Shown: positions 1 through 64,000 of the stretch, in pieces
Layout of the letters: the number at the start of each line of letters is the position of its first letter
Numbering within the stretch: the first letter of the stretch is position 1
IMG/VR virus record: IMGVR_UViG_3300014204_000113
Location: 32,001-96,000 of that record
Source: a virus
Taxonomy: Duplodnaviria > Caudoviricetes
Length of the DNA stretch: 64,000 nt
Direction: 5' to 3' (one strand)
Position numbers and translations under genes: made by a program
The notes under the pieces: model-generated
Databases searched by the model: none
What the model was told of the DNA's origin: nothing
The model's input: the letters and a program-made list of their open reading frames with translations, nothing else

Positions 1-13
1 GCGAAGAAATTTC

Positions 14-42
14 TTGACAAGCCAACCATAAAAATTTAAGAT
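14..42 (+). promoter_or_regulatory. sigma70-type promoter of the ubiquitin-like operon
   Basis: TTGACA-17nt-TAAGAT followed by AAGGAGG RBS before ATG 66. Confidence 0.7.
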
Positions 43-65
43 AATTTCATAAGGAGGACAAACGA

Positions 66-1385
66 ATGTGGTTCATGCTTGACAATCACCTTGACGCAGA
101 AAAAATCTTGACCAAGGCTTTAATACCCACTCTGCTTCACACAATCACCACCCCAAGAGAAATCAAAGGGTTGGCTTTCCCGGAAGAAGAAAAAGACAAG
201 GTGCTCAAACTTCTGAAATTGGAAGAAAAAACTTGGGCGACGGTTAGAACCAACGATGACAATATTCTCCTTATGGAAGCACAAGGAAGGGTCGTCAAAA
301 TTGGCGGTCATCTTCAAACTTGGGATGAATTTTCTGGAGTTTTAGAAGAATACGCAGAATTGCTAAATGTTAAAATAGTGGTTTCAAATCCACATGTGAA
401 TCAAATTATAGGAAAAGGAGTAACTTTAGAACCAGAGGCAGAAGAAGGAACTTTGTTTATAAAATTCTATGCCTCCCCTGAAAAAACCAAAGCAAAATCA
501 TACAAAGAAGTTTTCGGTTTTAAATTAGGAACAAGTCAAAGCGATGGAGTAGAGCCTTCCGGTCAAGGACAACCAATTATTGACCCTTCTTCTGAAACCA
601 CCATCGCAGAAGTAATTGGTGACAGCCTTTATGTTCTATTCGATTTGCCTCATAATGACGGTTTGAAAAACAGCCAAGAAATTATGCGACAAATCATGGA
701 ACAATATTCTCTTCTGCAAAAGTCGCCAGAAGAATTGAAAAAATGGCGAGAAGAAGCGAAAGAAAGAGAAGCGACCAAAACAAAAACTGCCTATGTTAAG
801 GAGTGTTCAAAAAGATTAAAAGCAGTAAAGAATGAACTGATAGAGGATATTGAAGGAAATGAAAACGAACTAAACGCATTAGGGCAAAGAATTACTGAAT
901 TGGTGAGACAAATTGATGAGAAGAAGAAACAACTCTTCGGTTTTGACGACCTTGGAGATAGGGAAGAAAGATTTTCTCAAGAATATGATAAGTTGTTAGG
1001 ATTGCCTCATGTCAAGAAAGTTTTGGTTGAAGAGGGCAAGGTTAAAGTTTTCACCAATACTATCTTTCTTGAAAGTGATGGCAAGGTCTATGAAATGGGG
1101 GATTATCGCATTGACATTCCTACACAAGACACCAATTTAAAAATCGCCAATCTGAGGATGGAAGAGTTGACTGGGCAAACATATTTCCACCATCCTCATG
1201 TTTCTGGAAATAAAGATGGCGCAACTCCTTGTTTGGGGAACATTTCAGAAGGTGTTATGCGTCTAATTGGTGCATATGAATTTTCAGTAGTGGCACAAAT
1301 TCTCATTGAATATCTACATAGCAATAGATATCAAGACGAATTGACAACTTACTGGAAGCCAATAAAGAAAGCAAAAAGGGCGTAA
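66..1385 (+). CDS. Coiled-coil protein with C-terminal prokaryotic E2 (ubiquitin-conjugating-like) domain
   Basis: HHPHV...PCLGN motif typical of UBC-fold catalytic region; long coiled coil; first gene of operon with JAB, E1 and Ubl genes. Confidence 0.7.
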   Translation: MWFMLDNHLDAEKILTKALIPTLLHTITTPREIKGLAFPEEEKDKVLKLLKLEEKTWATVRTNDDNILLMEAQGRVVKIGGHLQTWDEFSGVLEEYAELLNVKIVVSNPHVNQIIGKGVTLEPEAEEGTLFIKFYASPEKTKAKSYKEVFGFKLGTSQSDGVEPSGQGQPIIDPSSETTIAEVIGDSLYVLFDLPHNDGLKNSQEIMRQIMEQYSLLQKSPEELKKWREEAKEREATKTKTAYVKECSKRLKAVKNELIEDIEGNENELNALGQRITELVRQIDEKKKQLFGFDDLGDREERFSQEYDKLLGLPHVKKVLVEEGKVKVFTNTIFLESDGKVYEMGDYRIDIPTQDTNLKIANLRMEELTGQTYFHHPHVSGNKDGATPCLGNISEGVMRLIGAYEFSVVAQILIEYLHSNRYQDELTTYWKPIKKAKRA

Positions 1386-1417
1386 ATGAAATTAAAGATA
1401 AATAAAAGGAGGAACAA

Positions 1418-2242
1418 ATGAAAATTGAATCGGTAGTTCCAATCATTGCCATAACCCCAGACGCCAAGGCAAAATTAGATGCCTATATCGGCATCTGCAA
1501 AGAAGAAATTAGTGGTTTGGGTGTTGTAAGGAGATTGCCACAATGGAAATTCCTTATTGAAGACATCATTCTCTTTTCCCAAGAAGTGACGGCAGGAACG
1601 ACAAACCTTGATGAAGAAACCCTTCACCAATTTTTGACCGAAGCTGTGGAACAAAATTTGGACCCATCGGTTTTAAAATTGTGGTGGCATAGCCACGTCA
1701 ACGGGTCTTGCTTTTGGTCTGGAATTGACACTGGGACTATTAACAAGGCGTTATTAGGTGACGATTGGATGTTATCTATTGTAGGCAATAAAAAAGGCGA
1801 ATACAAATGCCGTCTTGACACCTACGATCCAGTCCGCATCGCCTTAGATGAATTATCCTTGCAGTTGCAGCAAACAACTGATGTCGGCCTTTGGAAGCAA
1901 TTGAAGGCCGAAGTTAAAGAAAAGGTGAGAAAAAAGAAATATACCACATATCAAGGTGGTGGTGGAATTTGGGAAAAAGGAAAGGTTTGGGATAAAAAGA
2001 ATTATAAGTGGGCGTGGCCGGATGAAATTGATGAGACCGATGAAAACGACCAACCCATCCTTCCCAAACATTCTTCAAAGAATTCTTGCGGGGAATGCAA
2101 GGATTTTCTTGAAGGAAAAAAAACTTGCAAACAAAACTTTGCCAGTGGAAAATTTATGGCTGCTTGCAGACTATTTGAACCTATCCAAATAGGCGAAAGT
2201 GAAGAAACAAAAGAACAAGACTTGCAAGTGGGGATGGTTTAA
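1418..2242 (+). CDS. JAB/MPN+ metallo-isopeptidase (prokaryotic JAB)
   Basis: EISG...WWHSH-x7-S-x2-D JAMM motif; C-terminal Cys cluster. Confidence 0.85.
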   Translation: MKIESVVPIIAITPDAKAKLDAYIGICKEEISGLGVVRRLPQWKFLIEDIILFSQEVTAGTTNLDEETLHQFLTEAVEQNLDPSVLKLWWHSHVNGSCFWSGIDTGTINKALLGDDWMLSIVGNKKGEYKCRLDTYDPVRIALDELSLQLQQTTDVGLWKQLKAEVKEKVRKKKYTTYQGGGGIWEKGKVWDKKNYKWAWPDEIDETDENDQPILPKHSSKNSCGECKDFLEGKKTCKQNFASGKFMAACRLFEPIQIGESEETKEQDLQVGMV

Positions 2243-2904
2243 TGGTAAATCAAGAACCCGATTTTTGGAGGCAGTTTGACATTCTTCGGCCTACCGACTT
2301 AGAATTCCCTGTTCATATGGGAGGTTGTGGAGGTATCGGATCGCCCACTGCTTTGGCTATGGCGAAAATGGGGTGTAAAGATATGACCTTACATGACCAT
2401 GACACTGTGGAAAACCACAATTTACCCAATCAGATTTACCGATTGACAGACGTGGGAATGTTCAAGGTGGAAAGTTTGGCCAAAACCATTGAAGACTTCA
2501 CTGGTGTAATACCAAAAACTTCCCTCGAAAAGATAACTGCCGATTCAAAATTGGTCGGGTTAGTAGTGTCTGGGGTTGATTCTATGGCAGCTAGGAAAGA
2601 AATTTGGCAAGCCATCAGATATAAAACGACAATCCCTTTGTATGTGGATGCCAGAATGGGGGCGGAAGTTTGTCGCATCTATTCCATCAGGCCGACTAAT
2701 CCCATTGATGTAGCGATGTATGAAGGGACGTTGTATGATGATGCAGAAGCCCAAGAATTGCCTTGCACGGGCAGAAGCATTATCTACAATGTATTTATGA
2801 TCGCGGCATTGATTTGCAGTCAAATCAAGAAATTTGCTCGTGGACAAGAGTTCAATAAAGAAGTTATCTTTGATTTGGTTACATTGATGTGTTTGACTGA
2901 GTGA
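2242..2904 (+). CDS. ThiF/MoeB family E1-like ubiquitin-activating enzyme
   Basis: GCGGIGS nucleotide-binding loop, DHDTVENHNLPNQ, K-V, VDS-R, DARM, C-terminal ELPC cysteine; TAATG coupling to JAB gene. Confidence 0.9.
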   Translation: MVNQEPDFWRQFDILRPTDLEFPVHMGGCGGIGSPTALAMAKMGCKDMTLHDHDTVENHNLPNQIYRLTDVGMFKVESLAKTIEDFTGVIPKTSLEKITADSKLVGLVVSGVDSMAARKEIWQAIRYKTTIPLYVDARMGAEVCRIYSIRPTNPIDVAMYEGTLYDDAEAQELPCTGRSIIYNVFMIAALICSQIKKFARGQEFNKEVIFDLVTLMCLTE

Positions 2905-2967
2905 AACTATCAACTTTAAATAAATCTATCATGAGAATAGGAGGAAAATAAAAGGGATAACAAACAG

Positions 2968-3153
2968 ATGTTTATCAAGGTGGTGTGGAAGGGGAAAGTA
3001 ACCGAAGTTATCCTTCCCCAAAATGGGACAACGGGAGATGCGTTGAAAGCGGCCCAAATCCCATCAAGTCAAGTAACTGGAATAACCGTAACCGGAGTTC
3101 GCTGCTGCGCTGATACCCAATTGAGACCTGACGACGCGGTTTACGCAACTTAA
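2968..3153 (+). CDS. Ubiquitin-like (beta-grasp) protein lacking C-terminal GG
   Basis: Paralogous to 3189-3395 (MFIKV...GxTxGDALxxA...DTQL) but ends VYAT. Confidence 0.65.
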   Translation: MFIKVVWKGKVTEVILPQNGTTGDALKAAQIPSSQVTGITVTGVRCCADTQLRPDDAVYAT

Positions 3154-3188
3154 CCATCAACCTTAAACAAAAAAGGAGGAATTAAAGC

Positions 3189-3395
3189 ATGTTCGTTAAA
3201 GTGGCAAAGTTGGGCGCGAAAGTGGAAGAAGTGAATCTGGCTACCGGGGCCACCGTGGGCGAAGCCCTGAATGTGGCGGGCGTCACCGGGGACAACATGG
3301 AGATGAAGTTCAACGGGATGGTGGTTCAGAAGGACACCCAACTCCATGCGGATGGCGTTTTGACCCTCGTAGGCCAGATCAAGGGCGGCGCATAA
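3189..3395 (+). CDS. Ubiquitin-like modifier (ThiS/MoaD-like fold) ending in GG-A
   Basis: 68 aa beta-grasp pattern, C-terminus IKGGA; strong RBS; GC-rich codon usage. Confidence 0.85.
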   Translation: MFVKVAKLGAKVEEVNLATGATVGEALNVAGVTGDNMEMKFNGMVVQKDTQLHADGVLTLVGQIKGGA

Positions 3396-3407
3396 TCTAA
3401 CCTAAAC

Positions 3408-3447
3408 CGGCAGCCTTGTGATGTTTGCAAGGCTGCCGAACCTTTTT
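3408..3447 (+). terminator. Rho-independent terminator
   Basis: 11-bp stem CGGCAGCCTTG/CAAGGCTGCCG followed by T-run. Confidence 0.8.
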
Positions 3448-3462
3448 AAAATTGGGAGAATC

Positions 3463-3486
3463 ATTTGTATATTTGTATATTTGTAT
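3463..3486. repeat. Tandem 8-mer ATTTGTAT x3
   Basis: Direct reading; lies just beyond the TnpB right end. Confidence 0.8.
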
Positions 3487-3518
3487 ATAAAAATCAGTGG
3501 TGAATGTTCTATCTAAAG

Positions 3519-4631
3519 TCAGACAGCTTTTAGAACCAAGTTCAAAGACTCCATCCCGAGTCTTAAAATATTAATCGCGGCATTGTGATCACGATCAATA
3601 ACTAAATTACAATGAGGGCAAGAATGAGTTCTAACAGACAACTCTTTATCAACCAAGTTATAACATCCAGAACACATCTTGCTGGTGTTTCTTGGATTTA
3701 CGAAGATTGTTTGTCTACCAGCATATTCTGCTTTGTATTTAACAAAATTCATAAATTGATTCCAAGCAACATTACTTATGGATTTTCTAATTCCTTTAAA
3801 GGTAGTTTGTTGCATACTTTTAATATCAAGTTTTTCAAAAACTATTATTTGATTTTCATTTATGATTCTTCTGCTGAGTTTATGTGCAAAATCTGTTCTT
3901 TTGTTTGTGATTTTAGAATAAATTTTAGCAACAATTTTCTTGAGTTTATTTCTTTTTCTAGAACATTTTTTCGCATTAGAAAATTTACTTTGATATCTTG
4001 CAAGTTTCTGTTCAGATTCTTTGAAAAATCTAGGATTAGGAATCTTCTCGCCATCAGAGAAAGTAGCAAAAGAAACAAGACCCACATCAATACCAATAGG
4101 TTTCTCAATATTTGGCAAAATATTCGTTTCAACTTCACAACTAAAACATGCAAACCACTTGTTTGTAGAATCTCTTCTGATAGTGAGAGTTTTAATCTTG
4201 CCCTCAATATTCCTATGTTGTTTGATTCTAACAGCGCCTATTTTAGACATCTTCAAAAACTTATCTTTAATCTTAAAGCCGCCTTGAGTAAATGTGAAAC
4301 TATTATACCTATCATAACCTTGAAATCTAGGATAACCGGGTTTATCGCCTTTCTTAACTCGTCTAAAGAAAGATTTAAAAGCTTTATCAAGTCTATTTTG
4401 TGCATCTCTAAGGCAATGAATATGAATATTTTCAAATTCAGGTTTTTCTTTTTTCCATTGAGGCAAAAGATTATAAGTATCATAAAGACTAAAACTTTTC
4501 TTTTCTTCTTCCCAGCTTTTCTTTCTAGTTTCAAGCGTTTTGTTGTAAATCCAGCGACAAGAATCAAGATAGGCTTGCAAAGATTTTTCTTGTTTACTAG
4601 TAGGATAAATCCTGAATTTAAAAGTTTTCAT
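3519..4631 (-). CDS. tnpB: TnpB RNA-guided endonuclease (IS200/IS605 family), no tnpA
   Basis: MKTFKFRIYPT HTH start, GYPRF, RuvC GIDVG / VFEKL / DRDHNAAINI, CSGC..CPHC zinc finger; start placed at ATG 4631. Confidence 0.93.
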   Translation of the reverse strand: MKTFKFRIYPTSKQEKSLQAYLDSCRWIYNKTLETRKKSWEEEKKSFSLYDTYNLLPQWKKEKPEFENIHIHCLRDAQNRLDKAFKSFFRRVKKGDKPGYPRFQGYDRYNSFTFTQGGFKIKDKFLKMSKIGAVRIKQHRNIEGKIKTLTIRRDSTNKWFACFSCEVETNILPNIEKPIGIDVGLVSFATFSDGEKIPNPRFFKESEQKLARYQSKFSNAKKCSRKRNKLKKIVAKIYSKITNKRTDFAHKLSRRIINENQIIVFEKLDIKSMQQTTFKGIRKSISNVAWNQFMNFVKYKAEYAGRQTIFVNPRNTSKMCSGCYNLVDKELSVRTHSCPHCNLVIDRDHNAAINILRLGMESLNLVLKAV

Positions 4632-4643
4632 GCTCACATCTAG

Positions 4644-4694
4644 ATTATAACATATGGAAAAAGACAATGCAAGCTAGTAGTTCAAATTTTTGTA
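4644..4694 (-). promoter_or_regulatory. Phage-type promoter driving tnpB
   Basis: Minus strand TACAAAAATTTGAACT-N6-TTGCAT-17-TATAAT; same upstream element at 13434 and 46464. Confidence 0.7.
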
Positions 4695-4733
4695 CTGAGG
4701 ATGAAAATAATTTGGTTTGAGTGAAAATTTTTC

Positions 4734-4762
4734 TTGACAAGGTGATTTTAATGATTTAATAT
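4734..4762 (+). promoter_or_regulatory. sigma70-type promoter
   Basis: TTGACA-17-TAATAT upstream of AAGGAGG and ATG 4794. Confidence 0.65.
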
Positions 4763-4793
4763 GAACTAAGAAATTGATTTGCAAGGAGGTTTA

Positions 4794-5984
4794 ATGGAAC
4801 CAAAACCCGGCACCAAAGTAAAGTTATTAAAAACAAGTCGATTCTATAATCAAGCGCCTGATGAAATTGGAATAATTGTTGAAAGTGTATATGTTGATGA
4901 CCCTGATACTGATTGGTGCAAAGTACAATTTCCAAATAAAACAGACGCATATCGTTTCAGAGGAGAAGGAATAGACTTGGAATTAGCTGAAAAATGGACT
5001 TATAAAAAAGTTGGTGAATTAAAACCAAAAGATTTGGAAGATGAACAACCGACTTCTTGTGTATATAAGGATGGAATAGTCTTATTGTTACCAAAGAAGT
5101 TTTATGAACTATTTGAAGAAAAACAAGTTGAAATTACCGGACAAATAATTTCTTCTCATTGGGGGTGGCCAGCTAATGGGAAATTCCGTTTCATAAAAGA
5201 AGGTTGGCGTGGTTATTGGTATAATAAAGAAAAAGAATTTCTTGACGACCTTTTAAAAGCAATTGCCATCGCTAATGAAGAACCTTTTACTGAAATAAAA
5301 GAAGAAAACACATTGGAAAAAGCAATAATGGAAAAAGCAAAACAAGAACAGGAAGAAATTGATTTAAAAGAATCAAGGAACAGGTATGCAAAAGAATGTA
5401 CAAAAAGATTAAAAAACAAGAGACAAGAATATGAAAAAAGAATTAAAGAATATGAAGAAGAAACAAAAGAAATTTCTCGGCGCTTAGTTGAATTGACTAG
5501 GAATATTGATGAAAATAAAAGGATGGTTTTTGGTTTAAACGATCAAAAAGACCAACTTGAAAGATATAAAGAAGAATATGACAAGTTATCAGAACTGCCC
5601 CATGTTAGGAAAGTTTTGGTAAAAAATGAGAAAATAACAGTATTCACCGACACAATATATTTATCTTACGAAAATGAAACCTATGAATTAGGTGAATATC
5701 AAATAAATTTTGAAGGACAAGTTAGAATAATTAACGAAAGACCTATATTTAACCCAACCCATGGCACTAATGGACAATGGTTTCATCATCCCCATGTTTT
5801 TGAAAAAGATGGAAGCAATACTTGTTTGGGAAATATTACAGCAGGAATTCGTGAATTAGTAGGAAAATATGAATATGCAATAGCCACTGCAATTCTGATT
5901 GATTTTTTACATACTTGCAAATATCCTCATTATTTACAAAGGAATTGGAAGCCAATGGAGAAAAAGGAGGCATTATGGGCCTAA
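4794..5984 (+). CDS. Coiled-coil + E2-like protein, paralogue of 66-1385
   Basis: Shares YxKECxKRLK, EYDKL..LPHV.KVLV, HHPHV..CLGNI with ORF 66-1385; different N-terminus. Confidence 0.7.
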   Translation: MEPKPGTKVKLLKTSRFYNQAPDEIGIIVESVYVDDPDTDWCKVQFPNKTDAYRFRGEGIDLELAEKWTYKKVGELKPKDLEDEQPTSCVYKDGIVLLLPKKFYELFEEKQVEITGQIISSHWGWPANGKFRFIKEGWRGYWYNKEKEFLDDLLKAIAIANEEPFTEIKEENTLEKAIMEKAKQEQEEIDLKESRNRYAKECTKRLKNKRQEYEKRIKEYEEETKEISRRLVELTRNIDENKRMVFGLNDQKDQLERYKEEYDKLSELPHVRKVLVKNEKITVFTDTIYLSYENETYELGEYQINFEGQVRIINERPIFNPTHGTNGQWFHHPHVFEKDGSNTCLGNITAGIRELVGKYEYAIATAILIDFLHTCKYPHYLQRNWKPMEKKEALWA

Positions 5985-6469
5985 TGGAATTGATCGCAGA
6001 AGGATTAGATGTTTCTGGAAGTTATTTTGATTGGAATAGTTTGCCTGTAGTTGAAAGAAAAGTAGTTTTGGTTGAACCAGAAAAATTCATTCATATGACA
6101 AACAGGGAAATGAAGTCAATTTTGAACAATTCTCTTGTAGAAAAAGTAGAAGAGAACAATTCATGCTATGGAATCGTTGCCCACATAAAGCCATTCACCA
6201 TCAAATATGCTGCCTATTTTGGAAAAGAACCAATGGAAATGAATAATGGTTGCAGAATTTTACTGAGAACAAGAGGAAAAGGTCCAATGGTAAAATTTTA
6301 TCATTATAGATATCCAGAAAGAATTGGTCATCATTATAATGTAAGGACAAATGGGGGTGTTTGTTTGAGAAATCTTGAAAAACCAATTTCTAAACTGCTC
6401 AAAGCAAAAGAATACGCGGTAGCACTTAGTTTGTTAATTGAATTTATCCAAGTATTTAATGGAGCATAA
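5975..6469 (+). CDS. Divergent E2-like protein
   Basis: HHYNV..GGVCLRN and KEYAVALSLLIEF tail shared with other E2-like ORFs; RBS AAGGAGG before ATG 5975. Confidence 0.5.
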   Translation: MGLMELIAEGLDVSGSYFDWNSLPVVERKVVLVEPEKFIHMTNREMKSILNNSLVEKVEENNSCYGIVAHIKPFTIKYAAYFGKEPMEMNNGCRILLRTRGKGPMVKFYHYRYPERIGHHYNVRTNGGVCLRNLEKPISKLLKAKEYAVALSLLIEFIQVFNGA

Positions 6470-6499
6470 ATCAACCAACTAAATAAGGAGGAACAAAAA

Positions 6500-6949
6500 A
6501 TGCCAAGGTATCGAGTAACGGAAAAGATTTATCGCGATTTGGAAGTGAAGCAATACGGCATCCAAGTGTTTGACGTGGAGGCTGATAACGAAGGTGAAGC
6601 TAAAGAGATGTCTTCAGATGAAGGCGAATTGGTCTCTGAAACTTGGGAACCTGTAGCACAAGAAAAAATGGAAGAAGCCATAAAAGAAGCTGATGAAGAT
6701 GATTATCATGACTATGACGAAAACATCAGCGTCGTCCAAATTGGTGGTTCTTCCACAGACCATATGTTTGTCAAAGTGGTCTACAAAGGCAAAGTGGATG
6801 AAGTGATGATTTCTCGCGGTGGCGTCATCAGGGAAGCGTTAGGTGCCGCGAATATCTCTTCAAGAGATGTCATCAACCTCACTGTCACCGGCATCGCTTG
6901 TTGTCTGGATACTGAATTGCGCCCCGATGACATGGTTTATGTGGACTGA
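6500..6949 (+). CDS. Acidic domain fused to C-terminal ubiquitin-like domain
   Basis: C-terminal 61 aa closely match ORF 2968-3153 (MFVKVVYKGKV...CCLDTELRPDD). Confidence 0.7.
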   Translation: MPRYRVTEKIYRDLEVKQYGIQVFDVEADNEGEAKEMSSDEGELVSETWEPVAQEKMEEAIKEADEDDYHDYDENISVVQIGGSSTDHMFVKVVYKGKVDEVMISRGGVIREALGAANISSRDVINLTVTGIACCLDTELRPDDMVYVD

Positions 6950-6951
6950 TT

Positions 6952-6984
6952 TAATGGGGTCGTATTAAGCGACCCCATTATTTA
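6952..6984 (+). terminator. Rho-independent terminator
   Basis: 11-bp stem TAATGGGGTCG/CGACCCCATTA + TTT. Confidence 0.75.
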
Positions 6985-7016
6985 ACTAAAAGGAGGAAAA
7001 ATATGATATTGAAGTT

Positions 7017-8276
7017 TTGAAAGTTGTTCTAGAAGAAGAAATGCAATCAACATTCGCAATCAAAGGTGTCCGCAAAGATAAGAATTTTAAACCTAACTAT
7101 AAGACAATTGATAAAATAAAATCAAAATATGATTCTGTCTATCTTGAAATATCAGATTACAACATTAACAAAACCCAACTAAATACAGGATACACTAGCA
7201 GAAGTTTTTTGTCTAATGGCTCTAACATTTTCTATATGGCACCAACTATGGCACCAGTGGACTATAATCCTCAATTTCCTAACTACCTTGAACATCCAGA
7301 AACTTGTTTTGAATATTATCGCCAAAGAGGAATAACCCATCTGATAGGCGAAGAAAAATACATGGGAAGCAGAGCAGAATTGCTCATATTTAAAGACAAA
7401 GAAAAAGCAAATATGATGGGATATGAACATCCAGTAATTGTCAATTCTCGCTCTGGTTATGAATTTTTTGATGATGAAGAAACTAAAAATAAAATTCACG
7501 ATGATATAAAAGATAAAATGAAGGGAATATGTGACTTCATCATATTAGATGCTGAAATCATGCCCTGGAATTATAAGGCTGATAAATTAATAATAAAAGA
7601 ATTTCTTTCACCTATAGAATCAACTTTGCTATCAAGAAAATATACTGATAAAGGTTCATTAGAAAATGCATGGAAGGCTTTGCTTTCGCTTGGAAGGTTT
7701 TCAAAAGAATCACCAATTGAAATAAGACCTTTTCATATATTGGCAAAAGGCAGTGTCGTTGAAAAGAAAGGAAAAAGAATATTTTCAAATGTTGAAGTTG
7801 GTTTTTTAAAAAATCATATTCAACATATGACAGAAATCGAATCTCTTACAAAGAATGGAATTATTTTTAAACCTTGTAAATGGCATTGTTTTGATTTGAA
7901 TGACCAATATCTAAGAAACGAATCTATTAAAAAATGGGAAGAATTTTGCCAAATAGGTGAAGGTTTTGTTTATAAACCTTATGATTTCTTAAATTATGCG
8001 CCCAATTACCACCTGATTCAACCTGCTATGAAAGTCAGAGGCAAAGAATATTTGAGGATAATTTATGGAATTGACTATCTTGAACCTGAATGTTTTCAAA
8101 GACTTACCCATAGACACACCATAAGAAAGAGAATTTTGGCCATCCAAGAGCAAGAATTGGCAATAAAAATCTTGCTTTCCTTCCTGAAAGGGAATAGAAT
8201 AATGAAAGAAAAATTTGTGGCAGCTTTCATAGGAATGGAATCAGTAAACATGGCGAATATTGACGCTACGTTATAA
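7017..8276 (+). CDS. Stand-alone Pnkp-type RNA ligase/adenylyltransferase domain
   Basis: APTMAP, LEHP, EEKYMGSRA, LDAEIMPW, GEGFVYKP, QPAMKVRGKEYLRIIYG motifs of the bacterial Pnkp C-terminal module. Confidence 0.85.
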   Translation: MKVVLEEEMQSTFAIKGVRKDKNFKPNYKTIDKIKSKYDSVYLEISDYNINKTQLNTGYTSRSFLSNGSNIFYMAPTMAPVDYNPQFPNYLEHPETCFEYYRQRGITHLIGEEKYMGSRAELLIFKDKEKANMMGYEHPVIVNSRSGYEFFDDEETKNKIHDDIKDKMKGICDFIILDAEIMPWNYKADKLIIKEFLSPIESTLLSRKYTDKGSLENAWKALLSLGRFSKESPIEIRPFHILAKGSVVEKKGKRIFSNVEVGFLKNHIQHMTEIESLTKNGIIFKPCKWHCFDLNDQYLRNESIKKWEEFCQIGEGFVYKPYDFLNYAPNYHLIQPAMKVRGKEYLRIIYGIDYLEPECFQRLTHRHTIRKRILAIQEQELAIKILLSFLKGNRIMKEKFVAAFIGMESVNMANIDATL

Positions 8277-8342
8277 TTATGCTAATAGTAACCATTATCA
8301 TAATAGCTTTACTTTTATCTATATTCCATAGTGAGTGAATAA

Positions 8343-8810
8343 ATGGCGTCGATTAAAAAATTAATGAAAATAGACAGAGAGATTTCAAATTGTATTGATG
8401 ATAGAGAAATCAATTTTATTGAAGCAGAGAATATAATCTCTACAATTTGTGAGAAACTTAATTTACCAAAGATGACAATTAAATTTTGTTTTTATGAAAA
8501 GAAAGCTGATTGGTTTTTGAGAAAATTATGCAGATTTTTCAACAAAGAAAAACTTTGTGATTTGTATGAAGAAAAAATAGGAAAAAGAAGATTAAGAGTT
8601 GGAGAAGCATATCATGAAATAAATTATATAGTATTATATTCTTCTGGTCAAAATATTAGTACACTATTGCATGAGATTGCTCACTTATTGCCAAATGGAG
8701 TTAATCATGGGAAGAATTGGATAAAGAATTTTAAAGAAGTAGTGAAAATATATAACAAGGAAATTTCAATATGCGCCTGTCGCCAAGCGGACATGGCAGA
8801 AGACTTCTAA
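8343..8810 (+). CDS. SprT-like zinc metallopeptidase-domain protein
   Basis: LLHEIAH...HGKNW motif. Confidence 0.6.
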   Translation: MASIKKLMKIDREISNCIDDREINFIEAENIISTICEKLNLPKMTIKFCFYEKKADWFLRKLCRFFNKEKLCDLYEEKIGKRRLRVGEAYHEINYIVLYSSGQNISTLLHEIAHLLPNGVNHGKNWIKNFKEVVKIYNKEISICACRQADMAEDF

Positions 8811-8855
8811 TCTTCCGGGGAACCATCGGAGGTTCGAATCCTCCCAGGCGTGCCA
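8773..8855 (+). tRNA. tRNA-Arg(TCT) with extended variable loop
   Basis: GCGCCTG/CAGGCGT acceptor, GAAGA-CTTCTAA-TCTTC anticodon arm, GGAGG-TTCGAAT-CCTCC T arm, encoded CCA. Confidence 0.85.
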
Positions 8856-8888
8856 TAATATAAATTCTCAAAGTTAAAGGATAAACGA

Positions 8889-9443
8889 ATGCACGAATTT
8901 GGATCGGGTCCAATCTTTGATGTTGGTGTTTATATCGGAAGATTTAATCCTATTCATAAAGGACATCAAAGAACAATTGAACAGATGATGTTTAATCACA
9001 CTATCAACCATTCTTTATTAATGATTGGTTCTCCAAATGTAAATCTTTCTTTAAGAAATTTATTTACATATAAAGAGCGTAGAGATTTTATAAAAGCAAT
9101 ATATCCAAATATTAGAATTGCTCCATTGCCAGATCAAATATCAGATGAAGATTGGTTTTCTTCACTAATAGATATAATTGAAATATCTTTTCCATTTTAT
9201 CATAATGTGAACATATATTGCGGAGATATTAAAGATTTAGAACACTTTAATTATCATAACAAAGCAACCGTAAAAATTATAGATAGATATGAAGAGCAAG
9301 TATATTCTGCTACAGAAGTAAGGCGTTGTATTATGATGGGTGAAATTGAACCACTAACTAAACTGATACATCTTGATTTATTATATCCAGTTTATGAGTT
9401 AGGAAGGAAAAGACTTGAAGAAATGTTAAGAGGAGAAAAATAA
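8889..9443 (+). CDS. Nicotinamide-nucleotide adenylyltransferase (NadM-like)
   Basis: GRFNPIHKGH (HxGH), GS..N, ER, SATEVR. Confidence 0.85.
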   Translation: MHEFGSGPIFDVGVYIGRFNPIHKGHQRTIEQMMFNHTINHSLLMIGSPNVNLSLRNLFTYKERRDFIKAIYPNIRIAPLPDQISDEDWFSSLIDIIEISFPFYHNVNIYCGDIKDLEHFNYHNKATVKIIDRYEEQVYSATEVRRCIMMGEIEPLTKLIHLDLLYPVYELGRKRLEEMLRGEK

Positions 9444-10273
9444 TGGGCAAAGAACTTAAAGCAGAAAACTTAACTATTAGCGTCCCCAATGTGGGTTGTG
9501 ATAAAAACTGTCCTTATTGTGTAAGCAAAATGACTGGATATATAAAATCAGATATTGTTAAAATGAATATGAATATAAAAAAGGTTATAAATATTTCACA
9601 AATAGCTGAAGTTACTTCTGTCTTATTTACTGGTAAAGGAGAGCCAACTTTAAATTTTGAAGCAATAGAACAGCTTTCTTTCAATTTTAAAAATCTATTC
9701 CCATTAGAATTACAAACAAATGGGGTCTTTTTATCTAAAAATCTAAATAAAGTTGATTCTTTATTAATTCAAGGGTTTGATATAATAGCGATATCAATAG
9801 ATACAGAATTACAATTAGAAAATTATCAAAAGCTATTTAAAAAAATAATTGATTTAAATATGATTTGTAGATTAACCATCAACATCACAAATAAACTTGA
9901 TAAAGAATTCACATTTGAAAAGACGATAAAATATTGTACTGAAAATGGAATACAACAATTAACTTTAAGAAGAGTAGCAATCCCCCAAAAACCATTAGAT
10001 AAAAAAGTGGTTGGTTGGATCAAAGAAAACGCTCCTCTTGATTTATATGAAAATGTAATGAGGGATGTTTTTCTAATTATAAAAGAAAAAGGCAATTTAA
10101 TCAGAATATTAAATCAAGGGACAAAAATATATGATATTGATGGCGTTTCTTTTACTTACTCTGATTATTGTTTACAAGAAAAAGACAATGGAAATAATAT
10201 TCGATCATTAGTCTTTCAGGAAGATGGACATTTATACACTTCTTGGGCTTCTAAGGCGTCAATTTTATTTTAA
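9443..10273 (+). CDS. Radical SAM protein
   Basis: CDKNCPYC cluster motif, TGKGEP, LQTNG. Confidence 0.85.
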   Translation: MGKELKAENLTISVPNVGCDKNCPYCVSKMTGYIKSDIVKMNMNIKKVINISQIAEVTSVLFTGKGEPTLNFEAIEQLSFNFKNLFPLELQTNGVFLSKNLNKVDSLLIQGFDIIAISIDTELQLENYQKLFKKIIDLNMICRLTINITNKLDKEFTFEKTIKYCTENGIQQLTLRRVAIPQKPLDKKVVGWIKENAPLDLYENVMRDVFLIIKEKGNLIRILNQGTKIYDIDGVSFTYSDYCLQEKDNGNNIRSLVFQEDGHLYTSWASKASILF

Positions 10274-10285
10274 AGGAGAAAAATA

Positions 10286-11668
10286 ATGATAAATCAAATC
10301 TTAAATACAGACTCATACAAACTTTCTCATTTTCTTCAATATCCACCAAACACAGAACAAGTTTCTTGTTACGTAGAATCTAGAGGAGGAAGGTTTAATA
10401 GAACCTTATTTTTTGGCTTACAAATATTTCTAAAAGAATATATGACAAAATTTATAACTAAAGAAGATATTGAACTTGCTAATCTTTTTAGTTCTGAACA
10501 TGGAGAACCTTTCAACATGAAGGGTTTTTTGGAATTACAAGAGTTGGGTTATTGGCCTGTACAAATTCAAGCAATTCCAGAAGGAACAATTATTCAAACC
10601 AATAATGTGTTGGTTCAGATAACCAACACCGACCCTAGATTCTATTGGCTACCATCTTTTCTTGAAACAATGTTATTGAGAGGAGTTTGGTATCCAACTA
10701 CTGTGTGTACTTTATCTTGGATGTGTAAACAATTAATCAAAGATTTCATGTTAAAAACTTCTGATAATCCAGACGATATCAACTTCAAATTACATGATTT
10801 TGGAGCAAGAGGGGCATCTTCATTAGAAACTGCATCAATAGGTGGTTGTTCCCATTTGGTTAATTTCATGGGCACAGATACTATGGTTGGTATTTTAGCA
10901 GCACAAAAATATTACAATGCCAAAATGGTTGGTTTTTCAATTCCAGCCGCAGAGCACTCTACCATCACTTCTTGGGGTGGAGTGGAAGGTGAACTGGATT
11001 CTTACAAAAACATGTTAAATCAATTTGCCAAACCTGGAAAAATAGTAGCAGTAGTGTCTGATTCGTACGATATATTCAAAGCTATTAAAGAATTATGGGG
11101 AGGACATTTAAAAAATAAAATAATTGACTCAAAAGCCACTATAGTGATTCGACCTGATTCTGGAAATCCAGTAACAGTAGTTAGAGATGTAATCAAAGAA
11201 CTGATGAATGTTTTTGGATACGAAACTAACACTAAAAATTATGATGTTCTTCCACCATATATCAGAGTAATACAAGGAGACGGAATTGAATATGATTCTA
11301 TCTTTGATATTTTAACTGAGATGACTAATTGTAAATTATCAACAGATAATATATCTTTTGGTATGGGTGGTGCTTTGCTTCAAAATTTAGATAGAGATTT
11401 TTTAAAATTTGCAATGAAAACATCTGCTATTAAAATAAATGGTAATTGGATTGATGTTTATAAAGACCCTATAACAGATACTACTAAAAGGTCAAAAAAG
11501 GGTAGATTGGCTTTATGTAAGAATAATATCAATCAGTTTATCACAATTCGTGAAAATGAAGCAATTGCTTTTGGCGCAGAAAATCTGCTAAAAGATGTTT
11601 ATCTTAATGGGAAAATTCTTCGTGAATTTGAGTTTGAAGAAGTCAGAAAAAACGCTTCTGGAAATTAA
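10286..11668 (+). CDS. nadV: Nicotinamide phosphoribosyltransferase (Nampt)
   Basis: TDSYKLSH, LHDFGARG, SIPAAEHS, VVSDSYD, IRPDSG, GMGGALLQ, SKKGRL. Confidence 0.95.
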   Translation: MINQILNTDSYKLSHFLQYPPNTEQVSCYVESRGGRFNRTLFFGLQIFLKEYMTKFITKEDIELANLFSSEHGEPFNMKGFLELQELGYWPVQIQAIPEGTIIQTNNVLVQITNTDPRFYWLPSFLETMLLRGVWYPTTVCTLSWMCKQLIKDFMLKTSDNPDDINFKLHDFGARGASSLETASIGGCSHLVNFMGTDTMVGILAAQKYYNAKMVGFSIPAAEHSTITSWGGVEGELDSYKNMLNQFAKPGKIVAVVSDSYDIFKAIKELWGGHLKNKIIDSKATIVIRPDSGNPVTVVRDVIKELMNVFGYETNTKNYDVLPPYIRVIQGDGIEYDSIFDILTEMTNCKLSTDNISFGMGGALLQNLDRDFLKFAMKTSAIKINGNWIDVYKDPITDTTKRSKKGRLALCKNNINQFITIRENEAIAFGAENLLKDVYLNGKILREFEFEEVRKNASGN

Positions 11669-11697
11669 AAATCGCAACTTAAAAGGAGGAACAAATC

Positions 11698-12174
11698 ATG
11701 ATGGTATTCATAATTTTGGCAAGTACGCTTATTTTGACTGTTTCTTGGTTGTATTTCTTAAAAAAGTATGGAGAAGGAACATATAACGAAACAAACGTCA
11801 CAGATATTCTATTTGGTTTTTCTGTTGTAGGATGGATAATTTCAACATTTACTTTGGTCACATTGCTTATTGTCTATACACACCATGCAACAAACTTGGG
11901 CACCATTCGCCAAGGATATTCTGTAGTTAAAGTCCAACAAGATAGGTTAAATAGGTTAAGAACCGATTTGACGCTTGTAAATGATTCTATCAAACAAGGA
12001 AATGTGGCTTTAGTCAACTCTGACAGCCCTATTAAAAGTTTAATAGACCAAATTGCTTTGGCTGAAACTTCTGTAGCAGAAGCCAATCTTAAAATTGCTA
12101 ATGCAGAAGTTAGTATCGCTCAACGTAAAGCTGGACCAGGATATTTTATTGTTTCTTGGTTTGGAGACAAATAA
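11698..12174 (+). CDS. Membrane protein (2 TM + coiled coil)
   Basis: Hydrophobic segments; AGGAGG RBS. Confidence 0.6.
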   Translation: MMVFIILASTLILTVSWLYFLKKYGEGTYNETNVTDILFGFSVVGWIISTFTLVTLLIVYTHHATNLGTIRQGYSVVKVQQDRLNRLRTDLTLVNDSIKQGNVALVNSDSPIKSLIDQIALAETSVAEANLKIANAEVSIAQRKAGPGYFIVSWFGDK

Positions 12175-12322
12175 CTTATGGAGGAAATTCAATCAATTTA
12201 TATTGGTAATGGAAAATTTATTCAATCCACTTCTAATCATCAATTTCTAACTGAATTTGGTTATAAAGAATTGAAAGATTTATCACCAGAAGAAATTTCT
12301 AATATCAAACGAAGAGAGGAAA

Positions 12323-12817
12323 ATGACTATGAGAAAATTTAAGAAATTCATTTGTTTTATCACTGGCATAACTTTAGTCAGATATATAAAAAGAAGGATT
12401 GAATTAAAGAAAGAATTGGAATTGATTTCAACCTTTCCTAAAGTTAAAAGCTTTCTTTTCAAAAAGAAAAATTTAATTGTTAAAACAATGCCGATTAAGA
12501 TGGACGGACACTTATTGGGTGATTTTGAAATAATCATAAAAACAAAAAATATATATGATGTTTTAAATATTCAAAATTTAACTGGGAAAAGAAGAATAAG
12601 AGACTCAATATATCACCATCCACATATTTGGTCTAGTTGGATATTAAATACAGAACCAACCTTTTGTCTAGGGAATATTTCAGTAGAAGTAAAATGGTTA
12701 ATTCAAGAAAAAGAATATTCCGCAGTCGTTCTTCTTCTAATCCAGTTTTTAGAAGAAGGATATGGTTGGGAAGAATGGGAAAAAGAAGAATGTCTATCTC
12801 ATTGGCCTGAAATATAA
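12323..12817 (+). CDS. E2-like protein (paralogue 4)
   Basis: HHPHIW...FCLGNI...KEYSAVVLLLIQFL. Confidence 0.6.
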   Translation: MTMRKFKKFICFITGITLVRYIKRRIELKKELELISTFPKVKSFLFKKKNLIVKTMPIKMDGHLLGDFEIIIKTKNIYDVLNIQNLTGKRRIRDSIYHHPHIWSSWILNTEPTFCLGNISVEVKWLIQEKEYSAVVLLLIQFLEEGYGWEEWEKEECLSHWPEI

Positions 12818-12829
12818 AGGAGGAATAAA

Positions 12830-13405
12830 ATGTATAACTATTATGATTTTACAAATGATTGTACGATTGGATATTGGTCAGCAACAGAAAACTTTTTTAA
12901 ACCAGAACTAGTTAAAAAAATCGAACCTATTAAAATTGAATTGTCTGCAAATGATTTAGAAATCATAAGAAGTTTTTCTGAAATTCAAGAAATTTCTCTT
13001 CTTAAAGATAAATTATCAATACTAACCAACATAATAAATATGTCAAACCATGAATTAGGACAATATCAAATTGAAATTAATAAAACTTTTGAAAAATATG
13101 ATGCCATAAGCGCGATATACATCTGCAATCAAACAAGAACTGTAGATGTAGACAAGTTTCATGACACTAATGGAAGTTTTGTTTTCCACCATCCTCATAT
13201 CTGGGCAAGAGGAGATAATGTTAAAAACACGGAAATTTGTTTTGGTAATATAAAAGAATACATTGAAAAAATGTTGATAGCAAAAGAACCTATCGTATTA
13301 ATAAGCACAATTTTGGAATATCTCAAGAATGGCTATGGATGGCGTCATAACAAAAAAGAATACTTGAAGTGTTGGCCTGAAGTAAATTCTTCGCCTCGTC
13401 TATAA
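12830..13405 (+). CDS. E2-like protein (paralogue 5)
   Basis: HHPHIW...ICFGNI...ILEYL; shares GYGW...WPE tail with 12323-12817. Confidence 0.6.
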   Translation: MYNYYDFTNDCTIGYWSATENFFKPELVKKIEPIKIELSANDLEIIRSFSEIQEISLLKDKLSILTNIINMSNHELGQYQIEINKTFEKYDAISAIYICNQTRTVDVDKFHDTNGSFVFHHPHIWARGDNVKNTEICFGNIKEYIEKMLIAKEPIVLISTILEYLKNGYGWRHNKKEYLKCWPEVNSSPRL

Positions 13406-13433
13406 GAATGAGACGATTTTTTAAGGCGGATGG

Positions 13434-13484
13434 TACAAAAATTTGAACTTTTGTCTTGCACTAAGGATTTCTAAATTCTATAAT
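13434..13484 (+). promoter_or_regulatory. Phage-type promoter with conserved upstream element
   Basis: TACAAAAATTTGAACTT..TTGCAC-17-TATAAT. Confidence 0.7.
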
Positions 13485-13661
13485 AAAGAAGGAAATTTAT
13501 GCGATAATTGCCTATACATATTGTGGTCTATTTTTTCTATACATACATAATATAGGAAAGGCTAAATTTATGCTAGTTTTGACTTGCGCTATCTATAAAA
13601 TTAAAGTAAAATTATAATAGAGGCTTTTATTTTAAAATAGATTTAGTCTAAAGTTTTTATA

Positions 13662-15053
13662 TTGAAAAAATTTATTGATTCTGAAATAGATAACATAGAA
13701 GAAAGAAGATTTTATGTCTATGCTCTAAGGAGACCTGACTGGCCAGACCCGTTTTATGTTTGGAAGTGGCAGCCGTTTTATATTGGTAAAGGGTTTGGAA
13801 AAAGAATGTTTGACCATAGAAAAGAAGCTGAGAAAGATTGGTATTTAGCAATAAAACCAAAAGATATTAAAATTAATATCATCCATAAATTACTAAACAA
13901 AAAATTAAATTTTATTGAAGAAATATTGTTTGATAATCTCACAGAACAAGAAGCCTTTGAAATTGAAATAAAACTCATTGCCAAATATGGGAAAATATGT
14001 GATGGAACAGGATGTTTAGCTAACCTTACTGATGGCGGGGAAGGAGCCTCGGCAAAAAATTATGAAAAATTTTTATCAGATTTGAAAGATAAACATGGTG
14101 ATATTGCATACGATTTATTTGTTAATTATTTAGATGATCCATTGATAACTCAAGCTGATATTTCTGAATATACTAGCCTTACACGTGAAGGAGTTAGATA
14201 TTTTTTAAAGAAAATTCATGGTGATGATGTTAAAAAAATAAAATTAGAAAATTCTCACCAAGAAAAACTTTCTTGTTACCCATCTAATCTTCAAGGGATA
14301 ATTGGAGACAAATTAAGAGAAGAAAGAATAAGATATAAGAAGAAATATAAAACTATTTGGGAATGTGAAAATAATAAGACATTTACTGTTAAAAAATTAG
14401 TGTTACATAAAGAAAGCAAATTATATATTTTAACTCTATATACTAAAACTGATTATATAATTACTTCTAAAGACAATAATGTCTATTTGATTCCATTTCC
14501 AAATTCTGATGTTGATAGAATTTATTTGCACTATCCACAGGATTTAGAACAATACAAAGATTTCACTAATTTGAGAAATTTAGATTTAGATGGGAATGAA
14601 AAAGAATTAATTTGTAAATTTGAATTTGATGGGGAAGAACCAATTAATGAATATATTCCTTATGGTTATTGCCAATGTGGTTGTGGGCAGAAAACAAATA
14701 TAATTAAAACTAACAATAAGAGTAAAGGACGAGTTAAAGGAGAACCATATAAATATATTTCTGGCCATAATAAAAATAGACAATTAAAAAAATTAACTAA
14801 AGAAAAAATTCAGAATATGATAGATTTATTTAACCAAAAAATTTCTATTTATGAGATAGCAAATTTATTTAATATAACCTATCCAACAGTTTTATATCAT
14901 TTAAGAAAAAATAATATAATTTCTCAACGGTCATCTGATGGATATTCATTCTTGCCACAAGAATTTATTTGTTCTGTTTGTGAAAAAACTTTTATAAAAA
15001 AAAGAAAGCCTAAAGAAATGATTTGTTTATCTTGCAAAAAAGACCTTACATAA
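13662..15053 (+). CDS. GIY-YIG (LEM-3-like) homing endonuclease-like protein with HTH/zinc modules
   Basis: FYVYAL..PFYIGKG..R, EQEAFEIE..LI, LANLTDGGEG; CQCGCG and HTH modules. Confidence 0.75.
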   Translation: MKKFIDSEIDNIEERRFYVYALRRPDWPDPFYVWKWQPFYIGKGFGKRMFDHRKEAEKDWYLAIKPKDIKINIIHKLLNKKLNFIEEILFDNLTEQEAFEIEIKLIAKYGKICDGTGCLANLTDGGEGASAKNYEKFLSDLKDKHGDIAYDLFVNYLDDPLITQADISEYTSLTREGVRYFLKKIHGDDVKKIKLENSHQEKLSCYPSNLQGIIGDKLREERIRYKKKYKTIWECENNKTFTVKKLVLHKESKLYILTLYTKTDYIITSKDNNVYLIPFPNSDVDRIYLHYPQDLEQYKDFTNLRNLDLDGNEKELICKFEFDGEEPINEYIPYGYCQCGCGQKTNIIKTNNKSKGRVKGEPYKYISGHNKNRQLKKLTKEKIQNMIDLFNQKISIYEIANLFNITYPTVLYHLRKNNIISQRSSDGYSFLPQEFICSVCEKTFIKKRKPKEMICLSCKKDLT

Positions 15054-15058
15054 AAATT

Positions 15059-15982
15059 ATGCCTTTTATTGACTTTCCTCGTCTCTTAGATTCTATCCAT
15101 GTGCCTTATAAAACTTCTGGCGCAGGTATATCCAGAGACTTCATTGGTATCTACTGTCCTTTCTGCTCTAATCCACATGGCCCCAGAGGAGGATTCAGCC
15201 TAGACAAAGGATTCTATTCTTGTTGGCGTTGTGGTCATCACAAACTTGTGGATGTGATTAAGGCTTTAGCAAGATGCACAGAAAAGAAAGCCTATGAATT
15301 AATTCAAGCCCATAAAACCAACAATCCTGCCTATCCCTTACAAGATCATTCGTTTGAAAGAAACTCTTCGCTACGAGGCTCTGAGGCAGCCACAGGCACC
15401 TTAAAATTGCCTGGAAATGAGTTGTCTGAGAGACACAGAAAATATTTATTGGATAGGAATTTTGATCCTGATTATTTAATGTCTAGATATGGTGTTAGAG
15501 GCGTCGGTCCAGTTGGTGATTTTAAGTGGCGAATAATAATTCCCATTAAAGTTGGTGGACAAATAATTAGTTATCAAGGGCGAGATATAACTAAAATGTC
15601 GATTATGAAGTATCGTCCTTGTCCAAAAGAATTGGAATTAATTCCTTATAAAAATTGTTTGTATGAATTAGATTCTTGTGGCAAGAAGTTGGTCGTTGTT
15701 GAAGGTGTCATGAAGGTTTGGCGTTTAGGTATTGGATCGACAGCTACATTTGGAATTAAATATACCCAAGAACAAGTGAAAAGAATAGTTGAAAAAAAAA
15801 TAGAAAAAGCATTTGTTTTATTTGACAATGGTTTTGAAGCACAAAGGCAAGCTGGGAAGATGGCAAATGATTTGAATTGTTTTGGTATTGAAACGGAAAT
15901 TATTACTTTGTTAAAATATGACGATCCTGATAATATGCCAAATGATGAAGCTAAACAATTGATGAGAGACCTGTTAGGATAA
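15059..15982 (+). CDS. DNA primase (zinc finger + TOPRIM)
   Basis: CPFC..CWRC zinc finger, YQGR, VVEG, FDN, DPD. Confidence 0.85.
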   Translation: MPFIDFPRLLDSIHVPYKTSGAGISRDFIGIYCPFCSNPHGPRGGFSLDKGFYSCWRCGHHKLVDVIKALARCTEKKAYELIQAHKTNNPAYPLQDHSFERNSSLRGSEAATGTLKLPGNELSERHRKYLLDRNFDPDYLMSRYGVRGVGPVGDFKWRIIIPIKVGGQIISYQGRDITKMSIMKYRPCPKELELIPYKNCLYELDSCGKKLVVVEGVMKVWRLGIGSTATFGIKYTQEQVKRIVEKKIEKAFVLFDNGFEAQRQAGKMANDLNCFGIETEIITLLKYDDPDNMPNDEAKQLMRDLLG

Positions 15983-15984
15983 AA

Positions 15985-16170
15985 ATGGCTAAAAAATATA
16001 GAAGAAAGAAAAGAGAAATTGTAGTTAGCAGTGATGGTTTATTTAGATGTCCTATTTTACCAACCAGACATTTTACATCAACGGAAGTTTGTTTGAATAG
16101 AAGAAGCAAATTAAAATTATTCCAAGAATGTGTTGGTTGTAAAATTGAATTGCCAGAGGTTGAAGAATGA
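15985..16170 (+). CDS. Hypothetical Cys-containing protein
   Basis: ORF in tight operon spacing. Confidence 0.55.
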   Translation: MAKKYRRKKREIVVSSDGLFRCPILPTRHFTSTEVCLNRRSKLKLFQECVGCKIELPEVEE

Positions 16171-16202
16171 GCCATTTATGAGCCATTTAAATTGAGGTTA
16201 AT

Positions 16203-16475
16203 ATGCCAGACTTAAATGTTTTACCTACAGAAGAAGAATTGAAATTCATAGAAGATTATGATGTAATAAAAAATGGCCCTGTAGATTTAATAAAATATTT
16301 AAAAACTTTATGGCTTTGGGATGATTATATTAAATTTGATAACGAAACTGGCATATTAGAATTACATACTGGTGGAGGAGGACCAAACGAGGTAATAATT
16401 CAAACTTTGGAAAAAACATTCTTTTGGTTTTTCTACTGGCAAAAAGTTTTCGTGGTGGTCACTATTATTTTTTAA
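16203..16475 (+). CDS. Hypothetical protein, probably frameshifted near 3' end
   Basis: Alternate frame after A-run ~16441 reads SFRGGHYYFLIPKRFVDYYEDK*. Confidence 0.5.
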   Translation: MPDLNVLPTEEELKFIEDYDVIKNGPVDLIKYLKTLWLWDDYIKFDNETGILELHTGGGGPNEVIIQTLEKTFFWFFYWQKVFVVVTIIF

Positions 16476-16487
16476 TTCCAAAAAGGT

Positions 16488-16718
16488 TTGTTGATTATTA
16501 TGAAGATAAATAAATTTAAAGCAGACCTAAAACAAATGACTTGTCCAGAATGTGGCTGTCCATTAAGAATGGTAGATTTTTCATATCAATCTGATAACTT
16601 TATTTTTGACCATAAAATTGGTTTTGATTTACAAAATAAAAATTGCAGTCTTAGATATAAACCTATTTTATTGCCTTTTGATGATGTAATTGACTTTTAT
16701 GGATTGGATGAAAAATAG
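16488..16718 (+). CDS. Hypothetical zinc-ribbon protein
   Basis: CPECG motif. Confidence 0.5.
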   Translation: MLIIMKINKFKADLKQMTCPECGCPLRMVDFSYQSDNFIFDHKIGFDLQNKNCSLRYKPILLPFDDVIDFYGLDEK

Positions 16719-16741
16719 TTTTAAATAAATGTAACTTTTCG

Positions 16742-16770
16742 TTGACAAGAATAGTAATCTATGATAAACT
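16742..16770 (+). promoter_or_regulatory. sigma70-type promoter
   Basis: TTGACA-17-TAAACT. Confidence 0.6.
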
Positions 16771-16795
16771 ATAGATGTGGATAGGAGAAATTTAA

Positions 16796-16975
16796 ATGGA
16801 TAAACTTTATGACATGGGCCAAACATCAGAATTGTTGAAAGTATCTAAGTCTACTTTGGCAAGATGGAAGAAAGAAAGAATTATACCATATATTAAGATA
16901 GGTAGAAAGACATTATTTGATTATGAAGATTTGATTGAATTGATTGAAAAGAATAAGATTGGTGTGGAAAAATAG
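16796..16975 (+). CDS. Excisionase-like HTH_17 DNA-binding protein (59 aa, not in ORF track)
   Basis: MDKLYDMGQTSELLKVSKSTLARWKKERIIPYIKIGRKTLFDYEDLIELIEK; AGGAG RBS. Confidence 0.8.
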   Translation: MDKLYDMGQTSELLKVSKSTLARWKKERIIPYIKIGRKTLFDYEDLIELIEKNKIGVEK

Positions 16976-17274
16976 TGTTTTAAAAAAAGCACAGACTAGT
17001 GATTTTGGATATTTTTACAATTTATTTGTCAATAATATCAATATGTTGAAAAGTCATTTTTGGCTATTTTCATAAAACTAATGATATTGGTCAAGTATTT
17101 TCGTTGAAAAAGTTGAAAAAACAAATTGTTTAATATTATCAAATAGTTATTGAATTTATGTAACGCTTTAAGAAATAAAAAGATTCAACCTGAGATTTAA
17201 TGACATTTTCTTGGCGCAAAGCAGGTACTTAGGTCATATTTTGTTGGAATGAAAATAATAAAAAAGGAGGATTT

Positions 17275-17859
17275 ATGAGTGTTGACAAATGGACAGACCG
17301 TTGGTTAGAAAGAGGTAAAAATTGGCTATGTCCAGTCTGTTATGAAATTTTTGATACAAAAGTATATCATTGTTTACATTGTGACCACCATTGGGAAGTC
17401 CCAGCAACTTCTTGTCGCAATTGCTATAACACATCAAGAAAAATGCCAAGAGCCTTCAAGATAACAGTTGAAGAAGCGAAAGAAATATTCAATGGACAAG
17501 AAAAAGTAAGAAAAGAAGAAATAGAAAAATTAAAAAGACCTTCTGTTTTTTATCGAGATTCAAATGGTTTTGAACCAGTCAAAGATTGGTTAGAAAAGAA
17601 TGGTTGGCCAAGAACAGATTATAATCGCAGTTTAGATGAATATGAAACAAACATTCCAAATTGTCATTTACATTGGGTAAGTGGTCATTTAAAAGGTGGA
17701 TATGTCGCAACAATAATTGTTGGTATTTTTCCTAGTCTTTTTATTTCTTTACATGCCGACTTTTTTAAAATACCGATTGATAAAAACCAAGAAAAAGAAG
17801 CAGTTGCTGTCGCTTTAAAACGATTAAATGAAATAAAATTAAGTAATTATCTACAATAA
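17275..17859 (+). CDS. Hypothetical protein with N-terminal Cys/His zinc-binding motifs
   Basis: CPVC, CLHC, CRNC; AGGAGG RBS. Confidence 0.6.
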   Translation: MSVDKWTDRWLERGKNWLCPVCYEIFDTKVYHCLHCDHHWEVPATSCRNCYNTSRKMPRAFKITVEEAKEIFNGQEKVRKEEIEKLKRPSVFYRDSNGFEPVKDWLEKNGWPRTDYNRSLDEYETNIPNCHLHWVSGHLKGGYVATIIVGIFPSLFISLHADFFKIPIDKNQEKEAVAVALKRLNEIKLSNYLQ

Positions 17860-17879
17860 AATAAAAAGGATGATGAAAA

Positions 17880-18146
17880 ATGACAGTTAAAGAATTAATA
17901 AAAGAATTAGAAAAATTTGACCCAGATTTAGAAGTTTTTAACAAACTGTGGTCTGATGAATGTTTAAATTGTGATTTTCATTGTGGTCCAAATGCAGAGG
18001 GAGAGATAGACGGAATCCCTTGTGAATTTGCTTGGGATGTACCTGATCTAAAGGTTGGAGAATGGGAAATATACAAAGTTGATAGTGATGGCAAAACTTT
18101 GTTAGATGAAGAGGTAGAAGTAGTTGAATTTTTAACTATTTTTTAA
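17880..18146 (+). CDS. Hypothetical phage protein (MTVKELIxxL family)
   Basis: ORF with common small phage protein N-terminus. Confidence 0.6.
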   Translation: MTVKELIKELEKFDPDLEVFNKLWSDECLNCDFHCGPNAEGEIDGIPCEFAWDVPDLKVGEWEIYKVDSDGKTLLDEEVEVVEFLTIF

Positions 18147-18185
18147 GTAGGAATATATGAAAAGATAAAGAGGAGAATTTAAAGA

Positions 18186-18440
18186 ATGAAAATAGGAAAA
18201 TTTTTATATCTTAAAGAAACAATAAAATGGGAAGAAGTTTATGAAGAATTTGAATATGATGAAGAATTTGAATATGATGAGGTTGATGACTTAGCCTATG
18301 AAATACGTAGCAAAGTTGCTGATGAACCAGAATGTGTTGTTGTTAAAAAAATAAAATGGTTTGATGAGAAACAAGATTCTTGGGTTGATGTTTTTTGCGA
18401 AGAAGGTTATGAAAATTGTGAATTTGATAAGGAGAAATAA
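18186..18440 (+). CDS. Acidic hypothetical protein
   Basis: RBS GAGGAG; contains in-frame 18-nt duplication (EEFEYD x2). Confidence 0.55.
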   Translation: MKIGKFLYLKETIKWEEVYEEFEYDEEFEYDEVDDLAYEIRSKVADEPECVVVKKIKWFDEKQDSWVDVFCEEGYENCEFDKEK

Positions 18441-18443
18441 AGA

Positions 18444-18632
18444 ATGGAAAAATTCCCGAATAAAATTAGCTGTGCGAAATGTAAAAAACCAATAACTGGA
18501 TGGGTCTATTATCAAAATGGTAACATTTTTGATTCAAGCGGGTTTATCCCTTTTGATGATGGATATCAATGTGATAAATGTATAATTGGTGGCGATCCTG
18601 AATTTGAAAGTGAATTAGCAAATGAAAAATGA
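18444..18632 (+). CDS. Hypothetical zinc-finger protein
   Basis: CAKC...CDKC. Confidence 0.55.
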   Translation: MEKFPNKISCAKCKKPITGWVYYQNGNIFDSSGFIPFDDGYQCDKCIIGGDPEFESELANEK

Positions 18633-18735
18633 TCGAAAGATTGTGTGGAAATTTATCAAACGACCAAAAAACAGCTATTGCTTTGTCTTTTATACGAAAA
18701 CATAAATTGGCAACTAAAAAATAAGGATAAAATAC

Positions 18736-19983
18736 ATGGAACAGATGACAATTGGAAATATAGAAAGAAAAATAATTATCGATCAAGAAATCAAAGCGTT
18801 AATTCCACCAATTTCACCAGAAGAATACAAACAACTTGAAACCAATATTCTAACAGAAGGTTGTCGCGATTCTTTGGTTGTATGGAATGGAATTTTGTTG
18901 GATGGACACAATAGATTATCTATTTGTGAAAGATATAATATTTCATATAATATAAAAAACATTGAATTTGATGATCGTGATGCTGCTAAATTGTGGGTCT
19001 ATGAAAACCAACTTGGTAGACGAAATTTAACAACTGACCAAACAGCATCAATAGGTTTTGCGATTCTTGAACTAAGAACAGCAATAGAAAAGAAATTAAG
19101 AGCGCAGAAAGCAGGGGAAAAGCGTGTAGAAACCGCAGAAAGAAAACCAGATGGAACTTTAGGCACCAGCTTGTCGGACAACGTGTCCGACAAGCTGGTG
19201 GTCCCTTCCCAAGCCCAAGCACAGAATTTAGGGATGGTGGGGGAAGTTAATGTAGAACCCAAACCAAAGATAAAAAAAGATTCTCGCGCTTCTGTTGCAA
19301 AGGAGTTAAACATCCCAGAGCGCAAATTAAGGGATATATCTGAAATCGCAAAAACTAAACCAGAAGTTGTTAAAGAAATAGCTAATGGCACAATTACTAT
19401 CGCCCAAGCCAAACGTGAAATTAAACGTGAAGAAACAATTAATAAATTAGAAGACATCAAAGTCAAAGAAGCAAAAGCTGTAGAAGGTGTTTATGACGTT
19501 TTGGTTATAGACCCACCTTGGCCTATGCAAAAAATAGAAAGAGATGTACGTCCAAATCAATCTGAATTTGATTATCCAACAATGACAGAAGAAGAACTTA
19601 ATGAACTTCATATTCCTTCTGCTAATGATTGTCATGTTTGGTTATGGACAACTCATAAATTTCTTCCAATGGCATTTAGACTTTTAGAGGAATGGAATTT
19701 AAAATATGTTTGCACTTTTGTATGGCATAAAGCAGGTGGTTTTCAACCCATAGGATTACCACAATATAATTGTGAATTTGTACTTTATGCTCGTAAAGGT
19801 ACACCTAAATTTGTTGATACAAAAGCGTTCCCCGTTTGTTTTGAAGCACCTCGTGGTGCTCATAGTGAAAAACCAAAAGAATTTTATGAATTAGTTAATA
19901 GAGTTACTGCTGGCAGGCGACTTGATATGTTTTCAAGACGTAAAATTGATGGATTTGATTCTTGGGGGAACGAAGTTGTCTAA
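18736..19983 (+). CDS. ParB-like N-terminal domain fused to MT-A70 family N6-adenine DNA methyltransferase
   Basis: LLDGHNR, NQLGRRNL; DPPW, YPTM, HSEKP, RLDMFSR, WGNE. Confidence 0.9.
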   Translation: MEQMTIGNIERKIIIDQEIKALIPPISPEEYKQLETNILTEGCRDSLVVWNGILLDGHNRLSICERYNISYNIKNIEFDDRDAAKLWVYENQLGRRNLTTDQTASIGFAILELRTAIEKKLRAQKAGEKRVETAERKPDGTLGTSLSDNVSDKLVVPSQAQAQNLGMVGEVNVEPKPKIKKDSRASVAKELNIPERKLRDISEIAKTKPEVVKEIANGTITIAQAKREIKREETINKLEDIKVKEAKAVEGVYDVLVIDPPWPMQKIERDVRPNQSEFDYPTMTEEELNELHIPSANDCHVWLWTTHKFLPMAFRLLEEWNLKYVCTFVWHKAGGFQPIGLPQYNCEFVLYARKGTPKFVDTKAFPVCFEAPRGAHSEKPKEFYELVNRVTAGRRLDMFSRRKIDGFDSWGNEVV

Positions 19984-20515
19984 ATTTTGGAAAGATGACA
20001 AGAAGTGGTCTGATATTTTTATTCCAGAAATAAAACAAATTCTGGGTAAAACTTTTAATGTTGATGAAGACCTTATCGTTGAAGCAGACGATGAAGAAGA
20101 TATGAAACACAACACAGATATTGTTTTGTTAATAAATTCAAAAAGGGTTGCTTGTAGGATAAGGAGACTTTTTTATTATAATAAACATTATTATCGCAAT
20201 GATTTTACAATAAGGACAGACAGACCAAGTGGTAGTAAAACTGAACTTGAAAAAATAAGAGAAGGATGGGGTGATTATTTTTTCTATGGTTTCGGTGATG
20301 AAGAAAAATTATTATGGTGGGGAATAGGCGATTTGAAAACATTCAGAAATTGGTTTGAAGAAAACACAACAATTACAAGATTTGGTGGAGAAATATTTCC
20401 AAGTATTAAACATTCAAACAAGGATGGCTCTAGTGATTTTCATGTCTTTAAATGGAATGACTTACCATCTAACTTTATAATTAAAAAAGCACCGGGATAT
20501 CGTAAAGTAAAATAA
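19976..20515 (+). CDS. Putative PD-(D/E)xK-like nuclease adjacent to MT-A70
   Basis: ED...TD...ACRIR, FTIR, DYFFYG; overlaps MTase stop; function inferred. Confidence 0.45.
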   Translation: MSKFWKDDKKWSDIFIPEIKQILGKTFNVDEDLIVEADDEEDMKHNTDIVLLINSKRVACRIRRLFYYNKHYYRNDFTIRTDRPSGSKTELEKIREGWGDYFFYGFGDEEKLLWWGIGDLKTFRNWFEENTTITRFGGEIFPSIKHSNKDGSSDFHVFKWNDLPSNFIIKKAPGYRKVK

Positions 20516-20521
20516 CCAATC

Positions 20522-21064
20522 ATGCCACTACCATCACTTGAAGAATCTAACCAACAATATATAAATTCTTTCAACAGGTACAAAACTAATACAGAAAGAA
20601 ATAATCAAACATTGAAAAATTACATACTTAAACAAATATTCAATAACCATGATGTAGGCATCATAGCTAGAAAAGATGATAATTTTCATGATATAAACAA
20701 ACTATACATTGAAACATCTACCAAGACTAATTCAGAAGAAGAATACATACCATCTGAATTATACACCAGTAATGATTGGTTATATTACATAGGAGACCAA
20801 CAAACAATTTGGATATTTGGATGCAAACAACTTAAAGAATTACTTAGACCAAGTAGTATGAAATGTAAGTTTAAAAATACTATATTTGGTTTTGACTTTG
20901 GTGAATATGAGGACTGTTTCGATAATTGTGAAAATTGGTTGGAATGTAGAATAGCTAAAGATAGGAAATATGAATTAAAAACTTCTGTGGTATCAAAAGG
21001 GTATATGATGCCTATAGAAGATGCAGATAAGTTTTGTTTGAAGAAGGTAGAAATTAAAATTTAA
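20522..21064 (+). CDS. Hypothetical protein (possible degenerate nuclease)
   Basis: LYIET, WLYYIGD motifs. Confidence 0.45.
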   Translation: MPLPSLEESNQQYINSFNRYKTNTERNNQTLKNYILKQIFNNHDVGIIARKDDNFHDINKLYIETSTKTNSEEEYIPSELYTSNDWLYYIGDQQTIWIFGCKQLKELLRPSSMKCKFKNTIFGFDFGEYEDCFDNCENWLECRIAKDRKYELKTSVVSKGYMMPIEDADKFCLKKVEIKI

Positions 21065-21069
21065 CAGCT

Positions 21070-21151
21070 TCTTGGACTAGGGTGCGCACCCGAAAAAGGA
21101 AGATGCCTCATCATCTTCCTTGTCCAAGATTTAACAGTCTATGAGGAGACT
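21070..21151 (+). promoter_or_regulatory. Structured 5' leader with kissing-loop sequestering the RBS
   Basis: TCTTGGAC/GTCCAAGA outer stem, AAGGAAGATG-CCTCAT-CATCTTCCTT hairpin, AGTCT-ATGAGG-AGACT hairpin; loops complementary. Confidence 0.65.
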
Positions 21152-21156
21152 AAATT

Positions 21157-21873
21157 ATGGCAAAAATTATCAGGATTGTTGATAGAGAAAAAAGAACACC
21201 AAAACCAAAAGATATTTCAAAAACCGTTGATGTTTGGAGAGATTATTTTTCTATCATCACCCAAGAAAAATTAGACAATAATGAATTAACAATACCAGAA
21301 AAATATTTTAAAAAATATAATGATAATTATACAGAAGCAGAAAAAGCATTTATATTTGATGAACAGTGTAGACTAACTAAAGAATTCTACAAAACAATTG
21401 ATGAAGAAAAAGAGAAAGATAAACACCTTTTATCAAAAAGTTTTAAAGATAGTTGGCCACCTTCTTGGGCAATTAGAGATAAGAGGATAAGAGAAATGAG
21501 AAGAAAATTTAGATTTGATGACTTTAATAATTATCTTAGAAGTCAAGCGACTTCAGCAGTTTCATATAAATTAGGAAAAATTCTTCCTAAAGAATTAAAC
21601 AAGAATTATGTTTTAATTCAAATTGATGCAGAAAAAGCAGCCGAAAAACTTGATATGTCAAAATGGACTTTCTATAAATATCGAGAGGCTTTCTTAAAAA
21701 TAGGCATCATAAAAGATTTAGGCAGATGGGGTGAGAAAGAAAACAATCATATTATGGCCATAGGAAATTGGCAAACTTATCCCACTAAAAGAAAACTATG
21801 GTTTTTGAAAGAGACCCCAGAATGGAAGGAAAAACTTAGGAATTTCTCTCTTCATGAACCAAAAAATAAGTAG
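21157..21873 (+). CDS. Putative replication-associated winged-HTH protein
   Basis: AAEKLDMSKWTFYKYREAFLKIGII HTH-like segment; next to AT-rich gap and helicases. Confidence 0.5.
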   Translation: MAKIIRIVDREKRTPKPKDISKTVDVWRDYFSIITQEKLDNNELTIPEKYFKKYNDNYTEAEKAFIFDEQCRLTKEFYKTIDEEKEKDKHLLSKSFKDSWPPSWAIRDKRIREMRRKFRFDDFNNYLRSQATSAVSYKLGKILPKELNKNYVLIQIDAEKAAEKLDMSKWTFYKYREAFLKIGIIKDLGRWGEKENNHIMAIGNWQTYPTKRKLWFLKETPEWKEKLRNFSLHEPKNK

Positions 21874-22293
21874 GTTTTCATTGTATTGAATACAACGAAC
21901 ATTTTGGTCCCAGTACTAATGAACACCTGTTTTTGAGGCTTCTGTTGTATTGGCAAAACTTGCAAGTTGTTTATTTTTAAAGAAAATTAGACACAAGACC
22001 AGCCACAACACTAGTCAACAGACATTTTCATTAGTACCTATATCATGACACAATTTACTTTCTTCTAATTGAAGACCTGTATTATTCATTCCATTCATAA
22101 CACAGGATACTATCTTCAATTATTCAGAAAGTAAATAAGTTTTTCACTTTGTGAAAAACGTAAACATACTAATTTTCAAAAAATTGGTTTCAAAAGGTGA
22201 TTATTTTTTAAAACAAACAACTCTTTTGAAAATTAATTAACTAATAATTTGTTTTTTAAAAAAACAAACCTCTTTGCTACCATCCGATAGGAT

Positions 22294-23193
22294 ATGTTTT
22301 GCCGTAAATTTTTAATTATGCCGAATTCAAAAATTAAGAAGGATATGCCGATGCCAGACACAGCTAGTGAATTAAGACCAGATTATTTTAAAATTATAAA
22401 CCAAGTAACTACAAAACCCGAACCTAAACCAAAAAAAGTACATCGTAAAAATAGAGAATTGGAAGAAATGTTGATTTGTTTTCCTAGATTGCCGAAAGTC
22501 AAGACAACTGAAAAAGCCTATTTGGAATGTGGCAAAGTTATCAGAGCATTAAAAAATGGTTTGTATGAAACTTATGGAATGGAATTAGTTGATAAAATAT
22601 CTGCTAACTTGAAACCAGAAGGAATAACCAAAAGCCAAGTGTTGAAAGTATTCCGTATTGAATATTCCAAAGAAGAAAGATTTGAATTTTATTCCAGACT
22701 CGAACAATTGAAAGACCCGAAGTATATTCCTAATTTAAAAACCAACAATATAAAATTAAACACCGCGCTTTGGAATGAATTTGGTTTAGGCATAAAGTCT
22801 TGGTTGGTTTACGTGATGATTAAACCACCTGTCAAAAAACTTGAATGGACTGATGATGAATTACAACAAAGAAATAACGCTTTGAAGCAATTGAAAGAAG
22901 CATGGGAAAACATGAATGACAATAGAATTGATAATGTTTTGAAATGGCTGCATATCCATTATAAAAAAGACTTGGTTAATGAAGATGGTAAATTAGGTGA
23001 ATTATGCAGTGGTGGTTTTGATAAATTCATAAGCAGATATATCGCTTGGATGATGGTTTACTATGGTGATATGGTTGATAAAGATGATGCCATAGTTAAT
23101 GTTGGATGGTTAGATAAGAAGTCTAAGCCATTTAGGAAATTTATGGAAACATACAAAAATTATATGGACCATTTAATGGAATGCGTGAGATAA
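22294..23193 (+). CDS. Hypothetical protein (replication region)
   Basis: Long ORF; start uncertain. Confidence 0.6.
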   Translation: MFCRKFLIMPNSKIKKDMPMPDTASELRPDYFKIINQVTTKPEPKPKKVHRKNRELEEMLICFPRLPKVKTTEKAYLECGKVIRALKNGLYETYGMELVDKISANLKPEGITKSQVLKVFRIEYSKEERFEFYSRLEQLKDPKYIPNLKTNNIKLNTALWNEFGLGIKSWLVYVMIKPPVKKLEWTDDELQQRNNALKQLKEAWENMNDNRIDNVLKWLHIHYKKDLVNEDGKLGELCSGGFDKFISRYIAWMMVYYGDMVDKDDAIVNVGWLDKKSKPFRKFMETYKNYMDHLMECVR

Positions 23194-23231
23194 TAAAGAA
23201 AGTGAATTTAATATTTGATAAGGAATAAACC

Positions 23232-23426
23232 ATGAAACATTATAAAATTGGTTCAAGATTCTTAATTAATGGCGAAAGATATATCTTAACGCAAGTCAAT
23301 CAAATGGAAGTATATTTAGTTAATGTCACAACTGGTGTACAATTTGGCAATAAACTTACTTTTGAGTCTATATCAGAAAAAGACTTTAAAGACATCTGTA
23401 ATAAAGAATATAAACTTATAGGATGA
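23232..23426 (+). CDS. Hypothetical protein
   Basis: ORF with AAGGA RBS. Confidence 0.5.
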   Translation: MKHYKIGSRFLINGERYILTQVNQMEVYLVNVTTGVQFGNKLTFESISEKDFKDICNKEYKLIG

Positions 23427-23429
23427 GAT

Positions 23430-23690
23430 ATGAATAATATAAAAATAATTACAAATGACCTTGGAGAATTTATAATGGTTAATGATGATAACCAAACAGA
23501 ATGTGGATGTTTTGAAGAAGAATATGAAGAAGTTGTATTATCTAAAGAAAAGGTTGAAAATATAGTCTATATGTTTGAAAAGATATTGAGTATTCTTTAT
23601 GTGAATATTGAATTAGGTAGCATAAAAACTGTCCAACTTTTGAAAAAATTGGAAGGCAATATGAAAAATATTGTAGAGGATTTGTCTTGA
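23430..23690 (+). CDS. Hypothetical protein
   Basis: ORF in operon. Confidence 0.5.
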   Translation: MNNIKIITNDLGEFIMVNDDNQTECGCFEEEYEEVVLSKEKVENIVYMFEKILSILYVNIELGSIKTVQLLKKLEGNMKNIVEDLS

Positions 23691-25066
23691 TGCTTTCATT
23701 AATAGTAGATTCAAGACTGCGCCTTCCTCTTGGTCAACTCTCACCAGGATTGTTGGAAAAAATAAAGAAAGAGTTTGAATTCAAAAATCCTCAATACTAT
23801 ATTAATAAGGCTCGAAACTATAGCAATTATAAAACTCCCGAGGTAATTAAAGCTCACAAACAAACAAAGAAGGAACTTACTTTACCTAGAGGAACAACTT
23901 CAAATGTCATATCTTTGTTGGAAGATGAAGGAATAGAATATCAAGTAATAAATAAAACAAGAATGTTGCCGAAAGTGGATTTTGAATTTCATGGCGAATT
24001 GAGAGAAACACAGATAGAGCCAGTTGAAGCTATTCTAAGTAGGAAGTTTTCAACTTTGTCTGCGCCTCCAGGATCAGGCAAGACGACAATTTCTTTATAT
24101 ACCGTTGCTAAGAGAAGCCAAAAAACACTTGTAATTGTTCACACAAAGGCGCTTCTTGTCCAATGGCAAGAAAGGATAGAACAATTTCTTGGAATAGATA
24201 GAAAAGATATTGGTACGATAGTAGAAGGAAAAATTAAATTAGGCGAAAAAATAACAGTAGGTATGGTTCAAACATTAACAAAATGCAGTCATAAAGTCAA
24301 ACCATATATAGGTTATATAATTTGTGATGAATGCCATCACCAACCTGCAAAATCCTTCTCTGATGTTGTTTCTGTTTTTGATTCAGCATATAGTGTTGGT
24401 TTAAGCGCAACTCATGTGCGTAGAGACAAACTTGAAAGACTTATAGCATGGTATCTTGGTCCAATAGTTTCTGTTGTGGGATTAAATGACCTTATCAAAC
24501 AAGGTAATGTTATGATGGTAGAACCTATAATAAGAGAGACAAATTTTCGTTCAAATCTGATGGAACCCAGTTGGTCAAATTTAATATCTGAGTTGATTTT
24601 AGATGAAGAAAGAAATTTATTGATAGCAAATGATGTAGTTAAAGAATCTAAAAAGGGACCATGTGTGGTCTTATCAGATAGGAAAGCACATTGTGAAATT
24701 TTGACTAGTTTGATTGATAGTTTTGGAATTGATGTTGAAATGGTTACTGGCGATGTCAAAGGAGAAGACAGAGATAATATTTTAAAGAAATTGAAGGAAA
24801 AGAAAATAGACGTAATAGTTGCAACCGGACAACTGCTTGGAGAGGGTTTTGATGAAAAGTCTTTGACTGCATTATTTCTGACAACACCAATCTCTTGGGC
24901 TGGAAGGTTAACACAATATCTAGGAAGAATTTCTCGAATATGTGATGGAAAAACACGAAGCGTGGCATACGACTATAAGGACACCTTTTGTGATTATCTA
25001 ATGAAGGCTTTCGAAGAAAGAATGCGCACTTATCGTAAATTAAAAAAACAAAGTTTAAAGAAATAA
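23687..25066 (+). CDS. SF2 DExH helicase (UvsW/ResIII-like)
   Basis: PPGSGKT, DECHH, GLSAT, GEGFD, QYLGRI.R. Confidence 0.92.
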   Translation: MMLSLIVDSRLRLPLGQLSPGLLEKIKKEFEFKNPQYYINKARNYSNYKTPEVIKAHKQTKKELTLPRGTTSNVISLLEDEGIEYQVINKTRMLPKVDFEFHGELRETQIEPVEAILSRKFSTLSAPPGSGKTTISLYTVAKRSQKTLVIVHTKALLVQWQERIEQFLGIDRKDIGTIVEGKIKLGEKITVGMVQTLTKCSHKVKPYIGYIICDECHHQPAKSFSDVVSVFDSAYSVGLSATHVRRDKLERLIAWYLGPIVSVVGLNDLIKQGNVMMVEPIIRETNFRSNLMEPSWSNLISELILDEERNLLIANDVVKESKKGPCVVLSDRKAHCEILTSLIDSFGIDVEMVTGDVKGEDRDNILKKLKEKKIDVIVATGQLLGEGFDEKSLTALFLTTPISWAGRLTQYLGRISRICDGKTRSVAYDYKDTFCDYLMKAFEERMRTYRKLKKQSLKK

Positions 25067-25070
25067 ATAT

Positions 25071-26606
25071 ATGACTGAAAAATCTCAATTTTCCAGAAAA
25101 CGCCTCGACTTTTCGATAGAGGGAAGGATATTAACTTCTCTCATTATGTCTGATAAGTTTATTCAGAACGTTGCTCTGATGCTGAAAATTGAATATTTTA
25201 CCAATGCTTTCTCTCGTACTATTGCTATTTGGTGTCTTGATTACTATAAGATTTATGGAAAGTCTATTAAAAAAGATATTCAAAATGTTTACGAATCAAA
25301 TAGACGTTCTGGTCAGATAAGAGAAGATGCAGATTTGATAGCCTCGTTTTTGCAAGGACTTTCCACTAAATTTGAAGAAGAATTGGAAGAAAGTGAAACA
25401 TATAATTTAGAATATCACTTGGATCAGGCAGAAGCATATTTTAAAGAGAGAGCATTAACTTTACTTTCTGACAATCTGCAACAAGCATTAACTAACGGAA
25501 GAATTTTAGAAGCGCATGAAGCAGTAGCTACATTCAGAGTGCCAGACAGGGTAATGGAAATAGGCTCTGAGCCATTTGATAACCCAGATTTAGTAAAGAA
25601 AGCATTAGAGAAGAAGAATGGTTTTTTTAAGATGCCAGGAGCACTTGGCAAAATGATGGGAGACTCAAAAAGAAGTACATTAGCTGCGATTGCAGCACCG
25701 ATGGGATTCGGCAAAACGAGTTATATGCTTGACTTCGCTTTACAAGCCTATTATAGCAGATTAAATGTAGCTTTCTTCTCTCTTGAAATGGCAGAAGATG
25801 AAGTGACAGAAAGGATGGCAAGAGCCATCACTGCATCACCTAGAAAATCAGGAAAATATTTATTTCCAGTTTGGGACTGTCTAAATAACCAATTGGGAAC
25901 TTGTAAAAAGAGAGGTTTTGAAAATCCTACCATAGCAAGAAGTATTCAAAAAGGCAGAAGCACTATAATTGAAAGAGACGACTTTCCAGTACATAATTAT
26001 CGACCATGTACTCAATGTGATAAATTCAAAGTTACTGCATGGTGGGAAGAAATTGATAAGAAAGGAATATCTACTAAAGAAGCAATTCAGAAATTTAAAG
26101 GTTTGAAAGAAACGTTTTCTTCCAGATTCAAATTGGTATCTTGGCCTATGTACTCAGCAGGATTACAGGAAATTATTTCTTGTCTAAGAATATGGGAAAA
26201 CATGGAAGGTTTTATACCAGATTTGATAGTAGTTGATTATGCAGATTTACTTAAACCAGAATCTAATCAGAAAGAAGAAAGGCATAATCTAGATAGAATT
26301 TGGAAAGGATTAAAAGCTCTGTCTCAATCTACCAAAACTTTGGTTTTGACAGGGACGCAGACCAGAAGAAGCACTCTAGAAAAAGGTGAGGTTGGACAAG
26401 CTGACATGGCAGAGGACATTAGAAAATTGGCTCATGTGGACGCTATGTGGGGCTTGAGCCAAACGCCTGATGAGAAAAGGTGGGGTTTGGCTAGGATAGG
26501 AATGCTGAAGCAGAGGCATGACGAATTCGATGTGGTTTCACAATGTTACATATTGCAACAGTTGAAATGTGGTCAGTTTTGCTTGGATTCAAAGCTCAAA
26601 AAATAA
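25071..26606 (+). CDS. DnaB-like replicative helicase
   Basis: APMGFGKT, SLEM, VVDYADLL, TQ, AEDIRK; internal Cys-rich insertion. Confidence 0.88.
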   Translation: MTEKSQFSRKRLDFSIEGRILTSLIMSDKFIQNVALMLKIEYFTNAFSRTIAIWCLDYYKIYGKSIKKDIQNVYESNRRSGQIREDADLIASFLQGLSTKFEEELEESETYNLEYHLDQAEAYFKERALTLLSDNLQQALTNGRILEAHEAVATFRVPDRVMEIGSEPFDNPDLVKKALEKKNGFFKMPGALGKMMGDSKRSTLAAIAAPMGFGKTSYMLDFALQAYYSRLNVAFFSLEMAEDEVTERMARAITASPRKSGKYLFPVWDCLNNQLGTCKKRGFENPTIARSIQKGRSTIIERDDFPVHNYRPCTQCDKFKVTAWWEEIDKKGISTKEAIQKFKGLKETFSSRFKLVSWPMYSAGLQEIISCLRIWENMEGFIPDLIVVDYADLLKPESNQKEERHNLDRIWKGLKALSQSTKTLVLTGTQTRRSTLEKGEVGQADMAEDIRKLAHVDAMWGLSQTPDEKRWGLARIGMLKQRHDEFDVVSQCYILQQLKCGQFCLDSKLKK

Positions 26607-26642
26607 TTTCAAGAAAGTGAAAATAATTCTTGACAAGGGATT

Positions 26643-27131
26643 TTGATGGTCTATAATATAGGAAAATTAAGAAGGGGAGGGAAATTTTTGGATACAACTC
26701 ACGAAGAAGAATTAAAAATTCTAGGCAAAGAATTGATGGGTTGGACTCTTTTTGGGATTTCTCCTGCTGAATATACATTGACAATAAAAATGGACGAAGA
26801 TGAATTTGCAATTATGTCAGCCGCGGCAAATTCAGAAGGTAAATTTCTTCGAGGAAAAATTAAAGATATGGTGGATCAACATTTACGCGCTGTCCAAATG
26901 GTTTATAATATAAAGAAAGAAAATAAAAAATATGAATTAATCTATGAAAACATTGATAATCCAGATAAAAACTATACAGATATCGTGAGTAGCATCACGA
27001 TAGGCCAAATGGAAGAAGTTTTTGGAGATTTTGATAAAAAATCTAAAATTGGGGACAAAATAGAAAAACTTTATAATAGTATTTATTACAAAGTTGAATG
27101 TATTGGATTTTTTAATCGTCATGGATTATAA
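26643..27131 (+). CDS. Hypothetical protein
   Basis: ORF downstream of TTGACA-16-TATAAT at 26630; true start probably later. Confidence 0.5.
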   Translation: MMVYNIGKLRRGGKFLDTTHEEELKILGKELMGWTLFGISPAEYTLTIKMDEDEFAIMSAAANSEGKFLRGKIKDMVDQHLRAVQMVYNIKKENKKYELIYENIDNPDKNYTDIVSSITIGQMEEVFGDFDKKSKIGDKIEKLYNSIYYKVECIGFFNRHGL

Positions 27132-27172
27132 TTAAATTGTTTAATAAATTCTAAATACAAGGAGGATAAATT

Positions 27173-27481
27173 ATGGAAGACCTTTTTGATTTTGTTTGTG
27201 AATTTGGGCTATTTTTTATTGGGGGATTTTTGTTTATTGCTCTTCTTCTCTTGCCGTTCAATTATTACTCGACTAAAAGCGAAATAGTCGAATTCAAATC
27301 AATTCAATCTACTTTGGAAAACGCTCGCGAAAATAAAAACGCCAGTCCTTATGAAATTGCTGCCATCCAACAAAAAGTTGTGGACGCCAACAAATGGTTG
27401 GCTAGCAATCAATATTGGAACGACACCGTTTTAGGTTGGTATATTCCTGACGAAGTTGACGATTTGAAACCGATAAAGTAA
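27173..27481 (+). CDS. Membrane-anchored hypothetical protein
   Basis: N-terminal TM; AGGAGG RBS. Confidence 0.6.
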   Translation: MEDLFDFVCEFGLFFIGGFLFIALLLLPFNYYSTKSEIVEFKSIQSTLENARENKNASPYEIAAIQQKVVDANKWLASNQYWNDTVLGWYIPDEVDDLKPIK

Positions 27482-27733
27482 TGATATATGAAAACCAAAG
27501 GTAAATATTTTTGGAAATATGATGGGAAATTAAAATGAAACATAAAAAGGCAACTTGTCCTAATTGTGGCAGAACAGTTGATGTTGATGAAAATGGAGAA
27601 TTCTTATGTCATCGTAAAAAAATAATGGGAAAGAAAGTTGTTTGTAGTAATCATAGAAAGCTTAAATCAAAGAAAAGATTGTGGCCAGCTAAAGGTGGAT
27701 TAATTTTAATCGATAATTAAGGAGGATATAACA

Positions 27734-28057
27734 ATGATTGGATCAACCAAAGAAAGTGTCACAACCATAATATCTTCTTGTCTTCATTGTGAATATCTTC
27801 ATCAAGGAAAATATATTTACCCATCACATCTTAAACCACCACTATTTTTTGAAAGTTTTTGTAGACATCCTGATATAATCAAACATTTTGGCAGTGGTCT
27901 TGGATTGCCAGATGGGAAAGCAGGAAAAACACTTGAAGAAATTAAGAATCCAGAAAGCACCATAACTCCAAGTTGGTGTCCTGTGAACAAACCAGTTAGC
28001 GAATGGCCAACAGTGATGAAAAGAATAAATAGAATAGAAAACGGTGATATAAAATGA
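27734..28057 (+). CDS. Cys-rich hypothetical protein
   Basis: CLHC..C..PSWCP; AGGAGG RBS. Confidence 0.55.
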   Translation: MIGSTKESVTTIISSCLHCEYLHQGKYIYPSHLKPPLFFESFCRHPDIIKHFGSGLGLPDGKAGKTLEEIKNPESTITPSWCPVNKPVSEWPTVMKRINRIENGDIK

Positions 28058-28285
28058 ACATTCTATGTAAAAGTTGTGGTGATCCCATCAACCATCTTTC
28101 TCTTTTGTTGAAAGGAGAAGAAGTTTTCGGCAATGGTTCCGCGACCAATGAAGGCGATTGCCTATCTTGCTATTTCATCAAGAATCCAATAGGAAGTGAG
28201 CCTGAGTGGTTCAAGGATTTGGAAAGATGGGGTTGTCTGGATTTTATGAACTGAAAAATTATTTTCAATTTTCCCAACTTTTCTC

Positions 28286-28314
28286 TTGCGCTATGGGTTT
28301 TGGCATTCTATAAT
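28286..28314 (+). promoter_or_regulatory. Promoter upstream of tRNA-Pro
   Basis: TTGCGC-17-TATAAT. Confidence 0.65.
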
Positions 28315-28333
28315 ATAGGTAATAAAAGATTTT

Positions 28334-28408
28334 GTGAGTGTAGCTCAGAGGTAGAGTGCAGGTTTTGGGAACCTGAAGTCAGGATTTCGAAATTCCCCAC
28401 TCGCACCA
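28334..28408 (+). tRNA. tRNA-Pro(TGG), non-canonical T arm
   Basis: GTGAGTG/CACTCGC acceptor, CAGGT-TTTGGGA-ACCTG anticodon arm, encoded CCA. Confidence 0.8.
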
Positions 28409-28428
28409 ATTAAAAAGTTTAAATAAGT

Positions 28429-28551
28429 TTAGGCAAAAGAGATTCCTATAAATTATACAATCATAATGTTAATATCTCTCGCCTAATCAGTAAAAGTTTT
28501 GAGGCAAACAGGGTTCCTATAAAATTCATTGGCGAAATTACCCTCGGCCTC
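28429..28551 (+). ncRNA. Two tandem copies of a structured RNA motif (28429-28486, 28501-28551)
   Basis: AGGC-AAA(C)-AGRGxT-TCCTATAAA...AxCYCT-C(G)-GCCT with compensatory stem changes. Confidence 0.6.
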
Positions 28552-28578
28552 TAATAAAATGAAGGAGGACAAATTCAC

Positions 28579-30465
28579 ATGAAATCTACTTTAAAACTTT
28601 TCAGAGCAGTTCCCATCAAAGAAAAGAAAGATGGCATTCTCGACAAGAAGGTGCTGTCCAGAACTATTAAAAGTGGATTTGTCCTCTCTTCTGAAATCTT
28701 CGCCAATTATTCTGGAAAAGAATTAGATAGGCTTGTAGCTCAAATTGAAAAAGAAATCGGCCTTTCCGCAAAACAAGCAAACAGTTCCTTCCACAAATCT
28801 TGGAAAAAAGTCAAAGAAGCAAGCATTGAACAGTTAGTTTTGGAACAATTGGTTCATTATTTTACAACTTATGGAATGGAAAGATTAGGTTTGTATGATG
28901 AGAATTTCATTTACATTCCAACTGAAGAATTGAAAATTCCTAAAATCAACATTGATAAAGTTCCTTTGATTGTCATCAAAGGATATACCAAAGAAGAACT
29001 GCAACAAAAGTTGATGCAACTGCTGGGAACTGGAATTGCTCTAGGTGAAGATACCATTAAGGCGGTTTTGGATGTCATAACTTATGTTGGTTTCAATCCA
29101 GAAGATATTGATAATGTCAAGAATAAAGAAGTAAAAATTGCTTTGTATGATTATTTGAATATCGTTCCTGAAAATCCAGTTGAATTTTTGAGATATGTTG
29201 TTTATAGAGCCACCAATAAAACTTTGTTGATTAAAGACACAACCACCATTGATGCTATCAAAACAAGAAACAATCTTGATGTCTTGGGATTGTTTGTGAG
29301 ATATTCTCAAACTTATAAACTTGAAAACTTGGCAACCATCTTTTATAGATTCAAACCTATTTTTCTGGCATTCAGAACCAACAGGCAATTAAAAACAATC
29401 ATAAACAAAATCAGGAAATTAGCAAACATTTATCACAAACCAATGCTGGAAGATTATCTGAATGAAATAACCGCTAAAATCAAAAGAAACGAAAAAATTG
29501 ACGAAGAAAAACTAATTAAAGAATTATCTAAAGTCAATCCTTTCAGGAAAATTAGACTAGCCTACGCTTTGAATTATAGAATGGGTGATGTTGAATCTAT
29601 TTTATATAAAATAAGAAATGGGAAGGCATTTGCATCTGATTTCAATTTTGATAATTTTGGTGCAACTAATAATGTTTTGGTGACTGTTAAAGAATCTATT
29701 ATTAATGACTTGAAAAAGAATGTCAAAGGCAAGAAAATATACATTCCTGACAATATTGAATATGCTTTGCCAGCAACGGAAAAGCAATTTACTGGTCAAT
29801 TTCCATCCGGCACTTGCGTTAAACTACCTAAGAATATGGTCTTTGGCGTTTATTGGAAAAATGTTGATGGTAATAGAATCGACTTGGACTTATCTTTGAT
29901 TGATGTCAATAATAAATTTGGTTGGGACGGACATTATCGAAATGACAAAAGGAGTATTTTGTTTTCTGGCGATATGACTGATGCACATAATGGTGCTTCT
30001 GAACTGTTTTATATTCAAAAACAATCAGAAAGTCAGTTTCTTGTTTGTCTGAATTATTACAATTATGACACTGAAATTGAAGTACCAATCAAAATTTTTG
30101 TAGCTAATCAAGAAATAACTAAATTAAAACAAAATTATATGGTCAATCCTAACAATGTGGTTGCTACTGCTGAAACTAAAATAAATAAGAAACAAATAGT
30201 ATTGGGATTGGTGGTTATAAACAAATATGAAAGCAAATTTTACTTTTCTGAAACCAGTATAGGTAAGTCAATAACTGCAAACAATTTGCCTTATGTGGAA
30301 AATACTCGTAAATATCTTCGCGATTTTTATTCAAATACAATAAATTTGAAAGATTTGTTGATTGGCGCTGGCGCTGAATTTGTTGATGAAGAAAGTTGTG
30401 AAATCAATTTATCACCACAAAAACTTGAGAAAGATACTGTTATAAATTTATTAAAGGTCAACTAA
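28579..30465 (+). CDS. Large helical protein with C-terminal TerD-like domain
   Basis: GVYW..RIDLDLS..FSGDMTDA.NGASE resembles TerD motifs. Confidence 0.55.
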   Translation: MKSTLKLFRAVPIKEKKDGILDKKVLSRTIKSGFVLSSEIFANYSGKELDRLVAQIEKEIGLSAKQANSSFHKSWKKVKEASIEQLVLEQLVHYFTTYGMERLGLYDENFIYIPTEELKIPKINIDKVPLIVIKGYTKEELQQKLMQLLGTGIALGEDTIKAVLDVITYVGFNPEDIDNVKNKEVKIALYDYLNIVPENPVEFLRYVVYRATNKTLLIKDTTTIDAIKTRNNLDVLGLFVRYSQTYKLENLATIFYRFKPIFLAFRTNRQLKTIINKIRKLANIYHKPMLEDYLNEITAKIKRNEKIDEEKLIKELSKVNPFRKIRLAYALNYRMGDVESILYKIRNGKAFASDFNFDNFGATNNVLVTVKESIINDLKKNVKGKKIYIPDNIEYALPATEKQFTGQFPSGTCVKLPKNMVFGVYWKNVDGNRIDLDLSLIDVNNKFGWDGHYRNDKRSILFSGDMTDAHNGASELFYIQKQSESQFLVCLNYYNYDTEIEVPIKIFVANQEITKLKQNYMVNPNNVVATAETKINKKQIVLGLVVINKYESKFYFSETSIGKSITANNLPYVENTRKYLRDFYSNTINLKDLLIGAGAEFVDEESCEINLSPQKLEKDTVINLLKVN

Positions 30466-30466
30466 T

Positions 30467-30770
30467 ATGGGTTTCTTTGGTTTTCTTAAAAACAAATGTG
30501 ATATTTGTGGTAAAAAGGGGAATCTTAAAAAAAAAGATTTAAAAGATTTAAATGTAACATTTATGTAAATGAATATTATGCCTATCACCTAGAATGCTTG
30601 AAGGATGTAATTAAGAATCCAGAAAAATACACTAATTTAAAAGTAGACAAGGCTATTGAAATTACAGACATTCTTGAAGAAATGCAGAAAAAAGAAGAAA
30701 ACGAAAAACAAGAAAGGCAGGAAAAACTCGATAAAGTTAGAAATAAAATTTGTTCTTTGTTAAATAATTA
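30467..30770 (+). pseudogene. Zinc-finger ORF split by frameshift at an A9 run
   Basis: MGFFGFLKNKCDICG.. stops early; the -1 frame continues ..YHLECLKDVIKNPEKY.. Confidence 0.5.
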
Positions 30771-30780
30771 AACCATTTTG

Positions 30781-31135
30781 CAAGCAGGTGGGTGGGGTGC
30801 AGCCTGAGAAAGAAATAAGGAGTCGTTAAGCGTCTTTGAAGTTCTTTCTAAATAGTGCCTCTTATGTGTCTGGTGCCGCGTGTCGGCTCGATATGGATAA
30901 TCCCAGCCGGACATGACCACAGAGAAGACGTTCTCTGTTTGTAACCCCAGGTCTCACCTGCCTGTCTGAATAAGAGAAGGGTGGCCCTGATGTGGGCGTC
31001 CTGCCTCTGGACAAAATCAGAGGTAACTTGGCAGGGGCAAGTGACAGCACCGGCTAAAACTGCGATTGAGCCATGGTAATTAATCGTGGGGTTGGCAGGG
31101 CCTCAAAAGAAGTCCGAAGCGGCTTGTCTTTGCTA
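30781..31135 (+). ncRNA. Unidentified ~350-nt GC-rich structured RNA
   Basis: No credible ORF, GC far above genome level, multiple long-range and local helices (see findings). Confidence 0.6.
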
Positions 31136-31309
31136 AGTTTATATTTTTTATAGAAGGAGGAATATGATAATGAAAGTAGTTAATATATCTAATGAATTAC
31201 AAAATTTGAGTTTTTCTAATTTGAAATTATCTATCAAATTATTAAAGATTATTGCTCTGAAAAGAGGATATACATTTATTATGCCAAGTCAAAAATAGAG
31301 AATTAAATA

Positions 31310-31822
31310 ATGACCAATCTTATTTCTAGACAAGACCTTAAAAAAGCAATCAAAGAAGTAAATGAGAAGTTCAAAATTAAACAAAGTCTTGCTGTTTCAA
31401 CAGAAGACTTGTCCAGTTTTTTACGTTCTGTTTATATTAAACACAAAGAAGCGATGCCTAAATTTGCAAGACAAGTGGCAGAATTGATACCGGAAGAAGA
31501 AACTTGTCCTGAATTTGGTTATGGATATAATCCTAAAGAATGCCAAGGATGTGATGAAGGACAAGAGTGTAGGAGATTGTCAGACCTTGCAGCAAAAGGT
31601 GATTACGACCCAGTTAAAAGATTCGTGGACAAATATGGGAATGTCCAACCTGTAAATGTCATGTTTGATATTCTTTGTAGAGAACCAGATATAGATAAGA
31701 ATGAATTTGAAAAAAGAGTGAAGGAGACTGGAATAGATTATAGTTATCATGGTTTTGATTTGGCATGGAGAATGACGCAAAAAGTTGTTGCAGGATTGAG
31801 AAGGCATAAATGGATGAAATAA
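31310..31822 (+). CDS. Hypothetical protein with CPxFG..CxxC..C module
   Basis: CPEFGYGYNPKECQGCDEGQEC. Confidence 0.6.
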   Translation: MTNLISRQDLKKAIKEVNEKFKIKQSLAVSTEDLSSFLRSVYIKHKEAMPKFARQVAELIPEEETCPEFGYGYNPKECQGCDEGQECRRLSDLAAKGDYDPVKRFVDKYGNVQPVNVMFDILCREPDIDKNEFEKRVKETGIDYSYHGFDLAWRMTQKVVAGLRRHKWMK

Positions 31823-32202
31823 TGGAAGAATTAATAATCACACAAAAATATCTTCAAGACAATCCAGACCATATCTTTGTTTTTGGGGATAATCTTTTAA
31901 GGAAAGGAAAGGCTGGGGCGGCAAAACTGAGAGACCTTCCTAATTCTTATGGATTCATTACAAAGAAATATCCAAACAATGACATTAAAAGTTTTTACAA
32001 ACCAGAAGAATATAAAACAGTATTTGAAAAAGAATTAGATAAATTGATATTTCAAATTGTGATGCATCAAGACAAGACTTTTCTAATTAGTAAATTAGGC
32101 AGCGGTCTTGCTAATCGTTTTCACATTTGGGAAAAGGTTATCAAATTCGGACTTGTGCATTTAAAACACTATGAAAATGTAAAATTTCTATGGACGGAAT
32201 AA
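31810..32202 (+). CDS. Conserved phage protein (IFVFGDN family, macro-domain-like)
   Basis: IFVFGDN..GKAGAA, GxxTKK, LGSGLA. Confidence 0.55.
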   Translation: MDEIMEELIITQKYLQDNPDHIFVFGDNLLRKGKAGAAKLRDLPNSYGFITKKYPNNDIKSFYKPEEYKTVFEKELDKLIFQIVMHQDKTFLISKLGSGLANRFHIWEKVIKFGLVHLKHYENVKFLWTE

Positions 32203-32574
32203 ATGAGAAATAATAGTATGAAAGACGAAAATTTAAAAGATAAGATAACAAAAGACTTTCCAGAAATTTATTCTGATTGTTTTGATTTTTCCATTGGCAA
32301 AGGGTGGTACAAAATTGTTTATAAACTAACAGAAGAAATAAGGAAGGTTGACAAAAATGTAAAAGTTTTGCAAGTGAAAGAGAAGATGGGTTTTATTCGT
32401 TACTACATTTCAATTCCAAAAGAAGAAGCAGTTGATAAAATTTACACATTGATTAGAAAGGCGATGGAAGAATCGGGCAAGACTTGCGAATTCTGTGGCA
32501 CTAAGAAGAACATCACTACAGAAGGAAAATTTTGGATAAAAACATTATGTGATAAATGTCGAGAACAATTATGA
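32203..32574 (+). CDS. Conserved phage protein with C-terminal zinc ribbon
   Basis: GKGW, QVKEKMG..RYY, CEFCG..WIKTLCDKC. Confidence 0.65.
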   Translation: MRNNSMKDENLKDKITKDFPEIYSDCFDFSIGKGWYKIVYKLTEEIRKVDKNVKVLQVKEKMGFIRYYISIPKEEAVDKIYTLIRKAMEESGKTCEFCGTKKNITTEGKFWIKTLCDKCREQL

Positions 32575-32948
32575 AAACTATTTACATCGTTTATGGTAGT
32601 GAAGGAAATTACGACGATTATTACGAATATGACATCAAAGCGTTTATTTGCAAAGACAAAACAGAACAACTTGTCGAATTGCTGAAAGAGGAAGCGAAAA
32701 GAGTTATTGAACATAACAGAAAGGTGTATGAAAAACATCCTTTTCCAAAGAATGATGGAACCTTTAGAGACAGAAGGGGGAGGGCGCATGAGGGTTGGCG
32801 GGAAGAGTGGGACAGAGTAAAGAATTTGATAGAAAGTGAACTGACAGAAAACAAATATGATTCAACGACATTTCAAGATAACGTGGAATATAATATAAAA
32901 GAATTGGAATTGGATGAAACATTGCATGTAGAAATAGTAGAAAATTAA
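32556..32948 (+). CDS. Hypothetical protein
   Basis: ORF in operon. Confidence 0.55.
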   Translation: MSRTIMKTIYIVYGSEGNYDDYYEYDIKAFICKDKTEQLVELLKEEAKRVIEHNRKVYEKHPFPKNDGTFRDRRGRAHEGWREEWDRVKNLIESELTENKYDSTTFQDNVEYNIKELELDETLHVEIVEN

Positions 32949-33161
32949 ATAAAACATTGGAGAATTGAAAGAAATGTTAGACTGTGAATTTAATCCTATT
33001 GAAAATCGTCCTTTGACCCTAAAGGAATATAGGGATGGTTTGTCTCATGCCAAAGCTGTGTATATGTTGGGTGGGGAAGAACAACTTGCAGTGTGTGAAC
33101 GTTGTGCTGAATTGCCTTTGTTAGTGAAGAAGTATAAAATTAAGAAGTTGATTGAGGGATA

Positions 33162-34409
33162 ATGGAAGTTTCTTACATCATAGAAAGACTTTGTGACTGC
33201 GGATACCATGCATATATAACCGGGGGCGCGGTTAGAGATGCGCTAGCAGGCTTACCGTCTAAAGATGAAGATATAGTTACTAACGCTACACCTGAAGAAA
33301 TAGAAAAAGTATTTCTTGGCCATGACGTTAAATTTGTTGGAAAACAATTTTTAGTGACATTGGTTGATGGTGTGGAAGTCGCAACATATCGCAAAGATAC
33401 TTATGGTGGTTTCTCTGACAAAAATTGCGAAGTTTCTTTTGTAGAAACTCTCGGAGAAGATTTAGGCAGAAGGGACATAACTATAAATTCCTTAGCCTAT
33501 TGTGAATATACAGGAGAAGTGATTGATTTATATGGTGGCCAAGATGATTTAAAAAAGAAAATTATCAAATTTGTAAATAATCCAAAAGAAAGAATTCATG
33601 AAGACCCAAACAGAATAATCAGAGCTTGCAGATTCCTTGCTAAGATTGATGGTAGATTTGAATGTAAAACTTTTGAAGCATTGTGTGAATATTCTCATTA
33701 TGTCCGAGATTATGTTGCGAAAGAAAGAATCAGGCTTGAAATATTAAAAGCATTAGAATTACCAAAACCTTCTTTGTTTTTCCAAGCATTGTTTGAAATT
33801 AACGCTTTGCAATACATTTTTCCAAGCATGATTCCTTGTGCCGACCATCACCATGGCAAACATCATAGAGAAGATATTTTTACTCATCTAATGATTGTTG
33901 GTGATTCTATTTCTCCTAAATATCCTTTATTAAGATTATCAGGATATTTACATGATGTTGGTAAACCAGAATCATATTCAGATGATGGTAAATTTATAAA
34001 TCATGAAAATGTTGGTGCTGAAATAATTATAAAAGAACTACAAGATTTGAGATTTTCCATAGATGAAGTTTCTAAAGTATCAAATTTGATAAAATGTCAT
34101 ATGTATTCAATTAAAGATATTTCTCCAAAATCAATTAGAAAATTATTAGTTTTTCTCAATGAATTAGGTTTGAATTATTCTGAATTTTTAAGATTAAGAA
34201 TTGCAGATAGAATTGGTAATTTAGCTAAACCAAATTTTACTTTAAAAGAAATAAAAGAAGTCTTATTGAAATTTAAAAATGTAATTAACGAAAAAACTCC
34301 ATTCAGTGTTAAAAGTTTAATGATAAATGGTGATGATGTTATGAATCTTCTTAATCTTGTTCCTGGAAAGAAAGTTGGAGAAATCTTAAAAATGTTGAAT
34401 GTTGTTTGA
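33162..34409 (+). CDS. cca: tRNA nucleotidyltransferase (CCA-adding/PAP class II) with HD domain; C-terminus altered by 7-nt duplication
   Basis: GGAVRD, DEDI, RRDITINS, EDPNRIIR, ERI, LHDVGKP. Confidence 0.9.
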   Translation: MEVSYIIERLCDCGYHAYITGGAVRDALAGLPSKDEDIVTNATPEEIEKVFLGHDVKFVGKQFLVTLVDGVEVATYRKDTYGGFSDKNCEVSFVETLGEDLGRRDITINSLAYCEYTGEVIDLYGGQDDLKKKIIKFVNNPKERIHEDPNRIIRACRFLAKIDGRFECKTFEALCEYSHYVRDYVAKERIRLEILKALELPKPSLFFQALFEINALQYIFPSMIPCADHHHGKHHREDIFTHLMIVGDSISPKYPLLRLSGYLHDVGKPESYSDDGKFINHENVGAEIIIKELQDLRFSIDEVSKVSNLIKCHMYSIKDISPKSIRKLLVFLNELGLNYSEFLRLRIADRIGNLAKPNFTLKEIKEVLLKFKNVINEKTPFSVKSLMINGDDVMNLLNLVPGKKVGEILKMLNVV

Positions 34410-34481
34410 ATACGTCCTTGAAAATGGACCTGAGTATAATACTAGAGAGAAACTGCTTGAGCAATTAAGAGAGATGGGATA

Positions 34482-35363
34482 ATGGCAAGCATTGTAGCAA
34501 ACCTCGCTAAAAGAGGATTAATCAAACCTCCTTCATATGCAATTGACACCCAGTATGAAGTTATTACTGGTAGTGTTTCGTATGGTGTGTCTTCTGGTTC
34601 TTCTGACCTTGATGTTGTTGGGTTTTGTATCCCTTCTAAAGAAATTGTATTTCCTCATCTTGCAGGAATAGTTCAAGGTTTTGGTTCTCATGGAGAAAGG
34701 TTCGATCAATTTCAACAACATCACATAGAAGATAAAGAGGGAAGGAAAGAATATGATTTAACGGTTTATAATATTGTAAAATTCTTTCAATTGTGTATGG
34801 AAAACAATCCCAATATGGTGGATGCTTTGTTCGTCTCGCAAAGATGTGTTTTACATATCACTAAAATTGGGCAAATGGTTAGAGATAACAGAAAAGAGTT
34901 TTTACATAAAGGTTGTTTTTACAAATTTCGCGGATATTCTTACAGCCAATTGCACAAAGCGAGAATCAAACAACCAACAGGGAAAAGAAAAGAAATTGTA
35001 GATAAATTGGGATTTGACCCAAAATTTCTTTATCATTGTGTAAGATTATTAGATGAAACAGAACAAATACTTATTGAAGGCGATTTAGACCTTGAAAGAA
35101 ATAAAGAATATTTAAAAGAAATTAGAAGAGGCGAAGTATCATTAGAAAGAGTTGAAGAATATTTTCAAATGAGAGAAAAATATCTTGAAGAAGTTTATCA
35201 AAAATCAACCTTGCCTCATTCGCCAGATGAACAGAAAATTAAGAACTTGCTTCTTTCTTGTCTTGAAGAATTTTATGGGAATTTAAACAATTGTATAAAA
35301 ACACTTGGAACTACAGAACAGATTATCAATGATTTGAAATTAATTGTAAATAAATATAGTTAA
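34482..35363 (+). CDS. Pol-beta superfamily nucleotidyltransferase (RlaP/YcgL-like)
   Basis: GSVSYG..SDLD, NNPN..L, YH..RL, EIRRGE. Confidence 0.8.
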   Translation: MASIVANLAKRGLIKPPSYAIDTQYEVITGSVSYGVSSGSSDLDVVGFCIPSKEIVFPHLAGIVQGFGSHGERFDQFQQHHIEDKEGRKEYDLTVYNIVKFFQLCMENNPNMVDALFVSQRCVLHITKIGQMVRDNRKEFLHKGCFYKFRGYSYSQLHKARIKQPTGKRKEIVDKLGFDPKFLYHCVRLLDETEQILIEGDLDLERNKEYLKEIRRGEVSLERVEEYFQMREKYLEEVYQKSTLPHSPDEQKIKNLLLSCLEEFYGNLNNCIKTLGTTEQIINDLKLIVNKYS

Positions 35364-35387
35364 ACATTTCATAATGGATACATCATA

Positions 35388-35792
35388 ATGGCCATAAAAT
35401 TTAGTTGGGAGAAAATTGTTGAAGGTCGTTTTAAAATGAGTTTAGATGAAGCATGGGAACTTGAATCGGGTAAAAATAAGAATGATGAGAAAATTTGGTA
35501 TCAAAGAATAGCAATTAGACATGATGGTTATATAATTTTAAAAAGTTTAGACCCGGTTCTTTTTGAGGCATGGACACCAAAACAAAAACAAACATTAAGA
35601 ATTATAGCCAATAAATATCCAGAAATTGTAATAGATGAATATTATGAAGGACAAGAAGGGGCTATTGTTTTTCCACCAAAATATCTACATGAAGTTGCTG
35701 AAATATTAGGTGCTAAGAAGAAAAGAAAGTTGACTGAAATTAAAAAAGAGGAACTTGCAGACAGAATTAGGAAGTACAGATTTAAACCCTAG
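35388..35792 (+). CDS. Hypothetical protein
   Basis: ORF. Confidence 0.55.
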   Translation: MAIKFSWEKIVEGRFKMSLDEAWELESGKNKNDEKIWYQRIAIRHDGYIILKSLDPVLFEAWTPKQKQTLRIIANKYPEIVIDEYYEGQEGAIVFPPKYLHEVAEILGAKKKRKLTEIKKEELADRIRKYRFKP

Positions 35793-35919
35793 ATTTACGC
35801 CTGAGAAAGCGTTAAAAAGGTTCAAAAACAAGAGATAATTTAAAATAGGTAGTTTGACAGGTCTTAATAAAAATTTATCAAAATCGAGGCTATTTAATTC
35901 AAGTTAGAAAGGAAAATAA

Positions 35920-36900
35920 ATGAATAAAACCAACGTTATCAAAGTGTTAGACAGTATTTCACCTATTCTTTCAGAAGATTATGACATTATTCACTTTAAT
36001 CAAGATTCAATTTACGCTGAAAACAACATGATAGGAATTTCTTGCAATCTAGATTTTGGTTTTAAGGCTTCAATTAGAGGGATTGAATTAATAAAACTTC
36101 TTAAAAAGATGTCAGGCGATGAAGTAGAATTTAAACTTACAGATAAAACTTTATCAGTCAAAGGTGGTGGTTTATCAGCCAAGTTTAAGAAATACGACAA
36201 GGAAAAAATGCCGCCAGACTTTACTGAATTGGAATTTAAGGAAATTCCAGATAATTTTATTGAAGCAATAATTGCTTGTTTGCCATCTGTATCAGACAAA
36301 GATATTCAAGGAATTTTAACTGGATTACACATTGATAATGCTTTGATGTATGGTTGTAACAATGTTTCTGTGACTGAATACGAAATACCAGATATGGATG
36401 TAACATTTACTCTTCCAAAACAAACCGCTTCTTTGTTGACCAAATTTAATCCAAAATATTATCATATCACTGATAACAAAGCCATTTTTGCCAATGAAGA
36501 TAAAACTTCATTTCTATGGTCTGTGCTTATGGCTGGTGCTTATCCTGTAGAAAACATGGTAAAGTTATTGTCTAAAGAAGGTGATATTTTTTCTTTGCCA
36601 GAAGAAATAGGCAAAAGGGCAGATATTGTAAGTCTGTTTGCTTATGATGCTCAAGATGGAAGTTCATTTATTGAAGTGGATATACAAGCGGATAAGATTG
36701 TATTGGGCGGTAACAAGTCTTTTGGGAATTTAGAAGATGTAATGGAATATAAATCAGAAGGAAGCGTAAAATTTCATGTGAATTCAAGTGCTTTGGGAAG
36801 GGCATTGACAATAAATAATAAATTTGTTTGCTGTGGAAATTATTTGGTATTTGAGGATGATAAGATTCGACATCTAATTTGTTTGGTTGACCATAGTTGA
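35920..36900 (+). CDS. DNA polymerase III beta-clamp-like protein
   Basis: Size, S......LTG.H, G.YP pattern and context with DnaE and clamp loader. Confidence 0.7.
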   Translation: MNKTNVIKVLDSISPILSEDYDIIHFNQDSIYAENNMIGISCNLDFGFKASIRGIELIKLLKKMSGDEVEFKLTDKTLSVKGGGLSAKFKKYDKEKMPPDFTELEFKEIPDNFIEAIIACLPSVSDKDIQGILTGLHIDNALMYGCNNVSVTEYEIPDMDVTFTLPKQTASLLTKFNPKYYHITDNKAIFANEDKTSFLWSVLMAGAYPVENMVKLLSKEGDIFSLPEEIGKRADIVSLFAYDAQDGSSFIEVDIQADKIVLGGNKSFGNLEDVMEYKSEGSVKFHVNSSALGRALTINNKFVCCGNYLVFEDDKIRHLICLVDHS

Positions 36901-36926
36901 TAATATGGGAATATTTGATAAAATAT

Positions 36927-36994
36927 GGTGAGGTAAGGTAAGGTTTGGTACGGTTAGGTTGGGTGGGGTAAGGTAGGGTGTGGTATGGTAAGGG
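36927..36994 (+). repeat. GGT-NN pentamer array A (13 units), candidate guide RNA
   Basis: NN = GA AA AA TT AC TA TG GG AA AG GT AT AA; invariant GGT. Confidence 0.9.
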
Positions 36995-37020
36995 TGCAAG
37001 TCTAAAGAATTAGACTTGCA
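36995..37020 (+). terminator. Perfect 11-bp hairpin immediately 3' of array A
   Basis: TGCAAGTCTAA-AGAA-TTAGACTTGCA. Confidence 0.6.
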
Positions 37021-37054
37021 CAGTTTCAAAGAATTAAAAAAGGAGAAATAAACA

Positions 37055-37309
37055 ATGTTAATGACACCACAGAATGAAGATTGGAATGAATTTTGCGCTA
37101 TTCTTGAAGGGCCAGAAGGCTGCGATTTTAAGAAAGATGAAAACGACAAAATCGTATGGAAGTGTGATAGTAGTATGGATAGACCGCTTGCCAATAAAAT
37201 TCTCGCTGAATATTTTCCAGAGATAGACATTGAAGGTTCGTTAGAATATTTCGATGAACATGGAGGCCTCTGTGATTGTGAAATTCTGTTTAATGTAGGT
37301 GATGAATAA
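37055..37309 (+). CDS. DUF2695-like hypothetical protein
   Basis: HGGLCDCEILFNV motif. Confidence 0.65.
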   Translation: MLMTPQNEDWNEFCAILEGPEGCDFKKDENDKIVWKCDSSMDRPLANKILAEYFPEIDIEGSLEYFDEHGGLCDCEILFNVGDE

Positions 37310-37716
37310 AAAGGGAGATAATTATGGATTGTTTTAACAGAGTAAGGTTTGGTGCGTGTCCTTATAGATTATCAAATCCAAATTACAGTTCTGTTAATGC
37401 TGCTGCTTGTTTAAAAACAGATTGTTTGGCTTTCGCGATAAAACATGAAATTAATGAACGATCAGGAAGAACCAGAGAAAGACCTTTTTGCCAAGCCCTT
37501 AAAATTTATTTGGATTAAAAAAGGAGAAACAAAATGGGTCCAAAAACTTGTTATGAATGCAACAACAAAGATTTGTGCGCTATCCTTTTTGTTTTTCAAA
37601 AGGCGATGGAAGAAAGTCCTACGCTTCCTGTAGTGGACAGTGATGATTTTGAACATAGGCTATATGAACTGCTTGGTCAAGACTGTTTGTATTATAATTA
37701 AAGGGAGACAAATAAA

Positions 37717-37992
37717 ATGCCTACAATTAAAATTCCAGCAGAATTGGCAAGAGATATCATTTATGATGACACGGACGAAGGAGAATTGGTTGAAGAAGAA
37801 ATTTTTGATAGTGGCAGATGGTCTATCACTTATAAAGCTATAATTAAATATCAGGATAAATTTTACAAAACATTTTATAGAGTAGGCGCTACTGAAGCAC
37901 AAGAAGAAAGACCGTGGGAATATGATGATGAAGCAGAGTTGGTTGAGGTTAAGCAAGTAGAGAAAATGGTTAAAGTTTGGGAAAAAGTTTAA
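37717..37992 (+). CDS. Conserved acidic phage protein
   Basis: GRWS, GATEAQE motif. Confidence 0.6.
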   Translation: MPTIKIPAELARDIIYDDTDEGELVEEEIFDSGRWSITYKAIIKYQDKFYKTFYRVGATEAQEERPWEYDDEAELVEVKQVEKMVKVWEKV

Positions 37993-37993
37993 A

Positions 37994-38302
37994 ATGCAGT
38001 TTGATCTAATATCTCACATACAACGACAGAAAGATTTTTCTCTCAAAACCTTTGGTCCTGGTTTTCGCACTCAAGGTATTCTTGACCATATCAAAAAAGA
38101 ATTGAAAGAAATTGAAGAAGAACCATATTCCATGGAATGGTTGGATGTGGTGATTTTGGCTCTTGATGGAGCGTGGAGAGCAGGTTTCACTCCAGAAGAA
38201 ATTGTTAAAGTGATAGAAGATAAACAAACTAAAAATGAAAATAGAAAATGGCCAGATTGGAAATTATTTGGTCAAGATGAAGTGATTGAACATATAAAGT
38301 AG
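37994..38302 (+). CDS. DUF550 / MazG-like (d)NTP pyrophosphohydrolase
   Basis: FGPG, HIKKELKE, EWLDVVILALDG, K..KN..RKWPDW. Confidence 0.75.
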   Translation: MQFDLISHIQRQKDFSLKTFGPGFRTQGILDHIKKELKEIEEEPYSMEWLDVVILALDGAWRAGFTPEEIVKVIEDKQTKNENRKWPDWKLFGQDEVIEHIK

Positions 38303-38310
38303 GAGGATAG

Positions 38311-38769
38311 ATGGCAGATTTTGACAATAATAGATTTGCATCAAAAAATCAAGAATGGGAAACACCAACAGAACTTTTCAATATTTTAAATGAAGAATTT
38401 AATTTCAATTTTGATGTGTGTGCTGATGAAAACAATAAGAAAGTAAATGATTATTTTTCAGAACAAGACGATGCTTTGAGCAGAGAATGGAAGGGTATAT
38501 GTTGGATGAATCCTCCATATAAAGATTTAAAATTGTGGGTCAAGAAAGCCTATCTTGAAAGTAGACACAAAGATTGTGTTGTTGTTTGTCTTGTTCCCGC
38601 TAGAACTAATACTAATTGGTTCTATGAATATTGCATGAAAGGCGAAATAAGATTTATTAAAGGCAGACCTAAATTTAAAGGGTGTGAACACGGCTTGCCA
38701 CAACCACTTGCAATAATCGTATTTGGATTAGATTATCAAAATAATTATAAATCTGTAAAGTTGAAATAA
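38311..38769 (+). CDS. Phage DNA N6-adenine methyltransferase (Dam-like)
   Basis: WETP, DVCA, MNPPY, LVPARTNT, GRPKF. Confidence 0.9.
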   Translation: MADFDNNRFASKNQEWETPTELFNILNEEFNFNFDVCADENNKKVNDYFSEQDDALSREWKGICWMNPPYKDLKLWVKKAYLESRHKDCVVVCLVPARTNTNWFYEYCMKGEIRFIKGRPKFKGCEHGLPQPLAIIVFGLDYQNNYKSVKLK

Positions 38770-38771
38770 TT

Positions 38772-41700
38772 ATGGCCTTTGTCCACCTCCACACCCATAC
38801 AGATCGCAGTTTGCTCGATGGTGCTGCTAAAATTTCAGACTACATTGTTGAAGTTGTTCGACACAATCAAAGTCATTTGGCGATAACAGACCATGGAAAT
38901 TGTGATTGCTTCCTTGAATTTCAGAAAGAGGCTTTGAAACAATCTATAACCCCAATCTTTGGTGTGGAATTCTACATCGTCCCAGACATCACTAAAAAAG
39001 AAAAATACGAAAAGAAATATCATATAACAGTTTTAGTTCAAAATAAGGTTGGGTTTACCAATGTCCTAAAAATGCTCACCATAGCCAATCTAGAAGGTCA
39101 TTATTATAGACCACAAATTGATCCATCTATATTGCTTAAAAATTATGAAGGTCTAGTTTTTATGACTGCTTGTGTGTCATCTTTTATTAATATGGAAGGA
39201 GGAATTGAATTATTATTAGAATTAAATAAAAAAGCACCAACCTATCTTGAATTGATGCCGCACAATTATCCCATCCAAAAAGAAATCAATTTAAAGAAAT
39301 TGGAATTGGGAAAGAAGTATAATATTCAATTTTCAGCAAGTAATGATGCGCACTACGCAAAACCAGAACATGCCCAAGCGCAGGAAATGTTGCTTGCCAT
39401 CCAGAAGAAGGCTAAATGGGATGACCCAAAAAGATGGAAGTTTGATTTTGGAGGTTTATATTTAAAGTCTGAACAAGAAATGGAACAAGCGTTTATAGAA
39501 CAAAATTGTGTTCCTAAAGAAATTTGGCGTCCAGCAATGGACAACACCATGGAAATCGCCAAACTATGCGAAAACTTCAAGATAAGAAAAAGAAAAGTTT
39601 CTTTGCCAAAAGTCTATGGATATGAGCACAGAGATGAAACAGAGTTGATGAGGGAAATTATTGAAAGCGGATTAAAAGAAAGAAAAATAGGAGATTACGA
39701 TACATATAGAAATAGAATAGAAGAAGAATTTGAAATAATTTGTAAATTGAATTTTCAAAGATACTTCCTTATAGTATGGGAATTGATAGATTGGTGTAAG
39801 AAGAATGGGATTGGTGTCGGTCCTTGTCGTGGGTCATCAGGCGGAAGTTTAATCTGTTATTTAATGCATATTACAGATATAGACCCAATAAAATATGGTC
39901 TTATCTTTGCTCGTTTTATTTCTATCGAACGCAACGATCTGCCAGATATTGATGTTGATTACGAAGATATAAAAAGAGAAGAAGTAAAAAAACATTTAAG
40001 AGATTGTTATGGAGAATACAATGTAGCAGGAATATCAACATTTTTAACATTAAAAGGGAGAGGGGCATTACGAGATGTAGCAAGGGTTTTTGATTTACCA
40101 TTAAGAGAAGTTGATTTAGTTGCAAAGGAGATAGAAACAAAATTAGACGGGGATAAACTTTGCGGACATACAATTGAAGAAGCATGTAAAAAATCTGAAA
40201 TTGTCGCTTCATTTAAAAAGAAATATCCAGAAACAGTTCAACTTGCAATAGATTTAGAAGGGCAGACGAAAGCTGTCGGCCAACATGCGGCTGGAGTAGT
40301 TGTTTCTTCTGATGATTTAAGGAAAGGGGAAAGATGTAATCTTTGTATTAGAAGTGGAGAAATTGTAGTTAATTGGGACAAAGAAAATGCAGAACAAATG
40401 GGGTTAATGAAACTTGATGTTCTTGGTTTAACTTCATTGACTATTATTAATTCTTCTAAGAAGTTTATTAAAGAGAATTATGATATTGATATAGAATTAG
40501 ATAAACTTACATTAGATGACAAAGAAATATATGAAGAAATTTCTAAAGGAAATAATGTAGGTTTATTTCAATTGAATTCACATGGTTTAACTGGCTTATG
40601 TAAAGAGATGGGAGTAAAAGAATTTAATGACATCGTTCTTGCAACTGCCATCTTTCGTCCAGGTGTGCTCGGAAGTGGAATGGCAGATGAATATATCAAA
40701 AGAAGGAAAAATAAAAAGGAAATAAAATATATTCATCCAAAGTTAAAAAAATATACAAAAGACACGCTTGGAATTGTTTTATATCAAGAACAAGTAATGT
40801 GGGTAATGTATGAACTTGCTGGCTTACCTTGGTCTATTTGTGATAAAGTAAGAAAAGTAATGGGTAAATCTCAAGGAGACGCAAAGTTTCAAAAATTTAA
40901 ACAACAATTTATTGATGGTTGTAAAAATAATAAGACGTTATCAGAAAAAGAAGCAGATAAAGTTTGGGATACATTAGCTTCATTCTCAAAATATGGATTC
41001 AACTTAAGTCACGCCACTGCTTATTCTATGATAACTTATTATTGTGCCTATCTCAAATATTACTACCCTAAAGAATTTCTCTGCGCTTGTTTAACTTATG
41101 GTGGCGAAGATAAGAAAGCAGAATATGTCAATGAAGCAAGAAGGTTGGGTTTGGAAGTAAGCCTACCAAAAATAGATAAATCACTTGCAGATGTTTGGTA
41201 TCCGAATAAAGACAGTAATATCATCTATGCGCCATTGACTGAAATAAAAGGTGTAGGGAAAACACAAGCAGAAAAGATAATTGAGCAAGGTTCAAATAAG
41301 AAAGTTGGTTTTTTCACTATCATGGATCAATCTGTTGTGCCTACCAATTCTACTGATGAATTATTGAATAAAGTAGGATTTTATAAGAAAACTTCTTTGA
41401 CACAAAAAGAGTTGATGAAAGCTAGACAATATCTTAATTTTAATCCATTGACTGGTATGAATAGATTTAGTAGATTACCAAAAGATTTTGATTATTCAGA
41501 CGATGATATTATTAAATGCAATTTGGAAGGATTTGAAGGTAATCTTATTGAAATAAAGAAATATGGAAAGAAGATAGAATGTGATAAATGCGAGTTGAGG
41601 AGAGAAGCAAAACAGATTGTTTTCCCATCTTTTGGACGCTATAATATAATGGCAATCGGGGAAGCACCCGGATCACGAGAAAATGAAGAAGGAATTGGGT

Positions 41701-42257
41701 TTGTAGGTGATGCAGGAAAAGATATTCTTTGGCCAGAATTGAAGAAGCATAATTTAGTTAGAGACATGTTTCACCTAAGCAACATCTGCAAATGCTTCCC
41801 TGGGAAGAAAATCAAAACGCCAACTAAAAATCATATAAAAATTTGTTCTGAACATATTATAGATGAAATTAATAATTTAAAACCAATAATGATTCTTGCT
41901 TTTGGTAATACTAATGTTAAATTTTTCAAAGAACAAGATGGTGGAATTACCGCTTTGAATGGAACTACTGAATGGTCAGATAAATTCCAATGTTGGATTT
42001 CATTTTGTGTGCATCCAGCATCATGTCTCTATCAACCATCAAATAAAGAACTATTTGAGAAAGGAATAAAGAATTTCGCAGATAAAATAAATATGATTGG
42101 TGGTAATTGGTTAAGGAAAAATAAAGAACAGAAATCCAACAGAAAATGTCCTTATGGTGGTAAATTTGGGATAGATAACAACGAGTATGAGGAATGTGAA
42201 GTATGTAATATTTGGCTTGATTGCACTAAAATTGCTATGAATGATGATTTTAAATGA
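38772..42257 (+). CDS. dnaE: DNA polymerase III alpha subunit with C-terminal family-4 uracil-DNA glycosylase domain
   Basis: PHP (HLHTH, TDHG), RGSSGGS, PDIDVD, KLDVLG, YQEQ, YGFNLSHA; then CxxC, GEAPG, N..KC.P, HP of UDG-4. Confidence 0.93.
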   Translation: MAFVHLHTHTDRSLLDGAAKISDYIVEVVRHNQSHLAITDHGNCDCFLEFQKEALKQSITPIFGVEFYIVPDITKKEKYEKKYHITVLVQNKVGFTNVLKMLTIANLEGHYYRPQIDPSILLKNYEGLVFMTACVSSFINMEGGIELLLELNKKAPTYLELMPHNYPIQKEINLKKLELGKKYNIQFSASNDAHYAKPEHAQAQEMLLAIQKKAKWDDPKRWKFDFGGLYLKSEQEMEQAFIEQNCVPKEIWRPAMDNTMEIAKLCENFKIRKRKVSLPKVYGYEHRDETELMREIIESGLKERKIGDYDTYRNRIEEEFEIICKLNFQRYFLIVWELIDWCKKNGIGVGPCRGSSGGSLICYLMHITDIDPIKYGLIFARFISIERNDLPDIDVDYEDIKREEVKKHLRDCYGEYNVAGISTFLTLKGRGALRDVARVFDLPLREVDLVAKEIETKLDGDKLCGHTIEEACKKSEIVASFKKKYPETVQLAIDLEGQTKAVGQHAAGVVVSSDDLRKGERCNLCIRSGEIVVNWDKENAEQMGLMKLDVLGLTSLTIINSSKKFIKENYDIDIELDKLTLDDKEIYEEISKGNNVGLFQLNSHGLTGLCKEMGVKEFNDIVLATAIFRPGVLGSGMADEYIKRRKNKKEIKYIHPKLKKYTKDTLGIVLYQEQVMWVMYELAGLPWSICDKVRKVMGKSQGDAKFQKFKQQFIDGCKNNKTLSEKEADKVWDTLASFSKYGFNLSHATAYSMITYYCAYLKYYYPKEFLCACLTYGGEDKKAEYVNEARRLGLEVSLPKIDKSLADVWYPNKDSNIIYAPLTEIKGVGKTQAEKIIEQGSNKKVGFFTIMDQSVVPTNSTDELLNKVGFYKKTSLTQKELMKARQYLNFNPLTGMNRFSRLPKDFDYSDDDIIKCNLEGFEGNLIEIKKYGKKIECDKCELRREAKQIVFPSFGRYNIMAIGEAPGSRENEEGIGFVGDAGKDILWPELKKHNLVRDMFHLSNICKCFPGKKIKTPTKNHIKICSEHIIDEINNLKPIMILAFGNTNVKFFKEQDGGITALNGTTEWSDKFQCWISFCVHPASCLYQPSNKELFEKGIKNFADKINMIGGNWLRKNKEQKSNRKCPYGGKFGIDNNEYEECEVCNIWLDCTKIAMNDDFK

Positions 42258-42724
42258 ACATATACTTTGCAGCGCCGCTATTCACAATGGCAGAAAAGGA
42301 ATGGAATAAGAAACTTGCAACTGCCATAGAAGAAAAAGATAAAGACATCAACATCTTTCTACCACAAGAAAATTCTGTATTTGATGAATATGGCGAATTT
42401 CTTTCAAAAGAAACATTTGATTCTGATTTGAAGGCCATAAACAAATCCGATTTGGTATTGGCGATTCTTGATGGTTCTGATGCTGATTCTGGCACTTGCT
42501 ATGAATGTGGTTATGCTTATGCCAGTGGAGTAAAAATTCTAGGTATAAGAACAGATTTTAGGTCTGGTGAAGAAGAAGGTCTGAATGTAATGTTAAAACA
42601 CGGAGTTGACGATTTAATATTCTACCCTTGTAATAATAATCCACATTTGAACCCACCAGATATTGATTATTTAGCATGGATGATAATTGAAAGAATAAAT
42701 AGTTTGTTTGGAGAAAAGTTATGA
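42254..42724 (+). CDS. Nucleoside 2-deoxyribosyltransferase family
   Basis: IYFAAPLF, FLPQE, D..AI, DSGT.YECGYA. Confidence 0.85.
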   Translation: MNIYFAAPLFTMAEKEWNKKLATAIEEKDKDINIFLPQENSVFDEYGEFLSKETFDSDLKAINKSDLVLAILDGSDADSGTCYECGYAYASGVKILGIRTDFRSGEEEGLNVMLKHGVDDLIFYPCNNNPHLNPPDIDYLAWMIIERINSLFGEKL

Positions 42725-42963
42725 CCAAAGAGAAAGTACAAGAAGTTATAAAGAAGTATAGAAATTTATTTGATACTCTTAGAGAACACGACCATTCTTG
42801 GGAACATCTACATTGGATGACTTATCAAATGGAAGATATGTTATTTGAAGAAGATAACATGGAAAAAGTCATGAGATGGCTTGATTTTTTGCAAGGTGTA
42901 CTTTTTTGTAAAGGAGTTTATACAATCGAACAATTGAAAGAACACAATAGGAATAAGAAATGA
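42721..42963 (+). CDS. Hypothetical phage protein
   Basis: HLHWM..KVMRWL.FLQG motif. Confidence 0.6.
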   Translation: MTKEKVQEVIKKYRNLFDTLREHDHSWEHLHWMTYQMEDMLFEEDNMEKVMRWLDFLQGVLFCKGVYTIEQLKEHNRNKK

Positions 42964-43312
42964 CTTATGTGTAGAAATATTATAATTTTGATAAATGTCA
43001 TAGGATTTTTAATTACTTTTGTTTGGATATGTATATTAGGATATTATGATAAAGACGAATTTAATGGTAATCTTTTAGGCATAACATTAAACGCTTTTAT
43101 TTGTAGTTTAGCTTGGCCTATCTTTATGATTATGGGACTTATTGAATTTATTGACACAAAAAATGGTTAAAAATTATGACCTATGATACTGGTTTTCAAA
43201 CTTTATGTCCAGAATGTGGTTTTTTGGCTGATAATTATCAAATAAGATGTTTTGGAAGATGTAAAGATTGTCAAGATAAGAAAGACAAAGAAAACAAAAA
43301 GGAGAAATAAAA

Positions 43313-43756
43313 ATGGCTACAACTTACACAGATGCACCAATCGAAGAAATGGCAAACAAACTGATTGAAAAGTATGAAGAACTTGAAGATTGCTTTGATG
43401 CAAAAATAAAATTTCTTTTCAAAGAAAGCGAAAAGTCTTCCTACATCGGCAAATGCAGTAAGGCGACAGGTAAATGGAAATTCTTGACAGGCGACCTTGA
43501 TTATGTAGTAGAAGTGTGGGAACCCTTTTGGAATGTGGCTACAGACAAACAAAAAGAAGCCTTGTTATATCACGAACTAAGACATATTGAAAAGAAAATC
43601 AAAGAGAATGATGATGGCGAAGAAACGGTAACATGGAAGGTTCGGAAGCATCATGAAGAAATTTTTGCAGATGAGATAGAACATTTTGGTGCATGGAATG
43701 ACGGCCTCAGCAATCTTATGGGTGCTTTCTTGGCACAAAACATTGGGAAAAGATAA
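43313..43756 (+). CDS. Putative phage metallopeptidase
   Basis: ALLYHELRH...HHEEIF. Confidence 0.7.
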   Translation: MATTYTDAPIEEMANKLIEKYEELEDCFDAKIKFLFKESEKSSYIGKCSKATGKWKFLTGDLDYVVEVWEPFWNVATDKQKEALLYHELRHIEKKIKENDDGEETVTWKVRKHHEEIFADEIEHFGAWNDGLSNLMGAFLAQNIGKR

Positions 43757-43934
43757 TGAAAATTAGATGGGAAGTTGAAGATGGTTATGTTGGCAAATCA
43801 GGACCACATTATCTTGAAATAGACGATGATGAGTTGGAAGGTTTGTCAAAAGAAGAAACAGAAAGTTATATCAACGATTCTGTTCAAGAAGAATTTGAAC
43901 AGAATGTTTATCCTGTGTGGGAAATTGTGAAAGA

Positions 43935-44693
43935 ATGAAAGTTGGTTCATTGTTTTCCGGCATAGGTGGTCTCGAACTAGGCCTTGAATGGGCCGGGATG
44001 GAAGTAATTTGGCAAGTTGAATGGGATTCATTTGCCAGAAAAGTTTTGGAAAAACATTGGTTGGGAGTGCCTAAATATGAAGACATCAAAACAGTGGACT
44101 TTAAATCTTTGCCTAGGCCAGACCTCATTTGCGGAGGGTTCCCTTGTCAACCCGTGTCTTGTGCAGGGAAAAGACAAGGTGACAAAGATGAAAGGTGGCT
44201 CTGGCCGGAGTTCTATAGAGCCATTTGTGAAACTCAACCAAGATGGGTCTTGGTTGAGAATGTTCCCGGCTTACTCAATATTGACAATGGTAGATTATTC
44301 GGAAGAATACTTAAAGACTTGGCCAAAAGCGGGTATAATGCAGAATGGGATTTGCTCCCAGCAGCAGCCTTTGGTGCCCCACATTTACGGTATAGGCTCT
44401 TTCTTATTGCCTACCCCCAGAGTTTTCATGATATACAATGCTTTGAGGAAAAAGACAGAAGGGAACTGGAAAAACATTTTGAATCTGGAAGATGTGCTGC
44501 ACAGAAATGGGTTCAAGTTGCAACCAAATTTTGTGGAGTGGATGATGAAATTTCCAAAAGATTGGACAAAGACAGATTGAAATGCCTTGGAAATGCAGTT
44601 GTCCCTTCAGTTGTAGAATGGATTGGAAAAAGAATTATTGAATGTAATAATAAGATTGAAATTAATAAAGAAATAGAAATAATAAAGAAATAG
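43935..44693 (+). CDS. dcm: DNA cytosine-5 methyltransferase
   Basis: LFSGIGG, GFPCQ, ENV, PHLRYR, GNAV. Confidence 0.92.
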   Translation: MKVGSLFSGIGGLELGLEWAGMEVIWQVEWDSFARKVLEKHWLGVPKYEDIKTVDFKSLPRPDLICGGFPCQPVSCAGKRQGDKDERWLWPEFYRAICETQPRWVLVENVPGLLNIDNGRLFGRILKDLAKSGYNAEWDLLPAAAFGAPHLRYRLFLIAYPQSFHDIQCFEEKDRRELEKHFESGRCAAQKWVQVATKFCGVDDEISKRLDKDRLKCLGNAVVPSVVEWIGKRIIECNNKIEINKEIEIIKK

Positions 44694-44962
44694 AAGTAAT
44701 AAAGGAATAAATAATGTTTGACTACAACAATATGTTAAATCTTGGTAATGGCATATCGTCTATGGCTCAACAATATGATTTGTTGCATAAACTTGATAAA
44801 TGTTTTGAATTATTAAGTGGATGGCAACAACCAGTACATAGAAGATTAACAGGAAAAGAAGAACGTCAACGAAGGTTTGATGAAATTTTTATCAAAACAT
44901 TTATCAAAGATGTTGCTATGGCTTTAACTGGTGACAGAATAGAATTTATAAAGGAATAAATA

Positions 44963-45871
44963 ATGCCACTACATTTGTCAATGCGTCCTGATTCACTACA
45001 AGGCCTTCTTGGCAACGAACATATCAAAGAAAGTTTAAAGAATATTTTTGAGAGTGAAGATAAACCAAGAACTTATTTGCTTTATGGTAAAACCGGTACA
45101 GGCAAGACGAGCCTATCTCGCATCATAGCCAAAGAACTTGGTTGCAATATGGAAATGGATTTCCAAGAATTAAATATAGCAGAAGCAAGGGGGATAGATT
45201 CTGCTCGTGCCATTATGGAAGATATGAGATATTTTCCAAGAGGTGGACCAATCAAAGTTTATGTATTGGATGAAGTTCAAGGCAGCGTGTCAGGCTTCCA
45301 AGAGGCTTTGCTTAAACCGCTTGAAGATACACCATCTCATGTAGCTTTCATCCTAACGACTACTGATCCACAAAAATTAAAGGCCACTATTCGCAATCGT
45401 TGCAGCCAATTTGAACTAATGCCTTTGCCAACAGTCTTAATCAGAAAATTACTTAATAACGTCTTGGAAAAAGAAGGCGTAGAAACATTTCCAAAAGAAG
45501 CCATTAATATAATTTCTGAATTGAGCAATGGTTGTCCAAGAGACGCTTTGCAACTTCTTAACCAAGTCATAGATATACCAACAGATGAAGGTGTCATAGC
45601 ATTTCTTAAAGAAAAGAAAGCATCTGAGGAAGCAACTGAAAGTCTTGCCAAATTATTGTTGCAGAAAGCAGATTGGAAAGAAGTATCTAAGGCGTTAAAA
45701 GCGATGAAAGAGCAAGATTCAGAAAAGACAAGAAATGCCGTATTGGGATATTGTAGTAAGGTATTGTTAGATAATGGGAATAAGAGAGCAGGGATGATCA
45801 TGGATATTTTTGCATCTCCGATGTATTCATTTAATTTATTGGTATTGGCCAGCTATAAGGTGATATTGTGA
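44963..45871 (+). CDS. Clamp loader AAA+ subunit (DnaX-like)
   Basis: MRP, GKTGTGKT, LDEV, LLKPLE, IRNRC, GCPRDA. Confidence 0.9.
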   Translation: MPLHLSMRPDSLQGLLGNEHIKESLKNIFESEDKPRTYLLYGKTGTGKTSLSRIIAKELGCNMEMDFQELNIAEARGIDSARAIMEDMRYFPRGGPIKVYVLDEVQGSVSGFQEALLKPLEDTPSHVAFILTTTDPQKLKATIRNRCSQFELMPLPTVLIRKLLNNVLEKEGVETFPKEAINIISELSNGCPRDALQLLNQVIDIPTDEGVIAFLKEKKASEEATESLAKLLLQKADWKEVSKALKAMKEQDSEKTRNAVLGYCSKVLLDNGNKRAGMIMDIFASPMYSFNLLVLASYKVIL

Positions 45872-46350
45872 AGGATGTTCATTTTAGCTCTGAGTCTAAT
45901 GAATGGGAAACTCCAGAAAAACTTTTTGATCAATTGAATAAATTATATGGACCATTTGATTTAGACCCATGTGCTACTAATAAAAACTTTAAATGTGATA
46001 AATATTATACTAAAGAAGATGATGGATTGACCAAAACTTGGTTTGGTAAAGTATTTATGAATCCACCTTATGGGAATCAAATTAGTAAATGGATTGAAAA
46101 AGCATATAATGAAAGTTTAAGAGGTATTGAAATTGTTTGTTTAATACCAGCAAGAACTGACACTTCATATTTTCATAAATTTTGTCTTAGATACGGAACC
46201 ATAATTTTTTTAAAAGGAAGAATAAAGTTTAAAAATAGAAATTTTAAAATTAATTCAGCACCATTTCCTTCTATGATTGTGATTTTTCCAAAAATAGAAA
46301 TTAAAGAAAACCCAAAATTTTATCAACTAACTTTGAAAGATTTATCTTAA
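45868..46350 (+). CDS. Second phage DNA N6-adenine methyltransferase
   Basis: EWETP, LDPCA, MNPPY, LIPARTDT, SAPFPS. Confidence 0.9.
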   Translation: MKDVHFSSESNEWETPEKLFDQLNKLYGPFDLDPCATNKNFKCDKYYTKEDDGLTKTWFGKVFMNPPYGNQISKWIEKAYNESLRGIEIVCLIPARTDTSYFHKFCLRYGTIIFLKGRIKFKNRNFKINSAPFPSMIVIFPKIEIKENPKFYQLTLKDLS

Positions 46351-46355
46351 ATCAA

Positions 46356-46431
46356 GCGGGAATAGCTCAATTGGTAGAGCGCAGACCTTCCCGGTCTGAG
46401 GTTGAGTGTTCAAACCACTCTCCCTGCTCCA
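46356..46431 (+). tRNA. tRNA-Gly(TCC), atypical C37/G38
   Basis: GCGGGAA acceptor, CAGAC-CTTCCCG-GTCTG anticodon arm, T73-CCA. Confidence 0.85.
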
Positions 46432-46463
46432 ATTTCAAGAGTTTAAAAATTCTGCCTCTAGAG

Positions 46464-46514
46464 TACAAAAAATTGAACTTTTCACTTGCGCTCACCTTCC
46501 AGAAATTCTATAAT
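46464..46514 (+). promoter_or_regulatory. Phage-type promoter with conserved upstream element
   Basis: TACAAAAAATTGAACTT..TTGCGC-17-TATAAT. Confidence 0.7.
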
Positions 46515-46536
46515 ATAGTCAGGAGAAAGAAACACC

Positions 46537-46818
46537 TTGAAACTTCTAATCAAGCATTTCCCACAAATTCCCTGCAAGCCGTTTGAAGTCCCAGTAGAAA
46601 GCATTGAAGAAGCAGTCAGAATTATGGATATCTTGGCTGATTATGACTTGTTCCAATTCTACAATAAAATCAAACCAGACTATGCGAATATTACTGGTCT
46701 TTATATGTGGAATGATGAGGAAAAAGATTGGGAAGATTGGTATATTGAATTAGATGGTAATTACTTTGATGATCCACAGGAATATCTGGAATATTTAGAA
46801 AATAAAAAGGAGGAATAA
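46537..46818 (+). CDS. P22 gp17-like superinfection exclusion protein
   Basis: PQIPCKPF.V.V, LADYDLFQ..IKPDY.N..GL pattern. Confidence 0.7.
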   Translation: MKLLIKHFPQIPCKPFEVPVESIEEAVRIMDILADYDLFQFYNKIKPDYANITGLYMWNDEEKDWEDWYIELDGNYFDDPQEYLEYLENKKEE

Positions 46819-47045
46819 ACATGTTGGGCTCCTATTTCGACCCAGAGTTTTTCTGCCCTTCTTGTGATTGGGTTGGGGAATGGGAAGAAACTATTCAAGA
46901 AAATAAAGTTTTGAAAATTGGTATTTCTAAAATTAATAAGTGTCCACAATGTCTTACAGAAGTTAGAGAAATAAATCCAAAAGACAACAAAAGATACATA
47001 GAAGATATATAAAAACTTTAACTATATAACAGGAGAAATTAATTA

Positions 47046-47300
47046 ATGCCTAAATTTAAAGTGCGCCATTTGATGTTTGTTCCTTATTGGGTCTATACCG
47101 AAGTTGAAGCAAAAAGTGTAGATGATGCCATTGAAGAATGGAACGAATCAGAAGAGCCAGGAGAAATTGATTTTGACAATATGCCAGAAGATATTGATTT
47201 TGTTTATGACTTTGACGCGGCTGAAATAGAAATAAATGGTGAGTTTTGTCCTATCTATGAGTCTGAAGATGATGAAGATGGAATTGTGGGGAATGCGTGA
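47046..47300 (+). CDS. Acidic hypothetical protein
   Basis: EVEAKSVDDAIE motif; similar in type to N-terminus of 6500-6949. Confidence 0.55.
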   Translation: MPKFKVRHLMFVPYWVYTEVEAKSVDDAIEEWNESEEPGEIDFDNMPEDIDFVYDFDAAEIEINGEFCPIYESEDDEDGIVGNA

Positions 47301-47839
47301 TGGAAAACGATTATGCTAAAGATATTTTTATTGATGAAAACGATCTTGTAGGTGAGTGGTTGGATCACGGAAATAGAGTTTATCATTATAATAAACTTTC
47401 TGCCAACGCCAATGATGAACGCGATAGGGCTAAAGAAAAATTAAGTGTTGTTGAATCGGAACTACTACTCAAAGTGAAAAGTGATCCTGAAAAATTTATT
47501 CCAAATATTGCTATTAATAAGATAAGCGAAGCTACATATTCTGCTTGGATAAAAACACAACCGGAATATAAAGAAGCATTGGAAGATTATCTTAAGAAAA
47601 AACACAATAGCAGCATCTTGGGCGGGGCAGTAAACGTTTTTGATTCACATAGAAAATACGCCTTGAGCAACCTTGTCAATATGTTGCTTGCGGGATTTTT
47701 TTCTGTTCCAAGAGTGAAAGATGAATTCAAGAAAGAGGTTGAAGAAGATTGCAGAAAGGTTCAACTTGAAGGACTAAAAGATATGGGACCACAACTAAAA
47801 ACATTGAAAAGGAAGAAGAGAGATGCAGGAGCAAATTAA
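47297..47839 (+). CDS. UvsY-like recombination mediator
   Basis: D..ID..DL..EW helical protein upstream of SSB and RecA. Confidence 0.55.
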   Translation: MMENDYAKDIFIDENDLVGEWLDHGNRVYHYNKLSANANDERDRAKEKLSVVESELLLKVKSDPEKFIPNIAINKISEATYSAWIKTQPEYKEALEDYLKKKHNSSILGGAVNVFDSHRKYALSNLVNMLLAGFFSVPRVKDEFKKEVEEDCRKVQLEGLKDMGPQLKTLKRKKRDAGAN

Positions 47840-48329
47840 TTTAATAATTAATCAAATAGTTGATGTTGTTGAAAACATCGGCGAAAACGAAAAGTTGTGG
47901 ACTTCGCTCACCAAAATAATGAATAGAGCGAAGAGCAGTGCAATTGAAGTTGGTGCTACAAACAAAGAAGCAATCGCTTTTGCTTTAAGACTTGGTGAAC
48001 AATTTCAAATTGCTAAACCAACATAATTGATTATGAAACACATAGACTATTCAATTATGCAACAAAACGGAATGGTGGAATATCCAGATGGCGAATGTTC
48101 GCATGGTTATCCAGAAGACATAGATTGCCCAGATTGCATTGAAGACAAATATAATGACGAAATTATAGCCTTAGAGGAGGAATTAAACAATAGAGATAAA
48201 TTACTTTTAAAAATAAAGGATTTCTTATTTGGTTTATCTACTTCAACAAAAGCAATTGGTTTATGGGAAGAAATAGAAGATTTGCTTCCTGAAGACGAGA
48301 GGGAACTTTAAATTTTAAGGAGAAGAAGC

Positions 48330-49349
48330 ATGAGTTTATCAGAAGAACAAAGAAAGAAATTGTATGATGACCACTCTATGGACGGAGCACACCAACAATC
48401 TTACAACAGCAGGGATGCAGGTGGTTTCAAAGGTATCTTTGACAGGGAAAAATGTCAGAAGTATGGAGTCAATTTTTGGAAGCCACAAGCGGGTGAACAT
48501 TTAATTGACATTCTTCCATATCTGTCTGGTGAAAATGCGCCTTATGTGGATGGGGTAAAAGCTAAACCCGACTCTCCAGCTTATGTAGTGGACATCTATG
48601 TGCATCAACGGGTCAATGTAAACAATGACCAGTATATTTGTCTTACCAAGTCATATCGCAAGCCTTGTCCTATTTGTGAAGCGATGGAAAAAGGCGATTA
48701 TTCCGCGGAAGAATTGGATGAAATGCGTCCTAAACGCAGAACCATTTACGCCATTATGGATTTGGACGCTACTTCTAAAGGAATTCAAATTTGGGAATTG
48801 GCTCACTGGTTCATGGAAAAGAAATTGCAGTATCGGGCCAAAAGACCTCGCGGCGGCGGATATGTAAACTACTCTCATGCCAAAAACGGAAAGTCAATTG
48901 CTTTTTCTATTACTGGAAGTGGGTTGAAAAAAGCGTTTGAAGGCCACGACTTCATTGATAGGGACGGACCCATTGACGAAGAAATTCTAGCTAAAGTTCC
49001 TTGCCTAGATGACTTGCTTCATATCCCGGAATATGATGAAGTCAAGAGAGCGTTTGAAAGTATGCAAGAAGAAGAACCGGAAGAAAGACAAGAAAGAGAA
49101 CCAGAACCAGAAAGAACAATGAAGTATGCGCCAGAACCAGAACATGAATATCCTGGTGATAAGAAAGAAGTAAAAGAAGCTGCAACAAATGAAAGCAATA
49201 AATGTCCAATTGGGGTGACATTTGGGGCGGACTTTGACCAATACGAAGATTGTGATGAGTGCATTGTCCGCATTGAATGTAAACGAGAAAAAGAAGGACC
49301 GCCTAAAGATAATGTAACACCGATGCCGCGGCGCAGAAAGAAAGAATAA
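48330..49349 (+). CDS. Single-stranded DNA-binding protein (T4 gp32-like)
   Basis: FWKP..G, ILP, VH..C..PCPICE zinc motif, acidic region. Confidence 0.75.
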   Translation: MSLSEEQRKKLYDDHSMDGAHQQSYNSRDAGGFKGIFDREKCQKYGVNFWKPQAGEHLIDILPYLSGENAPYVDGVKAKPDSPAYVVDIYVHQRVNVNNDQYICLTKSYRKPCPICEAMEKGDYSAEELDEMRPKRRTIYAIMDLDATSKGIQIWELAHWFMEKKLQYRAKRPRGGGYVNYSHAKNGKSIAFSITGSGLKKAFEGHDFIDRDGPIDEEILAKVPCLDDLLHIPEYDEVKRAFESMQEEEPEERQEREPEPERTMKYAPEPEHEYPGDKKEVKEAATNESNKCPIGVTFGADFDQYEDCDECIVRIECKREKEGPPKDNVTPMPRRRKKE

Positions 49350-49373
49350 AGAGAAACTTTTTCTACTGACCTA

Positions 49374-49402
49374 TTGACAAATTTTGGGAAAAATTCTACA
49401 AT
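49374..49402 (+). promoter_or_regulatory. Promoter upstream of recA and downstream array cassette
   Basis: TTGACA-17-TACAAT. Confidence 0.65.
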
Positions 49403-49494
49403 AAAGGTAGTCAAAATTTCCATTTCCCATCCTCCTAAACCCCTAACCCTGTCCCATCTGAAAATGGTGGGGCAGGAACTTTATGGAGTTTATA

Positions 49495-50586
49495 ATGCCA
49501 CCAAGAAAGAAAACAGATGATGTTGTAAATCAAATCAAAGAAGTTGCAAATAGTCCTGTGAGAAAAGATGATGAACGAGTTGAGTTTTTGAACAGTGGTT
49601 CAACTTTATTAAATTTAGCTGCTTCACAAAAAGGTAAAGATGGTGGATGGGCGCGAGGGAGAGTAATTAATTTGGTTGGTGATTCTAGTTCTGGGAAAAG
49701 CGCCCTTGCATTAGAAGTTTGTGCTCAAAGTCTTTACAATATTAAAAATATAGAATCTAAAATATATCCAAAACCTCAAAAGGTTTCAATAGTTTACAAC
49801 AATGTTGAAGGCGTAATGGATTTTCCAATTTCACAAATGTTCGGTGAGAAATTTAATAATGAAATCGAATGGATACAAACACCAACTTGTGAAGGTTTTG
49901 GTAAAGATTATCAACAAAGAGTCCGTAATTTAAAATCTGGAGAATTTCTTTTATATATTTTAGATTCAATTGATGCTTTAACAACAGAAGCTTCTTCAGA
50001 AAGAATGGATCAACTTTTAACCGATAAAAAAGTTGGTGGTTCTTATGGTTTAGAAAAACCAAAATTTTTTTCAAGTGAATTTTTCAATCATTTATGTGGA
50101 ATAATGAAAGGAAAAGATTCAACACTAGTTTGTATCAGTCAAGTTAGACAAAATATTGGCATAATGTTTGGGGAAAAACTTACAAGAACTGGTGGGAAAG
50201 CTCTAGATTTTTATGCACATCAAGTTTGTTGGTTGGCAACCATTGAAAAAATGAAGAAAACTTTTCGTAATCAAGATAGAATTTATGGAGTAAAAATAAG
50301 AGCACGTTTTAAAAAAAATAAAACAGCAATACCTTATAGAGAATGTGATTTTAGTATTATTTTCAATTTTGGAATTGATGATGTCAATTCAATGTTAGAT
50401 TTTTGTTTTGGTCCAAAAAGCAAGGAAATGACTTGGAATGACCAAGAAATGAAACGAGGAGATTTAGTAGAATTAATTGACAACTCAAAGGAGGATTATT
50501 TACTGCTACAAGAACTGACTGAAAAAATTTGGCATGAAATAGAGGAGGGAATAAAACCACGAAGAAAAAACAGGTTTATTGATTGA
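49495..50586 (+). CDS. recA: RecA/UvsX-like recombinase
   Basis: GDSSSGKS, LDSIDAL, ISQVRQNIG, TGGKALDFYA, KNK. Confidence 0.9.
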   Translation: MPPRKKTDDVVNQIKEVANSPVRKDDERVEFLNSGSTLLNLAASQKGKDGGWARGRVINLVGDSSSGKSALALEVCAQSLYNIKNIESKIYPKPQKVSIVYNNVEGVMDFPISQMFGEKFNNEIEWIQTPTCEGFGKDYQQRVRNLKSGEFLLYILDSIDALTTEASSERMDQLLTDKKVGGSYGLEKPKFFSSEFFNHLCGIMKGKDSTLVCISQVRQNIGIMFGEKLTRTGGKALDFYAHQVCWLATIEKMKKTFRNQDRIYGVKIRARFKKNKTAIPYRECDFSIIFNFGIDDVNSMLDFCFGPKSKEMTWNDQEMKRGDLVELIDNSKEDYLLLQELTEKIWHEIEEGIKPRRKNRFID

Positions 50587-50709
50587 GGTTAGGTTTGGTT
50601 AGGTGGGGTCCGGTAAGGTGAGGTAAGGTGAGGTGTGATGAGGTTGGGTAAGGTGGGGTGAGGTAAGGTATGGTAAGGTACGGTATGGTAGGCTAGGGTG
50701 AGGTATGGA
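50587..50709 (+). repeat. GGT-NN pentamer array B (24 units), candidate guide RNA
   Basis: Starts at the base after recA TGA; NN = TA TT TA GG CC AA GA AA GA GT GA TG AA GG GA AA AT AA AC AT AG AG GA AT. Confidence 0.92.
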
Positions 50710-50711
50710 TT

Positions 50712-51026
50712 TTGCGACTTAAATTTGAAAGTTGTTTTGAAACTCAATTTCGGGAAGAACTTGAAAGTCGTGGATTCATAAAGAATAAAGATTTCATACA
50801 AGAATTTCCAGTTCGGTATCCAACCCGAATAATCGACTTTGTATTTTATGACAAAAAGGTTGGTGTTGAATTGGATGGTCCACATCACATTGGTAAGAAA
50901 AAGTATGTTGACAAGTGGAAAGATGAAAAAGCAATAAAACAAGGATGGGTTATTGTAAGATTTGATTTGGAGCAAATGAAAGATATCAAGAATTGTGTTG
51001 ATATGGCTTTAAGTTTGATTAAATGA
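50712..51026 (+). CDS. DUF559/Vsr-like endonuclease
   Basis: QEFPV..IIDF..VELDGPHH..D..KD..GW.IVRF. Confidence 0.8.
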   Translation: MRLKFESCFETQFREELESRGFIKNKDFIQEFPVRYPTRIIDFVFYDKKVGVELDGPHHIGKKKYVDKWKDEKAIKQGWVIVRFDLEQMKDIKNCVDMALSLIK

Positions 51027-51033
51027 ATTTTAT

Positions 51034-51096
51034 GGTGCGGTTGGGTCTGGTGTGGTACGGTTTGGTCAGGTATGGTCAGGTAGGGTAAGGTATGGG
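51034..51096 (+). repeat. GGT-NN pentamer array C (12 units)
   Basis: NN = GC TG CT GT AC TT CA AT CA AG AA AT; ends GGGTTTTT. Confidence 0.9.
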
Positions 51097-51122
51097 TTTT
51101 TCTATACTCAAATTAAAACAAG

Positions 51123-51653
51123 ATGGAGAAACAAATCATGGAGTTGACAAGAATTAAAGTAACAGTTCATGGAACAAAACCTCTTTTGGTGCATCGTTTT
51201 GCGGAAGAAGAAAGCGGCAAATCCAGGAAGAAAGCAACTGAGGATTCAAAAACGCAGGCAGAAAAGGCTCTTTACACAAATGCAGATGGACCTTATGCAC
51301 CATCTTCTTGGTTTGAAGGAGCTATGGTTAAAGCCGGTGTAAATTTCTCGTTGCGCGGCAAGAAAACTTACAAAGATTTGGTTAAAAGTGCGGTTGTGGT
51401 GACACCAGAAGAAATTCCTCTACGCAACGAATGGGAAGTAGATTCTCGTCCTGTTGTGATTAGCGGCAGGATTATGCGCCATCGTCCTAAATTTAAAGAA
51501 TGGTCGGCAGAATTCACAGTTGAAATTACAGACCCGCAATTACCAGCAAATGTCTTGCAAGACATTTTGAAAGATGCAGGACAATATTGTGGCGTGGGTG
51601 ACTACAGACCCAAGTTTGGTACTTTTGAAATTGTTGAATTTAAAGAAATTTAA
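51123..51653 (+). CDS. Small RAMP/Cas7-like protein 1 associated with GGT-NN arrays
   Basis: IKVTVHGTKPLLVH (beta1), PSSWFEGAM, R.RP, C-terminal glycine loop GVGDYRPKFGTF; paralogue of 55107-55661. Confidence 0.7.
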   Translation: MEKQIMELTRIKVTVHGTKPLLVHRFAEEESGKSRKKATEDSKTQAEKALYTNADGPYAPSSWFEGAMVKAGVNFSLRGKKTYKDLVKSAVVVTPEEIPLRNEWEVDSRPVVISGRIMRHRPKFKEWSAEFTVEITDPQLPANVLQDILKDAGQYCGVGDYRPKFGTFEIVEFKEI

Positions 51654-51660
51654 TTGATAA

Positions 51661-51702
51661 TTTATGTAGCAATAAAATTTAATTATTCTATTGCTACATA
51701 AA
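51661..51702. terminator. Inverted repeat after RAMP-like gene 1
   Basis: TTTATGTAGCAATA...TATTGCTACATAAA. Confidence 0.6.
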
Positions 51703-51720
51703 AACAAGGTGGGCAGATTA

Positions 51721-51987
51721 ATGTACAAAATATACAAATACCCGTTTGAAATCAAAGATGAATTCATCATTGAGATGCCTTATGATTCAAAGATTCTCAA
51801 CGCCTTTTGCCAAAATGATATTCCTTGTATGTGGGCATTAGTTAATCCACAAAGAAAATTACAAAAACGTAAATTCACCATTATAGGTACAGGGCATCCA
51901 ATTGAAGAAACTTACAATTTAGAACATATTTCAACTTTTTCACAATCTGATGGCAAATTCATCTGGCACCTTTTTGAGATAGTCTAA
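51721..51987 (+). CDS. Conserved hypothetical phage protein
   Basis: IYKY, WALV, GTGH, FIWHLFE. Confidence 0.65.
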   Translation: MYKIYKYPFEIKDEFIIEMPYDSKILNAFCQNDIPCMWALVNPQRKLQKRKFTIIGTGHPIEETYNLEHISTFSQSDGKFIWHLFEIV

Positions 51988-52394
51988 TGCCAGAAGATGA
52001 CAACAAGAAATTTGAAACCATAGCGATTTCAGCGGATTTGATAGCTGAACAATTATTAATCGGTTTTGGAACTATGGATGTTGATGCAGCAAGCAGTTTG
52101 CAATTGGGAATGGTCAAGGCTTTGGCTGTGATGTGGGCAGCTTGTTCCAATGGTGATTCCAATGAAATATTTCATAAAATAATGGAAGCGATGCCGCCAT
52201 TAGCAAATTTAAAACAAGCAGGGTGGGTGCAATAATATGGATAAATTAAAAAAGATTTTTTCAGAAATTGAACCGAAAAAGATTCCTCCAATCCCAAAAC
52301 ACATAAGAAAAATATTGGATGATTATTCTGATATGGTGGACAACGCATTAAAGAAAGGTGAAGAATATAGAAAAAATTCAAAGGACAGATTCTA

Positions 52395-52934
52395 ATGGAT
52401 TACGAATATTATTTTTCGATGTGCGACAAAGTAGCGGAAAAAAGCAAATGTTTCAGTCGTAAAATTGGTGTTCTTGTAATGACACCAGACCTTAGTATTA
52501 TAAATACAGCGTATAATGGCCCAGCACGAAAAGTAAGTCATTGTGATAGTCAAGAACGATTACAATGGCTTGAAAAACAATTGAAAGATACCCATGTTGG
52601 AGCGGTAGATTTATATTTATTGGACAATGGCTATGGAACAAAGTGTCCTCGTCAAATATTAAAATTTAAAAGTGGAGAAGGATTACATCTATGTCAGGCT
52701 GCACATGCGGAAAGAAATGCAATTGCAAACTGCGCTAGAGAAGGAATAAAAACAAAAAATAACTGGATGTTGATGAATTGTAGCCTTCCTTGTCAAGAAT
52801 GTTCCAAAGGAATTATTGGTGCAGGTTTTTCAAAAATAATATGTGTTGAAGGTGATGATTATGACAAAGGAAGCCGGTGGATTTTAGATCAAGCTGGAAT
52901 TGAAATAGTTCAAATAAAAAGACAAAAAATATAA
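52395..52934 (+). CDS. dCMP deaminase
   Basis: SKC.SRKIG, YNGP, HAERNA, PCQEC. Confidence 0.9.
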   Translation: MDYEYYFSMCDKVAEKSKCFSRKIGVLVMTPDLSIINTAYNGPARKVSHCDSQERLQWLEKQLKDTHVGAVDLYLLDNGYGTKCPRQILKFKSGEGLHLCQAAHAERNAIANCAREGIKTKNNWMLMNCSLPCQECSKGIIGAGFSKIICVEGDDYDKGSRWILDQAGIEIVQIKRQKI

Positions 52935-53261
52935 AAAGAGAGGAATAAACAAATGAATTTTACGCCTGAAGAAATTAAAGAATTGGAAGAGGCGGTTGGT
53001 GTTTATCTTGAAATGGCCAAAGTTGTCAAACCAGTAGCAGAAGATATCGTTGATAGTATTTTGCAGTATGGACCTGTTTTAAGAAAATTGTTTGATGCCA
53101 TCATAGATTATCAAAACGAAAGAACCATTGCGACTATCAAACAATTTAAAGAAGCCGGTCTTGAACTTCACAACGATCAGATTCTTGCTTTGGTTCTTGG
53201 AAATAAAATGAGTTTTACTGACGTGTTGAAAAATATCAATTTTCAAAAATAAGGAGGAATA

Positions 53262-53690
53262 ATGAACATTTCCAAAGGCAGCAAATGGTATAAAATATTC
53301 ATGTGGTCATTGAGTATTTGTGAATCGTTTACTGGAAAACATTTATCATACAAATACCAAAATGGAACAAACCTTTGCCATATGATGCGAACCATATTTG
53401 TTTACATACCGTTGATCTTTTTGTCCCAGTTGTTGGTGTTGGGCGCGGCATTTTCGGTTTTAATTTACGTGCCGTTTAAATGGTTCGGAGCATTAACTTG
53501 GCTTGGTTTGATATTGGCAATAGTAGTTGGGTTTATTCTATTGTTTTCTCTTTTCATGGGTGGAGACAAACTTAAAAACAAGTTTGAAAGATGGTGTGAT
53601 GAAAAAGAACCAAGTCTTGTTTGGGAATGGATCAAAGCAAAGAAACATAAAATTTGTCCGTTGATCCAGTGGGAGAACAATCATGAGTAA
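53262..53690 (+). CDS. Membrane protein
   Basis: Two TM segments, C-terminal KAKKHKICP. Confidence 0.6.
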   Translation: MNISKGSKWYKIFMWSLSICESFTGKHLSYKYQNGTNLCHMMRTIFVYIPLIFLSQLLVLGAAFSVLIYVPFKWFGALTWLGLILAIVVGFILLFSLFMGGDKLKNKFERWCDEKEPSLVWEWIKAKKHKICPLIQWENNHE

Positions 53691-53996
53691 ATGGATAATG
53701 CCTCTTCCGGCTGTCGGAATCGCTCTCTTTGTAATCCCTTTTATCTTCGCGATTCAATTTGCTGTCCATCAAGATTATAAAATTTATGAAGGTCCGTGCT
53801 CATTTGTTGAATGGTCAACAGACAGTTTTAGATTGAAAATGAAGGTTAAATTTGACAATGGCAAAGAAGGAGAAACCTCTGACAAGAAAGCCTATCTACT
53901 TTTGGAAAAAGGTAAAACCATGATTGGTGAGTTGAAAATTTCTGGCGATGTTGATTTGAAAGAGCCTAAAGAAGAAAAGATTAAAGGATAATTAAT

Positions 53997-54437
53997 ATGC
54001 TACCAAGAAGCGGTTATCAACCAGAAGAAGAACTTGATTTGACGAATCCACCACAAGGTGATTCTGGTATTGATTGGCAAGAAATATTTTCCCAAACAGA
54101 AAAGAGGTCTCCTAAATTTTTTCAGATGTTGGTCAAGGCGGCTGACATCCACAATCGAAAAAACGCAAATTACGCAGGTTTGGGAAACGACCCGTTTGCC
54201 AATTTCAGAGAAGCGGAAAAATACGCTTGCCCTTCTTGCGGTGAAAAAATTCCAGCATGGCTCGGAGTAGCCATACGTATTTCGGACAAAACCAGTAGAA
54301 TCAACAACTTGCTTGGTGGTATTCCAGATATGGTTGGAGAAAGCCTTCTTGACACCTACACAGATTTAGGGGTTTATTCCAAAATTTTCTGCATTCTTTA
54401 CGAAGAATGGGAAGAGAAAAAGAAGAAAAAACTCTAA
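53997..54437 (+). CDS. DUF1599/Nmad-like (MazG-fold) protein
   Basis: RKNANYA..DPFANF, RISDK.SR, DT..DL..Y. Confidence 0.6.
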   Translation: MLPRSGYQPEEELDLTNPPQGDSGIDWQEIFSQTEKRSPKFFQMLVKAADIHNRKNANYAGLGNDPFANFREAEKYACPSCGEKIPAWLGVAIRISDKTSRINNLLGGIPDMVGESLLDTYTDLGVYSKIFCILYEEWEEKKKKKL

Positions 54438-54444
54438 AAATTTC

Positions 54445-54472
54445 TTGACAACCCGATTCTAAGGTTTATAAT
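54445..54472 (+). promoter_or_regulatory. sigma70-type promoter
   Basis: TTGACA-16-TATAAT. Confidence 0.65.
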
Positions 54473-54503
54473 AGAGGCAAATCTTTGAAGGAGGAACCTG
54501 AAA

Positions 54504-54758
54504 ATGAAAACCCTATTCCTGATTTTGCTTCTATGTCTGCTTGCAAGTCCCGCATGGCCCAGAGACCACAACAATTATGTAATCAGAGACAAGAATTATA
54601 CTGTCAAAAATTATGTCAAAGATGGAAAAATTTATGATAAGAATTACCGTCTTGAAGGTTACATAAGTCCTAATGGCACTATCAGAGATAGAAATTATAA
54701 AACTGAAGGTTATCTTGACAGGAATAGAAGTGGCGGTCGCAAAGGGCGAAACAAATGA
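54504..54758 (+). CDS. Small secreted protein with three I.DKNY...GY repeats
   Basis: Signal peptide; IRDKNYTVKNYV / IYDKNYRLEGYI / IRDRNYKTEGYL. Confidence 0.7.
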   Translation: MKTLFLILLLCLLASPAWPRDHNNYVIRDKNYTVKNYVKDGKIYDKNYRLEGYISPNGTIRDRNYKTEGYLDRNRSGGRKGRNK

Positions 54759-54928
54759 GAATTTCTGCTTACATTGTCATAATCGGTTTTGTCCTTGTAC
54801 TGGGTGGATGGATTTGGTTGGTGAATGATGTAGAATCCAAAAAACCAAGAGGTTTGAGTCCAAATCAGCAAGTAATGCTTGATAATGAAATATCAATCAA
54901 GAAAAAGATTTATGGTGATAGGAGATAA
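54755..54928 (+). CDS. Small membrane protein (57 aa, not in ORF track)
   Basis: MRISAYIVIIGFVLVLGGWIWLV...; ATGA overlap with upstream gene. Confidence 0.55.
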   Translation: MRISAYIVIIGFVLVLGGWIWLVNDVESKKPRGLSPNQQVMLDNEISIKKKIYGDRR

Positions 54929-54983
54929 ATTATGATTAATCTTTACATTACCAAATGCCATTAGAAGAGAATAAAAAGTTTAC

Positions 54984-55061
54984 AGCATGGTTAGGCGAGT
55001 CCGGGCGATGCTAGGTAGGGCATGGCCAGGCGGGTCTAGGTGTGGCAGGTTGTGGCGAGGA
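54984..55061 (+). repeat. GGY-NN pentamer array D (15 units)
   Basis: NN = AT TA GA CG GA TA AG AT CA GG TA GT AG GT GA; ends GGATTT. Confidence 0.88.
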
Positions 55062-55106
55062 TTTAAAAAACGAAAAATCTAACACAAATAAAAGGAGGAA
55101 CAACAA

Positions 55107-55661
55107 ATGAACTTGGTACTGTGTAAATACAAAATTACTGGCTTATTTCCACTTTTAACCCACAGTCCTGCTGGAATGAGGCAAGCGGCCAATGCGCCAA
55201 AAGTCAAGAAGATTCCATCGCCAGAAGATGAAGCACAAGCTGGTTTGTATATTGATAATGATGGAAATTATTGCATCCCGTCTATTGCTTTTCGTTCAGC
55301 TTTATTGAATGGATTGAAAGGGAAAAAGATTGGCAAGGTGGGTGCAATTTCAGTGTTTCAAGCTGCGGTTTTTAACGTGGACGAATTGAGTCCATTAGTT
55401 GACCCTGAAACTGGGCGAGCATTAAGGGAATATACGATCGACACTCGTAGAGCTATCGTGCAAAGACAAGGAATTTTAAGAAACCGTCCAAGATTTGAAA
55501 AATGGGGATGTAATGTTTTTCTTCAAATCGACTTGGAAATAACCACACCTGAGCAAGTAGAAGAAGCATTGAATACGGCTGGTCAAATCATTGGCGTGGG
55601 TGATTTCCGTATTGAAAAGAGAGGAATGTTCGGTAAGTTTCAAGCCGAATTGGTTGAATAA
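55107..55661 (+). CDS. Small RAMP/Cas7-like protein 2 associated with GGC-NN arrays
   Basis: KITGLFPLLTH, IPSIAFRSAL, RNRPRF, glycine loop GVGDFRIEKRGMFGKF. Confidence 0.7.
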   Translation: MNLVLCKYKITGLFPLLTHSPAGMRQAANAPKVKKIPSPEDEAQAGLYIDNDGNYCIPSIAFRSALLNGLKGKKIGKVGAISVFQAAVFNVDELSPLVDPETGRALREYTIDTRRAIVQRQGILRNRPRFEKWGCNVFLQIDLEITTPEQVEEALNTAGQIIGVGDFRIEKRGMFGKFQAELVE

Positions 55662-55679
55662 AAGATTTTAAAGATTTGT

Positions 55680-55749
55680 GGCAAGGCGAGGCTGGGCTAG
55701 GCGGGGCTAGGCGGGGCTAGGCGGGGCTAGGTATGTCAAGGCGAGGTTT
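55680..55749 (+). repeat. GGC-NN pentamer array E (13-14 units)
   Basis: NN = AA GA TG TA GG TA GG TA GG TA AT AA GA; internal (GGCTAGGCGG)x3. Confidence 0.88.
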
Positions 55750-55789
55750 GAAAAAGAAATTAAGAACAAGAAATATAATGATTTTTCGC

Positions 55790-55842
55790 GGCGGGGTGGG
55801 GCGATGCCCGGCCCGGCATGGTAAGGCAAGTTAAGGCGAGGG
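55790..55842 (+). repeat. GGY-NN pentamer array F (10 units)
   Basis: NN = GG GG GA CC CC AT AA AA AA GA; ends GGGTTTT. Confidence 0.85.
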
Positions 55843-55870
55843 TTTTCAAACAAAACAAAGGAGAATAAAT

Positions 55871-56548
55871 ATGCTAATCAAAGCAGCAGAATTGATTGAG
55901 GATTTCAGTTTATATCCACGTTCCCAAGTGGACACAACACATGTAAGAAATATTGCAGAAGCAATGATGGCAGGAGAAAAATTTCCGTCTATCATCATTG
56001 ATGAACAAAATAGGATTATTGATGGCTTCCATCGGAAAAGAGCTACATTGAGGGTTTTTGGAGATGAGGCTGATATTGAAGTAGAAGTTCGACAATATGT
56101 TAACGATAAAGAAAGATTTCTTGATGCTTTGAGATATAATTCAAGACACGGTAAGGGAATAACTGGAGTTGAACAGACAGGAGCTATTTTGAAGGCTCAA
56201 GGTTTCAAGATTGACCCTAAATTTATCGCTTCTGCTTTGGGAATCAGCCAAGAAAGAGTCAAAGAAATCGTGCAATGTAAAGTCGGGAACATTCGCCAAG
56301 GTACGACTGCTCATGGAGACCCAGTTCCTCTAAAACGCTCTATGCAGCATTTTGCTGGGAAAGAAATGACTGTTGAGCAAGTTAAGGTGAATGATATGGC
56401 TCCCGGCACGCCACAATCTCTTCTTATCAATCAACTTATCGGATTTATTGAAAGCGGTAGTTTACAACTGGAAAATGAAAAGATTGTTAATGGACTCATC
56501 CATTTGAAGGAACTTTTAAATGGATTGGTTTTGGAAAAAGCGGTTTGA
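55871..56548 (+). CDS. ParB/Srx-like domain protein
   Basis: YPR, FP.I.ID, IIDGFHR, N.RHG. Confidence 0.8.
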   Translation: MLIKAAELIEDFSLYPRSQVDTTHVRNIAEAMMAGEKFPSIIIDEQNRIIDGFHRKRATLRVFGDEADIEVEVRQYVNDKERFLDALRYNSRHGKGITGVEQTGAILKAQGFKIDPKFIASALGISQERVKEIVQCKVGNIRQGTTAHGDPVPLKRSMQHFAGKEMTVEQVKVNDMAPGTPQSLLINQLIGFIESGSLQLENEKIVNGLIHLKELLNGLVLEKAV

Positions 56549-56563
56549 AATAATTAAAGATTT

Positions 56564-56626
56564 GGCTCGGCTTGGTTGGGCGCGGCTAGGCTATGCGCGG
56601 CTTTGCGTGGCAGGGCAAGGCGTGGA
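56564..56626 (+). repeat. GGC-NN pentamer array G (12 units)
   Basis: NN = TC TT TG GC TA TA GC TT GT AG AA GT; ends GGATTT. Confidence 0.88.
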
Positions 56627-56723
56627 TTTATCATCACAAAGAACAAATTTGAATTAAGTGAAACAGGAGGAGGTAATTTATGATTAATCTTTACACGAGG
56701 TTGGCCTATGTTAGACGACCCGA

Positions 56724-57230
56724 GTGAGATGGACACTAAAGCTGACGGCCTTCTTATGGCTGATTTTAACAATAACCCTTTACCCGATGGCAACCTCCAG
56801 CCAACCTTTAAAAGAAACGACTATGTTGCCAACTCGGAAGTATCAAAAGCAGGAACCTTCAATTATTGTGATTAAGGCTTTGATTTGCGCTTCTGCAATT
56901 AAACATAAAGTTAAGCCAGAGGAATTAATGGCATTAGCTCACATTGAATCTCGCAAAGGTAAAAAAGAATTTCGTGTGGGATTAACTGGTAGATACTATT
57001 TGCCGATGGGTATATACAAAGGGTGTAAAACCGAAGATGACAAATCAACTTTAAGTGGCAATATTGAAATTGGAGCAAAAACATTGTCTAGACTTATCCA
57101 CAGAAGAGGAAGTCTAAAAAAGGCGCTTCAAAAATACAATGCCAGTTTCAATTCCAGTTATTGGAACGAAGTAAGAAGAGCATCCAAGAAATATAAACAT
57201 GAACTTAAACATGGATTTTTAACCCAATAA
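56724..57230 (+). CDS. Lytic transglycosylase (SLT-like) with N-terminal signal/TM
   Basis: ALAHIES, NIEIGA..L, ALQKYN. Confidence 0.65.
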   Translation: MRWTLKLTAFLWLILTITLYPMATSSQPLKETTMLPTRKYQKQEPSIIVIKALICASAIKHKVKPEELMALAHIESRKGKKEFRVGLTGRYYLPMGIYKGCKTEDDKSTLSGNIEIGAKTLSRLIHRRGSLKKALQKYNASFNSSYWNEVRRASKKYKHELKHGFLTQ

Positions 57231-57244
57231 AGGAGGAATAAGAA

Positions 57245-57559
57245 ATGAAGAAAATGGTTGAAGGTCTTTTGGTGGAAACTTTTCCCAACGAACAAATTAG
57301 GGCTTGGTGTACAAGAAGTCGTCTATGTGGTCAGGGATCGGATGGTAATTGTTTTGAATTTGACGACCCAGACAAAAGAAATTTATCTAAAAATACTAAA
57401 TCTTTAATAAAAGAACTTTGTTTTATCAATGGAATCAAAAAAGCGAGTTGTTGGCCTTATGAAATAAGAATTGAAAAGGCTAAAACCTATACTTGGGAAG
57501 AACTTGAACCAATCATCTTATATCTGATGGTTAAATATGAGGTTTATGCTGAGAGGTAG
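57245..57559 (+). CDS. Hypothetical protein, possible NifU/Nfu N-terminal-like fold
   Basis: ETFPN, L..I.GI, IEKA..WEELEP.I. Confidence 0.4.
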   Translation: MKKMVEGLLVETFPNEQIRAWCTRSRLCGQGSDGNCFEFDDPDKRNLSKNTKSLIKELCFINGIKKASCWPYEIRIEKAKTYTWEELEPIILYLMVKYEVYAER

Positions 57560-57565
57560 ATAAAA

Positions 57566-57652
57566 ATCGGTGTGGCGGAATGGTAAAGGCAATAGATTGC
57601 TAATCTATCTGGTGTCAAAGCCGCGAAGGTTCGAATCCTTCACTTACCACCA
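57566..57652 (+). tRNA. Degenerate tRNA-Ser(GCT)
   Basis: ATAGA-TTGCTAA-TCTAT anticodon arm, long variable arm, T arm and CCA; acceptor stem pairs poorly. Confidence 0.55.
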
Positions 57653-57663
57653 TTTTAAAATGT

Positions 57664-57739
57664 GGACTCGTAATTCAGTTGGTAGAAGCCTCAACTCATA
57701 ATTGAGTAGTCTCCCGTTCGAGCCGGGACGAGTCCACCA
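57664..57739 (+). tRNA. tRNA with CAT anticodon (elongator Met or Ile2)
   Basis: GGACTCG/CGAGTCC acceptor, CTCAA-CTCATAA-TTGAG, encoded CCA. Confidence 0.88.
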
Positions 57740-58046
57740 TAAATAAAAGGAGGTTTGATATGGGAGATAGGTATGAATTCAGTTTAAACTGCACAAGATG
57801 TTTATATAACAACCAAGTTTATTATGCGCCATCTTCTGGTTTCACTACATTTAAATGTGAGATGTGTGGACAATTTCATAGGATACAATTAGGATTTACT
57901 GCTATTCCTATAACCGAAGAAGAATATAATAATCCAATATGTGAGGAATAACTTATCTCGAATCTACATTTATTGGTTAAACAAAACCAACAAGAAGTTT
58001 TTAAATTTTGATTATGTTTAATGAAATTTAAAAAAGGAGAAATCTA

Positions 58047-58736
58047 ATGAGAGATAAAATCTGTGTAGCCCTTGATGTTCCAAGTCCCGAAGCAATTCAG
58101 TTAATAGAAAAATTAAATGGTAAAGTAGGATGGTGCAAGATCGGTCCTGCTCTTTTGACTACGGAAGATGGTCTACGATTGGCAGTTTTTGCTAAAGATC
58201 ATGGATTTAAAACCTTTCTTGATTTCAAATTTAAAGACATCCCTTCTGTGGTTACTAAGGGTATCAAAAATCTACACGGTATTGCCGATTTGATCACTGT
58301 TCATATTGATGGTGGAATTACTATGTTGAAAGAAGCAAAACAAGCAGCAGGTGATAATATCAAAATAATTGGTGTTACCTTACTCACTAGTCTTGGGAGA
58401 CAAGATTTGGAAGATTTTGGCTATGACAATTCCAGAACCTCAGAAGTCCAAGTTATTCAAATGACCCATCTTGCAATTAAATCTGGTATCGATGGTATAG
58501 TTTGTTCTGCTCAAGAATTAGGTAGGGTGAAGGCAAATAATTCACAATTGTTTTGTGTAACTCCAGGCTTAAAAATGCCTCAAGGAGATGATCATGAAGA
58601 CCAAGCGAGAACTGGCAACCCTCGTTGGGCCTACCAGCAAGGAAGTGATTTATTGGTTATGGGTCGAGATATTTATGAAGCCAAAGACCCTGTAAAACAA
58701 GTGGAGTCTATTGTAAAATTGTGTTTAGGGAATTAA
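58047..58736 (+). CDS. pyrF: Orotidine-5'-phosphate decarboxylase
   Basis: VALD, KIG, DFKFKDIP, VTLLTS, TPG, DQAR, GR. Confidence 0.92.
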   Translation: MRDKICVALDVPSPEAIQLIEKLNGKVGWCKIGPALLTTEDGLRLAVFAKDHGFKTFLDFKFKDIPSVVTKGIKNLHGIADLITVHIDGGITMLKEAKQAAGDNIKIIGVTLLTSLGRQDLEDFGYDNSRTSEVQVIQMTHLAIKSGIDGIVCSAQELGRVKANNSQLFCVTPGLKMPQGDDHEDQARTGNPRWAYQQGSDLLVMGRDIYEAKDPVKQVESIVKLCLGN

Positions 58737-59586
58737 ATAATTTTATAATAAATCATATGTCTTACTAAGGAGGACTTAACACAAAGGAGATTTACCATGA
58801 TCGGAGCAAGACTATTCATGGCTAATAAAATTGCAGAAAAAGTATGGTGGAAGTATCATGGAGAAGATTATCAGCATTGGGAATATGGAGACCCTTGGTT
58901 TTGCAATCGCATAGTTAATACTTTCACATTTCCACCTGTTGGAATATACAGAAAAACAAGAGTATTTTGTAGCAGTCCTTGGTGTTGCGGCAATCCAAGA
59001 AGGAAAAAGAAAGGTAAAGACAGATTGACTTTGCAAGAAAGGAGGATGATATGAAGCCGGAAGAAAAGTTGGAATTGATTAAAAAATGGCCATTAGGAGT
59101 CGGAGATCGTTTTACTTTTATTCCAACAGAAAAACAACAAAACGACCATAAATTTTTATCACTCGTGAAAGAAATAGAAAAAAGTAGAAGAGGTGATGTT
59201 TAATTCTAAATGGAGAAAATTAAATGGAACCAGAAGAAAAACTTGAACTGATTAAAGAAGCATTGAAAGATTGGAGGAATGGAAGTTTACATGAAACTTC
59301 TTGCCTTATTGCTATTGATGGAATAGTTAATGGTCTTGGAAAAATTACAAAAGAAGATATTGAATGGGGAAAGAAATCTATTAAAGAAATGGAAGAAAGA
59401 TGAGAACTATGAGTGAAATAAATTGCGTAAACAGCGGGCATAGATTAAGTCCAGTTGCTTATCACTATGTAAATAAAAATACTATGGTGCCAATTGTAGT
59501 TTGTTATGATTGTAACTGTTTGTTACCACATAAAGATATAATAATTTCTGTAATCATAAAAACAAATCAAAAGTGAAGGAGATAAA

Positions 59587-60327
59587 ATGCTCAACCCGGT
59601 ATTTATAAAAGCTACAGACTTGAATGATACGTGGCATCAAGTTTTGTTTGCTCTTTTAGACAAGGGTAGAAGATTTAAAATAGACAAAGGAAGTTATGCA
59701 GGAGAAACTCGTCTTGAATTTGATTATTTAACTATTCAAATTACTCATCCTGGTGCAAGACCATTGGAACCGCAAATTCCTCAACATTTAGGAATTCCTA
59801 ATCCTGTAGAACTAGGATATATTCTTGGAGACCATCCAAGTTTTAAAGGAAAACCATATATTGAATATCTGATGTCTCCAATTAAAGAAAAAGGAGAAGA
59901 TTATACTTACGGAAGTCGGATATCTGGTTATGATTATTTAGTATGTGATATGGAAGAAAGAATAGATTGTCATTATGCTACATTGAATCAAATAGAGAAA
60001 ATTATTTACACATTCAAAAATTTCGGTTACAGAAACAATCAAATGGTTTTGCAGATAGCGAGGCCGGAAGATTTGATGTTGGAAGACCCTCCTTGCTTAC
60101 GTCACATTCAATGTCGAATACAAGACAACAAATTGCATTTCATGGTCTATTTTCGGAGTTGGGATATGTTCTCCGGCGCTCCTAGTAATCTTGCTGCTAT
60201 ACAAATTTTGAAAGAATACATGGGAGGAGAAATAGGAGTTGAAGACGGTGAAATTATAGCCGCATCTGCTGGAGCACATATCTATGGATATGTTGAAGAA
60301 ATTGCTAAATTAAGAAGGGGTTATTAA
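59587..60327 (+). CDS. thyA: Thymidylate synthase-like protein
   Basis: YTYG.R, PPCL, FRSWD...SN, AHIY. Confidence 0.8.
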   Translation: MLNPVFIKATDLNDTWHQVLFALLDKGRRFKIDKGSYAGETRLEFDYLTIQITHPGARPLEPQIPQHLGIPNPVELGYILGDHPSFKGKPYIEYLMSPIKEKGEDYTYGSRISGYDYLVCDMEERIDCHYATLNQIEKIIYTFKNFGYRNNQMVLQIARPEDLMLEDPPCLRHIQCRIQDNKLHFMVYFRSWDMFSGAPSNLAAIQILKEYMGGEIGVEDGEIIAASAGAHIYGYVEEIAKLRRGY

Positions 60328-60987
60328 TAATGCTCTCTTTCCAATGTGCTAAATGCAAGAAACTTAGCAATAATATATTTGGTGGTCAATGCGTCATTGA
60401 AAAAGATGGTGTTCAACTTGAAGTTTGTGTAAAATGTTCTGAAAAACTTCAAAAGAAGGGTTGGAAAGAAATTTCCAGAGCTAGATGAGGTAAAAGAACT
60501 ATGTCATATCCAAAAGAAAGTGAAAGAAAACCCTTCTTTGATAAATGCCCATATTGTGGAGCAAAAATTCATCCAACTTATTATCATAGTGAAGGAGGGA
60601 TAGAAATAACAAGAATGTTTTTATGTGGAACTGTGCAAAAACGAAAACAAGAATATTTTGATTCAAAGTGGACTTCAACTTGTAGGGAACAAGGCTATAA
60701 TGGAGTAATGTAATCAATGCCAAAAATAACTTGTAATGAATGCAGGAAAAATGTAGTTAAAGACCTAGAATACCCAGCTTGGCTTTCACTTATGAATTTC
60801 CTTTCATTTCTTTATTATGAAGAACAGATTACTAAATTAACTTATGAAACTATGCAAAACGATTTGATGATGTTAAAACCATGGAGAACTTCACAAGAAG
60901 AAGAGTTGGAAGGCATCGTAGAAAATCTTGAAAAGAGAGATATTACTATTGAGGATGTAATTAAAAAACTAAAGAGAGATTATTACA

Positions 60988-61359
60988 ATGAAGAAGATTA
61001 ATCCTGTTGTTATTGATAAAGTGAAAAGTTTTTTAGATTATGATGGTTATGCCTTCTTTCTTATGTGCAAAGAAGAATATCGAACCGTATCACCAACTTG
61101 GGTAGAAGGCAAAGGTAGGAATAAAACTACTCATTCAGTACAACTTAGAGAAGGTATGGAAGTAAAAAACTTCATGCGTGGTCTTGGTCTTTTGAACGAT
61201 TGGACAGATAAAGATTTTGACAAAGGATGGATAAAAGCCATTGAAATAATCTTGGAAGACATGGATAAAGAACCGATACCAGAAAATTTGATGCCAAAAG
61301 AAAAAATACAAAAAACTTTGCCGAAGATAATTAAAATTGAAGACAGGATGGATGATTAA
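60988..61359 (+). CDS. Hypothetical phage protein
   Basis: H.V..REGM.V.NFMR motif. Confidence 0.55.
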   Translation: MKKINPVVIDKVKSFLDYDGYAFFLMCKEEYRTVSPTWVEGKGRNKTTHSVQLREGMEVKNFMRGLGLLNDWTDKDFDKGWIKAIEIILEDMDKEPIPENLMPKEKIQKTLPKIIKIEDRMDD

Positions 61360-61499
61360 ACTCTTAACTTAAGGAGAATTATTAATGTCTTTTCAATGCG
61401 AACGCTGTGGAAAAACTATTGACAAAATTACTTACAAAATTGTCAAGGCAGAACCAAAAGAAGTCAAAGGATTGTGTTCATATTGTGAAATGACGATAG

Positions 61500-61859
61500 A
61501 TGTCAGAAAAAACCTTCTTTTGGGTGCAAACCTATATAGATACCTTTATAATAATGAATAAACCTCATTTCAATAAACTATCTAATGCTGAATTGGAACG
61601 TCTTGCTTGTCTCGCTGAAGAATGCGGAGAAGTAATTCAAATGGTGAATAAGACAATAAGACACGGTTTTGATAATTCTCATCTAAAATATGGTAATAAA
61701 ACTTGCAGAGAATTGTTAGAACAAGAAATTGCTGACCTATTTGTAATTTTTGAATTGATGAATGGAAATGAAGATTTCGATGAAGATCGTTTGTATGAAT
61801 GTAAAATGTTTAAGAAAAGTAAAATAAACAAAAGTCTTAGATATAATGAGGTTTCATAA
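61500..61859 (+). CDS. MazG-like NTP pyrophosphohydrolase
   Basis: LAEECGEVIQ..K..RHG..LEQEIADL. Confidence 0.75.
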   Translation: MSEKTFFWVQTYIDTFIIMNKPHFNKLSNAELERLACLAEECGEVIQMVNKTIRHGFDNSHLKYGNKTCRELLEQEIADLFVIFELMNGNEDFDEDRLYECKMFKKSKINKSLRYNEVS

Positions 61860-63082
61860 TGTCTTTAAAACAAGTTTACAATATTGTAGAATCAATCGCA
61901 GCAACTCCCTCTTTGAATGAAAAAGAAAGAATTATTCAGAATTCCTTAGATATTCCATACTTCAGAAAAGTAGCCTATTATGCTCTAAATACTTTGATGA
62001 AATATAAAATCACAGAAGTTAAATATGCTGGTTCAATGATAGCAGAAGATGAAGATAAGGCAACTAATAATATCTTTGAATTTCTTTATTTTCTTTCAAA
62101 TAAGTCTGGTGCTACGGATGAAGATAGGCAAAAGTTATCATTCATGTCGTCTTTAGACCAGCCAACTAATGTTATTGTAAATAGAATATTGAAAGGAGAT
62201 TTGCGTTGTGGCGCTAGTATTAAATTGTTCAGAAAATATATTCCAGAAATTCCTATTCACGAACCAATGCTCTGTGGTAAAGACTTCAATAAATTTATGA
62301 AATTGGCAGGTTCTTTTGATAATGTAGTAACTTCAATTAAGTTAGATGGCGTCAGAGTTTGGTGTATCGTTACAGAATCAAATGTGAAGTATTTGTCACG
62401 TAACGGTAAAGAATATTCTAATTTTAATATATTTAATGAAGATTTAATTGAAATATGTAAAGAAATGGATTTGCCTTATCCAATCATATTGGATGGCGAA
62501 ATAACTACCAAAGACAAGAAATTCCAGAAACTTTTGACTCAATTTAGAAGAATAACAGAAGTGGATGAAGATTCATTTGAATTGACATTGTTTGACATAG
62601 TTTTAAACAAACCATTTTATGAAAGGTATGAGAAATTAAAAGAACATTTCACTTTGGATTATGAAAAGATAAATAGAATTTCCTTATTGTATCATTCAAC
62701 TAATTTTAATACAGAACAAAAGATATTTGATTTTTTGAATCAAGTTGCTAAAGAAGGAAAAGAAGGATTAGTTCTTAAAACCTTGAATGGTCCTTATGAA
62801 TTCAAAAGGTCTAATCATTGGGTTAAGTTAAAGAAATTTTATGAAGAAGACTTGCCGGTTATTGGTTTTGAAATGGGAACTGGTAAATATTCTGATATGT
62901 TAGGCGCTTTAATATGTGATTATAATGGAGTAGAAGTAAAGGTTGGGTCTGGATTTACAGATGAAGAAAGGATTGAATTTTTGGAAAATATTCCAGAATT
63001 GATAGAAGTGAAATTCCAATCTCTTACAGAAGATAAATCACTTCGTTTCCCTATTTTCTTGAGGATAAGGGAGGATAAATAA
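61859..63082 (+). CDS. ATP-dependent DNA ligase
   Basis: KLDGVR, SRNGK, LDGE, FDI, EGLVLK, WVKLK, VGSGF, SLRFP. Confidence 0.95.
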   Translation: MSLKQVYNIVESIAATPSLNEKERIIQNSLDIPYFRKVAYYALNTLMKYKITEVKYAGSMIAEDEDKATNNIFEFLYFLSNKSGATDEDRQKLSFMSSLDQPTNVIVNRILKGDLRCGASIKLFRKYIPEIPIHEPMLCGKDFNKFMKLAGSFDNVVTSIKLDGVRVWCIVTESNVKYLSRNGKEYSNFNIFNEDLIEICKEMDLPYPIILDGEITTKDKKFQKLLTQFRRITEVDEDSFELTLFDIVLNKPFYERYEKLKEHFTLDYEKINRISLLYHSTNFNTEQKIFDFLNQVAKEGKEGLVLKTLNGPYEFKRSNHWVKLKKFYEEDLPVIGFEMGTGKYSDMLGALICDYNGVEVKVGSGFTDEERIEFLENIPELIEVKFQSLTEDKSLRFPIFLRIREDK

Positions 63083-63936
63083 TGTGTGCTGCTCCTAAAG
63101 GTCAAATTCCTTGGAATAAGGGTAAAAAAGGTTATCATCTTACAGAGGAATCTCTAAAAAAGAGAAAAGAAAAAATAGGTGATTGGTCTGGCGAAAATAA
63201 CCCAAACTATGGTAAACGTTGGTCAGATGAACAAAGAAGAATAGCAAGTGAATCTCATATTGGAATATCTCCTTCTGAAGAAACTAAAAAAAAGATTAGC
63301 ATTACATTAACTGGAATTAAAAGAGGTCCTCAATCTGATGAACACAAACAGAAGAACAGAGAATCACATTTAGGAAAACCATCTCCAAATAAAGGCAAGA
63401 CGGGAGAAAAAAGTGGTGTATGGAAAGGTGGTTATGGAGAAGTTCCTTTGTATGATACTCATATTTATCATATACAACCAATAGAAGAATGCAGAAGAAA
63501 TAAAGAAGACCCAAATATATTAGAAGTAAAATGTACTTATTGTGGTAAATGGTTTGTACCAACTCTTGAGACTGTATATGCAAGAAGAGTTGGAATTAAT
63601 TGTAATGATAGAAATAGATTTTATTGTTCTAAAGAATGCAAATCAAATTGTCCGATCTATAATCAGCGAAAATATCCTAAAGGTTTTAAAGAAGCAACAT
63701 CTAGAGAAGTTCAACCAGAATTAAGACAAATGCGTTTTGCTTTGGATAACTATACATGTCAAAAATGTGAACAACATGGCGGTTCACTTCATTGTCATCA
63801 TTATGAAGGTATTTGGATTAATCCTATAGAATCTGCTGACTTGGATATGTGTGTGACTTTATGTGTTGATTGTCATATGGAGGCTCATGAAGAAATCGGG
63901 TGTAGAAGAATAGATTTAAGAAATAAATGTCATTAA
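63082..63936 (+). CDS. NUMOD3 + HNH homing endonuclease
   Basis: PWNKG, SEETKKKIS repeats, CQKC..LHCHH..LC..CH. Confidence 0.8.
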   Translation: MCAAPKGQIPWNKGKKGYHLTEESLKKRKEKIGDWSGENNPNYGKRWSDEQRRIASESHIGISPSEETKKKISITLTGIKRGPQSDEHKQKNRESHLGKPSPNKGKTGEKSGVWKGGYGEVPLYDTHIYHIQPIEECRRNKEDPNILEVKCTYCGKWFVPTLETVYARRVGINCNDRNRFYCSKECKSNCPIYNQRKYPKGFKEATSREVQPELRQMRFALDNYTCQKCEQHGGSLHCHHYEGIWINPIESADLDMCVTLCVDCHMEAHEEIGCRRIDLRNKCH

Positions 63937-64000
63937 TGGTGGACAAATAATGTTAATAACCAAAGAATGGATAGACAAAGTTTGTCCTAAACATGGCAGG

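Follow-up and report, generated by a model that had tools for sequence, protein, structure and literature searches.

Five plus-strand genes at the start of the analysed DNA, a stretch of 64,000 nucleotides referred to below as the window, encode the predicted parts of a ubiquitin-like conjugation system. The first gene, E2-1 (66..1385), specifies a 439-aa protein with a UBC-fold C-terminal domain and is preceded by the ribosome binding site AAGGAGG (51-57), which lies 3' of a candidate sigma-70-like promoter (14..42, plus strand; TTGACA, a 17-nt spacer and TAAGAT). The promoter was recognised by consensus match alone (10 of 12 positions), in a region where promoter-like sites are not enriched (26 found, 19.7 expected). 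Then follow the gene for a 274-aa JAMM/MPN+ metallopeptidase (JAB; 1418..2242), with the same AAGGAGG in front of it (1406-1412), and the gene for a minimal, single-domain ThiF-type E1 of 220 aa (2242..2904), whose start overlaps the JAB stop in the sequence TAATG. The last two genes encode the small beta-grasp proteins Ubl1 (61 aa; 2968..3153) and Ubl2 (68 aa; 3189..3395), the latter a tag of the ThiS/MoaD/SAMP2 class with the C-terminus IKGG-A, encoded by a gene of 57% GC. As signals of coupling and expression we count the JAB-E1 overlap and the strong ribosome binding sites, one of which also precedes the Ubl2 gene. Downstream lies an intrinsic terminator (3408..3438, plus strand) with a 14-bp stem including 8 GC pairs, a subsequent T run and a folding energy of -24.2 kcal/mol (z -6.3). 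The sister phage L003 keeps the hairpin, in which two pairs have changed in a compensatory way; as that phage has no TnpB, we do not assign the terminator to the TnpB element found in the present genome. A preliminary description of this DNA had proposed a single transcription unit at 66-3447, and this stands: all five plus-strand ORFs are present, leading from a first gene with its own ribosome binding site to a strong terminator.

The record is that of a 188 kb uncultured phage with direct terminal repeats, rated 100% complete, which encodes a tape measure protein and a large terminase (a PHROG model match; Pfam Terminase_6N had no match in the phage genome), confirming that the element is phage-borne. 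Megablast of window positions 1-12000 against 50,697 phage records gave no match. Four paralogues of E2-1 are found further downstream on the same strand: E2-2 (4779/4794-5984) and E2-3 (5915-6469) directly behind the TnpB insertion, and the short E2-4 (12323-12817) and E2-5 (12830-13405). RNA-repair and NAD-salvage genes lie in among these paralogues. Compared with the sister phage, all five genes of the unit have dN/dS values between 0.02 and 0.13 (0.065 for E2-1) at dS values of 0.14 to 0.54, and they are thus all under purifying selection.

Folds and catalytic residues of the five proteins

Searches with single sequences in Pfam, PHROGs, PADLOC and NCBIfam gave no match for E2, JAB or Ubl1, and the identities given here come from family profiles and from fold. 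E2-1 begins with two subdomains that together make up about 200 aa, continues with a long helix (aa 221-293) and ends in the UBC-fold domain (aa 296-439). The AF2 model of the C-terminal 150 aa has a pLDDT of 92.8 and the secondary structure H-E-E-E-E-H-H-H, which is the N-terminal helix, four-stranded antiparallel sheet and C-terminal helices of the UBC/E2 superfamily. With this model the best 50 Foldseek matches were all E2 enzymes, at weak E-values (0.02), and VIA returned E2, UEV or RWD proteins in nearly all rows, among them UBE2S at Z 7.2 (rmsd 3.9 Å over 118 residues), a Z of about 7 being, according to the tool, a level that chance arrangements can attain. The full-length model was less informative, with weak class-I glutamine amidotransferase-like rows alone in Foldseek (E 0.05) and a VIA result swamped by the long helix. 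The N-terminal region had no Atlas match, and no Pfam match beyond coiled-coil noise in 90 homologues.

The putative active site of E2-1 comprises H376-P377-H378 (nt 1191-1199; HHPH at aa 375-378) and Cys389 (nt 1230-1232; CLGN at aa 389-392). When the family profile is aligned with UbcH7 (E 0.001), HPH falls on HPN and the cysteine on the catalytic Cys86, so that the catalytic Cys behind an HPN-type motif is found as a variant, with His for Asn and a spacing of 11 residues, compared with 8 in HPN-type E2s. The cysteine is invariant in sets of 54, 30 and 36 homologues, HPH is nearly invariant in the set of 54, and the consensus from the cysteine onward, CLGNIxEGxxxLIGxYEY, contains no conserved downstream His. 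The Pfam family UQ_con did not match E2-1 and matched one of the 54 homologues (2.9e-5), and none of the 54 + 36 homologues matched Prok-E2_A to Prok-E2_E. Clustering at 50% identity divides the family, which is mostly viral and unannotated, into at least 878 clusters. The preliminary description had called the protein E2-like from its HPH..C motif and had made this reading depend on a UBC fold; structure prediction, the Foldseek and VIA comparisons and the UbcH7 alignment all agree with it.

In JAB, the residues E30, H91-x-H93, S101 and D104 (nt 1505-1729) have the E ... HxH-x7-S-xx-D arrangement of the JAMM/MPN+ zinc site and are invariant in 40 homologues, half of which (20/40) match Prok-JAB. 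The family profile aligns with Rpn11 at 6e-7 with the motifs in register, and a CxxC-x10-C-x13-C motif is present near the C-terminus (aa 224-250). The assignment as a JAMM peptidase with a complete active site is therefore upheld, as is that of the ThiF-type E1, which matches Pfam ThiF (PF00899) at 2.4e-17, scoring 63.4 bits where the cut-off is 28.1. The E1 contains R10-Q11, GGCGGIGS (aa 27-34), D52xD54, D113 and R118, and in 50 sequences R10, GxGxxGS, D52xD54, D113 and R118 are conserved, while Cys175 within PCTGR (nt 2761-2775) is present in 50 of 50. The family, with a median length of 223 aa over 49 loci, is without the arginine of the ThiF/MoeB "NLxRQ" motif, and the E1 itself has no ubiquitin-fold domain (UFD) for recruitment of an E2. 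Its best matches are ThiF, MoeB and MccB, the best structure matches are PDB 9EGB and 9EGC, and its Rossmann part matches the PADLOC E1-E2 (Cap2) models and the NCBIfam 6A-MBL cap2_3 model.

Ubl1 and Ubl2 are, as had been noticed earlier, two beta-grasp proteins of which one ends in GG-A, and they are paralogues (38% identical, E 3e-8). The family profile aligns with SAMP2 end to end, including the terminal Gly-Gly (8e-10); 15 of 30 members match ThiS and 5 of 30 match SAMP2. The nearest relatives are thus the sulfur-carrier-type beta-grasps SAMP2, MoaD, TtuB and ThiS, not ubiquitin proper. The terminal Gly is nearly invariant, and of 50 distinct tags, 41 have [G/A]G at or near the C-terminus with 0-7 unconserved residues behind it, so the family is a beta-grasp family with a conserved C-terminal Gly(-Gly). 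Ubl1 falls outside this description because it has no such tail; it ends in ..AVYAT, has a vicinal Cys46-Cys47 pair, occurs in two phages alone (the present phage and L003) and is predicted from its C-terminus to be non-conjugatable. A Ubl1-like domain, likewise without the Gly-Gly tail, forms the C-terminus of a 149-aa protein encoded at 6500..6949 (plus strand).

Linkage of the four families

A search with the JAB alignment gathered 49 viral contigs. All four families (E2, JAB, E1 and Ubl) occur together in 37 of them, and a UBC-fold protein with the invariant Cys is linked in 41, leaving 8 of the 49 with no detectable E2. Gene order is shuffled across the loci, and we found no further gene family common to the 49. 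Outside viruses the search gave 21 loci in 185,579 species genomes, all of them in MAGs. Among cultured phages, FpV4 and cr128_1 carry the JAB and E1 pair; HMM searches gave no E2 or Ubl in these two, which divergence may explain.

The tag and E1 families invite a different reading, modelled on ThiS/ThiF, MoaD/MoeB and TtuB/TtuC, in which the E1 would adenylate a Ubl that becomes a thiocarboxylate and passes sulfur to tRNA, a cofactor or a DNA modification, while JAB would just process the carrier. This would suit a tag family nearest to SAMP2, MoaD, TtuB and ThiS, an E1 with ThiF, MoeB and MccB as best matches, and a phage with tRNAs, a CCA-adding enzyme and a radical SAM gene; moreover, Cys175 occupies what we take to be the position of the ThiF acyl-persulfide cysteine (ThiF Cys184). 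However, a UBC-fold protein with an invariant Cys, as found in 41 of the 49 loci, would be useless to a sulfur relay, no sulfur-pathway gene is common to the loci, and the E1 scores far below all NCBIfam cut-offs for the sulfur-pathway equivalogs ThiF, MoeB, UbaA and PRTRC ThiF (at best 63.6 vs 159 bits). The preliminary observation that thiamine and molybdopterin genes are missing nearby can also be extended, as no ThiG, MoaE, TtuA-type PP-loop ATPase or rhodanese was found in the whole phage genome. We consider a sulfur-carrier pathway highly improbable.

Tagging could also proceed as in the SAMP systems, by the E1 alone, with the UBC-fold proteins acting as substrates, scaffolds or pseudo-enzymes and not as thioester carriers. 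The 8 loci of 49, together with FpV4 and cr128_1, where JAB and E1 are present and the model detects no E2, fit such a scheme, as do the SAMP2-like tag and an E1 devoid of a UFD to recruit an E2. On the other hand, the Cys and HPH are invariant or nearly so in hundreds of diverged homologues, which is unexpected for a scaffold, and the apparently E2-less loci may hold E2s too diverged for the model, so we find this scheme very unlikely. The archaeal SAMP2/UbaA/JAMM1 system (P. furiosus SAMP2-JAMM1 complex, PDB 5LDA) does share with the phage a small ThiF-type E1 and a JAMM partner of the tag, but SAMPylation has no E2, whereas the phage cassette includes the UBC-fold protein with its invariant Cys; in addition, SAMPs are made with a free Gly-Gly, while most phage tags bear a tail.

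Relation to known conjugation systems

In gene content the cassette is close to Bil class 6d, but its E2 and E1 depart from the published descriptions of Bil. Type I Bil (BilABCD; class 6d in Iyer et al. 2006, PMC1779556) and Type II Bil (class 6c; Chambers et al., 10.1101/2023.09.26.559546) likewise have separate Ubl, E2, JAB and E1 genes and no E3, and their E2 is thought to choose targets directly, as we propose for E2-1. The Bil Ubl also has extra residues past the conserved Gly and needs trimming (Gly-Ala in E. aridi BilA, Gly-Gly-Ala in Ubl2); the Type II Ubl ends in Gly-Ala, where the Ala keeps ATP from binding at the E1 site and the Ubl has to be cut (10.1101/2023.09.26.559546). Bil E2s, however, have no classical upstream His and combine the Cys with a downstream His in CEHH (PMC1779556; 10.1101/2023.09.26.559546), whereas in the phage E2 the Cys follows a classical-type H-P-H at a distance of 11 residues and has no conserved His after it, which is not the BilB-type arrangement, and it carries an N-terminal extension of about 290 aa with a long helix, unlike the Bil E2. 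The phage E1, a 220-aa single ThiF domain with its Cys in the crossover region, departs from the Bil E1 as described (PMC11601596), and the alpha-helical protein of Type I Bil has no counterpart in the phage cassette. Because the defining E2 and E1 features of Bil fail, we regard the cassette as a distinct variant and not as Bil itself. Bil is, furthermore, a bacterial anti-phage system, while the present cassette is found in the genomes of phages.

If the phage carried the cassette as a defence of the Bil kind, the same chemistry would be turned on the structural proteins of rival phages (superinfection exclusion) and not on host proteins. Phages do carry defence systems, the characterised Ubl-bearing relatives (Bil) all act against phages, Bub and CBASS are tied to defence, and several E2s could match several rival phages. 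Such a role is nevertheless unlikely in our judgement, as no PADLOC model matches E2, JAB or Ubl, the defining features of the Bil E2 and E1 are missing, the cassette is almost confined to viral contigs (apart from the 21 MAG loci), and its place is the half of the genome devoted to replication and counter-defence, in a phage in which we found no tyrosine integrase.

E1-, E2- and JAB-type domains also occur in other prokaryotic conflict systems, namely Type II CBASS Cap2/Cap3, 6A-MBL and Bub (class 6a, 6b and 6e), where E2-E1 or JAB-E1 fusions are found together with CD-NTase conjugation, or with Ser/Tyr oxyesters and a DUF6527 protease (PMC11601596). These features are absent from the phage cassette, which has separate genes, an active-site Cys and no such partner common to the loci. 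The eukaryotic E2s UBE2L3/UbcH7 and UBE2S share with the phage E2 the complete UBC fold, down to the C-terminal helices, and HPx before the Cys, and differ from it in sequence (about 12-19% identity), in HPN where the phage has HPH, and in a shorter spacing to the Cys; unlike them, the phage E2 has a conserved G-N after the Cys, and its UBC domain is joined to a coiled coil and a further, N-terminal domain. A phage-borne Ubl and JAB pair is known from the tail assembly proteins I and K of lambda/T1 (class 5, Iyer et al. 2006), with no E1 or E2, located in the tail module and with the JAB fused to NlpC/P60. We rejected a corresponding tail-assembly role here, since E1 and E2 are present and the module is the wrong one: unlike the lambda/T1 pair, the cassette has early and replication genes as neighbours and is more than 90 kb away from the tail genes.

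A proposed phage-encoded tagging cascade

Building on the folds, catalytic residues, genetic linkage, purifying selection and phage origin, all derived computationally, we propose that the operon encodes a complete ubiquitin-like conjugation cascade of the phage's own, which would work without an E3 and modify host proteins, a reading to which we give a probability of about 0.7. The idea that the phage has its own protein-tagging system, put forward in the preliminary description, has thus gained support from the predicted UBC fold, the four-part module in 37 of 49 contigs and the phage-borne record. The chemical steps and the targets, all of which we infer, would be as follows. Ubl2 would be made as a precursor with the C-terminus Gly-Gly-Ala, from which the JAMM peptidase would cut off the terminal Ala and expose Gly67; it may reverse conjugates as well. 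This putative trimming is supported by the family-wide occurrence of Gly-Gly plus 0-7 unconserved residues. The E1, probably a homodimer, would adenylate Gly67, hold the tag as a thioester on Cys175 and hand it to Cys389 of E2-1, in the UBC-fold domain. Target choice would then fall to the N-terminal domains and the long helix of that protein, and lysines of the target would be modified; the four further E2 paralogues, with their other N-termini, could redirect the same tag to other targets.

As to function, our best guess is that the system would modify proteins of the host in the early phase of infection, serving takeover or counter-defence; the RNA-repair and NAD-salvage genes in among the E2 paralogues make us lean to the latter. 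It is possible, if rather doubtful, that phages aim E3-free tagging at the host as a mirror image of bacterial Bil, with one tag and a minimal E1 feeding several E2s (five in the present phage) whose differing N-terminal domains would direct the tag early to different host proteins (e.g. of defence or housekeeping), and with the E2 family, given its classical HPx..Cys site and complete UBC fold, as a large virus-borne reservoir of eukaryote-like E2s.

Until now, ubiquitin-like conjugation has been known in bacteria as a weapon that hosts use against phages (Bil, CBASS Cap2/3 and probably Bub), and a predicted kit of this sort that is kept by dozens of phages is therefore new. In the published literature, including work on Bil, Bub, the Iyer 2006 classes and jumbo phages, we found no phage-borne E1-E2-JAB-Ubl cascade. 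If our reading is true, this complete cascade, kept by purifying selection in phages of dozens of diverse kinds, would be the first known case in prokaryotes of such chemistry in the service of a virus and a parallel to the hijacking of ubiquitination by eukaryotic viruses. The predicted E3-free cascade is very small, with an E1 of 220 aa, a tag of 68 aa and an E2 core of about 150 aa. In its motif the phage E2 family is nearer to eukaryotic E2s than the E2s of Bil or Bub are, and a virus-borne E2 reservoir, if real, would be relevant to how the ubiquitin system arose. Since the Ubl2 tag ends in IK-GG, trypsin would leave on its targets a K-GG remnant of the kind seen by standard ubiquitin proteomics. 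The annotation "thiamine biosynthesis protein ThiF" found in cultured phages (FpV4, crAss-like) is probably wrong.

Operon layout and the encoded proteins

Five genes, all on the + strand, lie within window 66-3447: ORF1 (66-1385, 439 aa), which encodes the carrier enzyme E2-1, the gene for the JAMM peptidase JAB (1418-2242, 274 aa), the E1 gene (2242-2904, 220 aa), whose ATG overlaps the JAB stop codon (TAATG), and the genes for the beta-grasp proteins Ubl1 (2968-3153, 61 aa) and Ubl2 (3189-3395, 68 aa, ending KGGA). AAGGAGG ribosome sites are found ahead of the ORF1, JAB and Ubl2 genes. The preliminary description had presented this region as one promoter-to-terminator unit, and of its two ends the terminator at 3408-3438 is solid, with a 14-bp stem (-24.2 kcal/mol, z -6.3) that is kept in the sister phage L003 with two compensatory pair changes. 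The promoter-like site at 14-42 is only a 10/12 consensus match, and such matches are not enriched in the region. Relative to L003, at 82-99% protein identity, dS is 0.14-0.54, with dN/dS values of 0.065 (E2-1), 0.067 (JAB), 0.026 (E1), 0.13 (Ubl1) and 0.020 (Ubl2).

The GC content climbs along the operon, from 0.38 in E2-1 through 0.41 (JAB), 0.43 (E1) and 0.49 (Ubl1) to 0.57 in Ubl2 (GC3 0.74), against 0.335 for the window, and the gradient is also present in the sister phage. It could reflect uptake from a GC-richer source or codon usage suited to a highly expressed tag.

E2-1 was recognised by none of the single-sequence libraries tried. An exhaustive HMMER search with its last 150 residues (E ≤ 0.001) matched 878 cluster representatives of 110-830 aa, in nearly all of which the domain is C-terminal. 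Alignments of 54, 30 and 36 homologues show no exception at Cys389 and few or none at H376-P377-H378, G391 and N392. In the match of the family profile to human UbcH7 (E 0.001), HPH falls opposite HPN and Cys389 opposite the catalytic cysteine, and one homologue matches Pfam UQ_con. When modelled by AlphaFold2 with the family alignment (pLDDT 92.8), the domain has the UBC order of elements, namely a helix, four strands and three helices. E2 enzymes fill 50 of the 50 best Foldseek rows, with weak E-values (0.02), and nearly every VIA-align row against 48,161 chains is an E2, UEV or RWD domain (best row Z 7.2, rmsd 3.9 Å, 118 residues). Each of these lines is modest and the fold matches are not strong, but the lines are concordant and together agree on a predicted UBC-fold E2 at the C-terminus of ORF1, as had been proposed from the HPH..C motif. 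The full-length model (pLDDT 86.5) places subdomains 1-107 and 129-190 and a long helix (221-293) before the UBC domain. In the Atlas, the clusters neighbouring the E2 domain carry no annotation, and 50-82% of their members of known taxonomy are viral.

The other assignments of the preliminary description were borne out as well. Among the 102 JAB homologues found, 40 were aligned and share E30, H91, H93, S101 and D104 without exception; the JAB profile matches Rpn11 (6e-7) with the motifs aligned, and half of the members match Prok-JAB. The E1 lies above the Pfam ThiF threshold, and its family (50 members) conserves R10-Q11, GxGxxGS, D52xD54, K75, D113, R118, D135 and R137, as well as Cys175 (PCTGR) in all 50, a position which we take to be that of ThiF Cys184. 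Ubl1 and Ubl2 are paralogues (38% identity, E 3e-8), and the profile of the tag family matches Pyrococcus SAMP2 over the full length, terminal Gly-Gly included (8e-10); ThiS is matched by 15 of 30 family members. Ubl1 stops at the end of its last strand and has no tail. A [G/A]G pair at or near the C-terminus, with 0 to 7 unconserved residues after it (none in 9 tags, one in 15, two in 14), is present in 41 of the 50 distinct tags, and by their sequence such tails are the signature of putative precursors needing peptidase trimming.

Towards its C-terminus the JAB protein carries a CxxC-x10-C-x13-C motif (aa 224-250, window 2087-2167) that could bind zinc; members of the JAB family have differing C-terminal tails. 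In the E1 family the arginine of the ThiF/MoeB nucleotide-binding motif NLxRQ is not conserved (NLPNQ in the phage E1, aa 52-64, window 2395-2433), and the N-terminal R10-Q11 is conserved in its place. In seven loci (L005, L006, L008, L009, L015, L036 and L039) the tags are long (134-157 aa) and have an extension N-terminal to the beta-grasp domain, yet they still end in GG plus one residue.

The proposed cascade and its rivals

The best-supported reading is that the cassette forms a complete E3-free conjugation cascade, every chemical step of which we infer from a wholly computational analysis. JAB would take off the alanine behind Gly67 of Ubl2, the E1 would adenylate the tag and accept it on Cys175, the tag would then pass to Cys389 of the E2, and the target would be chosen by the E2's own extension.

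A sulfur-carrier pathway is made less likely by the finding that the whole genome has no ThiG, MoaE, TtuA-type or rhodanese gene, which extends the earlier remark that thiamine and molybdopterin genes are lacking nearby, and by the E2 linked in the cassette; the E1 also scores far under the cut-offs of all curated sulfur-pathway equivalogs. Tagging of the archaeal SAMP kind has a similar tag and E1, but operates without an E2 and is hard to square with the invariant E2 cysteine.

Viral relatives and the Bil systems

Relatives of the proposed cascade were collected by scanning IMG/VR with the JAB alignment, and components were then assigned by profile. The scan gave 49 viral loci on contigs of 8-193 kb, and 37 of these hold E2, JAB, E1 and Ubl. 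Seven have no detectable E2, three no detectable Ubl, one has JAB and E1 only, and one, cut at the contig end, has E2 and Ubl. The genes occur in the orders E2-JAB-E1-Ubl, Ubl-E2-JAB-E1 and E1-Ubl-E2-JAB. All-against-all clustering found no further gene family common to more than 6 of the 49 loci, those reaching up to 6 being antisense shadow ORFs, and we therefore regard the four families as the whole system, without an E3 or a sulfur enzyme. A search of 185,579 species genomes yielded just 21 loci, all in MAGs and mostly of Patescibacteria and Methylomirabilota, many with the same four genes.

Defence against rival phages, as by the bacterial Bil systems, is a less probable role, which does not fit well with the near restriction of the cassette to viruses, its lack of PADLOC matches or the genomic setting. 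The cassette has the gene content of class 6d in Iyer et al. 2006 (PMC1779556), which is Type I Bil, and the residues past the conserved glycine of its tags recall Type II Bil, where the terminal alanine of BilA blocks the E1 site (10.1101/2023.09.26.559546). Bil E2s, however, lack the classical upstream histidine and use a downstream one instead (PMC1779556; 10.1101/2023.09.26.559546), whereas the phage family has a classical-type HPH and no conserved downstream histidine, and BilD is a multi-domain E1 (PMC11601596) while the phage E1 is a single 220-aa domain. With the gene content matching and two defining Bil features lacking, we place the cassette among the prokaryotic E1/E2/JAB/Ubl operons and not within Bil, from which its predicted proteins are set apart by the published description of the Bil E2 and E1. 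The cassette shows none of the features of Bub and CBASS (fusions, Ser/Tyr chemistry, DUF6527, CD-NTase), and the lambda tail proteins I and K have only the Ubl and JAB pair in common with it. In the literature we found no description of a phage-borne E1-E2-JAB-Ubl cascade.

Partial and duplicated arrangements also occur. Methylomirabilota MAG contigs (L060-L074, GC 60-69%) carry an E2 (378 aa) and JAB pair belonging to these families, with no E1 or Ubl detectable nearby, and a 105-kb viral contig (L047, 2667-10207) carries two sets, Ubl-E2-JAB-E1 and JAB-E1-Ubl. Adjoining JAB and E1 genes of these families, annotated 'contains metalloprotease domain' and 'thiamine biosynthesis protein ThiF', are also present in phages that are cultured or named, Flavobacterium phage FpV4 (L052, KT876724, 2686-4618) and the crAss-like phage cr128_1 (L053, MT774392, 2498-4672). 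The E2 and Ubl profiles found no partner beside these pairs, upstream of which lie hypothetical proteins of about 420-430 aa.

Genomic setting of the cassette

The element bearing the cassette is a phage. Its IMG/VR record (187,988 bp, bases 32001-96000 being the window) has direct terminal repeats and a 100% complete rating, and among its gene products are a large terminase (phrog_2, 6.5e-25) and a tape measure protein. Inside the window are a DNA polymerase, helicases, a ligase, NAMPT, a CCA-adding enzyme and five tRNAs. No tyrosine integrase was found in the phage, and its DNA is found again in metagenomes of landfills and groundwater, across several studies.

Upstream of the operon are small genes of no assigned function and a GmrSD_N/ParB-like gene, about 4 kb away, whose product has 187 aa (PF03235, 4e-10; L078 3465-4025, genome 27464-28024). 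On the 3' side follow a TnpB element (gene at 3519-4667, - strand, directly behind the Ubl2 terminator), E2-2 (4779-5984), E2-3 (5915-6469), a 149-aa protein with a tailless Ubl1-like C-terminal domain (6500-6949), a Pnkp-type RNA ligase (7017-8276, 3e-63), a SprT-like gene (8343-8810), a tRNA-Arg, ORFs at 8889-10273, NAMPT (10286-11668), E2-4 (12323-12817) and E2-5 (12830-13405). In all, the phage encodes five E2 domains and no more, every one of them inside window 66-13405, against one E1, one JAB and one predicted conjugatable tag. Phages are known to use RNA repair and NAD salvage for counter-defence, and with such genes nearby the neighbourhood, by association only, leans to a host-directed or counter-defence use of the cassette.

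The TnpB block behind the Ubl2 terminator (window 3400-4783) is an insertion that is not always present. L003 lacks it, its Ubl2 stop (8960) being followed by the terminator and then directly by the E2-2 start (9040), and in a 7.9-kb contig from a different landfill run 3400 is connected to 4783. A promoter-like site at 4734-4762 newly precedes E2-2, which probably starts at ATG 4794 and not at TTG 4779.

What the first reader, a model, noticed from the sequence alone, without database searches (positions are those of the whole stretch)
4794..13405. Expansion to five E2-like paralogues with variable N-termini
Seen: 66-1385, 4794-5984, 5975-6469, 12323-12817 and 12830-13405 share HHPH(V/I)..C(L/F)GNI..(K/Y)EY..L.(E/Q/D)(F/Y)L (degenerate in 5975); two have a long coiled coil, and N-termini are unrelated. 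Only one E1 and one GG-ended Ubl are present. Inference: E2s double as substrate-specifying modules (no E3 seen), allowing several targets.
Basis: partly seen in the sequence, partly recalled or inferred. Interest (0 to 1): 0.7.

Follow-up and report, generated by a model that had tools for sequence, protein, structure and literature searches.

The report
Phage ubiquitin-like system with five E2s
A complete 188-kb uncultured phage has one activating enzyme, one trimming protease and one ubiquitin-like tag but five intact, diverged ubiquitin-carrier (E2-type) genes, the largest such set among about 60 related phage gene clusters, which suggests the virus tags several different proteins, though no tagging has been tested.

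Summary
All five ORFs share a C-terminal domain of about 140 aa with xHPH(V/I), 6-12 residues, then C(L/F)GN.

AlphaFold models of two of them (pLDDT 92-93) match eukaryotic E2 enzymes. A profile alignment places HPH on the E2 HPN motif and the Cys on the catalytic Cys.

The family is large (1,387 representative clusters) and matches no significant model in Pfam, NCBIfam, PADLOC or PHROGs.

Elsewhere it sits in a four-gene cassette, long E2-JAB-E1-Ubl(GG). Of 58 phage loci that hold this E2, 49 have one copy, 7 two, 1 three, and only the sister phage five. Candidate-phyla (CPR) bacterial genomes usually have one.

The whole genome has one E1, one JAB and one GG-ended Ubl. It has no RING, HECT or U-box match. 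A sixth E2 is truncated outside the window.

E2a is the standard cassette E2 and carries the family's common N-domain. E2b keeps the coiled coil and core but has a private N-domain. E2c, E2d and E2e are short.

All five are under purifying selection, and the four extras evolve faster.

E3-free target choice by the E2s is plausible, with Bil as precedent, but untested.

This scan already reported this operon, its sister phage, and E2 expansions of another E2 family in other phages.

The parts
14..42 (+). Promoter-like site (TTGACA-17-TAAGAT) ahead of E2a
   Evidence: Consensus scan only.
66..1385 (+). E2a, 439 aa: conserved N-domain (about 1-215), coiled coil (221-294), UBC-like core (297-432) with HHPHV, 9 residues, CLGN (Cys389). 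This is the canonical cassette E2.
   Evidence: AF2 pLDDT 92. Core matches E2S, UbcH10 and Ube2K at Z 6.9 over about 115 aa. The N-domain is shared with 42 direct and 107 linked relatives. Against the sister phage: 94% identity, dN/dS 0.065.
1418..2242 (+). JAB/JAMM peptidase, 274 aa, motif HSHVNGSCFWSGID (HxH-x7-S-xx-D)
   Evidence: Motif read from the sequence. It is the conserved neighbour of E2 and E1 in nearly all of the 80 phage loci and in 6 of 8 bacterial loci with an E1. No Pfam hit.
2242..2904 (+). E1, 220 aa: minimal ThiF-type adenylating enzyme with an invariant Cys175 (PCT). It is the only E1 in the genome.
   Evidence: Pfam ThiF 2.4e-17, 63 bits. Alignment A8. Genome-wide count.
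2968..3153 (+). Ubl-like protein, 61 aa, with no C-terminal Gly-Gly (ends ...VYAT)
   Evidence: Translation. Paralogue of the C-terminal half of ORF 6500-6949 and of the GG-ended Ubl.
3189..3395 (+). Ubl, 68 aa, ending ...IKGGA. It is the only GG-bearing tag; one residue would need trimming, probably by the JAB.
   Evidence: Translation. 98.5% identical in the sister phage, dN/dS 0.02.
3408..3438 (+). Strong intrinsic-terminator-like hairpin (14-bp stem) that closes the E2a-JAB-E1-Ubl-Ubl unit
3519..4667 (-). TnpB-type gene between the Ubl and E2b. The spacing in the sister phage leaves no room for it at this site.
   Evidence: ORF translation. The E2a-to-E2b distance is 4,650 bp here and 3,305 bp in the sister.
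4734..4762 (+). Promoter-like site (TTGACA-17-TAATAT) ahead of E2b
   Evidence: Consensus scan only.
4794..5984 (+). E2b, 396 aa: private N-domain (about 1-178), coiled coil, UBC-like core with HHPHV, 8 residues, CLGN (Cys344)
   Evidence: 41% identical to E2a over coiled coil and core, with no similarity before that. The N-domain is found only in the sister orthologue. In an 8-row clade with E2a, SH-aLRT 93. dN/dS 0.15, and 0.22 in the N-domain.
5975..6469 (+). E2c, 164 aa: fast-evolving short E2 with HHYNV, 6 residues, CLRN (the sister has NHDNV, 6 residues, CLGN); Cys kept. Its start overlaps the end of E2b, with AAGGAGG 5 nt upstream.
   Evidence: Long branch in the tree.
6500..6949 (+). 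149-aa protein: acidic N-half plus a C-terminal non-GG Ubl domain. It closes the E2b-E2c unit.
   Evidence: Conserved at the same position in the sister phage.
12323..12817 (+). E2d, 164 aa: short 'HHPHIW / GYGW' subfamily, Cys115
   Evidence: AF2 pLDDT 93. Foldseek top hits are UbcH7 and UbcH8, probability 0.96. VIA-align Z 7.1 to E2S over 124 aa. In the 11-row short clade, SH-aLRT 99. dN/dS 0.22. 12 of 25 substitutions lie in the active-site zone, p=0.0016.
12830..13405 (+). E2e, 191 aa: short GYGW subfamily, HHPHI, 12 residues, CFGN, with a strong RBS 12 nt after E2d
   Evidence: dN/dS 0.36.

Best explanation
The five ORFs are real ubiquitin-conjugating (UBC-fold) E2-type carrier proteins. 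They belong to a large, uncurated prokaryotic and phage family that keeps the classical eukaryote-like active-site order, H-P-[H/N] upstream of the catalytic Cys.

The ancestral unit is a four-gene cassette: long E2 (N-domain, coiled coil, UBC core), JAB, minimal E1, and a GG-ended Ubl. E2a is that cassette's own E2. This phage lineage added further E2s:
- E2b is an E2a-like copy whose N-domain was exchanged at the start of the coiled coil.
- E2c is a fast-evolving short copy, translationally coupled to E2b.
- E2d and E2e, plus a sixth copy now truncated in this phage, belong to a separate short subfamily.

Most likely mechanism (inferred, not shown). The JAB trims the terminal Ala from the Ubl. 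The single E1 adenylates the Ubl. The tag then passes, directly or through E1 Cys175, to the Cys of whichever E2 docks. Each E2 transfers it without an E3 to the proteins it binds. Binding would be through the N-domain and coiled coil for E2a and E2b, and through surfaces around the active site for the short ones. One tag would thus reach several host or rival-phage targets.

My odds: UBC fold and family membership about 0.9; all five charged by the one E1 about 0.65; distinct targets for each E2 about 0.5.
For: Fold:
- The E2d model has pLDDT 93. Foldseek's top hits are nearly all E2s, led by UbcH7 at probability 0.96.
- An all-against-48,161-chain search puts E2S, UbcH10 and UbcH5 on top: Z 6.8-7.1, about 120 of 164 residues aligned.
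- The separately modelled E2a core gives the same result.

Active site:
- A family profile against PDB sequences finds UbcH7 as its best hits. The E-value is only 0.25, but HPH aligns to HPN and the Cys to the catalytic Cys86.
- 3 of 88 relatives hit Pfam UQ_con at E about 3e-5 to 7e-5.
- The Cys and the P of HPH are invariant in 60 long members, and the flanking His residues are 90% or more conserved.

Synteny:
- E2-JAB-E1(-Ubl) is adjacent in most CPR and other bacterial loci.
- 58 of 80 phage loci found through the E1 hold this E2.

Expansion:
- Copies per phage locus are 1 in 49, 2 in 7, 3 in 1 and 5 only in the sister phage.
- Nearly all CPR genomes searched have 1 copy.

Single supply line:
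- The genome has one E1, one JAB and one GG-ended Ubl.
- In the sister phage the five E2 genes lie in one 7.8-kb cluster with them.

Functional genes:
- dN/dS against the sister is 0.065-0.36 for all five, and all five Cys are kept.
- Strong ribosome-binding sites precede E2c and E2e; E2d has a weaker one.

Modularity:
- The E2a/E2b homology boundary falls at the start of the coiled coil.
- 167 long E2s carry N-regions in 46 clusters.
- E2d's substitutions are concentrated from HPH to Cys+14.

E3-free precedent:
- Bil tags the phage central tail fibre specifically, using only E1, E2 and Ubl.
Against: - No biochemical step is shown. The phage and its host are uncultured.
- Structure matches are middling (Z about 7, Foldseek E about 0.05). 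The tool's own note says Z under 8 can reflect only a common arrangement, so the case rests on fold, motif register and synteny together.
- The window's own proteins do not reach any curated E2 model.
- Three of the five E2s have no obvious target-binding domain.
- E2a's N-domain is widely conserved, which fits a housekeeping role in the cassette (E1/JAB docking or oligomerisation) as well as it fits target choice.
- E2c has lost the Pro and second His of HPH, and the Gly after the Cys.
- One copy has been deleted in this phage without apparent harm, so single E2s are dispensable.
- The dN/dS values and the E2d active-site clustering come from a single pair of genomes.
Confidence: 0.55

Rival explanations
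1. The extra E2s are partners rather than independent target selectors. They would act like UEV/Mms2-type cofactors or chain-building E2s, forming heteromers with E2a or E2b (E2c with E2b, E2d with E2e) and tuning what the main E2 does.
For: - E2c has a degraded HPH motif and is translationally coupled to E2b.
- E2d and E2e are adjacent and lack target-binding domains.
- E2a and E2b share a homologous coiled coil that could pair.
- Some relatives are tandem double-domain proteins without the HPH...C motif.
Against: - All five keep the Cys in both phages, and E2d and E2e keep a perfect HHPH. Eukaryotic UEVs lack the catalytic Cys (established knowledge of the family).
- The short subfamily also occurs on a contig with no long partner next to it (L020).
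Confidence: 0.2
2. The extra E2s are counter-defence decoys. They would dock on, or be charged by, a host ubiquitin-like defence machine (Bil, CBASS Cap2 or Bub type) and divert or block it, rather than serving the phage's own E1.
For: - Bacterial Ubl-conjugation systems are anti-phage defences.
- The extra E2s are scattered, evolve faster and vary in number between sister phages, as counter-defence genes often do.
Against: - They belong to the same family as the phage's own cassette E2. That family is distinct from the BilB/Prok-E2_D type: no PF14460 match, and the His lies upstream rather than downstream of the Cys.
- In the sister phage they sit in one cluster with the phage's E1 and Ubl.
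- The host and its defences are unknown.
Confidence: 0.1
3. They are redundant duplicates drifting towards loss, with no division of labour.
For: - One copy is already truncated in this phage.
- Most related cassettes manage with one E2.
Against: - The paralogues are only 20-47% identical to each other, yet each is 82-94% identical to its orthologue, with dN/dS 0.07-0.36.
- They fall into at least three old lineages.
- E2b has a distinct N-domain that is conserved in the sister phage.
Confidence: 0.08
4. The shared domain is not a Ubl carrier at all, but another cysteine-dependent or purely structural domain that merely resembles the UBC/RWD fold.
For: - Structural scores are moderate, and non-catalytic RWD domains score equally well.
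- No curated E2 model matches the window's proteins.
Against: - The HP[H/N], 6-12 residues, Cys pattern aligns in register with the classical E2 active site.
- The gene is tightly linked to E1, JAB and a GG-ended Ubl in dozens of loci.
Confidence: 0.05

Closest known systems
BilABCD (Type I and II Bil) bacterial anti-phage Ubl-conjugation operons: classes 6d and 6c of Iyer, Burroughs and Aravind 2006 (PMC1779556); Chambers et al. bioRxiv 10.1101/2023.09.26.559546; Hor et al. bioRxiv 10.1101/2023.09.04.556158
   Same: - Four separate genes for Ubl, E2, JAB and E1.
- The Ubl has residues after the conserved Gly, which the JAB removes in Bil.
- No E3, yet in Bil the tag goes to one specific protein.
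- Sporadic, mobile distribution.
   Different: - The E2 here has the classical upstream HP[H/N] motif. BilB-type E2s lack it and use a His downstream of the Cys. PF14460 finds nothing in this genome.
- The E1 is a minimal 220-aa single adenylation domain, not the two-domain BilD.
- The standard E2 carries an N-domain plus a coiled coil of about 75 aa.
- The system is phage-borne and has five E2s instead of one.
Eukaryotic and archaeal classical UBC E2 enzymes (Pfam UQ_con PF00179, for example UbcH7/UBE2L3, UBE2S)
   Same: - Predicted fold, with an N-terminal helix, a beta-meander, the HPN-type loop, then the Cys just before helix 2.
- Motif register in the profile alignment.
- Many E2s served by one E1, as in eukaryotes.
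   Different: - Sequence similarity is below family thresholds.
- HPH replaces HPN.
- The C-terminal helices are shortened.
- No RING, HECT or U-box partner is present.
CBASS Cap2/Cap3 and 6A-type E1-E2(-JAB) fusion systems
   Same: - The E2 has the His upstream of the Cys, as in classical E2s.
- The E1 region gives weak matches to the PADLOC E1-E2 models and to NCBIfam 6A-MBL cap2_3.
- A JAB is present.
   Different: - The genes are unfused.
- A free beta-grasp Ubl is the tag, rather than a CD-NTase.
- The model matches cover only the adenylation domain and are far below the cut-offs.
E2 expansions in other uncultured phages noted by this scan (e1-5635245, e1-5348700, e1-5304791; Prok-E2_D-type E2s). 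These are AI notes, not publications.
   Same: One Ubl, one E1 and one JAB, with several to many diverged E2-like genes in a large phage.
   Different: Those use the Prok-E2_D (6d) family. This phage uses a different E2 family with the classical motif and a modular N-domain/coiled-coil architecture. I did not re-examine those loci.

Membership tests
UBC/E2 fold superfamily | N-terminal helix, four-stranded antiparallel beta-meander, then a loop carrying the active site, followed by helix 2 | tested here: met
   AF2 models of E2d (pLDDT 93) and E2a (pLDDT 92) show this order of elements. The best structural matches are E2 enzymes: Z 6.8-7.1 over 115-124 residues, Foldseek probability up to 0.96. 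The scores are moderate, and RWD domains score alike.
UBC/E2 fold superfamily | HPN-type motif about 8-12 residues upstream of a catalytic Cys | tested here: met
   xHPH(V/I), 6-12 residues, C(L/F)GN in four of the five; E2c has HHYN, 6 residues, C. The profile alignment to UbcH7 puts HPH on HPN and the Cys on Cys86, at E 0.25 only.
UBC/E2 fold superfamily | Cys forms a thioester with the Ubl after E1 activation | not testable with these tools
   This needs biochemistry.
Pfam UQ_con (PF00179) | Match to the family model above its gathering score | tested here: not met
   No hit for the five proteins or in the six-frame genome. Only 3 of 88 relatives give sub-threshold hits, best E 2.9e-5.
Prok-E2_D (PF14460) / BilB, operon class 6d | Match to PF14460; no His upstream of the Cys but a conserved His downstream | tested here: not met
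   No PF14460 match in the genome at E<=10, and none among the 88 relatives scanned. This family has the upstream HPH instead.
Bil-like four-gene Ubl conjugation cassette | Adjacent genes for Ubl with a C-terminal Gly, E2, JAB/JAMM peptidase and ThiF-type E1 | tested here: met
   E2a-JAB-E1-Ubl-Ubl(GGA) lie between a promoter-like site and a terminator. The same order recurs in most bacterial loci and in many phage loci.
Bil-like four-gene Ubl conjugation cassette | Anti-phage defence by tagging a phage structural protein | not testable with these tools
   No host or culture is available, and here the system is carried by a phage.
ThiF/E1 adenylating enzymes | Pfam ThiF match above cut-off, Gly-rich nucleotide loop, conserved Cys | tested here: met
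   PF00899 at 63.4 bits against a cut-off of 28.1. GxGGxGS and Cys175 are invariant in 8 homologues.
JAMM/MPN+ peptidase | HxH-x7-S-xx-D zinc-site motif | tested here: met
   HSHVNGSCFWSGID is read directly in ORF 1418-2242. No Pfam model matched, so this rests on the motif and on synteny.
CBASS Cap2 / 6A E1-E2 fusions | E2 and E1 (and often JAB) fused in one polypeptide, with a CD-NTase as the conjugated protein | tested here: not met
   E2, JAB and E1 are separate ORFs. The PADLOC E1-E2 models match only 60-90 residues of the E1. I did not search for a CD-NTase.

The most novel reading that the evidence does not exclude
A phage runs its own multi-E2, E3-free ubiquitin-like network. Modular E2s, with exchangeable N-domains on a coiled-coil stalk and fast-changing active-site rims in the short forms, would each aim the single tag at a different host-defence or rival-phage protein. 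That would be a viral counterpart of the eukaryotic division of labour among E2s and E3s, built from an E2 family with the classical HPN-type active site.
Probability: 0.35. Interest if true: 0.8.

Novelty: new variant of a known kind. Interest (0 to 1): 0.6.

Why it matters
Ubiquitin-like conjugation in prokaryotes is currently described as a bacterial defence (Bil, CBASS Cap2, Bub) with one E2 per system.

Here a virus carries the machinery, and it has several carrier enzymes from an unnamed E2 family whose active site looks more eukaryote-like than that of BilB.

If each E2 has its own targets, three things follow:
- E3-independent target choice can diversify by E2 duplication and domain swapping.
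- A compact set of five small proteins becomes available for mapping what a phage needs to tag.
- There is a new reference point for how the many-E2 layout of eukaryotes could arise.

In practice, the family (1,387 representative clusters, present in dozens of phages and in CPR bacteria) deserves a curated model, so that it stops being annotated as hypothetical.

Tried and rejected
- **Curated libraries.** Pfam, PADLOC, PHROGs and NCBIfam scans of the five proteins gave only coiled-coil noise.
- **Cultured-phage records.** megablast of the region and tblastn of E2a against 50,697 phage records found nothing.
- **Pattern scans of IMG/VR.** Scans with E2 alignments either failed for lack of a conserved stretch or found only the sister phage. 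Going through the E1 instead gave 80 loci.
- **E2a N-domain fold.** The whole-protein searches were swamped by the coiled coil and the E2 core. Foldseek gave only weak class-I glutamine-amidotransferase-like rows (probability 0.8, E 0.03). No catalytic Cys is conserved there, so I do not assign a fold.
- **E2b N-domain.** There is no relative in the ESM Atlas look-up, none among proteins of 93-298 aa, and no second copy in the genome.
- **ESM Atlas for the E2a N-domain.** No usable hit.
- **Metagenome scan with short-subfamily member P0015.** Nothing found.
- **My first N-terminal clustering** (113 of 124 in one cluster) included the coiled coil and overstated conservation. I replaced it with a clustering that leaves the coiled coil out.

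Full report
**Source.** The window is bases 32,001-96,000 of a 187,988-bp IMG/VR virus record with direct terminal repeats, rated complete. G+C is about 32%, and nearly all genes are on the + strand. A sister phage, IMGVR_UViG_3300029288_001872 (189,632 bp), shares the region at 82-98% protein identity.

**The observation.** I call the five ORFs E2a (66-1385), E2b (4794-5984), E2c (5975-6469), E2d (12323-12817) and E2e (12830-13405).
- They align over a C-terminal domain of about 140 aa, with HH, C, N and E invariant.
- Four carry HHPH(V/I), 8-12 residues, then C(L/F)GN. E2c reads HHYNV, 6 residues, CLRN.
- Its sister orthologue has NHDNV, 6 residues, CLGN, so His-x-Asn and the Cys persist.
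- A profile of the five finds 1,387 representative clusters at E<=1e-3 among 1.84 billion proteins. The domain is usually at the C-terminus of proteins of 300-480 aa.
- About 80% of the listed hits keep xHPHx, 5-13 residues, C(L/F)GN.

**Is it an E2?**
- No curated model matches the window's proteins.
- With an alignment of 28 short members, AlphaFold gives E2d a pLDDT of 93. The model has a long N-terminal helix, a beta-meander, and a loop carrying HPH and Cys115 just before helix 117-128, then two more helices.
- Foldseek's top rows are almost all E2s, led by UbcH7 at probability 0.96 and E 0.05.
- A Foldseek-independent scan of 48,161 chains ranks E2S, UbcH10 and UbcH5 first, at Z 6.8-7.1 with about 120 residues aligned. 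Non-catalytic RWD relatives rank among them.
- E2a, modelled with 60 long homologues (pLDDT 92), returns the same E2s for residues 296-438.
- The family profile's best PDB sequence hits are UbcH7. The E-value is only 0.25, but HPH falls on HPN and the Cys on catalytic Cys86.
- Three of 88 relatives give sub-threshold Pfam UQ_con hits.
- Each line is moderate on its own. Together with the synteny below, I put the UBC-fold carrier assignment at about 0.9.

**Context and the ancestral cassette.**
- E2a is followed by a JAMM peptidase whose HxH-x7-S-xx-D motif can be read directly. Next come a 220-aa ThiF-type E1 (Pfam 2.4e-17; invariant Cys175), a 61-aa Ubl without GG, and a 68-aa Ubl ending GGA.
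- A promoter-like site at 14-42 and a strong terminator at 3408-3438 bracket this unit. A second promoter-like site at 4734-4762 precedes E2b-E2c and the Ubl fusion.
- The order long E2-JAB-E1(-Ubl) recurs in most of the eight candidate-phyla (CPR: Saccharibacteria, Paceibacterota, Collierbacteria) and other bacterial loci examined. One of them, L014, instead shows two tandem long E2s at a contig end.
- In the two CPR loci whose neighbours I scanned, the cassette sits among housekeeping genes.
- It is rare in that group: 3 of 401 sampled genomes of the phylum, one copy each.
- Searching IMG/VR through the E1 gave 80 phage loci. Of these, 58 hold this E2 family within 10 kb: 49 with one copy, 7 with two, 1 with three, and only the sister phage with five.
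- Five is therefore the largest set seen in this comparison. The limit of 10 kb on each side means scattered copies elsewhere would be missed.
- A 15-kb metagenome contig (L020) carries three dispersed copies, two of them of the short type, so dispersal recurs.

**One supply line.**
- Across the whole genome there is one E1, one JAB and three beta-grasp ORFs, of which one ends in GG. There are five intact E2 domains and one remnant.
- No RING, HECT or U-box model matches.
- In the sister phage the genes form one cluster: E2a-JAB-E1-Ubl-Ubl-E2b-E2c-Ubl fusion, four small ORFs, then E2d-E2e.
- In this phage a TnpB gene (3519-4667, minus strand) lies between the Ubl and E2b.
- About 3.5 kb of extra DNA separates E2c from E2d, judged from the spacings. 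The ligase-like, SprT-like, NMNAT, radical-SAM and NAMPT genes lie in that interval.

**The paralogues are not equivalent.**
- E2a and E2b are 41% identical from the start of the coiled coil to the end (E2a 224-435). They are unrelated before that point.
- They share an 8-row clade with SH-aLRT 93.
- With the coiled coil left out, the N-regions of 167 long family members fall into 46 similarity clusters. One dominant cluster of 107 contains E2a, with 42 direct matches. E2b's N-region clusters only with its sister orthologue.
- E2b's N-region has no other relative that I could find.
- So E2a is the standard form, E2b is a domain-swapped derivative, and the N-region is a variable module across the family. 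Long E2s in phage loci range up to 1,690 aa.
- E2d, E2e and the sixth copy belong to a distinct short clade (11 rows, SH-aLRT 99). It is marked by HHPH(I/V)W and a C-terminal GYGW...W motif.
- E2c sits on a long branch. It starts inside the end of E2b, behind a strong AAGGAGG ribosome-binding site.

**Selection and turnover.**
- Against the sister phage, dN/dS values are: E1 0.03, Ubl(GG) 0.02, E2a 0.065, JAB 0.067, E2c 0.12, E2b 0.15 (0.22 in its N-domain), E2d 0.22 and E2e 0.36.
- All are constrained. The extra E2s have two to three times the dN of E2a.
- In E2d, 12 of 25 substitutions fall between HPH and Cys+14, against 5 expected (binomial p=0.0016). The other four show no such enrichment.
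- The sixth copy is intact in the sister (L008:2772-3266). In this phage (L007:3136-3513) a deletion of about 400 bp fuses its first ~66 codons to the tail of the next gene and removes HPH and the Cys.

**Interpretation.**
- The most economical reading is one tag and one E1 feeding several E2s that act without an E3.
- Bil is a direct precedent: its E1, E2 and Ubl alone tag the phage central tail fibre specifically.
- Compared with Bil, this cassette has the same gene content. Its E2 differs, with a classical upstream HP[H/N] motif instead of the downstream His of BilB/6d types, and no PF14460 match. It also has a minimal E1 and an N-domain/coiled-coil stalk on the E2.
- What the phage tags is unknown. 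Host defence proteins and proteins of competing phages are both reasonable. The latter fits the other anti-rival devices that this scan reported in the same genome, which I did not test.
- The main rival reading is that the short E2s are cofactors of the long ones. It is favoured by E2c's degenerate motif and its coupling to E2b, but weakened because every copy retains the Cys.

**Literature and earlier notes.**
- In the held library I found no paper describing this E2 family or a phage-borne multi-E2 Ubl system.
- The scan itself has already reported this operon (e1-5745259), the sister phage's copy (e1-5823457), and E2 expansions of the Prok-E2_D family in other large phages (e1-5635245, e1-5348700, e1-5304791).
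  - the fold and motif evidence for two of the paralogues;
  - the three-way split of the paralogues;
  - the E2a/E2b domain-swap boundary;
  - the copy-number census;
  - the selection figures;
  - the truncated sixth copy.

**Limits.**
- As a result, E1-E2 docking, expression, and the genomic context of most short-subfamily relatives could not be examined.

Noticed in passing
L007:3136-3513 (G000 22,135-22,512, about 9.9 kb before the window); sister copy L008:2772-3266: This is a sixth E2 gene of the short GYGW type. It is intact (164 aa) in the sister phage. Here a deletion of about 400 bp fuses its first ~66 codons in frame to the end of the next gene and removes HPH and the Cys. A TnpB gene lies a few hundred bp downstream in both phages.
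   Followed up: yes
window 3519-4667 (-): A TnpB-type gene sits between the Ubl(GGA) terminator and the E2b promoter. The E2a-to-E2b spacing is 1,345 bp shorter in the sister phage, so the cassette appears to be absent at this site there.
   Followed up: partly
window 7017-11668: A ligase-like gene, an SprT-like gene, NMNAT, a radical-SAM gene and NAMPT lie between the Ubl fusion and E2d. The E2c-to-E2d distance is 6.3 kb here and 2.8 kb in the sister, which has four small ORFs in that interval. This block therefore looks like an insertion or replacement inside the E2 cluster.
   Followed up: partly
window 66-710 (E2a residues 1-215): This N-domain is conserved across the family, with motifs VSNPHG, GQSDG and LY(V/I)LFDLPHG. 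It matches no Pfam family. Foldseek gives only weak class-I glutamine-amidotransferase-like rows (probability 0.8), and no conserved Cys is present. Its fold and role are unresolved.
   Followed up: partly
window 2968-3153 and 6500-6949: These are two Ubl-fold paralogues without a C-terminal Gly-Gly, both with a vicinal Cys-Cys. One is free; the other is fused behind an acidic domain of about 85 aa that itself ends ...VVQIGG. Both are conserved in the sister phage (97% and 88% identity).
   Followed up: no
proteins P0080, P0097, P0104, P0120, P0126, P0127 (about 645 aa): These relatives have two tandem copies of the E2-like domain in one protein and no recognisable HPH...C motif. They may be non-catalytic (RWD/UEV-like) derivatives of this family.
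   Followed up: no
L010, L013 (CPR bacterial MAG contigs): The four-gene cassette lies in bacterial chromosomes next to housekeeping genes (release factor, ribosomal protein S2, topoisomerase I, Nramp). It was found in only 3 of 401 sampled genomes of that phylum, a sporadic pattern like that of defence islands.
   Followed up: partly
window 11698-12174: A 158-aa ORF with two hydrophobic segments lies directly upstream of E2d, with a weak sub-threshold Pfam hit to a superinfection-immunity family. The sister phage has a 145-aa ORF at the same place; I did not check homology.
   Followed up: no
L020 (Ga0233425_10007498, 15.3 kb): This metagenome contig has three dispersed E2 genes of this family, two of the short GYGW type and one of 379 aa. 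They lie among a DNA ligase, an AAA_5 ATPase and a DUF2201 VWA/metallopeptidase gene. No E1 or JAB is present in the 15 kb.
   Followed up: partly

What the first reader, a model, noticed from the sequence alone, without database searches (positions are those of the whole stretch)
36814..37020. Orphan array A decodes to a homologue of the adjacent beta-clamp gene and ends in a perfect hairpin
Seen: 13 perfect GGT-NN units 14 kb from the nearest RAMP gene. Decoded D-N-K-F-T-Y-C-G-N-S/R-V-I-K/N versus own clamp N-N-K-F-V-C-C-G-N-Y-L-V-F at 36814-36852 (6/13 dinucleotides identical, 16/26 nt). An 11-bp perfect hairpin follows immediately. Inference: a stand-alone guide used in trans by the GGT-type protein (51123), again placed just downstream of the gene whose foreign allele it targets. 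This suggests that guides are locus-linked.
Basis: partly seen in the sequence, partly recalled or inferred. Interest (0 to 1): 0.88.

Follow-up and report, generated by a model that had tools for sequence, protein, structure and literature searches.

The report
Phage guide RNA against rival's clamp gene
The 5-base repeat array behind this phage's sliding-clamp gene is a guide RNA of the recently described VIPR system; read two bases out of three, it spells the clamp allele of related phages perfectly while mismatching the phage's own copy next door.

Summary
In detail: there are 13 perfect GGT-NN units at 36927-36991, then GGG and a perfect hairpin (12 bp with a closing G-C) at 36994-37021. 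The genome encodes three Vipr proteins. The one at 51123 matches the solved SUSP1 Vipr structure at E 1.9e-14, so the array is a vrRNA of a VIPR system (three 2026 preprints).

The idea behind it holds. Under the published 1-nt-skip rule, the first 10 dinucleotides, counting the one before the first GGT, match the allele DNKFTYCGN of three related phages 20/20, in frame, with wobble bases skipped. None of 2000 shuffled guides reached 20/20. The own allele scores 16/20.

The related 190-kb phage G001 carries a homologous array at the same site. Its guide fits the window's clamp end (21/24) better than its own (18/24). Amino-acid divergence is 37% in the clamp's last 41 codons against 2.8% elsewhere.

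The last four units match nothing, as in other arrays of both genomes.

VIPR is known. Guides sitting beside the resistant resident allele, and aimed reciprocally, are not in the four papers I read or term-searched. This scan already reported the same for the recA array of this genome. Expression and binding are untested.

The parts
35920..36900 (+). Sliding-clamp (DNA polymerase processivity factor) gene, 326 aa; the resident allele, which the guide mismatches
   Evidence: phrog_947 at E 9e-22. Homologues are named DNA pol III beta clamp by JGI.
36811..36839 (+). Own-allele counterpart of the guide's target site (codons I-N-N-K-F-V-C-C-G-N); it matches the 10-unit guide 16/20, with mismatches in guide units 2, 6 and 7
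36865..36899 (+). Last 11 codons plus stop of the own clamp; the site matched 21/24 by the array that the related phage G001 carries at the same intergenic position
36897..36924 (+). Sigma-70-like promoter match (10/12, with extended -10 TG) overlapping the clamp stop codon; weak evidence. The array may instead be cut out of the clamp mRNA's 3' UTR.
   Evidence: Other arrays start 0-30 nt after the upstream stop codon.
36925..36971 (+). Guide part of the vrRNA: 10 NN dinucleotides separated by GGT, same sense as the clamp coding strand; 20/20 to the foreign allele
36972..36993 (+). Four 3'-terminal units (NN = AG, GT, AT, AA) plus GG. They match neither allele, contain no C and are purine-rich like the terminal units of the other arrays; probably scaffold rather than guide.
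36994..37021 (+). 3' tail: perfect 12-bp hairpin with a 4-nt loop, followed by CAGTTTC; a likely 3' cap or weak terminator of the vrRNA
   Evidence: It is conserved in G001 with one compensatory pair change.
37055..37309 (+). Downstream DUF2695 gene; not part of the system. In relative L002 it follows the clamp directly, without any array.
50712..51026 (+). DUF559/Vsr-like endonuclease-fold gene between two GGT arrays, next to vipr; a candidate accessory (vap) effector
   Evidence: PF04480 at E 4.5e-8.
51123..51653 (+). Vipr paralogue 1 (176 aa), preceded by a GGT array; a candidate user of array A
   Evidence: PDB 36pp_D SUSP1 Vipr at E 1.9e-14, with the G-loop D and R and the thumb R conserved; phrog_4652.
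55107..55661 (+). Vipr paralogue 2 (184 aa), flanked by GGC arrays. The G-loop Cys is replaced by Ile; it is unlikely to be the user of GGT array A.

Best explanation
Array A is a dispersed (solo) vrRNA gene of this phage's VIPR system. It is transcribed with or just behind the clamp gene. The RNA is coated by Vipr protomers, one per GGT, made elsewhere in the genome (paralogue 1 at 51123 or paralogue 3 outside the window). Each protomer hides a GGT and presents the next two bases. The 3' hairpin caps the filament, and the last four units act as scaffold. The ten presented dinucleotides pair with the template strand of the sliding-clamp gene of related co-infecting phages that carry the DNKFTYCGN allele, skipping every wobble base. 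The phage's own allele differs at 4 of the 20 read positions and is spared. Binding acts in cis on the rival DNA, as a roadblock to transcription or replication or through a recruited nuclease such as the DUF559 protein. Placing the guide directly beside the resistant allele keeps the two together through recombination. If the rival DNA is cut, repair could copy both into the rival. Shown here: the array's anatomy, Vipr homology, the perfect in-frame match to foreign alleles, the mismatch to self, the reciprocal array in the relative, and divergence concentrated in the targeted segment. Inferred: expression, loading, which paralogue is used, and the consequence of binding.
For: Vipr homology: PDB 36pp SUSP1 Vipr at E 1.9e-14, with the GGY-contacting residues kept. 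There are three paralogues in the genome.

Array anatomy fits the published vrRNA definition of 9-16 YNNGG units plus a structured tail.

Target match: the guide reads 20/20 on the clamp allele of G001/L001, L002 and L003, in frame and with wobble positions skipped. Those alleles differ from each other at a skipped base. It is the only such site in the 190-kb relative.

Significance: 0 of 2000 shuffled guides reach 20/20 and 0 of 2000 reach 18/18 for nine units. A run statistic on all 13 units, with no trimming, gives P = 1/500.

Self versus non-self: the own allele scores 16/20. The best full-length hit anywhere in the own genome is 73%.

Reciprocity: G001 has a homologous array with the same flanks and tail but a different guide. 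It scores 21-22/24 on window-type clamp ends and 18/24 on its own.

Divergence: window versus G001 clamp differ at 15/41 amino acids in the last 41 codons against 8/285 before (Fisher P 6e-10). dN is 0.34 against 0.017. Two alleles of the same type show no such rise.

Generality: in 7-8 of the 21 arrays of the two genomes, the genome-wide best local hit lies in the gene next to the array or in its orthologue. All are in frame and of the same sense. The recA array matches the recA of other phages 38/40, and its last four units are also unmatched.

Hairpin: G001 keeps it with one C-G to U-A double change and one U-A to U-G change.
Against: Over all 14 NN the foreign match is 22/28 (79%), just under the 80% criterion the VIPR papers use. 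The trimming to 10 units was made after seeing the data, although it is supported by the same pattern in other arrays.

In the SUSP1 structures all 12 units pair, and assembly starts at the 3' end. A non-pairing 3' block is therefore a departure that needs testing.

The own allele still matches 16/20, and the mismatch tolerance of this Vipr is unknown.

Clamp protein is diffusible, so mere silencing of the rival's clamp gene would be complemented in a mixed infection. The benefit requires a cis-acting effect that is not shown.

Co-occurrence of the two phages in one host is not shown.

One array in G001 (115703) matches its own neighbouring gene 18/18, so self-avoidance is not universal.
Confidence: 0.75

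Rival explanations
1. Array A is a vrRNA, but the clamp resemblance is a relic of how the array arose (for example, copied from a neighbouring sequence). It has no present target. Its role is as a decoy or sponge that soaks up a rival's or its own Vipr protein.
For: Solo vrRNAs that redirect or titrate Vipr are described for satellites and VIPR-null phages (10.64898/2026.10.15.759431). G001 lacks all three Vipr genes of the window's phage yet keeps nine GGT arrays. The full-length match is only 79%.
Against: A relic copied from the resident gene should resemble the resident allele. Instead the array agrees with the foreign allele at all 4 read positions where the two differ in the guide part, and with the own allele at none. 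The match to the foreign allele is perfect over 20 positions. Amino-acid divergence is concentrated in the targeted codons, which suggests the site is under pressure.
Confidence: 0.12
2. Array A regulates the phage's own genes: partial pairing with the own clamp 3' end (16/20) tunes transcription through the clamp-DUF2695-polymerase gene row, or the array plus hairpin is simply a 3' UTR or terminator element.
For: The array lies in the clamp 3' UTR, 34 nt ahead of the next start codon. The hairpin could terminate or stabilise the transcript. One array in G001 matches its own neighbour 18/18.
Against: The own-site score is ordinary: four sites in the own genome reach 16/20 and 107 window sites reach 16/26. 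Relatives L002, L003 and L004 have the same gene row without any array, so the element is dispensable for expression. No canonical intrinsic terminator was found.
Confidence: 0.08
3. The array is not an RNA guide at all. It would be a binding-site array for a ring- or filament-forming regulator (TRAP-like), a G-quadruplex-prone DNA element, or a Shine-Dalgarno-like ribosome standby site.
For: This was my first reading, based on GG every 5 nt, AAGGT/GAGGT motifs and a nearly fixed length.
Against: None of these predicts variable NN that spell a homologous gene in frame. The Vipr homology to a solved guide-RNA filament protein explains the GGT periodicity directly.
Confidence: 0.03

Closest known systems
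VIPR systems (Vipr protein plus vrRNA), type II of Escherichia phage SUSP1 and the Pseudomonas fulva prophage (bioRxiv 10.64898/2026.04.26.720920 and 10.64898/2026.04.26.720927)
   Same: Both have a small RAMP-like Vipr with the same G-loop and thumb residues and a vrRNA of GGY-NN pentamers (here 14 NN). The 1-nt-skip reading is aligned to codon wobble positions. The targets are competing mobile elements, there is no cas1/cas2 or CRISPR array, and no high-scoring self target.
   Different: The tail is a plain 12-bp hairpin whose sequence differs between arrays, not a conserved pseudoknot. The four tail-proximal units do not pair with the target. The arrays are scattered over a ~188-kb genome instead of flanking vipr. 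There are three Vipr paralogues with GGT or GGC arrays. The neighbour of vipr is a DUF559 nuclease-fold gene. The target is an allele of a core replication gene of a close relative.
Solo/orphan vrRNAs of F5 satellites and VIPR-null SUSP1-like phages (bioRxiv 10.64898/2026.10.15.759431)
   Same: A vrRNA encoded far from, or without, a vipr gene and used in trans. Self-match scores are lower than the match to the competitor. The guide is wobble-aligned.
   Different: Those guides sit at the former vipr locus and target vipr genes, other vrRNAs, satellites or host repeats. Here the guide sits immediately beside the resident homologue of its target, in a VIPR-positive genome, and the relative carries a counter-guide at the same spot.
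Free-standing homing endonucleases of T4-like phages (seg and mob genes; intronless homing and marker exclusion) - from my own knowledge, not tested here
   Same: A selfish determinant is inserted between conserved genes. It attacks the neighbouring gene of related co-infecting phages, while the carrier's own allele is resistant through a few substitutions. Linkage of attacker and resistant allele favours their joint spread.
   Different: Specificity here would come from an RNA guide read by a protein encoded elsewhere. Cleavage is not shown, and published VIPR type II acts by silencing.
Class 1 CRISPR crRNA-Cas7 filaments
   Same: A RAMP backbone with one protomer per fixed interval of guide, and a thumb that flips bases out of the guide-target duplex.
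   Different: The period is 5 nt with three bases hidden and two read. The target is gapped. There are no repeats and spacers, no adaptation genes and no PAM.

Membership tests
VIPR system | A Vipr protein (minimal RAMP with G-loop and thumb) encoded in the genome | tested here: met
   Window 51123-51653 matches PDB 36pp_D 'SUSP1 Vipr protein' at E 1.9e-14 over residues 32-170. The D and R of the G-loop (GDYR against GDWR) and the thumb Arg align. There are three paralogues by phrog_4652.
VIPR system | A vrRNA made of 9-16 tandem YNNGG (GGY-NN) units with fixed GGY and variable NN | tested here: met
   13/13 GGT units in strict 5-nt register, giving 14 NN. The NN differ from the homologous array of G001 while the GGT and flanks are kept.
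VIPR system | A structured 3' tail capping the repeat tract | tested here: met
   A 12-bp perfect hairpin directly after the last unit, z -6.1. It is kept in G001 with a compensatory change. It is a hairpin, not the SUSP1-type pseudoknot.
VIPR system | A natural target found by the 1-nt-skip rule with at least 80% NN match | tested here: inconclusive
   20/20 over the first 10 NN on the clamp allele of three relatives, but 22/28 (79%) over all 14 NN. The four tail-proximal units are also unmatched in other arrays of this clade.
VIPR system | Skipped bases fall on codon wobble positions of a coding target | tested here: met
   The match is in the clamp reading frame with the skip at codon position 3. 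Alleles that differ at a skipped base all score 20/20.
VIPR system | No self target at the 80% level | tested here: met
   The best full-length hit in the own 188-kb genome is 19/26 (73%); the own clamp site scores 16/26. With the 10-unit guide the own site is exactly 16/20, a score four sites in the own genome reach.
VIPR system | The vrRNA is expressed as an RNA of about 100 nt and co-purifies with Vipr | not testable with these tools
The phage is known only from metagenomes.
VIPR system | An accessory vap gene next to vipr | tested here: inconclusive
   A DUF559/Vsr-like gene (PF04480, E 4.5e-8) lies between two arrays just upstream of vipr 1. The paper's text does not name DUF559 among the vap families.
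Homing-type selfish cassette (works-like comparison only) | Cleavage of the sensitive allele and co-conversion of the cassette into it | not tested
   Only indirect signs: fine-scale mosaic clamp 3' ends (L003 mixes both allele types) and presence or absence of the array among close relatives.

The most novel reading that the evidence does not exclude
Each dispersed vrRNA and the resistant allele beside it form an RNA-guided poison-antidote or homing cassette. The guide directs Vipr, and perhaps the DUF559 nuclease, to the sensitive allele of a co-infecting relative. Repair from the attacker then copies the resistant allele together with the guide. This drives both through the phage population and fuels a reciprocal arms race, visible as counter-guides and as a burst of amino-acid changes in the clamp's last 41 codons. 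That every matched guide has the same sense as its gene and sits adjacent to it may also point to an unknown way of making new guides from neighbouring coding sequence.
Probability: 0.3. Interest if true: 0.85.

Novelty: new variant of a known kind. Interest (0 to 1): 0.62.

Why it matters
VIPR was described only in 2026. Its known natural targets are satellites, prophage regulators and other VIPR loci. This locus shows the same machinery aimed at an allele of an essential replication gene in a close relative. The guide is parked next to the resistant resident allele, and a counter-guide sits in the relative at the same position. This gives a concrete, testable case of allele-specific exclusion between related phages. 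It suggests why a code that ignores wobble bases is useful, since escape then costs amino-acid changes, which are seen here. It also raises the question of how such guides arise beside the gene they resemble. Finally, it indicates that in this clade the tail-proximal units are scaffold rather than guide, which matters for target prediction: the 80% full-length rule would have missed this target.

Tried and rejected
1. My first reading was a TRAP-like protein-binding array, a G-quadruplex or a ribosome standby site. I dropped it once the Vipr homology and the in-frame foreign match appeared.

2. The own-clamp match cannot serve as evidence; it is not above chance.

3. An exact search of IMG/VR with all 13 NN found nothing, and the window has no site within 3 mismatches. 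The last four units have no target in what I could search.

4. A search for more arrays with this tail found only G001 again in viral contigs. In metagenome contigs it found G001 again plus two unrelated GGGTT-repeat contigs (L022, L023), which are chance hits.

5. A protein search found only five close clamp alleles and two distant clusters, so the allele sample is small.

6. tblastn found no Vipr in G001, which I briefly read as VIPR-null. A profile search then found one divergent Vipr-like gene there, so I withdrew that claim.

7. No promoter motif is shared among the arrays, and no Rfam family reaches threshold.

The window's own clamp protein is withheld from the contig look-up.

Full report
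**What is there.** The window is part of a 187,988-bp phage genome (G000, 33% G+C, direct terminal repeats). It carries a replication module: a sliding clamp at 35920-36900, a Pol III alpha fused to a UDG domain at 38772-42257, and a UvsX/RecA-like recombinase at 49483-50586. Between the clamp stop codon (36898-36900) and the next gene (DUF2695, start 37055) lie 13 perfect GGT-NN pentamers (36927-36991).

**What kind of thing it is.** The window holds five more arrays of the same build, with GGT or GGC as the fixed triplet. The whole genome holds twelve.

- Two 176-184-aa paralogues of phrog_4652 lie beside arrays at 51123 and 55107, and a third lies outside the window.
I then read the three VIPR preprints held in the library and term-searched a fourth that mentions VIPR arrays.
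- In VIPR, a minimal RAMP protein (Vipr) polymerises on a vrRNA of 9-16 YNNGG units. It hides each GGY and presents each NN. The NN pair with double-stranded DNA while skipping every third target base. The tract ends in a structured 3' tail. Natural targets are competing mobile elements.
- The protein at 51123 matches the solved SUSP1 Vipr chain (PDB 36pp_D) at E 1.9e-14. The thumb Arg and the G-loop Asp and Arg that hold the two G's and the pyrimidine align.

Membership in VIPR is therefore met for the protein, the repeat architecture and a structured tail. Expression and binding cannot be tested here.

The 13 NN against 36814-36851 give 16/26, as stated. But 107 sites in the window reach that score, and shuffled guides reach 19-20/26 in a genome of this size.

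**The foreign allele.** A scan of IMG/VR with the clamp protein found one relative, a 189,632-bp phage (G001; clamp 93% identical). The protein database added three more alleles, on contigs L002, L003 and L004/L005.

- The guide's first nine NN match these alleles 18/18. With the dinucleotide that precedes the first GGT, which belongs to the guide under the YNNGG definition and is matched in all five arrays I checked, the match is 20/20.
- The three alleles differ from one another at a skipped wobble base and still score 20/20.
- The own allele scores 16/20 and L004 scores 18/20.
- The site is the only one in G001 matching the nine-unit pattern exactly.
- None of 2000 base-shuffled guides reached 20/20. 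None of 2000 base-shuffled or unit-permuted guides reached 18/18.
- The longest-run statistic on all 13 units, with no trimming, gives 1/500.
- At each of the four read positions where own and foreign alleles differ within the guide part, the array agrees with the foreign one.

**The last four units.** AG, GT, AT and AA match neither allele. This is a class feature rather than decay.

- In the 21 arrays of G000 and G001, the last three to four NN contain almost no C and are purine-rich.
- The last four units are likewise unmatched in the recA array. It scores 38/40 over its first 20 units and 1/8 over its last four, on the recA of two other phages.
- The same holds in the G001 array at 1116 (24/24, then 2/8). 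In a fourth array only the last two units are unmatched.
- This differs from SUSP1, where all 12 units pair.
- It also means the published rule of 80% over the full length would score this target at 79%.

**Reciprocity.** G001 carries an array at the same intergenic site, with homologous leader and tail but other NN and three more units.

- Its first 12 NN fit the last 11 codons plus stop of the clamp: 21/24 on the window's allele, 22/24 on L003, 21/24 on L004, and only 18/24 on its own and 17/24 on the like-typed L002.
- This site is the best full-length hit and the best local hit in the window's whole genome.
- L002, L003 and L004 have no array there.
- L003 is a fine-scale mosaic of both allele types and would be sensitive to both guides.

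**Trace of conflict in the protein.** Between the window and G001, 8 of the first 285 clamp codons change the amino acid, against 15 of the last 41 (Fisher P 6e-10).

- dN rises from 0.017 to 0.34.
- G001 and L002 share the allele type and show no such rise (dN 0.024 against 0.031), so the C-terminus is not simply unconstrained.
- dS is also higher or saturated there. Import of diverged segments by recombination is therefore an alternative or additional cause.

**Generality of the locus linkage.** Scoring all 21 arrays against both genomes, the genome-wide best local hit lies in the gene adjacent to the array, or in its orthologue in the other phage, for 7-8 arrays. The hit is always in frame with a long open frame (one short) and in the same sense as the gene. 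By chance a best hit falls that close about once in several hundred trials. Because the guide has the same sense as the mRNA, it cannot pair with the mRNA. The target must be the template DNA strand, as in published VIPR.

**The hairpin.** Dispersed arrays of both genomes end in GG followed by a perfect stem of 8-16 bp, with unrelated sequence from array to array, usually then a short T-run. Arrays flanking vipr 1 and 2 end in GGATTT or GGGTTT without a stem. Between the window and G001 the stem keeps pairing through one C-G to U-A double change and one U-A to U-G change. It does not meet the criteria for an intrinsic terminator. I read it as the 3' cap of the vrRNA, the counterpart of the SUSP1 pseudoknot.

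**Which protein uses it.** Vipr 2 (55107) is flanked by GGC arrays and has Ile where the pyrimidine pocket has Cys, so it is the less likely user. Vipr 3 (outside the window) also has the Cys. It lies 1 kb from an array with the same hairpin-type tail. The assignment between Vipr 1 and Vipr 3 is open.

**Mechanism and its weak points.** Clamp protein is diffusible, and the two alleles are 93% identical. Silencing the rival's clamp gene alone would be complemented in a mixed infection. A benefit therefore needs a cis-acting effect on the rival DNA. This could be a stable R-loop filament blocking replication or transcription of the downstream polymerase genes, or cutting by a recruited nuclease such as the DUF559 protein encoded beside vipr 1.

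Adjacency of guide and resistant allele makes sense either way. It prevents recombinants that carry the guide together with a sensitive allele. If the target is cut, repair would copy allele and guide together, as with free-standing homing endonucleases of T4-like phages (my own knowledge, not tested). These steps are inference.

**Novelty.** VIPR, solo vrRNAs, wobble alignment and lower self-match are published. In the four papers held I did not find guides placed beside the resident allele of their target, reciprocal guides at one locus in related phages, clamp or recA alleles as targets, a non-pairing tail-proximal block, or hairpin tails of free sequence. This scan had already reported the same principle for the recA array of this genome (e1-5745267). 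I re-tested that claim and obtained 38/40.

Noticed in passing
G001:C1:115703-115762 (L012) against G001:115587-115621: One array of the related phage matches its OWN neighbouring gene 18/18 over its last nine units, terminal units included. This goes against both the self-avoidance and the 'last four units are scaffold' patterns seen elsewhere.
   Followed up: partly
window 35920-36900, last 41 codons (36775-36897): Amino-acid divergence between the window and the G001 clamp is 37% in the last 41 codons against 2.8% in the first 285 (dN 0.34 against 0.017). Alleles of the same type show no such rise.
   Followed up: yes
G001:C1:154965-155651 (L018) and about 450 nt downstream: G001 lacks all three Vipr genes of the window's phage at the syntenic sites. 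It has one very divergent Vipr-like gene inserted upstream of recA, followed by a G-rich stretch with recurring ATGGCAGG-like words but no strict 5-nt array. Which protein serves G001's nine GGT arrays is unclear.
   Followed up: partly
window 55107-55661 against 51123-51653: The Vipr paralogue flanked by GGC arrays has Ile at the G-loop position where the GGT-associated paralogues and SUSP1 Vipr have Cys (the pyrimidine pocket). This may be the basis of a C-versus-T preference.
   Followed up: no
all arrays of G000 and G001 with an identified match: The dinucleotide before the first GGY is matched to the target in 5 of 5 arrays. All matched guides have the same sense as the coding strand and are in frame.
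   Followed up: yes
window 38772-42257: The Pol III alpha subunit (PHP, polymerase and finger domains) carries a C-terminal uracil-DNA glycosylase superfamily domain (residues 958-1097), an unusual fusion.
   Followed up: no
L003:1700-2040 against window 36780-36915: The clamp 3' end of contig L003 is a fine-scale mosaic of the two allele types. It shares the first 13 nt after the stop codon with the window, then carries a 78-aa ORF in place of the array.
   Followed up: partly
window 50587-50706 and L026/L027: The 24-unit array behind recA matches the recA of two other IMG/VR phage contigs 38/40 over its first 20 units. Its best hit in G001 is also the recA 3' end.
   Followed up: yes

Follow-up and report, generated by a model that had tools for sequence, protein, structure and literature searches.

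A five-base repeat array at the end of a phage recA gene as a probable gapped guide against the recA of related phages

What can be the role of a long and regular run of five-base repeats which starts within the stop codon of a phage recA gene? The question is raised by a locus in a window of 64,000 nt (the whole stretch of DNA that was analysed) from the record IMGVR_UViG_3300014204_000113; the complete record has 187,988 bp, with terminal repeats. The features of the locus, all on the plus strand, are the following:

49374..49402, plus strand: sigma-70-like promoter upstream of recA (TTGACA, a 17-nt spacer and TACAAT; 11/12 match to the consensus)
49483..50586, plus strand: recA-like recombinase gene, 367 aa, the phage's own allele (Pfam RecA, E 1.2e-26)
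50398..50457, plus strand: self site, a run of 20 codons in the own recA which is homologous to the target of array B, DFCFGPKSKEMTWNDQEMKR
50585-50709, plus strand: array B in total, 25 five-base NN+GGT units, non-coding
50585..50684, plus strand: guide part of array B, 20 NN+GGT units whose NN bases spell a 60-bp target under a code that skips 1 nt
50685..50709, plus strand: 3' end of array B, units ATGGT AGGCT AGGGT GAGGT ATGGA, which do not match the target
50712..51026, plus strand: small nuclease-like gene of the DUF559 type (Vsr-like, PD-(D/E)xK-type), 104 aa (Pfam DUF559, E 4.5e-8)
51032..51096, plus strand: array C, 13 NN+GGT units
51123..51653, plus strand: vipr1, a 176-aa Cas7-like RAMP protein, presumed to bind the GGT arrays, from its structure model and homologues
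51701..51723, plus strand: what is left of an ancestral recA 3' end, downstream of the cassette

The units of array B keep a perfect 5-nt register. Two of them are degenerate, GTGAT (unit 11) and AGGCT, and it is unit 1 (GA) which overlaps the recA stop codon. Judging from its sequence, the promoter upstream of recA may drive a transcript which reaches into the array; Rfam models find only tRNAs in the window. Our answer to the question, to which we give a probability of about 0.85, is that array B is the gene of a VIPR guide RNA (vrRNA) whose target is the recA gene of related phages; the way in which it acts and its linkage to recA we infer from the comparisons given below.

VIPR was described only in 2026. 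It consists of a small RAMP protein (Vipr) and of vrRNAs with 9–16 GGY+NN repeats; the NN bases pair with double-stranded DNA and one base is skipped per unit, a 1-nt skip which has been shown experimentally (10.64898/2026.04.26.720920). Most targets lie in coding sequences of competing phages, the skipped base being the wobble position; targets are called when at least 80% of the NN bases match, and no self match is found at that level (10.64898/2026.04.26.720920). Cryo-EM of the filament and of the triplex has shown one Vipr protomer per repeat, with the GGY held by the protein and the NN presented (10.64898/2026.04.26.720927). The natural targets found so far are satellites, prophage regulators and other VIPR loci (VIPR preprints, 2026).

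Membership of the family is defined by a minimal RAMP protein with an RRM core, a glycine-rich loop and a thumb, and by at least 4 tandem YNNGG / GGY+NN units beside vipr. Here we find a Cas7-like protein, adjoining arrays of 25 and 13 units, an in-frame target which matches at 80% or more and a self match below 80%. At another locus of this genome (array A, described below) comparison with the array of a sibling phage shows a conserved GGY and a hypervariable NN. Array B is a member of the published family, and the gapped-guide idea which had been drawn from its letters alone is a rediscovery.

That idea, the original prediction, was that each NN stands for the first two bases of a codon and that the array decodes to a diverged homologue of the C-terminus of the adjacent RecA. 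A recount by hand and by script agrees with the numbers it gave: 18 units (2–19) compared with the phage's own recA at 50401-50454 have 25 of 36 bases in common and 9 identical dinucleotides, in frame, the site being 136–189 bp upstream of the array. When units 1–20 are taken the match is 27/40 (67.5%). It is the best gapped self match of array B in the 64-kb window and also genome-wide. Shuffling of the NN order had been proposed as a null for this match. Within 1 kb of the array none of 100 shuffles equals the score of the own recA, but 24% do so when the 64-kb window is searched throughout. Of the about 376,000 positions of the 188-kb genome 2 score this high, which gives p ~0.013 for finding one of them within 600 bp. 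Taken alone, this sequence match is suggestive rather than decisive.

It becomes decisive through the recA of a relative, which matches array B at 39 of 40 bases in the homologous codons. RecA homologues were taken from public metagenomes by protein search and then aligned, and the peptide decoded from array B fits the RecA of relatives far better than the phage's own. One of them, P0004, is 63% identical to the own RecA and reads DYFYGPKEKEVEWNGEQIKT: by hand count 19 of its 20 codons are allowed by array B, as compared with 10 of 20 in the own recA, so that the array does decode to a diverged homologue of the RecA C-terminus, as had been proposed. The DNA of this recA type was fetched from five independent contigs. 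Units 1–16 match it perfectly (32/32), units 1–20 at 39/40 (97.5%) and all 25 units at 41/50. The frame is that of recA, with a wobble position at each skipped base; this is the NNx target in the recA of a related phage which the original prediction had called for.

Against the same 21-kb locus of the P0004 type, 1000 shuffles of the NN order match 23.9 of the 40 bases on average and never more than 28. Other skips fare no better: with 0, 2 and 3 bases skipped the matches are 23, 25 and 23 of 40, and only the 1-nt skip works. The database search with the gapped pattern which had been suggested was also carried out, and like the shuffling its outcome favours the original prediction. An exact scan of IMG/VR with a pattern of 32 bases found two contigs, both with the P0004-type recA, and an exact scan of JGI metagenome contigs with 30 specified bases found a single contig, again with the P0004-type recA. 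A stricter scan of the metagenome contigs (units 5–20, AA required at unit 17) gave no target better than this type. A real target sequence of array B has in this way been identified in environmental data; both the present phage and the P0004-type phage are known from metagenomes. No close relative was found by blastn in a phage collection, nor a relative of this RecA when IMG/VR was scanned with the single protein. The recA of a syntenic sibling phage of 189 kb (G001, with a RecA of the P0005 type) matches array B at 33/40 (82.5%), which is borderline with respect to the 80% cut-off.

These results bear on a very improbable reading, in which the array is no guide and its likeness to recA is due to chance. 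Triplets placed every 5 nt do resemble TRAP binding sites, and a protein-binding or structural repeat (TRAP-like triplets or a two-tetrad G-quadruplex run) would be in keeping with the 24% of shuffles which reach the self-match score in the window. It does not agree with an in-frame match of 39/40 at homologous codons of a relative's recA, with a gapped pattern which is specific database-wide, with a Cas7-like Vipr gene 400 bp away, nor with the same result obtained for array A. Both the TRAP-like binding array and the G-quadruplex run were dropped on account of the VIPR literature and of the P0004 target match.

It is plausible, from the sequences compared, that the mismatches of the own recA really spare self: the immunity of the own allele at 67.5% is assumed from the NN cut-off of 80% in the literature. 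In the 20-aa target window the own RecA is 47% identical to its relatives, compared with 62% overall; among the relatives themselves the same window has 57% identity versus 67% overall, so that the evidence for an accelerated divergence of this site is weak.

As to the extent of the guide, the 18 units originally read are real, but the guide extends further, by one unit on the 5' side (GA) and by 1–2 units on the 3' side. Array B has 20 matching units, unlike the 9–16 reported in known VIPR; it may consist of two abutting guides. Its 3' end is probably a 3' handle, a role which we infer from the motif RNGGT-ATGG found there, common to the GGT arrays. This short motif, with or without a hairpin, is the tail of the arrays in this phage, unlike the pseudoknot of SUSP1. 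No obvious hairpin follows array B, whereas arrays A, 84444 and 96188 do have one, and a conserved pseudoknot tail of the SUSP1-clade type was not identified for it. An orthologous copy of array B itself was not found among the relatives compared. We also note that the following gene starts with TTG, 8 nt after the GAGGT in the 3' end.

The protein partner lies close by. The product of 51123-51653 has no match in Pfam or PADLOC; its AF2 model has a pLDDT of 90.8, and the top PDB matches of this model in Foldseek are type VII Cas7, Csm3 (III-A) and Cmr4 (III-B), with E ~1e-5, probability 1.0 and TM 0.57–0.60. It has 84 sequence relatives, which include 188-aa proteins of Pseudomonas (phmmer E ~6e-13). 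A C-terminal glycine-rich loop, GVGDYRPKFG, is near-invariant across 35 homologues. In the Vipr of P. fulva, H17 and D175 contact the first guanine (10.64898/2026.04.26.720927). The Pseudomonas 188-aa proteins, compared by these named residues, carry H17 and D175, and their equivalents are conserved in Vipr1 as H24 and D160. It is because of the Cas7-like fold, the conserved guanine-contact residues and the published features of VIPR that we take array B as a vrRNA and 51123-51653 as its Vipr.

The system is closest to type II VIPR, as found in Escherichia phage SUSP1 and in a Pseudomonas fulva prophage (10.64898/2026.04.26.720920, 10.64898/2026.04.26.720927, 10.64898/2026.10.15.759431). They have in common a Cas7-like RAMP protein whose G-loop ends in GVGDYRPKFG, a guide of GGY+NN pentamers with one skipped base per unit at the wobble position, competing viral elements as targets with self matches below 80%, and a two-gene layout with a small accessory gene. 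The present system differs from known VIPR in several features. It is directed against recA and the sliding clamp, core genes of recombination and replication, in sibling phages of lytic type; its guides are scattered over the 188-kb genome, each of the relevant ones beside the own copy of the targeted gene; and it has a DUF559 nuclease-like neighbour. The VIPR preprints make no mention of core genes of sibling phages as targets, of dispersed guides placed next to the self allele, of two phages with opposing guides at a single locus, of a DUF559 partner or of a 20-unit guide.

A more distant likeness is found with the backbone of class 1 CRISPR-Cas (Cas7, Csm3, Cmr4) and its crRNA: the protein fold, one protomer per guide repeat and periodic unpaired positions. 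But here there is no CRISPR array, Cas1/Cas2 or large subunit, and the system is phage-borne. The period also differs: it is 5 nt here, of which 3 bases are sequestered and 2 pair, as against 6 nt and 1 flipped base in the crRNA.

By analogy with the published family, copies of Vipr1 would line up along the vrRNA, each of them holding one GGT and presenting two variable bases. The 20 dinucleotides presented in this way would pair with one strand of double-stranded DNA, every third base being skipped, and the Vipr filament formed on the GGT triplets would repress transcription of the target. When a rival infects the same cell, its recA gene would be bound by the complex and could no longer be expressed; the DUF559 nuclease, if recruited, might cut this gene. 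The 13 mismatches would protect the phage's own recA. A guide is then expected beside a mismatching allele, since its separation from that allele by recombination with siblings would create self-targeting genomes.

Guides beside the own copy of their target are not limited to recA. The genome has 12 GGY arrays, plus one array with TGT triplets. In the window there are six arrays besides B, all of them on the plus strand and intergenic: A and C are of the GGT type, D–G mostly of the GGC type. Array A is found next to the sliding-clamp gene:

35920..36900, plus strand: sliding-clamp gene (DNA polymerase processivity factor; phrog_947, E 9e-22)
36811-36840: self site of array A in the 3' end of the clamp gene, 16/20; the own clamp reads INNKFVCCGN
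36862-36897: site in the 3' end of the own clamp gene (its last 12 codons) which is targeted by the sibling's array, 22/24
36925..36994, plus strand: array A, downstream of the clamp gene, 14 units

Units 1–10 of array A match the clamp gene of the sibling G001 at 20/20 (IDNKFTYCGN); the self site is about 90 bp upstream of the array. The sibling has an array at the same locus. Flanks, GGT scaffold and tail hairpin (at about 36993-37022 in this phage; the change in G001 is compensatory) are conserved, but hardly any NN is the same. Each of the two phages has here a guide against the sliding-clamp allele of the other. Two further cases come from relatives. Another array of G001, at its position 1114, matches the present genome at 26/26 (window 85931); the copy which the sibling itself has lies 260 bp from this array and is a weak self match. 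In a phage fragment which is also related (L037) the array next to recA matches the antisense recA strand of the present phage and of the P0004 type at 20/22 each, and its own recA at 17/22.

In 5 of the 12 arrays of this phage and in 6 of the 10 of the sibling the best whole-genome gapped match lies within 600 bp of the array; the binomial p is ~1e-8 and ~2e-11, respectively, for two genomes which are not fully independent, since two arrays are common to both. The target sites are concentrated no more than a few hundred bases away from the array, in the upstream gene at its 3' end or in the downstream gene at its 5' end. For 6 of the 12 arrays neither a target nor a local self match was found. 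Exact scans of IMG/VR gave no target for array C (units 2–10), array 84342, array 96188 and array G, negatives which are weak because a single mismatch would hide a target; array 80662, compared with four relatives with 3 mismatches allowed, gave no match either.

The frequent presence of the best self match in the adjacent gene could also be read as cis-regulation: the arrays would bind their own neighbouring genes through partial complementarity, as an autoregulation of recA and of the clamp, and the targeting of competitors would be secondary or absent. The array at window 84444 might be cited in its favour, as over its first 10 units it matches a site 260 bp downstream at 18/20, above the 80% cut-off; it may be an exception to the absence of self-targets at 80% or more. 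We consider this reading quite unlikely, since the non-self match is better than the self match wherever both are available: 39/40 versus 27/40 for array B, 20/20 versus 16/20 for array A, and 26/26 versus a weak match for the array at position 1114 of G001. Published VIPR guides also have no self match at 80% or more (10.64898/2026.04.26.720920).

We return to the targeting of related phages as the preferred reading. It raises the question of how the guides came to their place, and the structure of the recA locus is informative in this respect. Array B, the DUF559 gene, array C and vipr1 form, in this order, a cassette of 1.1 kb between recA and a DUF7352 gene; arrays B and C flank the DUF559 gene, upstream of vipr1. 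In relatives which have no cassette (L014 and G001) there is no space between these two genes, and the stop codon of recA overlaps with the DUF7352 start. In the present phage homology to the sibling resumes at 51701, with 89% DNA identity, in a remnant which reads KTRWAD*, compared with KPRWTD* at the end of the sibling's recA; the working recA of this phage ends in KNRFID*. The cassette-less relatives and the recA-end remnant downstream indicate that the cassette is an insertion at the 3' end of recA. The fragment L037, whose Vipr is 74% identical, is arranged in the same way (recA, array, DUF559, array, vipr), and its cassette is then followed by a recA-end remnant of 19 codons. A DUF559 gene between recA and vipr is also present in another relative, L038; from its sequence and place our guess is that the product could be an accessory (vap) protein. 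Residues D42, E53 and D55 of DUF559 are conserved.

As compared with the syntenic relative L014, the flanking genes have 80–92% DNA identity and recA only 68%, and the last 155 bases of recA do not align at all: on these sequence comparisons recA appears as a hot spot of divergence. A mosaic test of RecA against L037 found one segment of 45 columns most similar to L037, which is only a hint.

Free-standing homing endonucleases of T4-like phages (seg and mob genes, marker exclusion) offer a parallel. They are small nuclease genes placed between conserved genes; their recognition site lies in the neighbouring gene of relatives which have no insert, the carrier's allele being diverged at that site, and the insert is flanked by duplicated remnants of gene ends. 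Here too the insert is absent at the same site in relatives and a recA end is duplicated. The difference is that recognition would be due to an RNA guide on a Cas7-like filament and not to the nuclease itself. Together with reciprocal targeting at the clamp locus, the adjacency found for 5 of 12 and 6 of 10 arrays suggests that the guide is linked to the immune allele, as in homing. One may go further, quite tentatively and at a level of confidence clearly below an even chance: the recA-linked cassette and its vrRNAs would be RNA-guided allele-drive or homing elements which circulate among sibling phages, or else adjacency would mark the writing of guides from the neighbouring gene. In the case of an allele drive the rival's allele would be silenced or cut, and recombinational repair would copy the immune allele and the guide into the rival.

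The writing of guides can also be considered by itself, as the explanation of adjacency instead of selection for linkage. A copying process would write codon positions 1 and 2 of the neighbouring gene into the NN, its source being either the phage's own ancestral allele or the allele of a co-infecting relative gained by recombination. Matches which are perfect over 10–20 consecutive codons are unlikely to arise from point mutation alone; the clamp locus, where flanks, scaffold and hairpin are common to both phages and nearly every NN is different, is what such a process would leave, and so is the clustering of target sites at the near ends of genes a few hundred bases from the array. But a guide which arose as a copy of the own gene would at first be directed against the phage itself, we have seen no reverse transcriptase, integrase or Cas1-like gene in the cassette, and no such mechanism is described in the VIPR preprints. 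As a replacement for linkage selection we judge it unlikely.

With linkage of guide and immune allele as the preferred reading, the locus has a guide against the recA of a sibling phage, an essential gene of recombination, and there are features which go beyond the VIPR preprints: scattered guides, placed where the phage has its own, mismatching copy of the targeted gene, and opposing guides which two sibling phages have at the same locus. They give a handle on two questions, how self-targeting is avoided during recombination with relatives and how new guides originate.

A second set of arrays, of the GGC dialect, is found about a vipr paralogue further downstream in the window:

54987..55061, plus strand: array D, degenerate and of the GGC dialect; genome-wide, its best partial match falls in the upstream gene, at 54630
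55107..55661, plus strand: vipr2, a paralogue of vipr1 with 30% identity, found with the GGC arrays; both proteins match phrog_4652
55678..55842, plus strand: arrays E and F, GGC dialect
55871..56548, plus strand: ParB-like gene (phrog_1033, E 1.7e-12)
56562..56626, plus strand: array G, GGC dialect

The ParB-like product is, from its sequence, a candidate for the DNA-binding accessory protein of this second system. A third Vipr paralogue is found at genome position 126575-127141, with the TGT array upstream of it. Three Vipr paralogues are therefore present in a single genome, each with its own fixed triplet, GGT, GGC and TGT, unlike in known VIPR. This suggests that they are naturally orthogonal guide channels.

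We have found a third Vipr paralogue, which codes for 188 amino acids and is 37% identical to vipr1, the paralogue associated with GGT arrays. The array on its 5' side has the fixed triplet TGT instead of GGY, with units ATTGT GTTGT AATGT TCTGT and so on. Therefore a single genome has three Vipr paralogues with three differing triplets. This locus and the other features considered here are:

Genome 126410–127141 (outside the window; window coordinates about 94410–95141): third Vipr paralogue and the array upstream of it
Window 84444–84523 and 84740–84786, minus strand: array and matching site in its own genome
L014:8370–9100: G-rich non-coding stretch of 700 bp, between a divergent gene for a 219 aa Vipr-like protein and recA
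Window 50700–50714: end of array B and start of the DUF559 gene
Window 36993–37022 (counterpart in the sibling phage, G001:136915–136950): hairpin 3' of array A
Window 8773, 28334, 46356, 57569 and 57664: five dispersed tRNA genes (Rfam)

The first ten units of the array at 84444 match a site 260 bp downstream at 18/20 positions (24/32 overall), which exceeds the 80% cut-off of the VIPR preprint (bioRxiv 10.64898/2026.04.26.720920). The same pair is present in the sibling phage; it may be a case of self-targeting or regulation.

Compared with the sibling phage L014 over window 49525–50586, the recA gene has a DNA identity of only 68%, as against 80–92% for the adjacent genes, and its final 155 bp show no alignment with L014 whatever. 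The gene is a possible hot spot for replacement or rapid evolution. The G-rich stretch of L014 has about a dozen GGCAGG motifs without a 5 nt register, and could be a guide array of another kind. The VIPR modules of the two phages thus lie on opposite sides of recA.

Array B, the GGT array directly 3' of recA, has GAGGT as its final complete unit. Since this unit lies 8 nt upstream of the TTG codon at which the DUF559 gene starts, it could have a second role as the ribosome-binding site of this gene. The sibling phage retains the hairpin that follows array A, the GGT array 3' of the sliding-clamp gene, and the change there from C-G to T-A is compensatory; this points to a structured tail or a terminator at the 3' end of this class of vrRNA.
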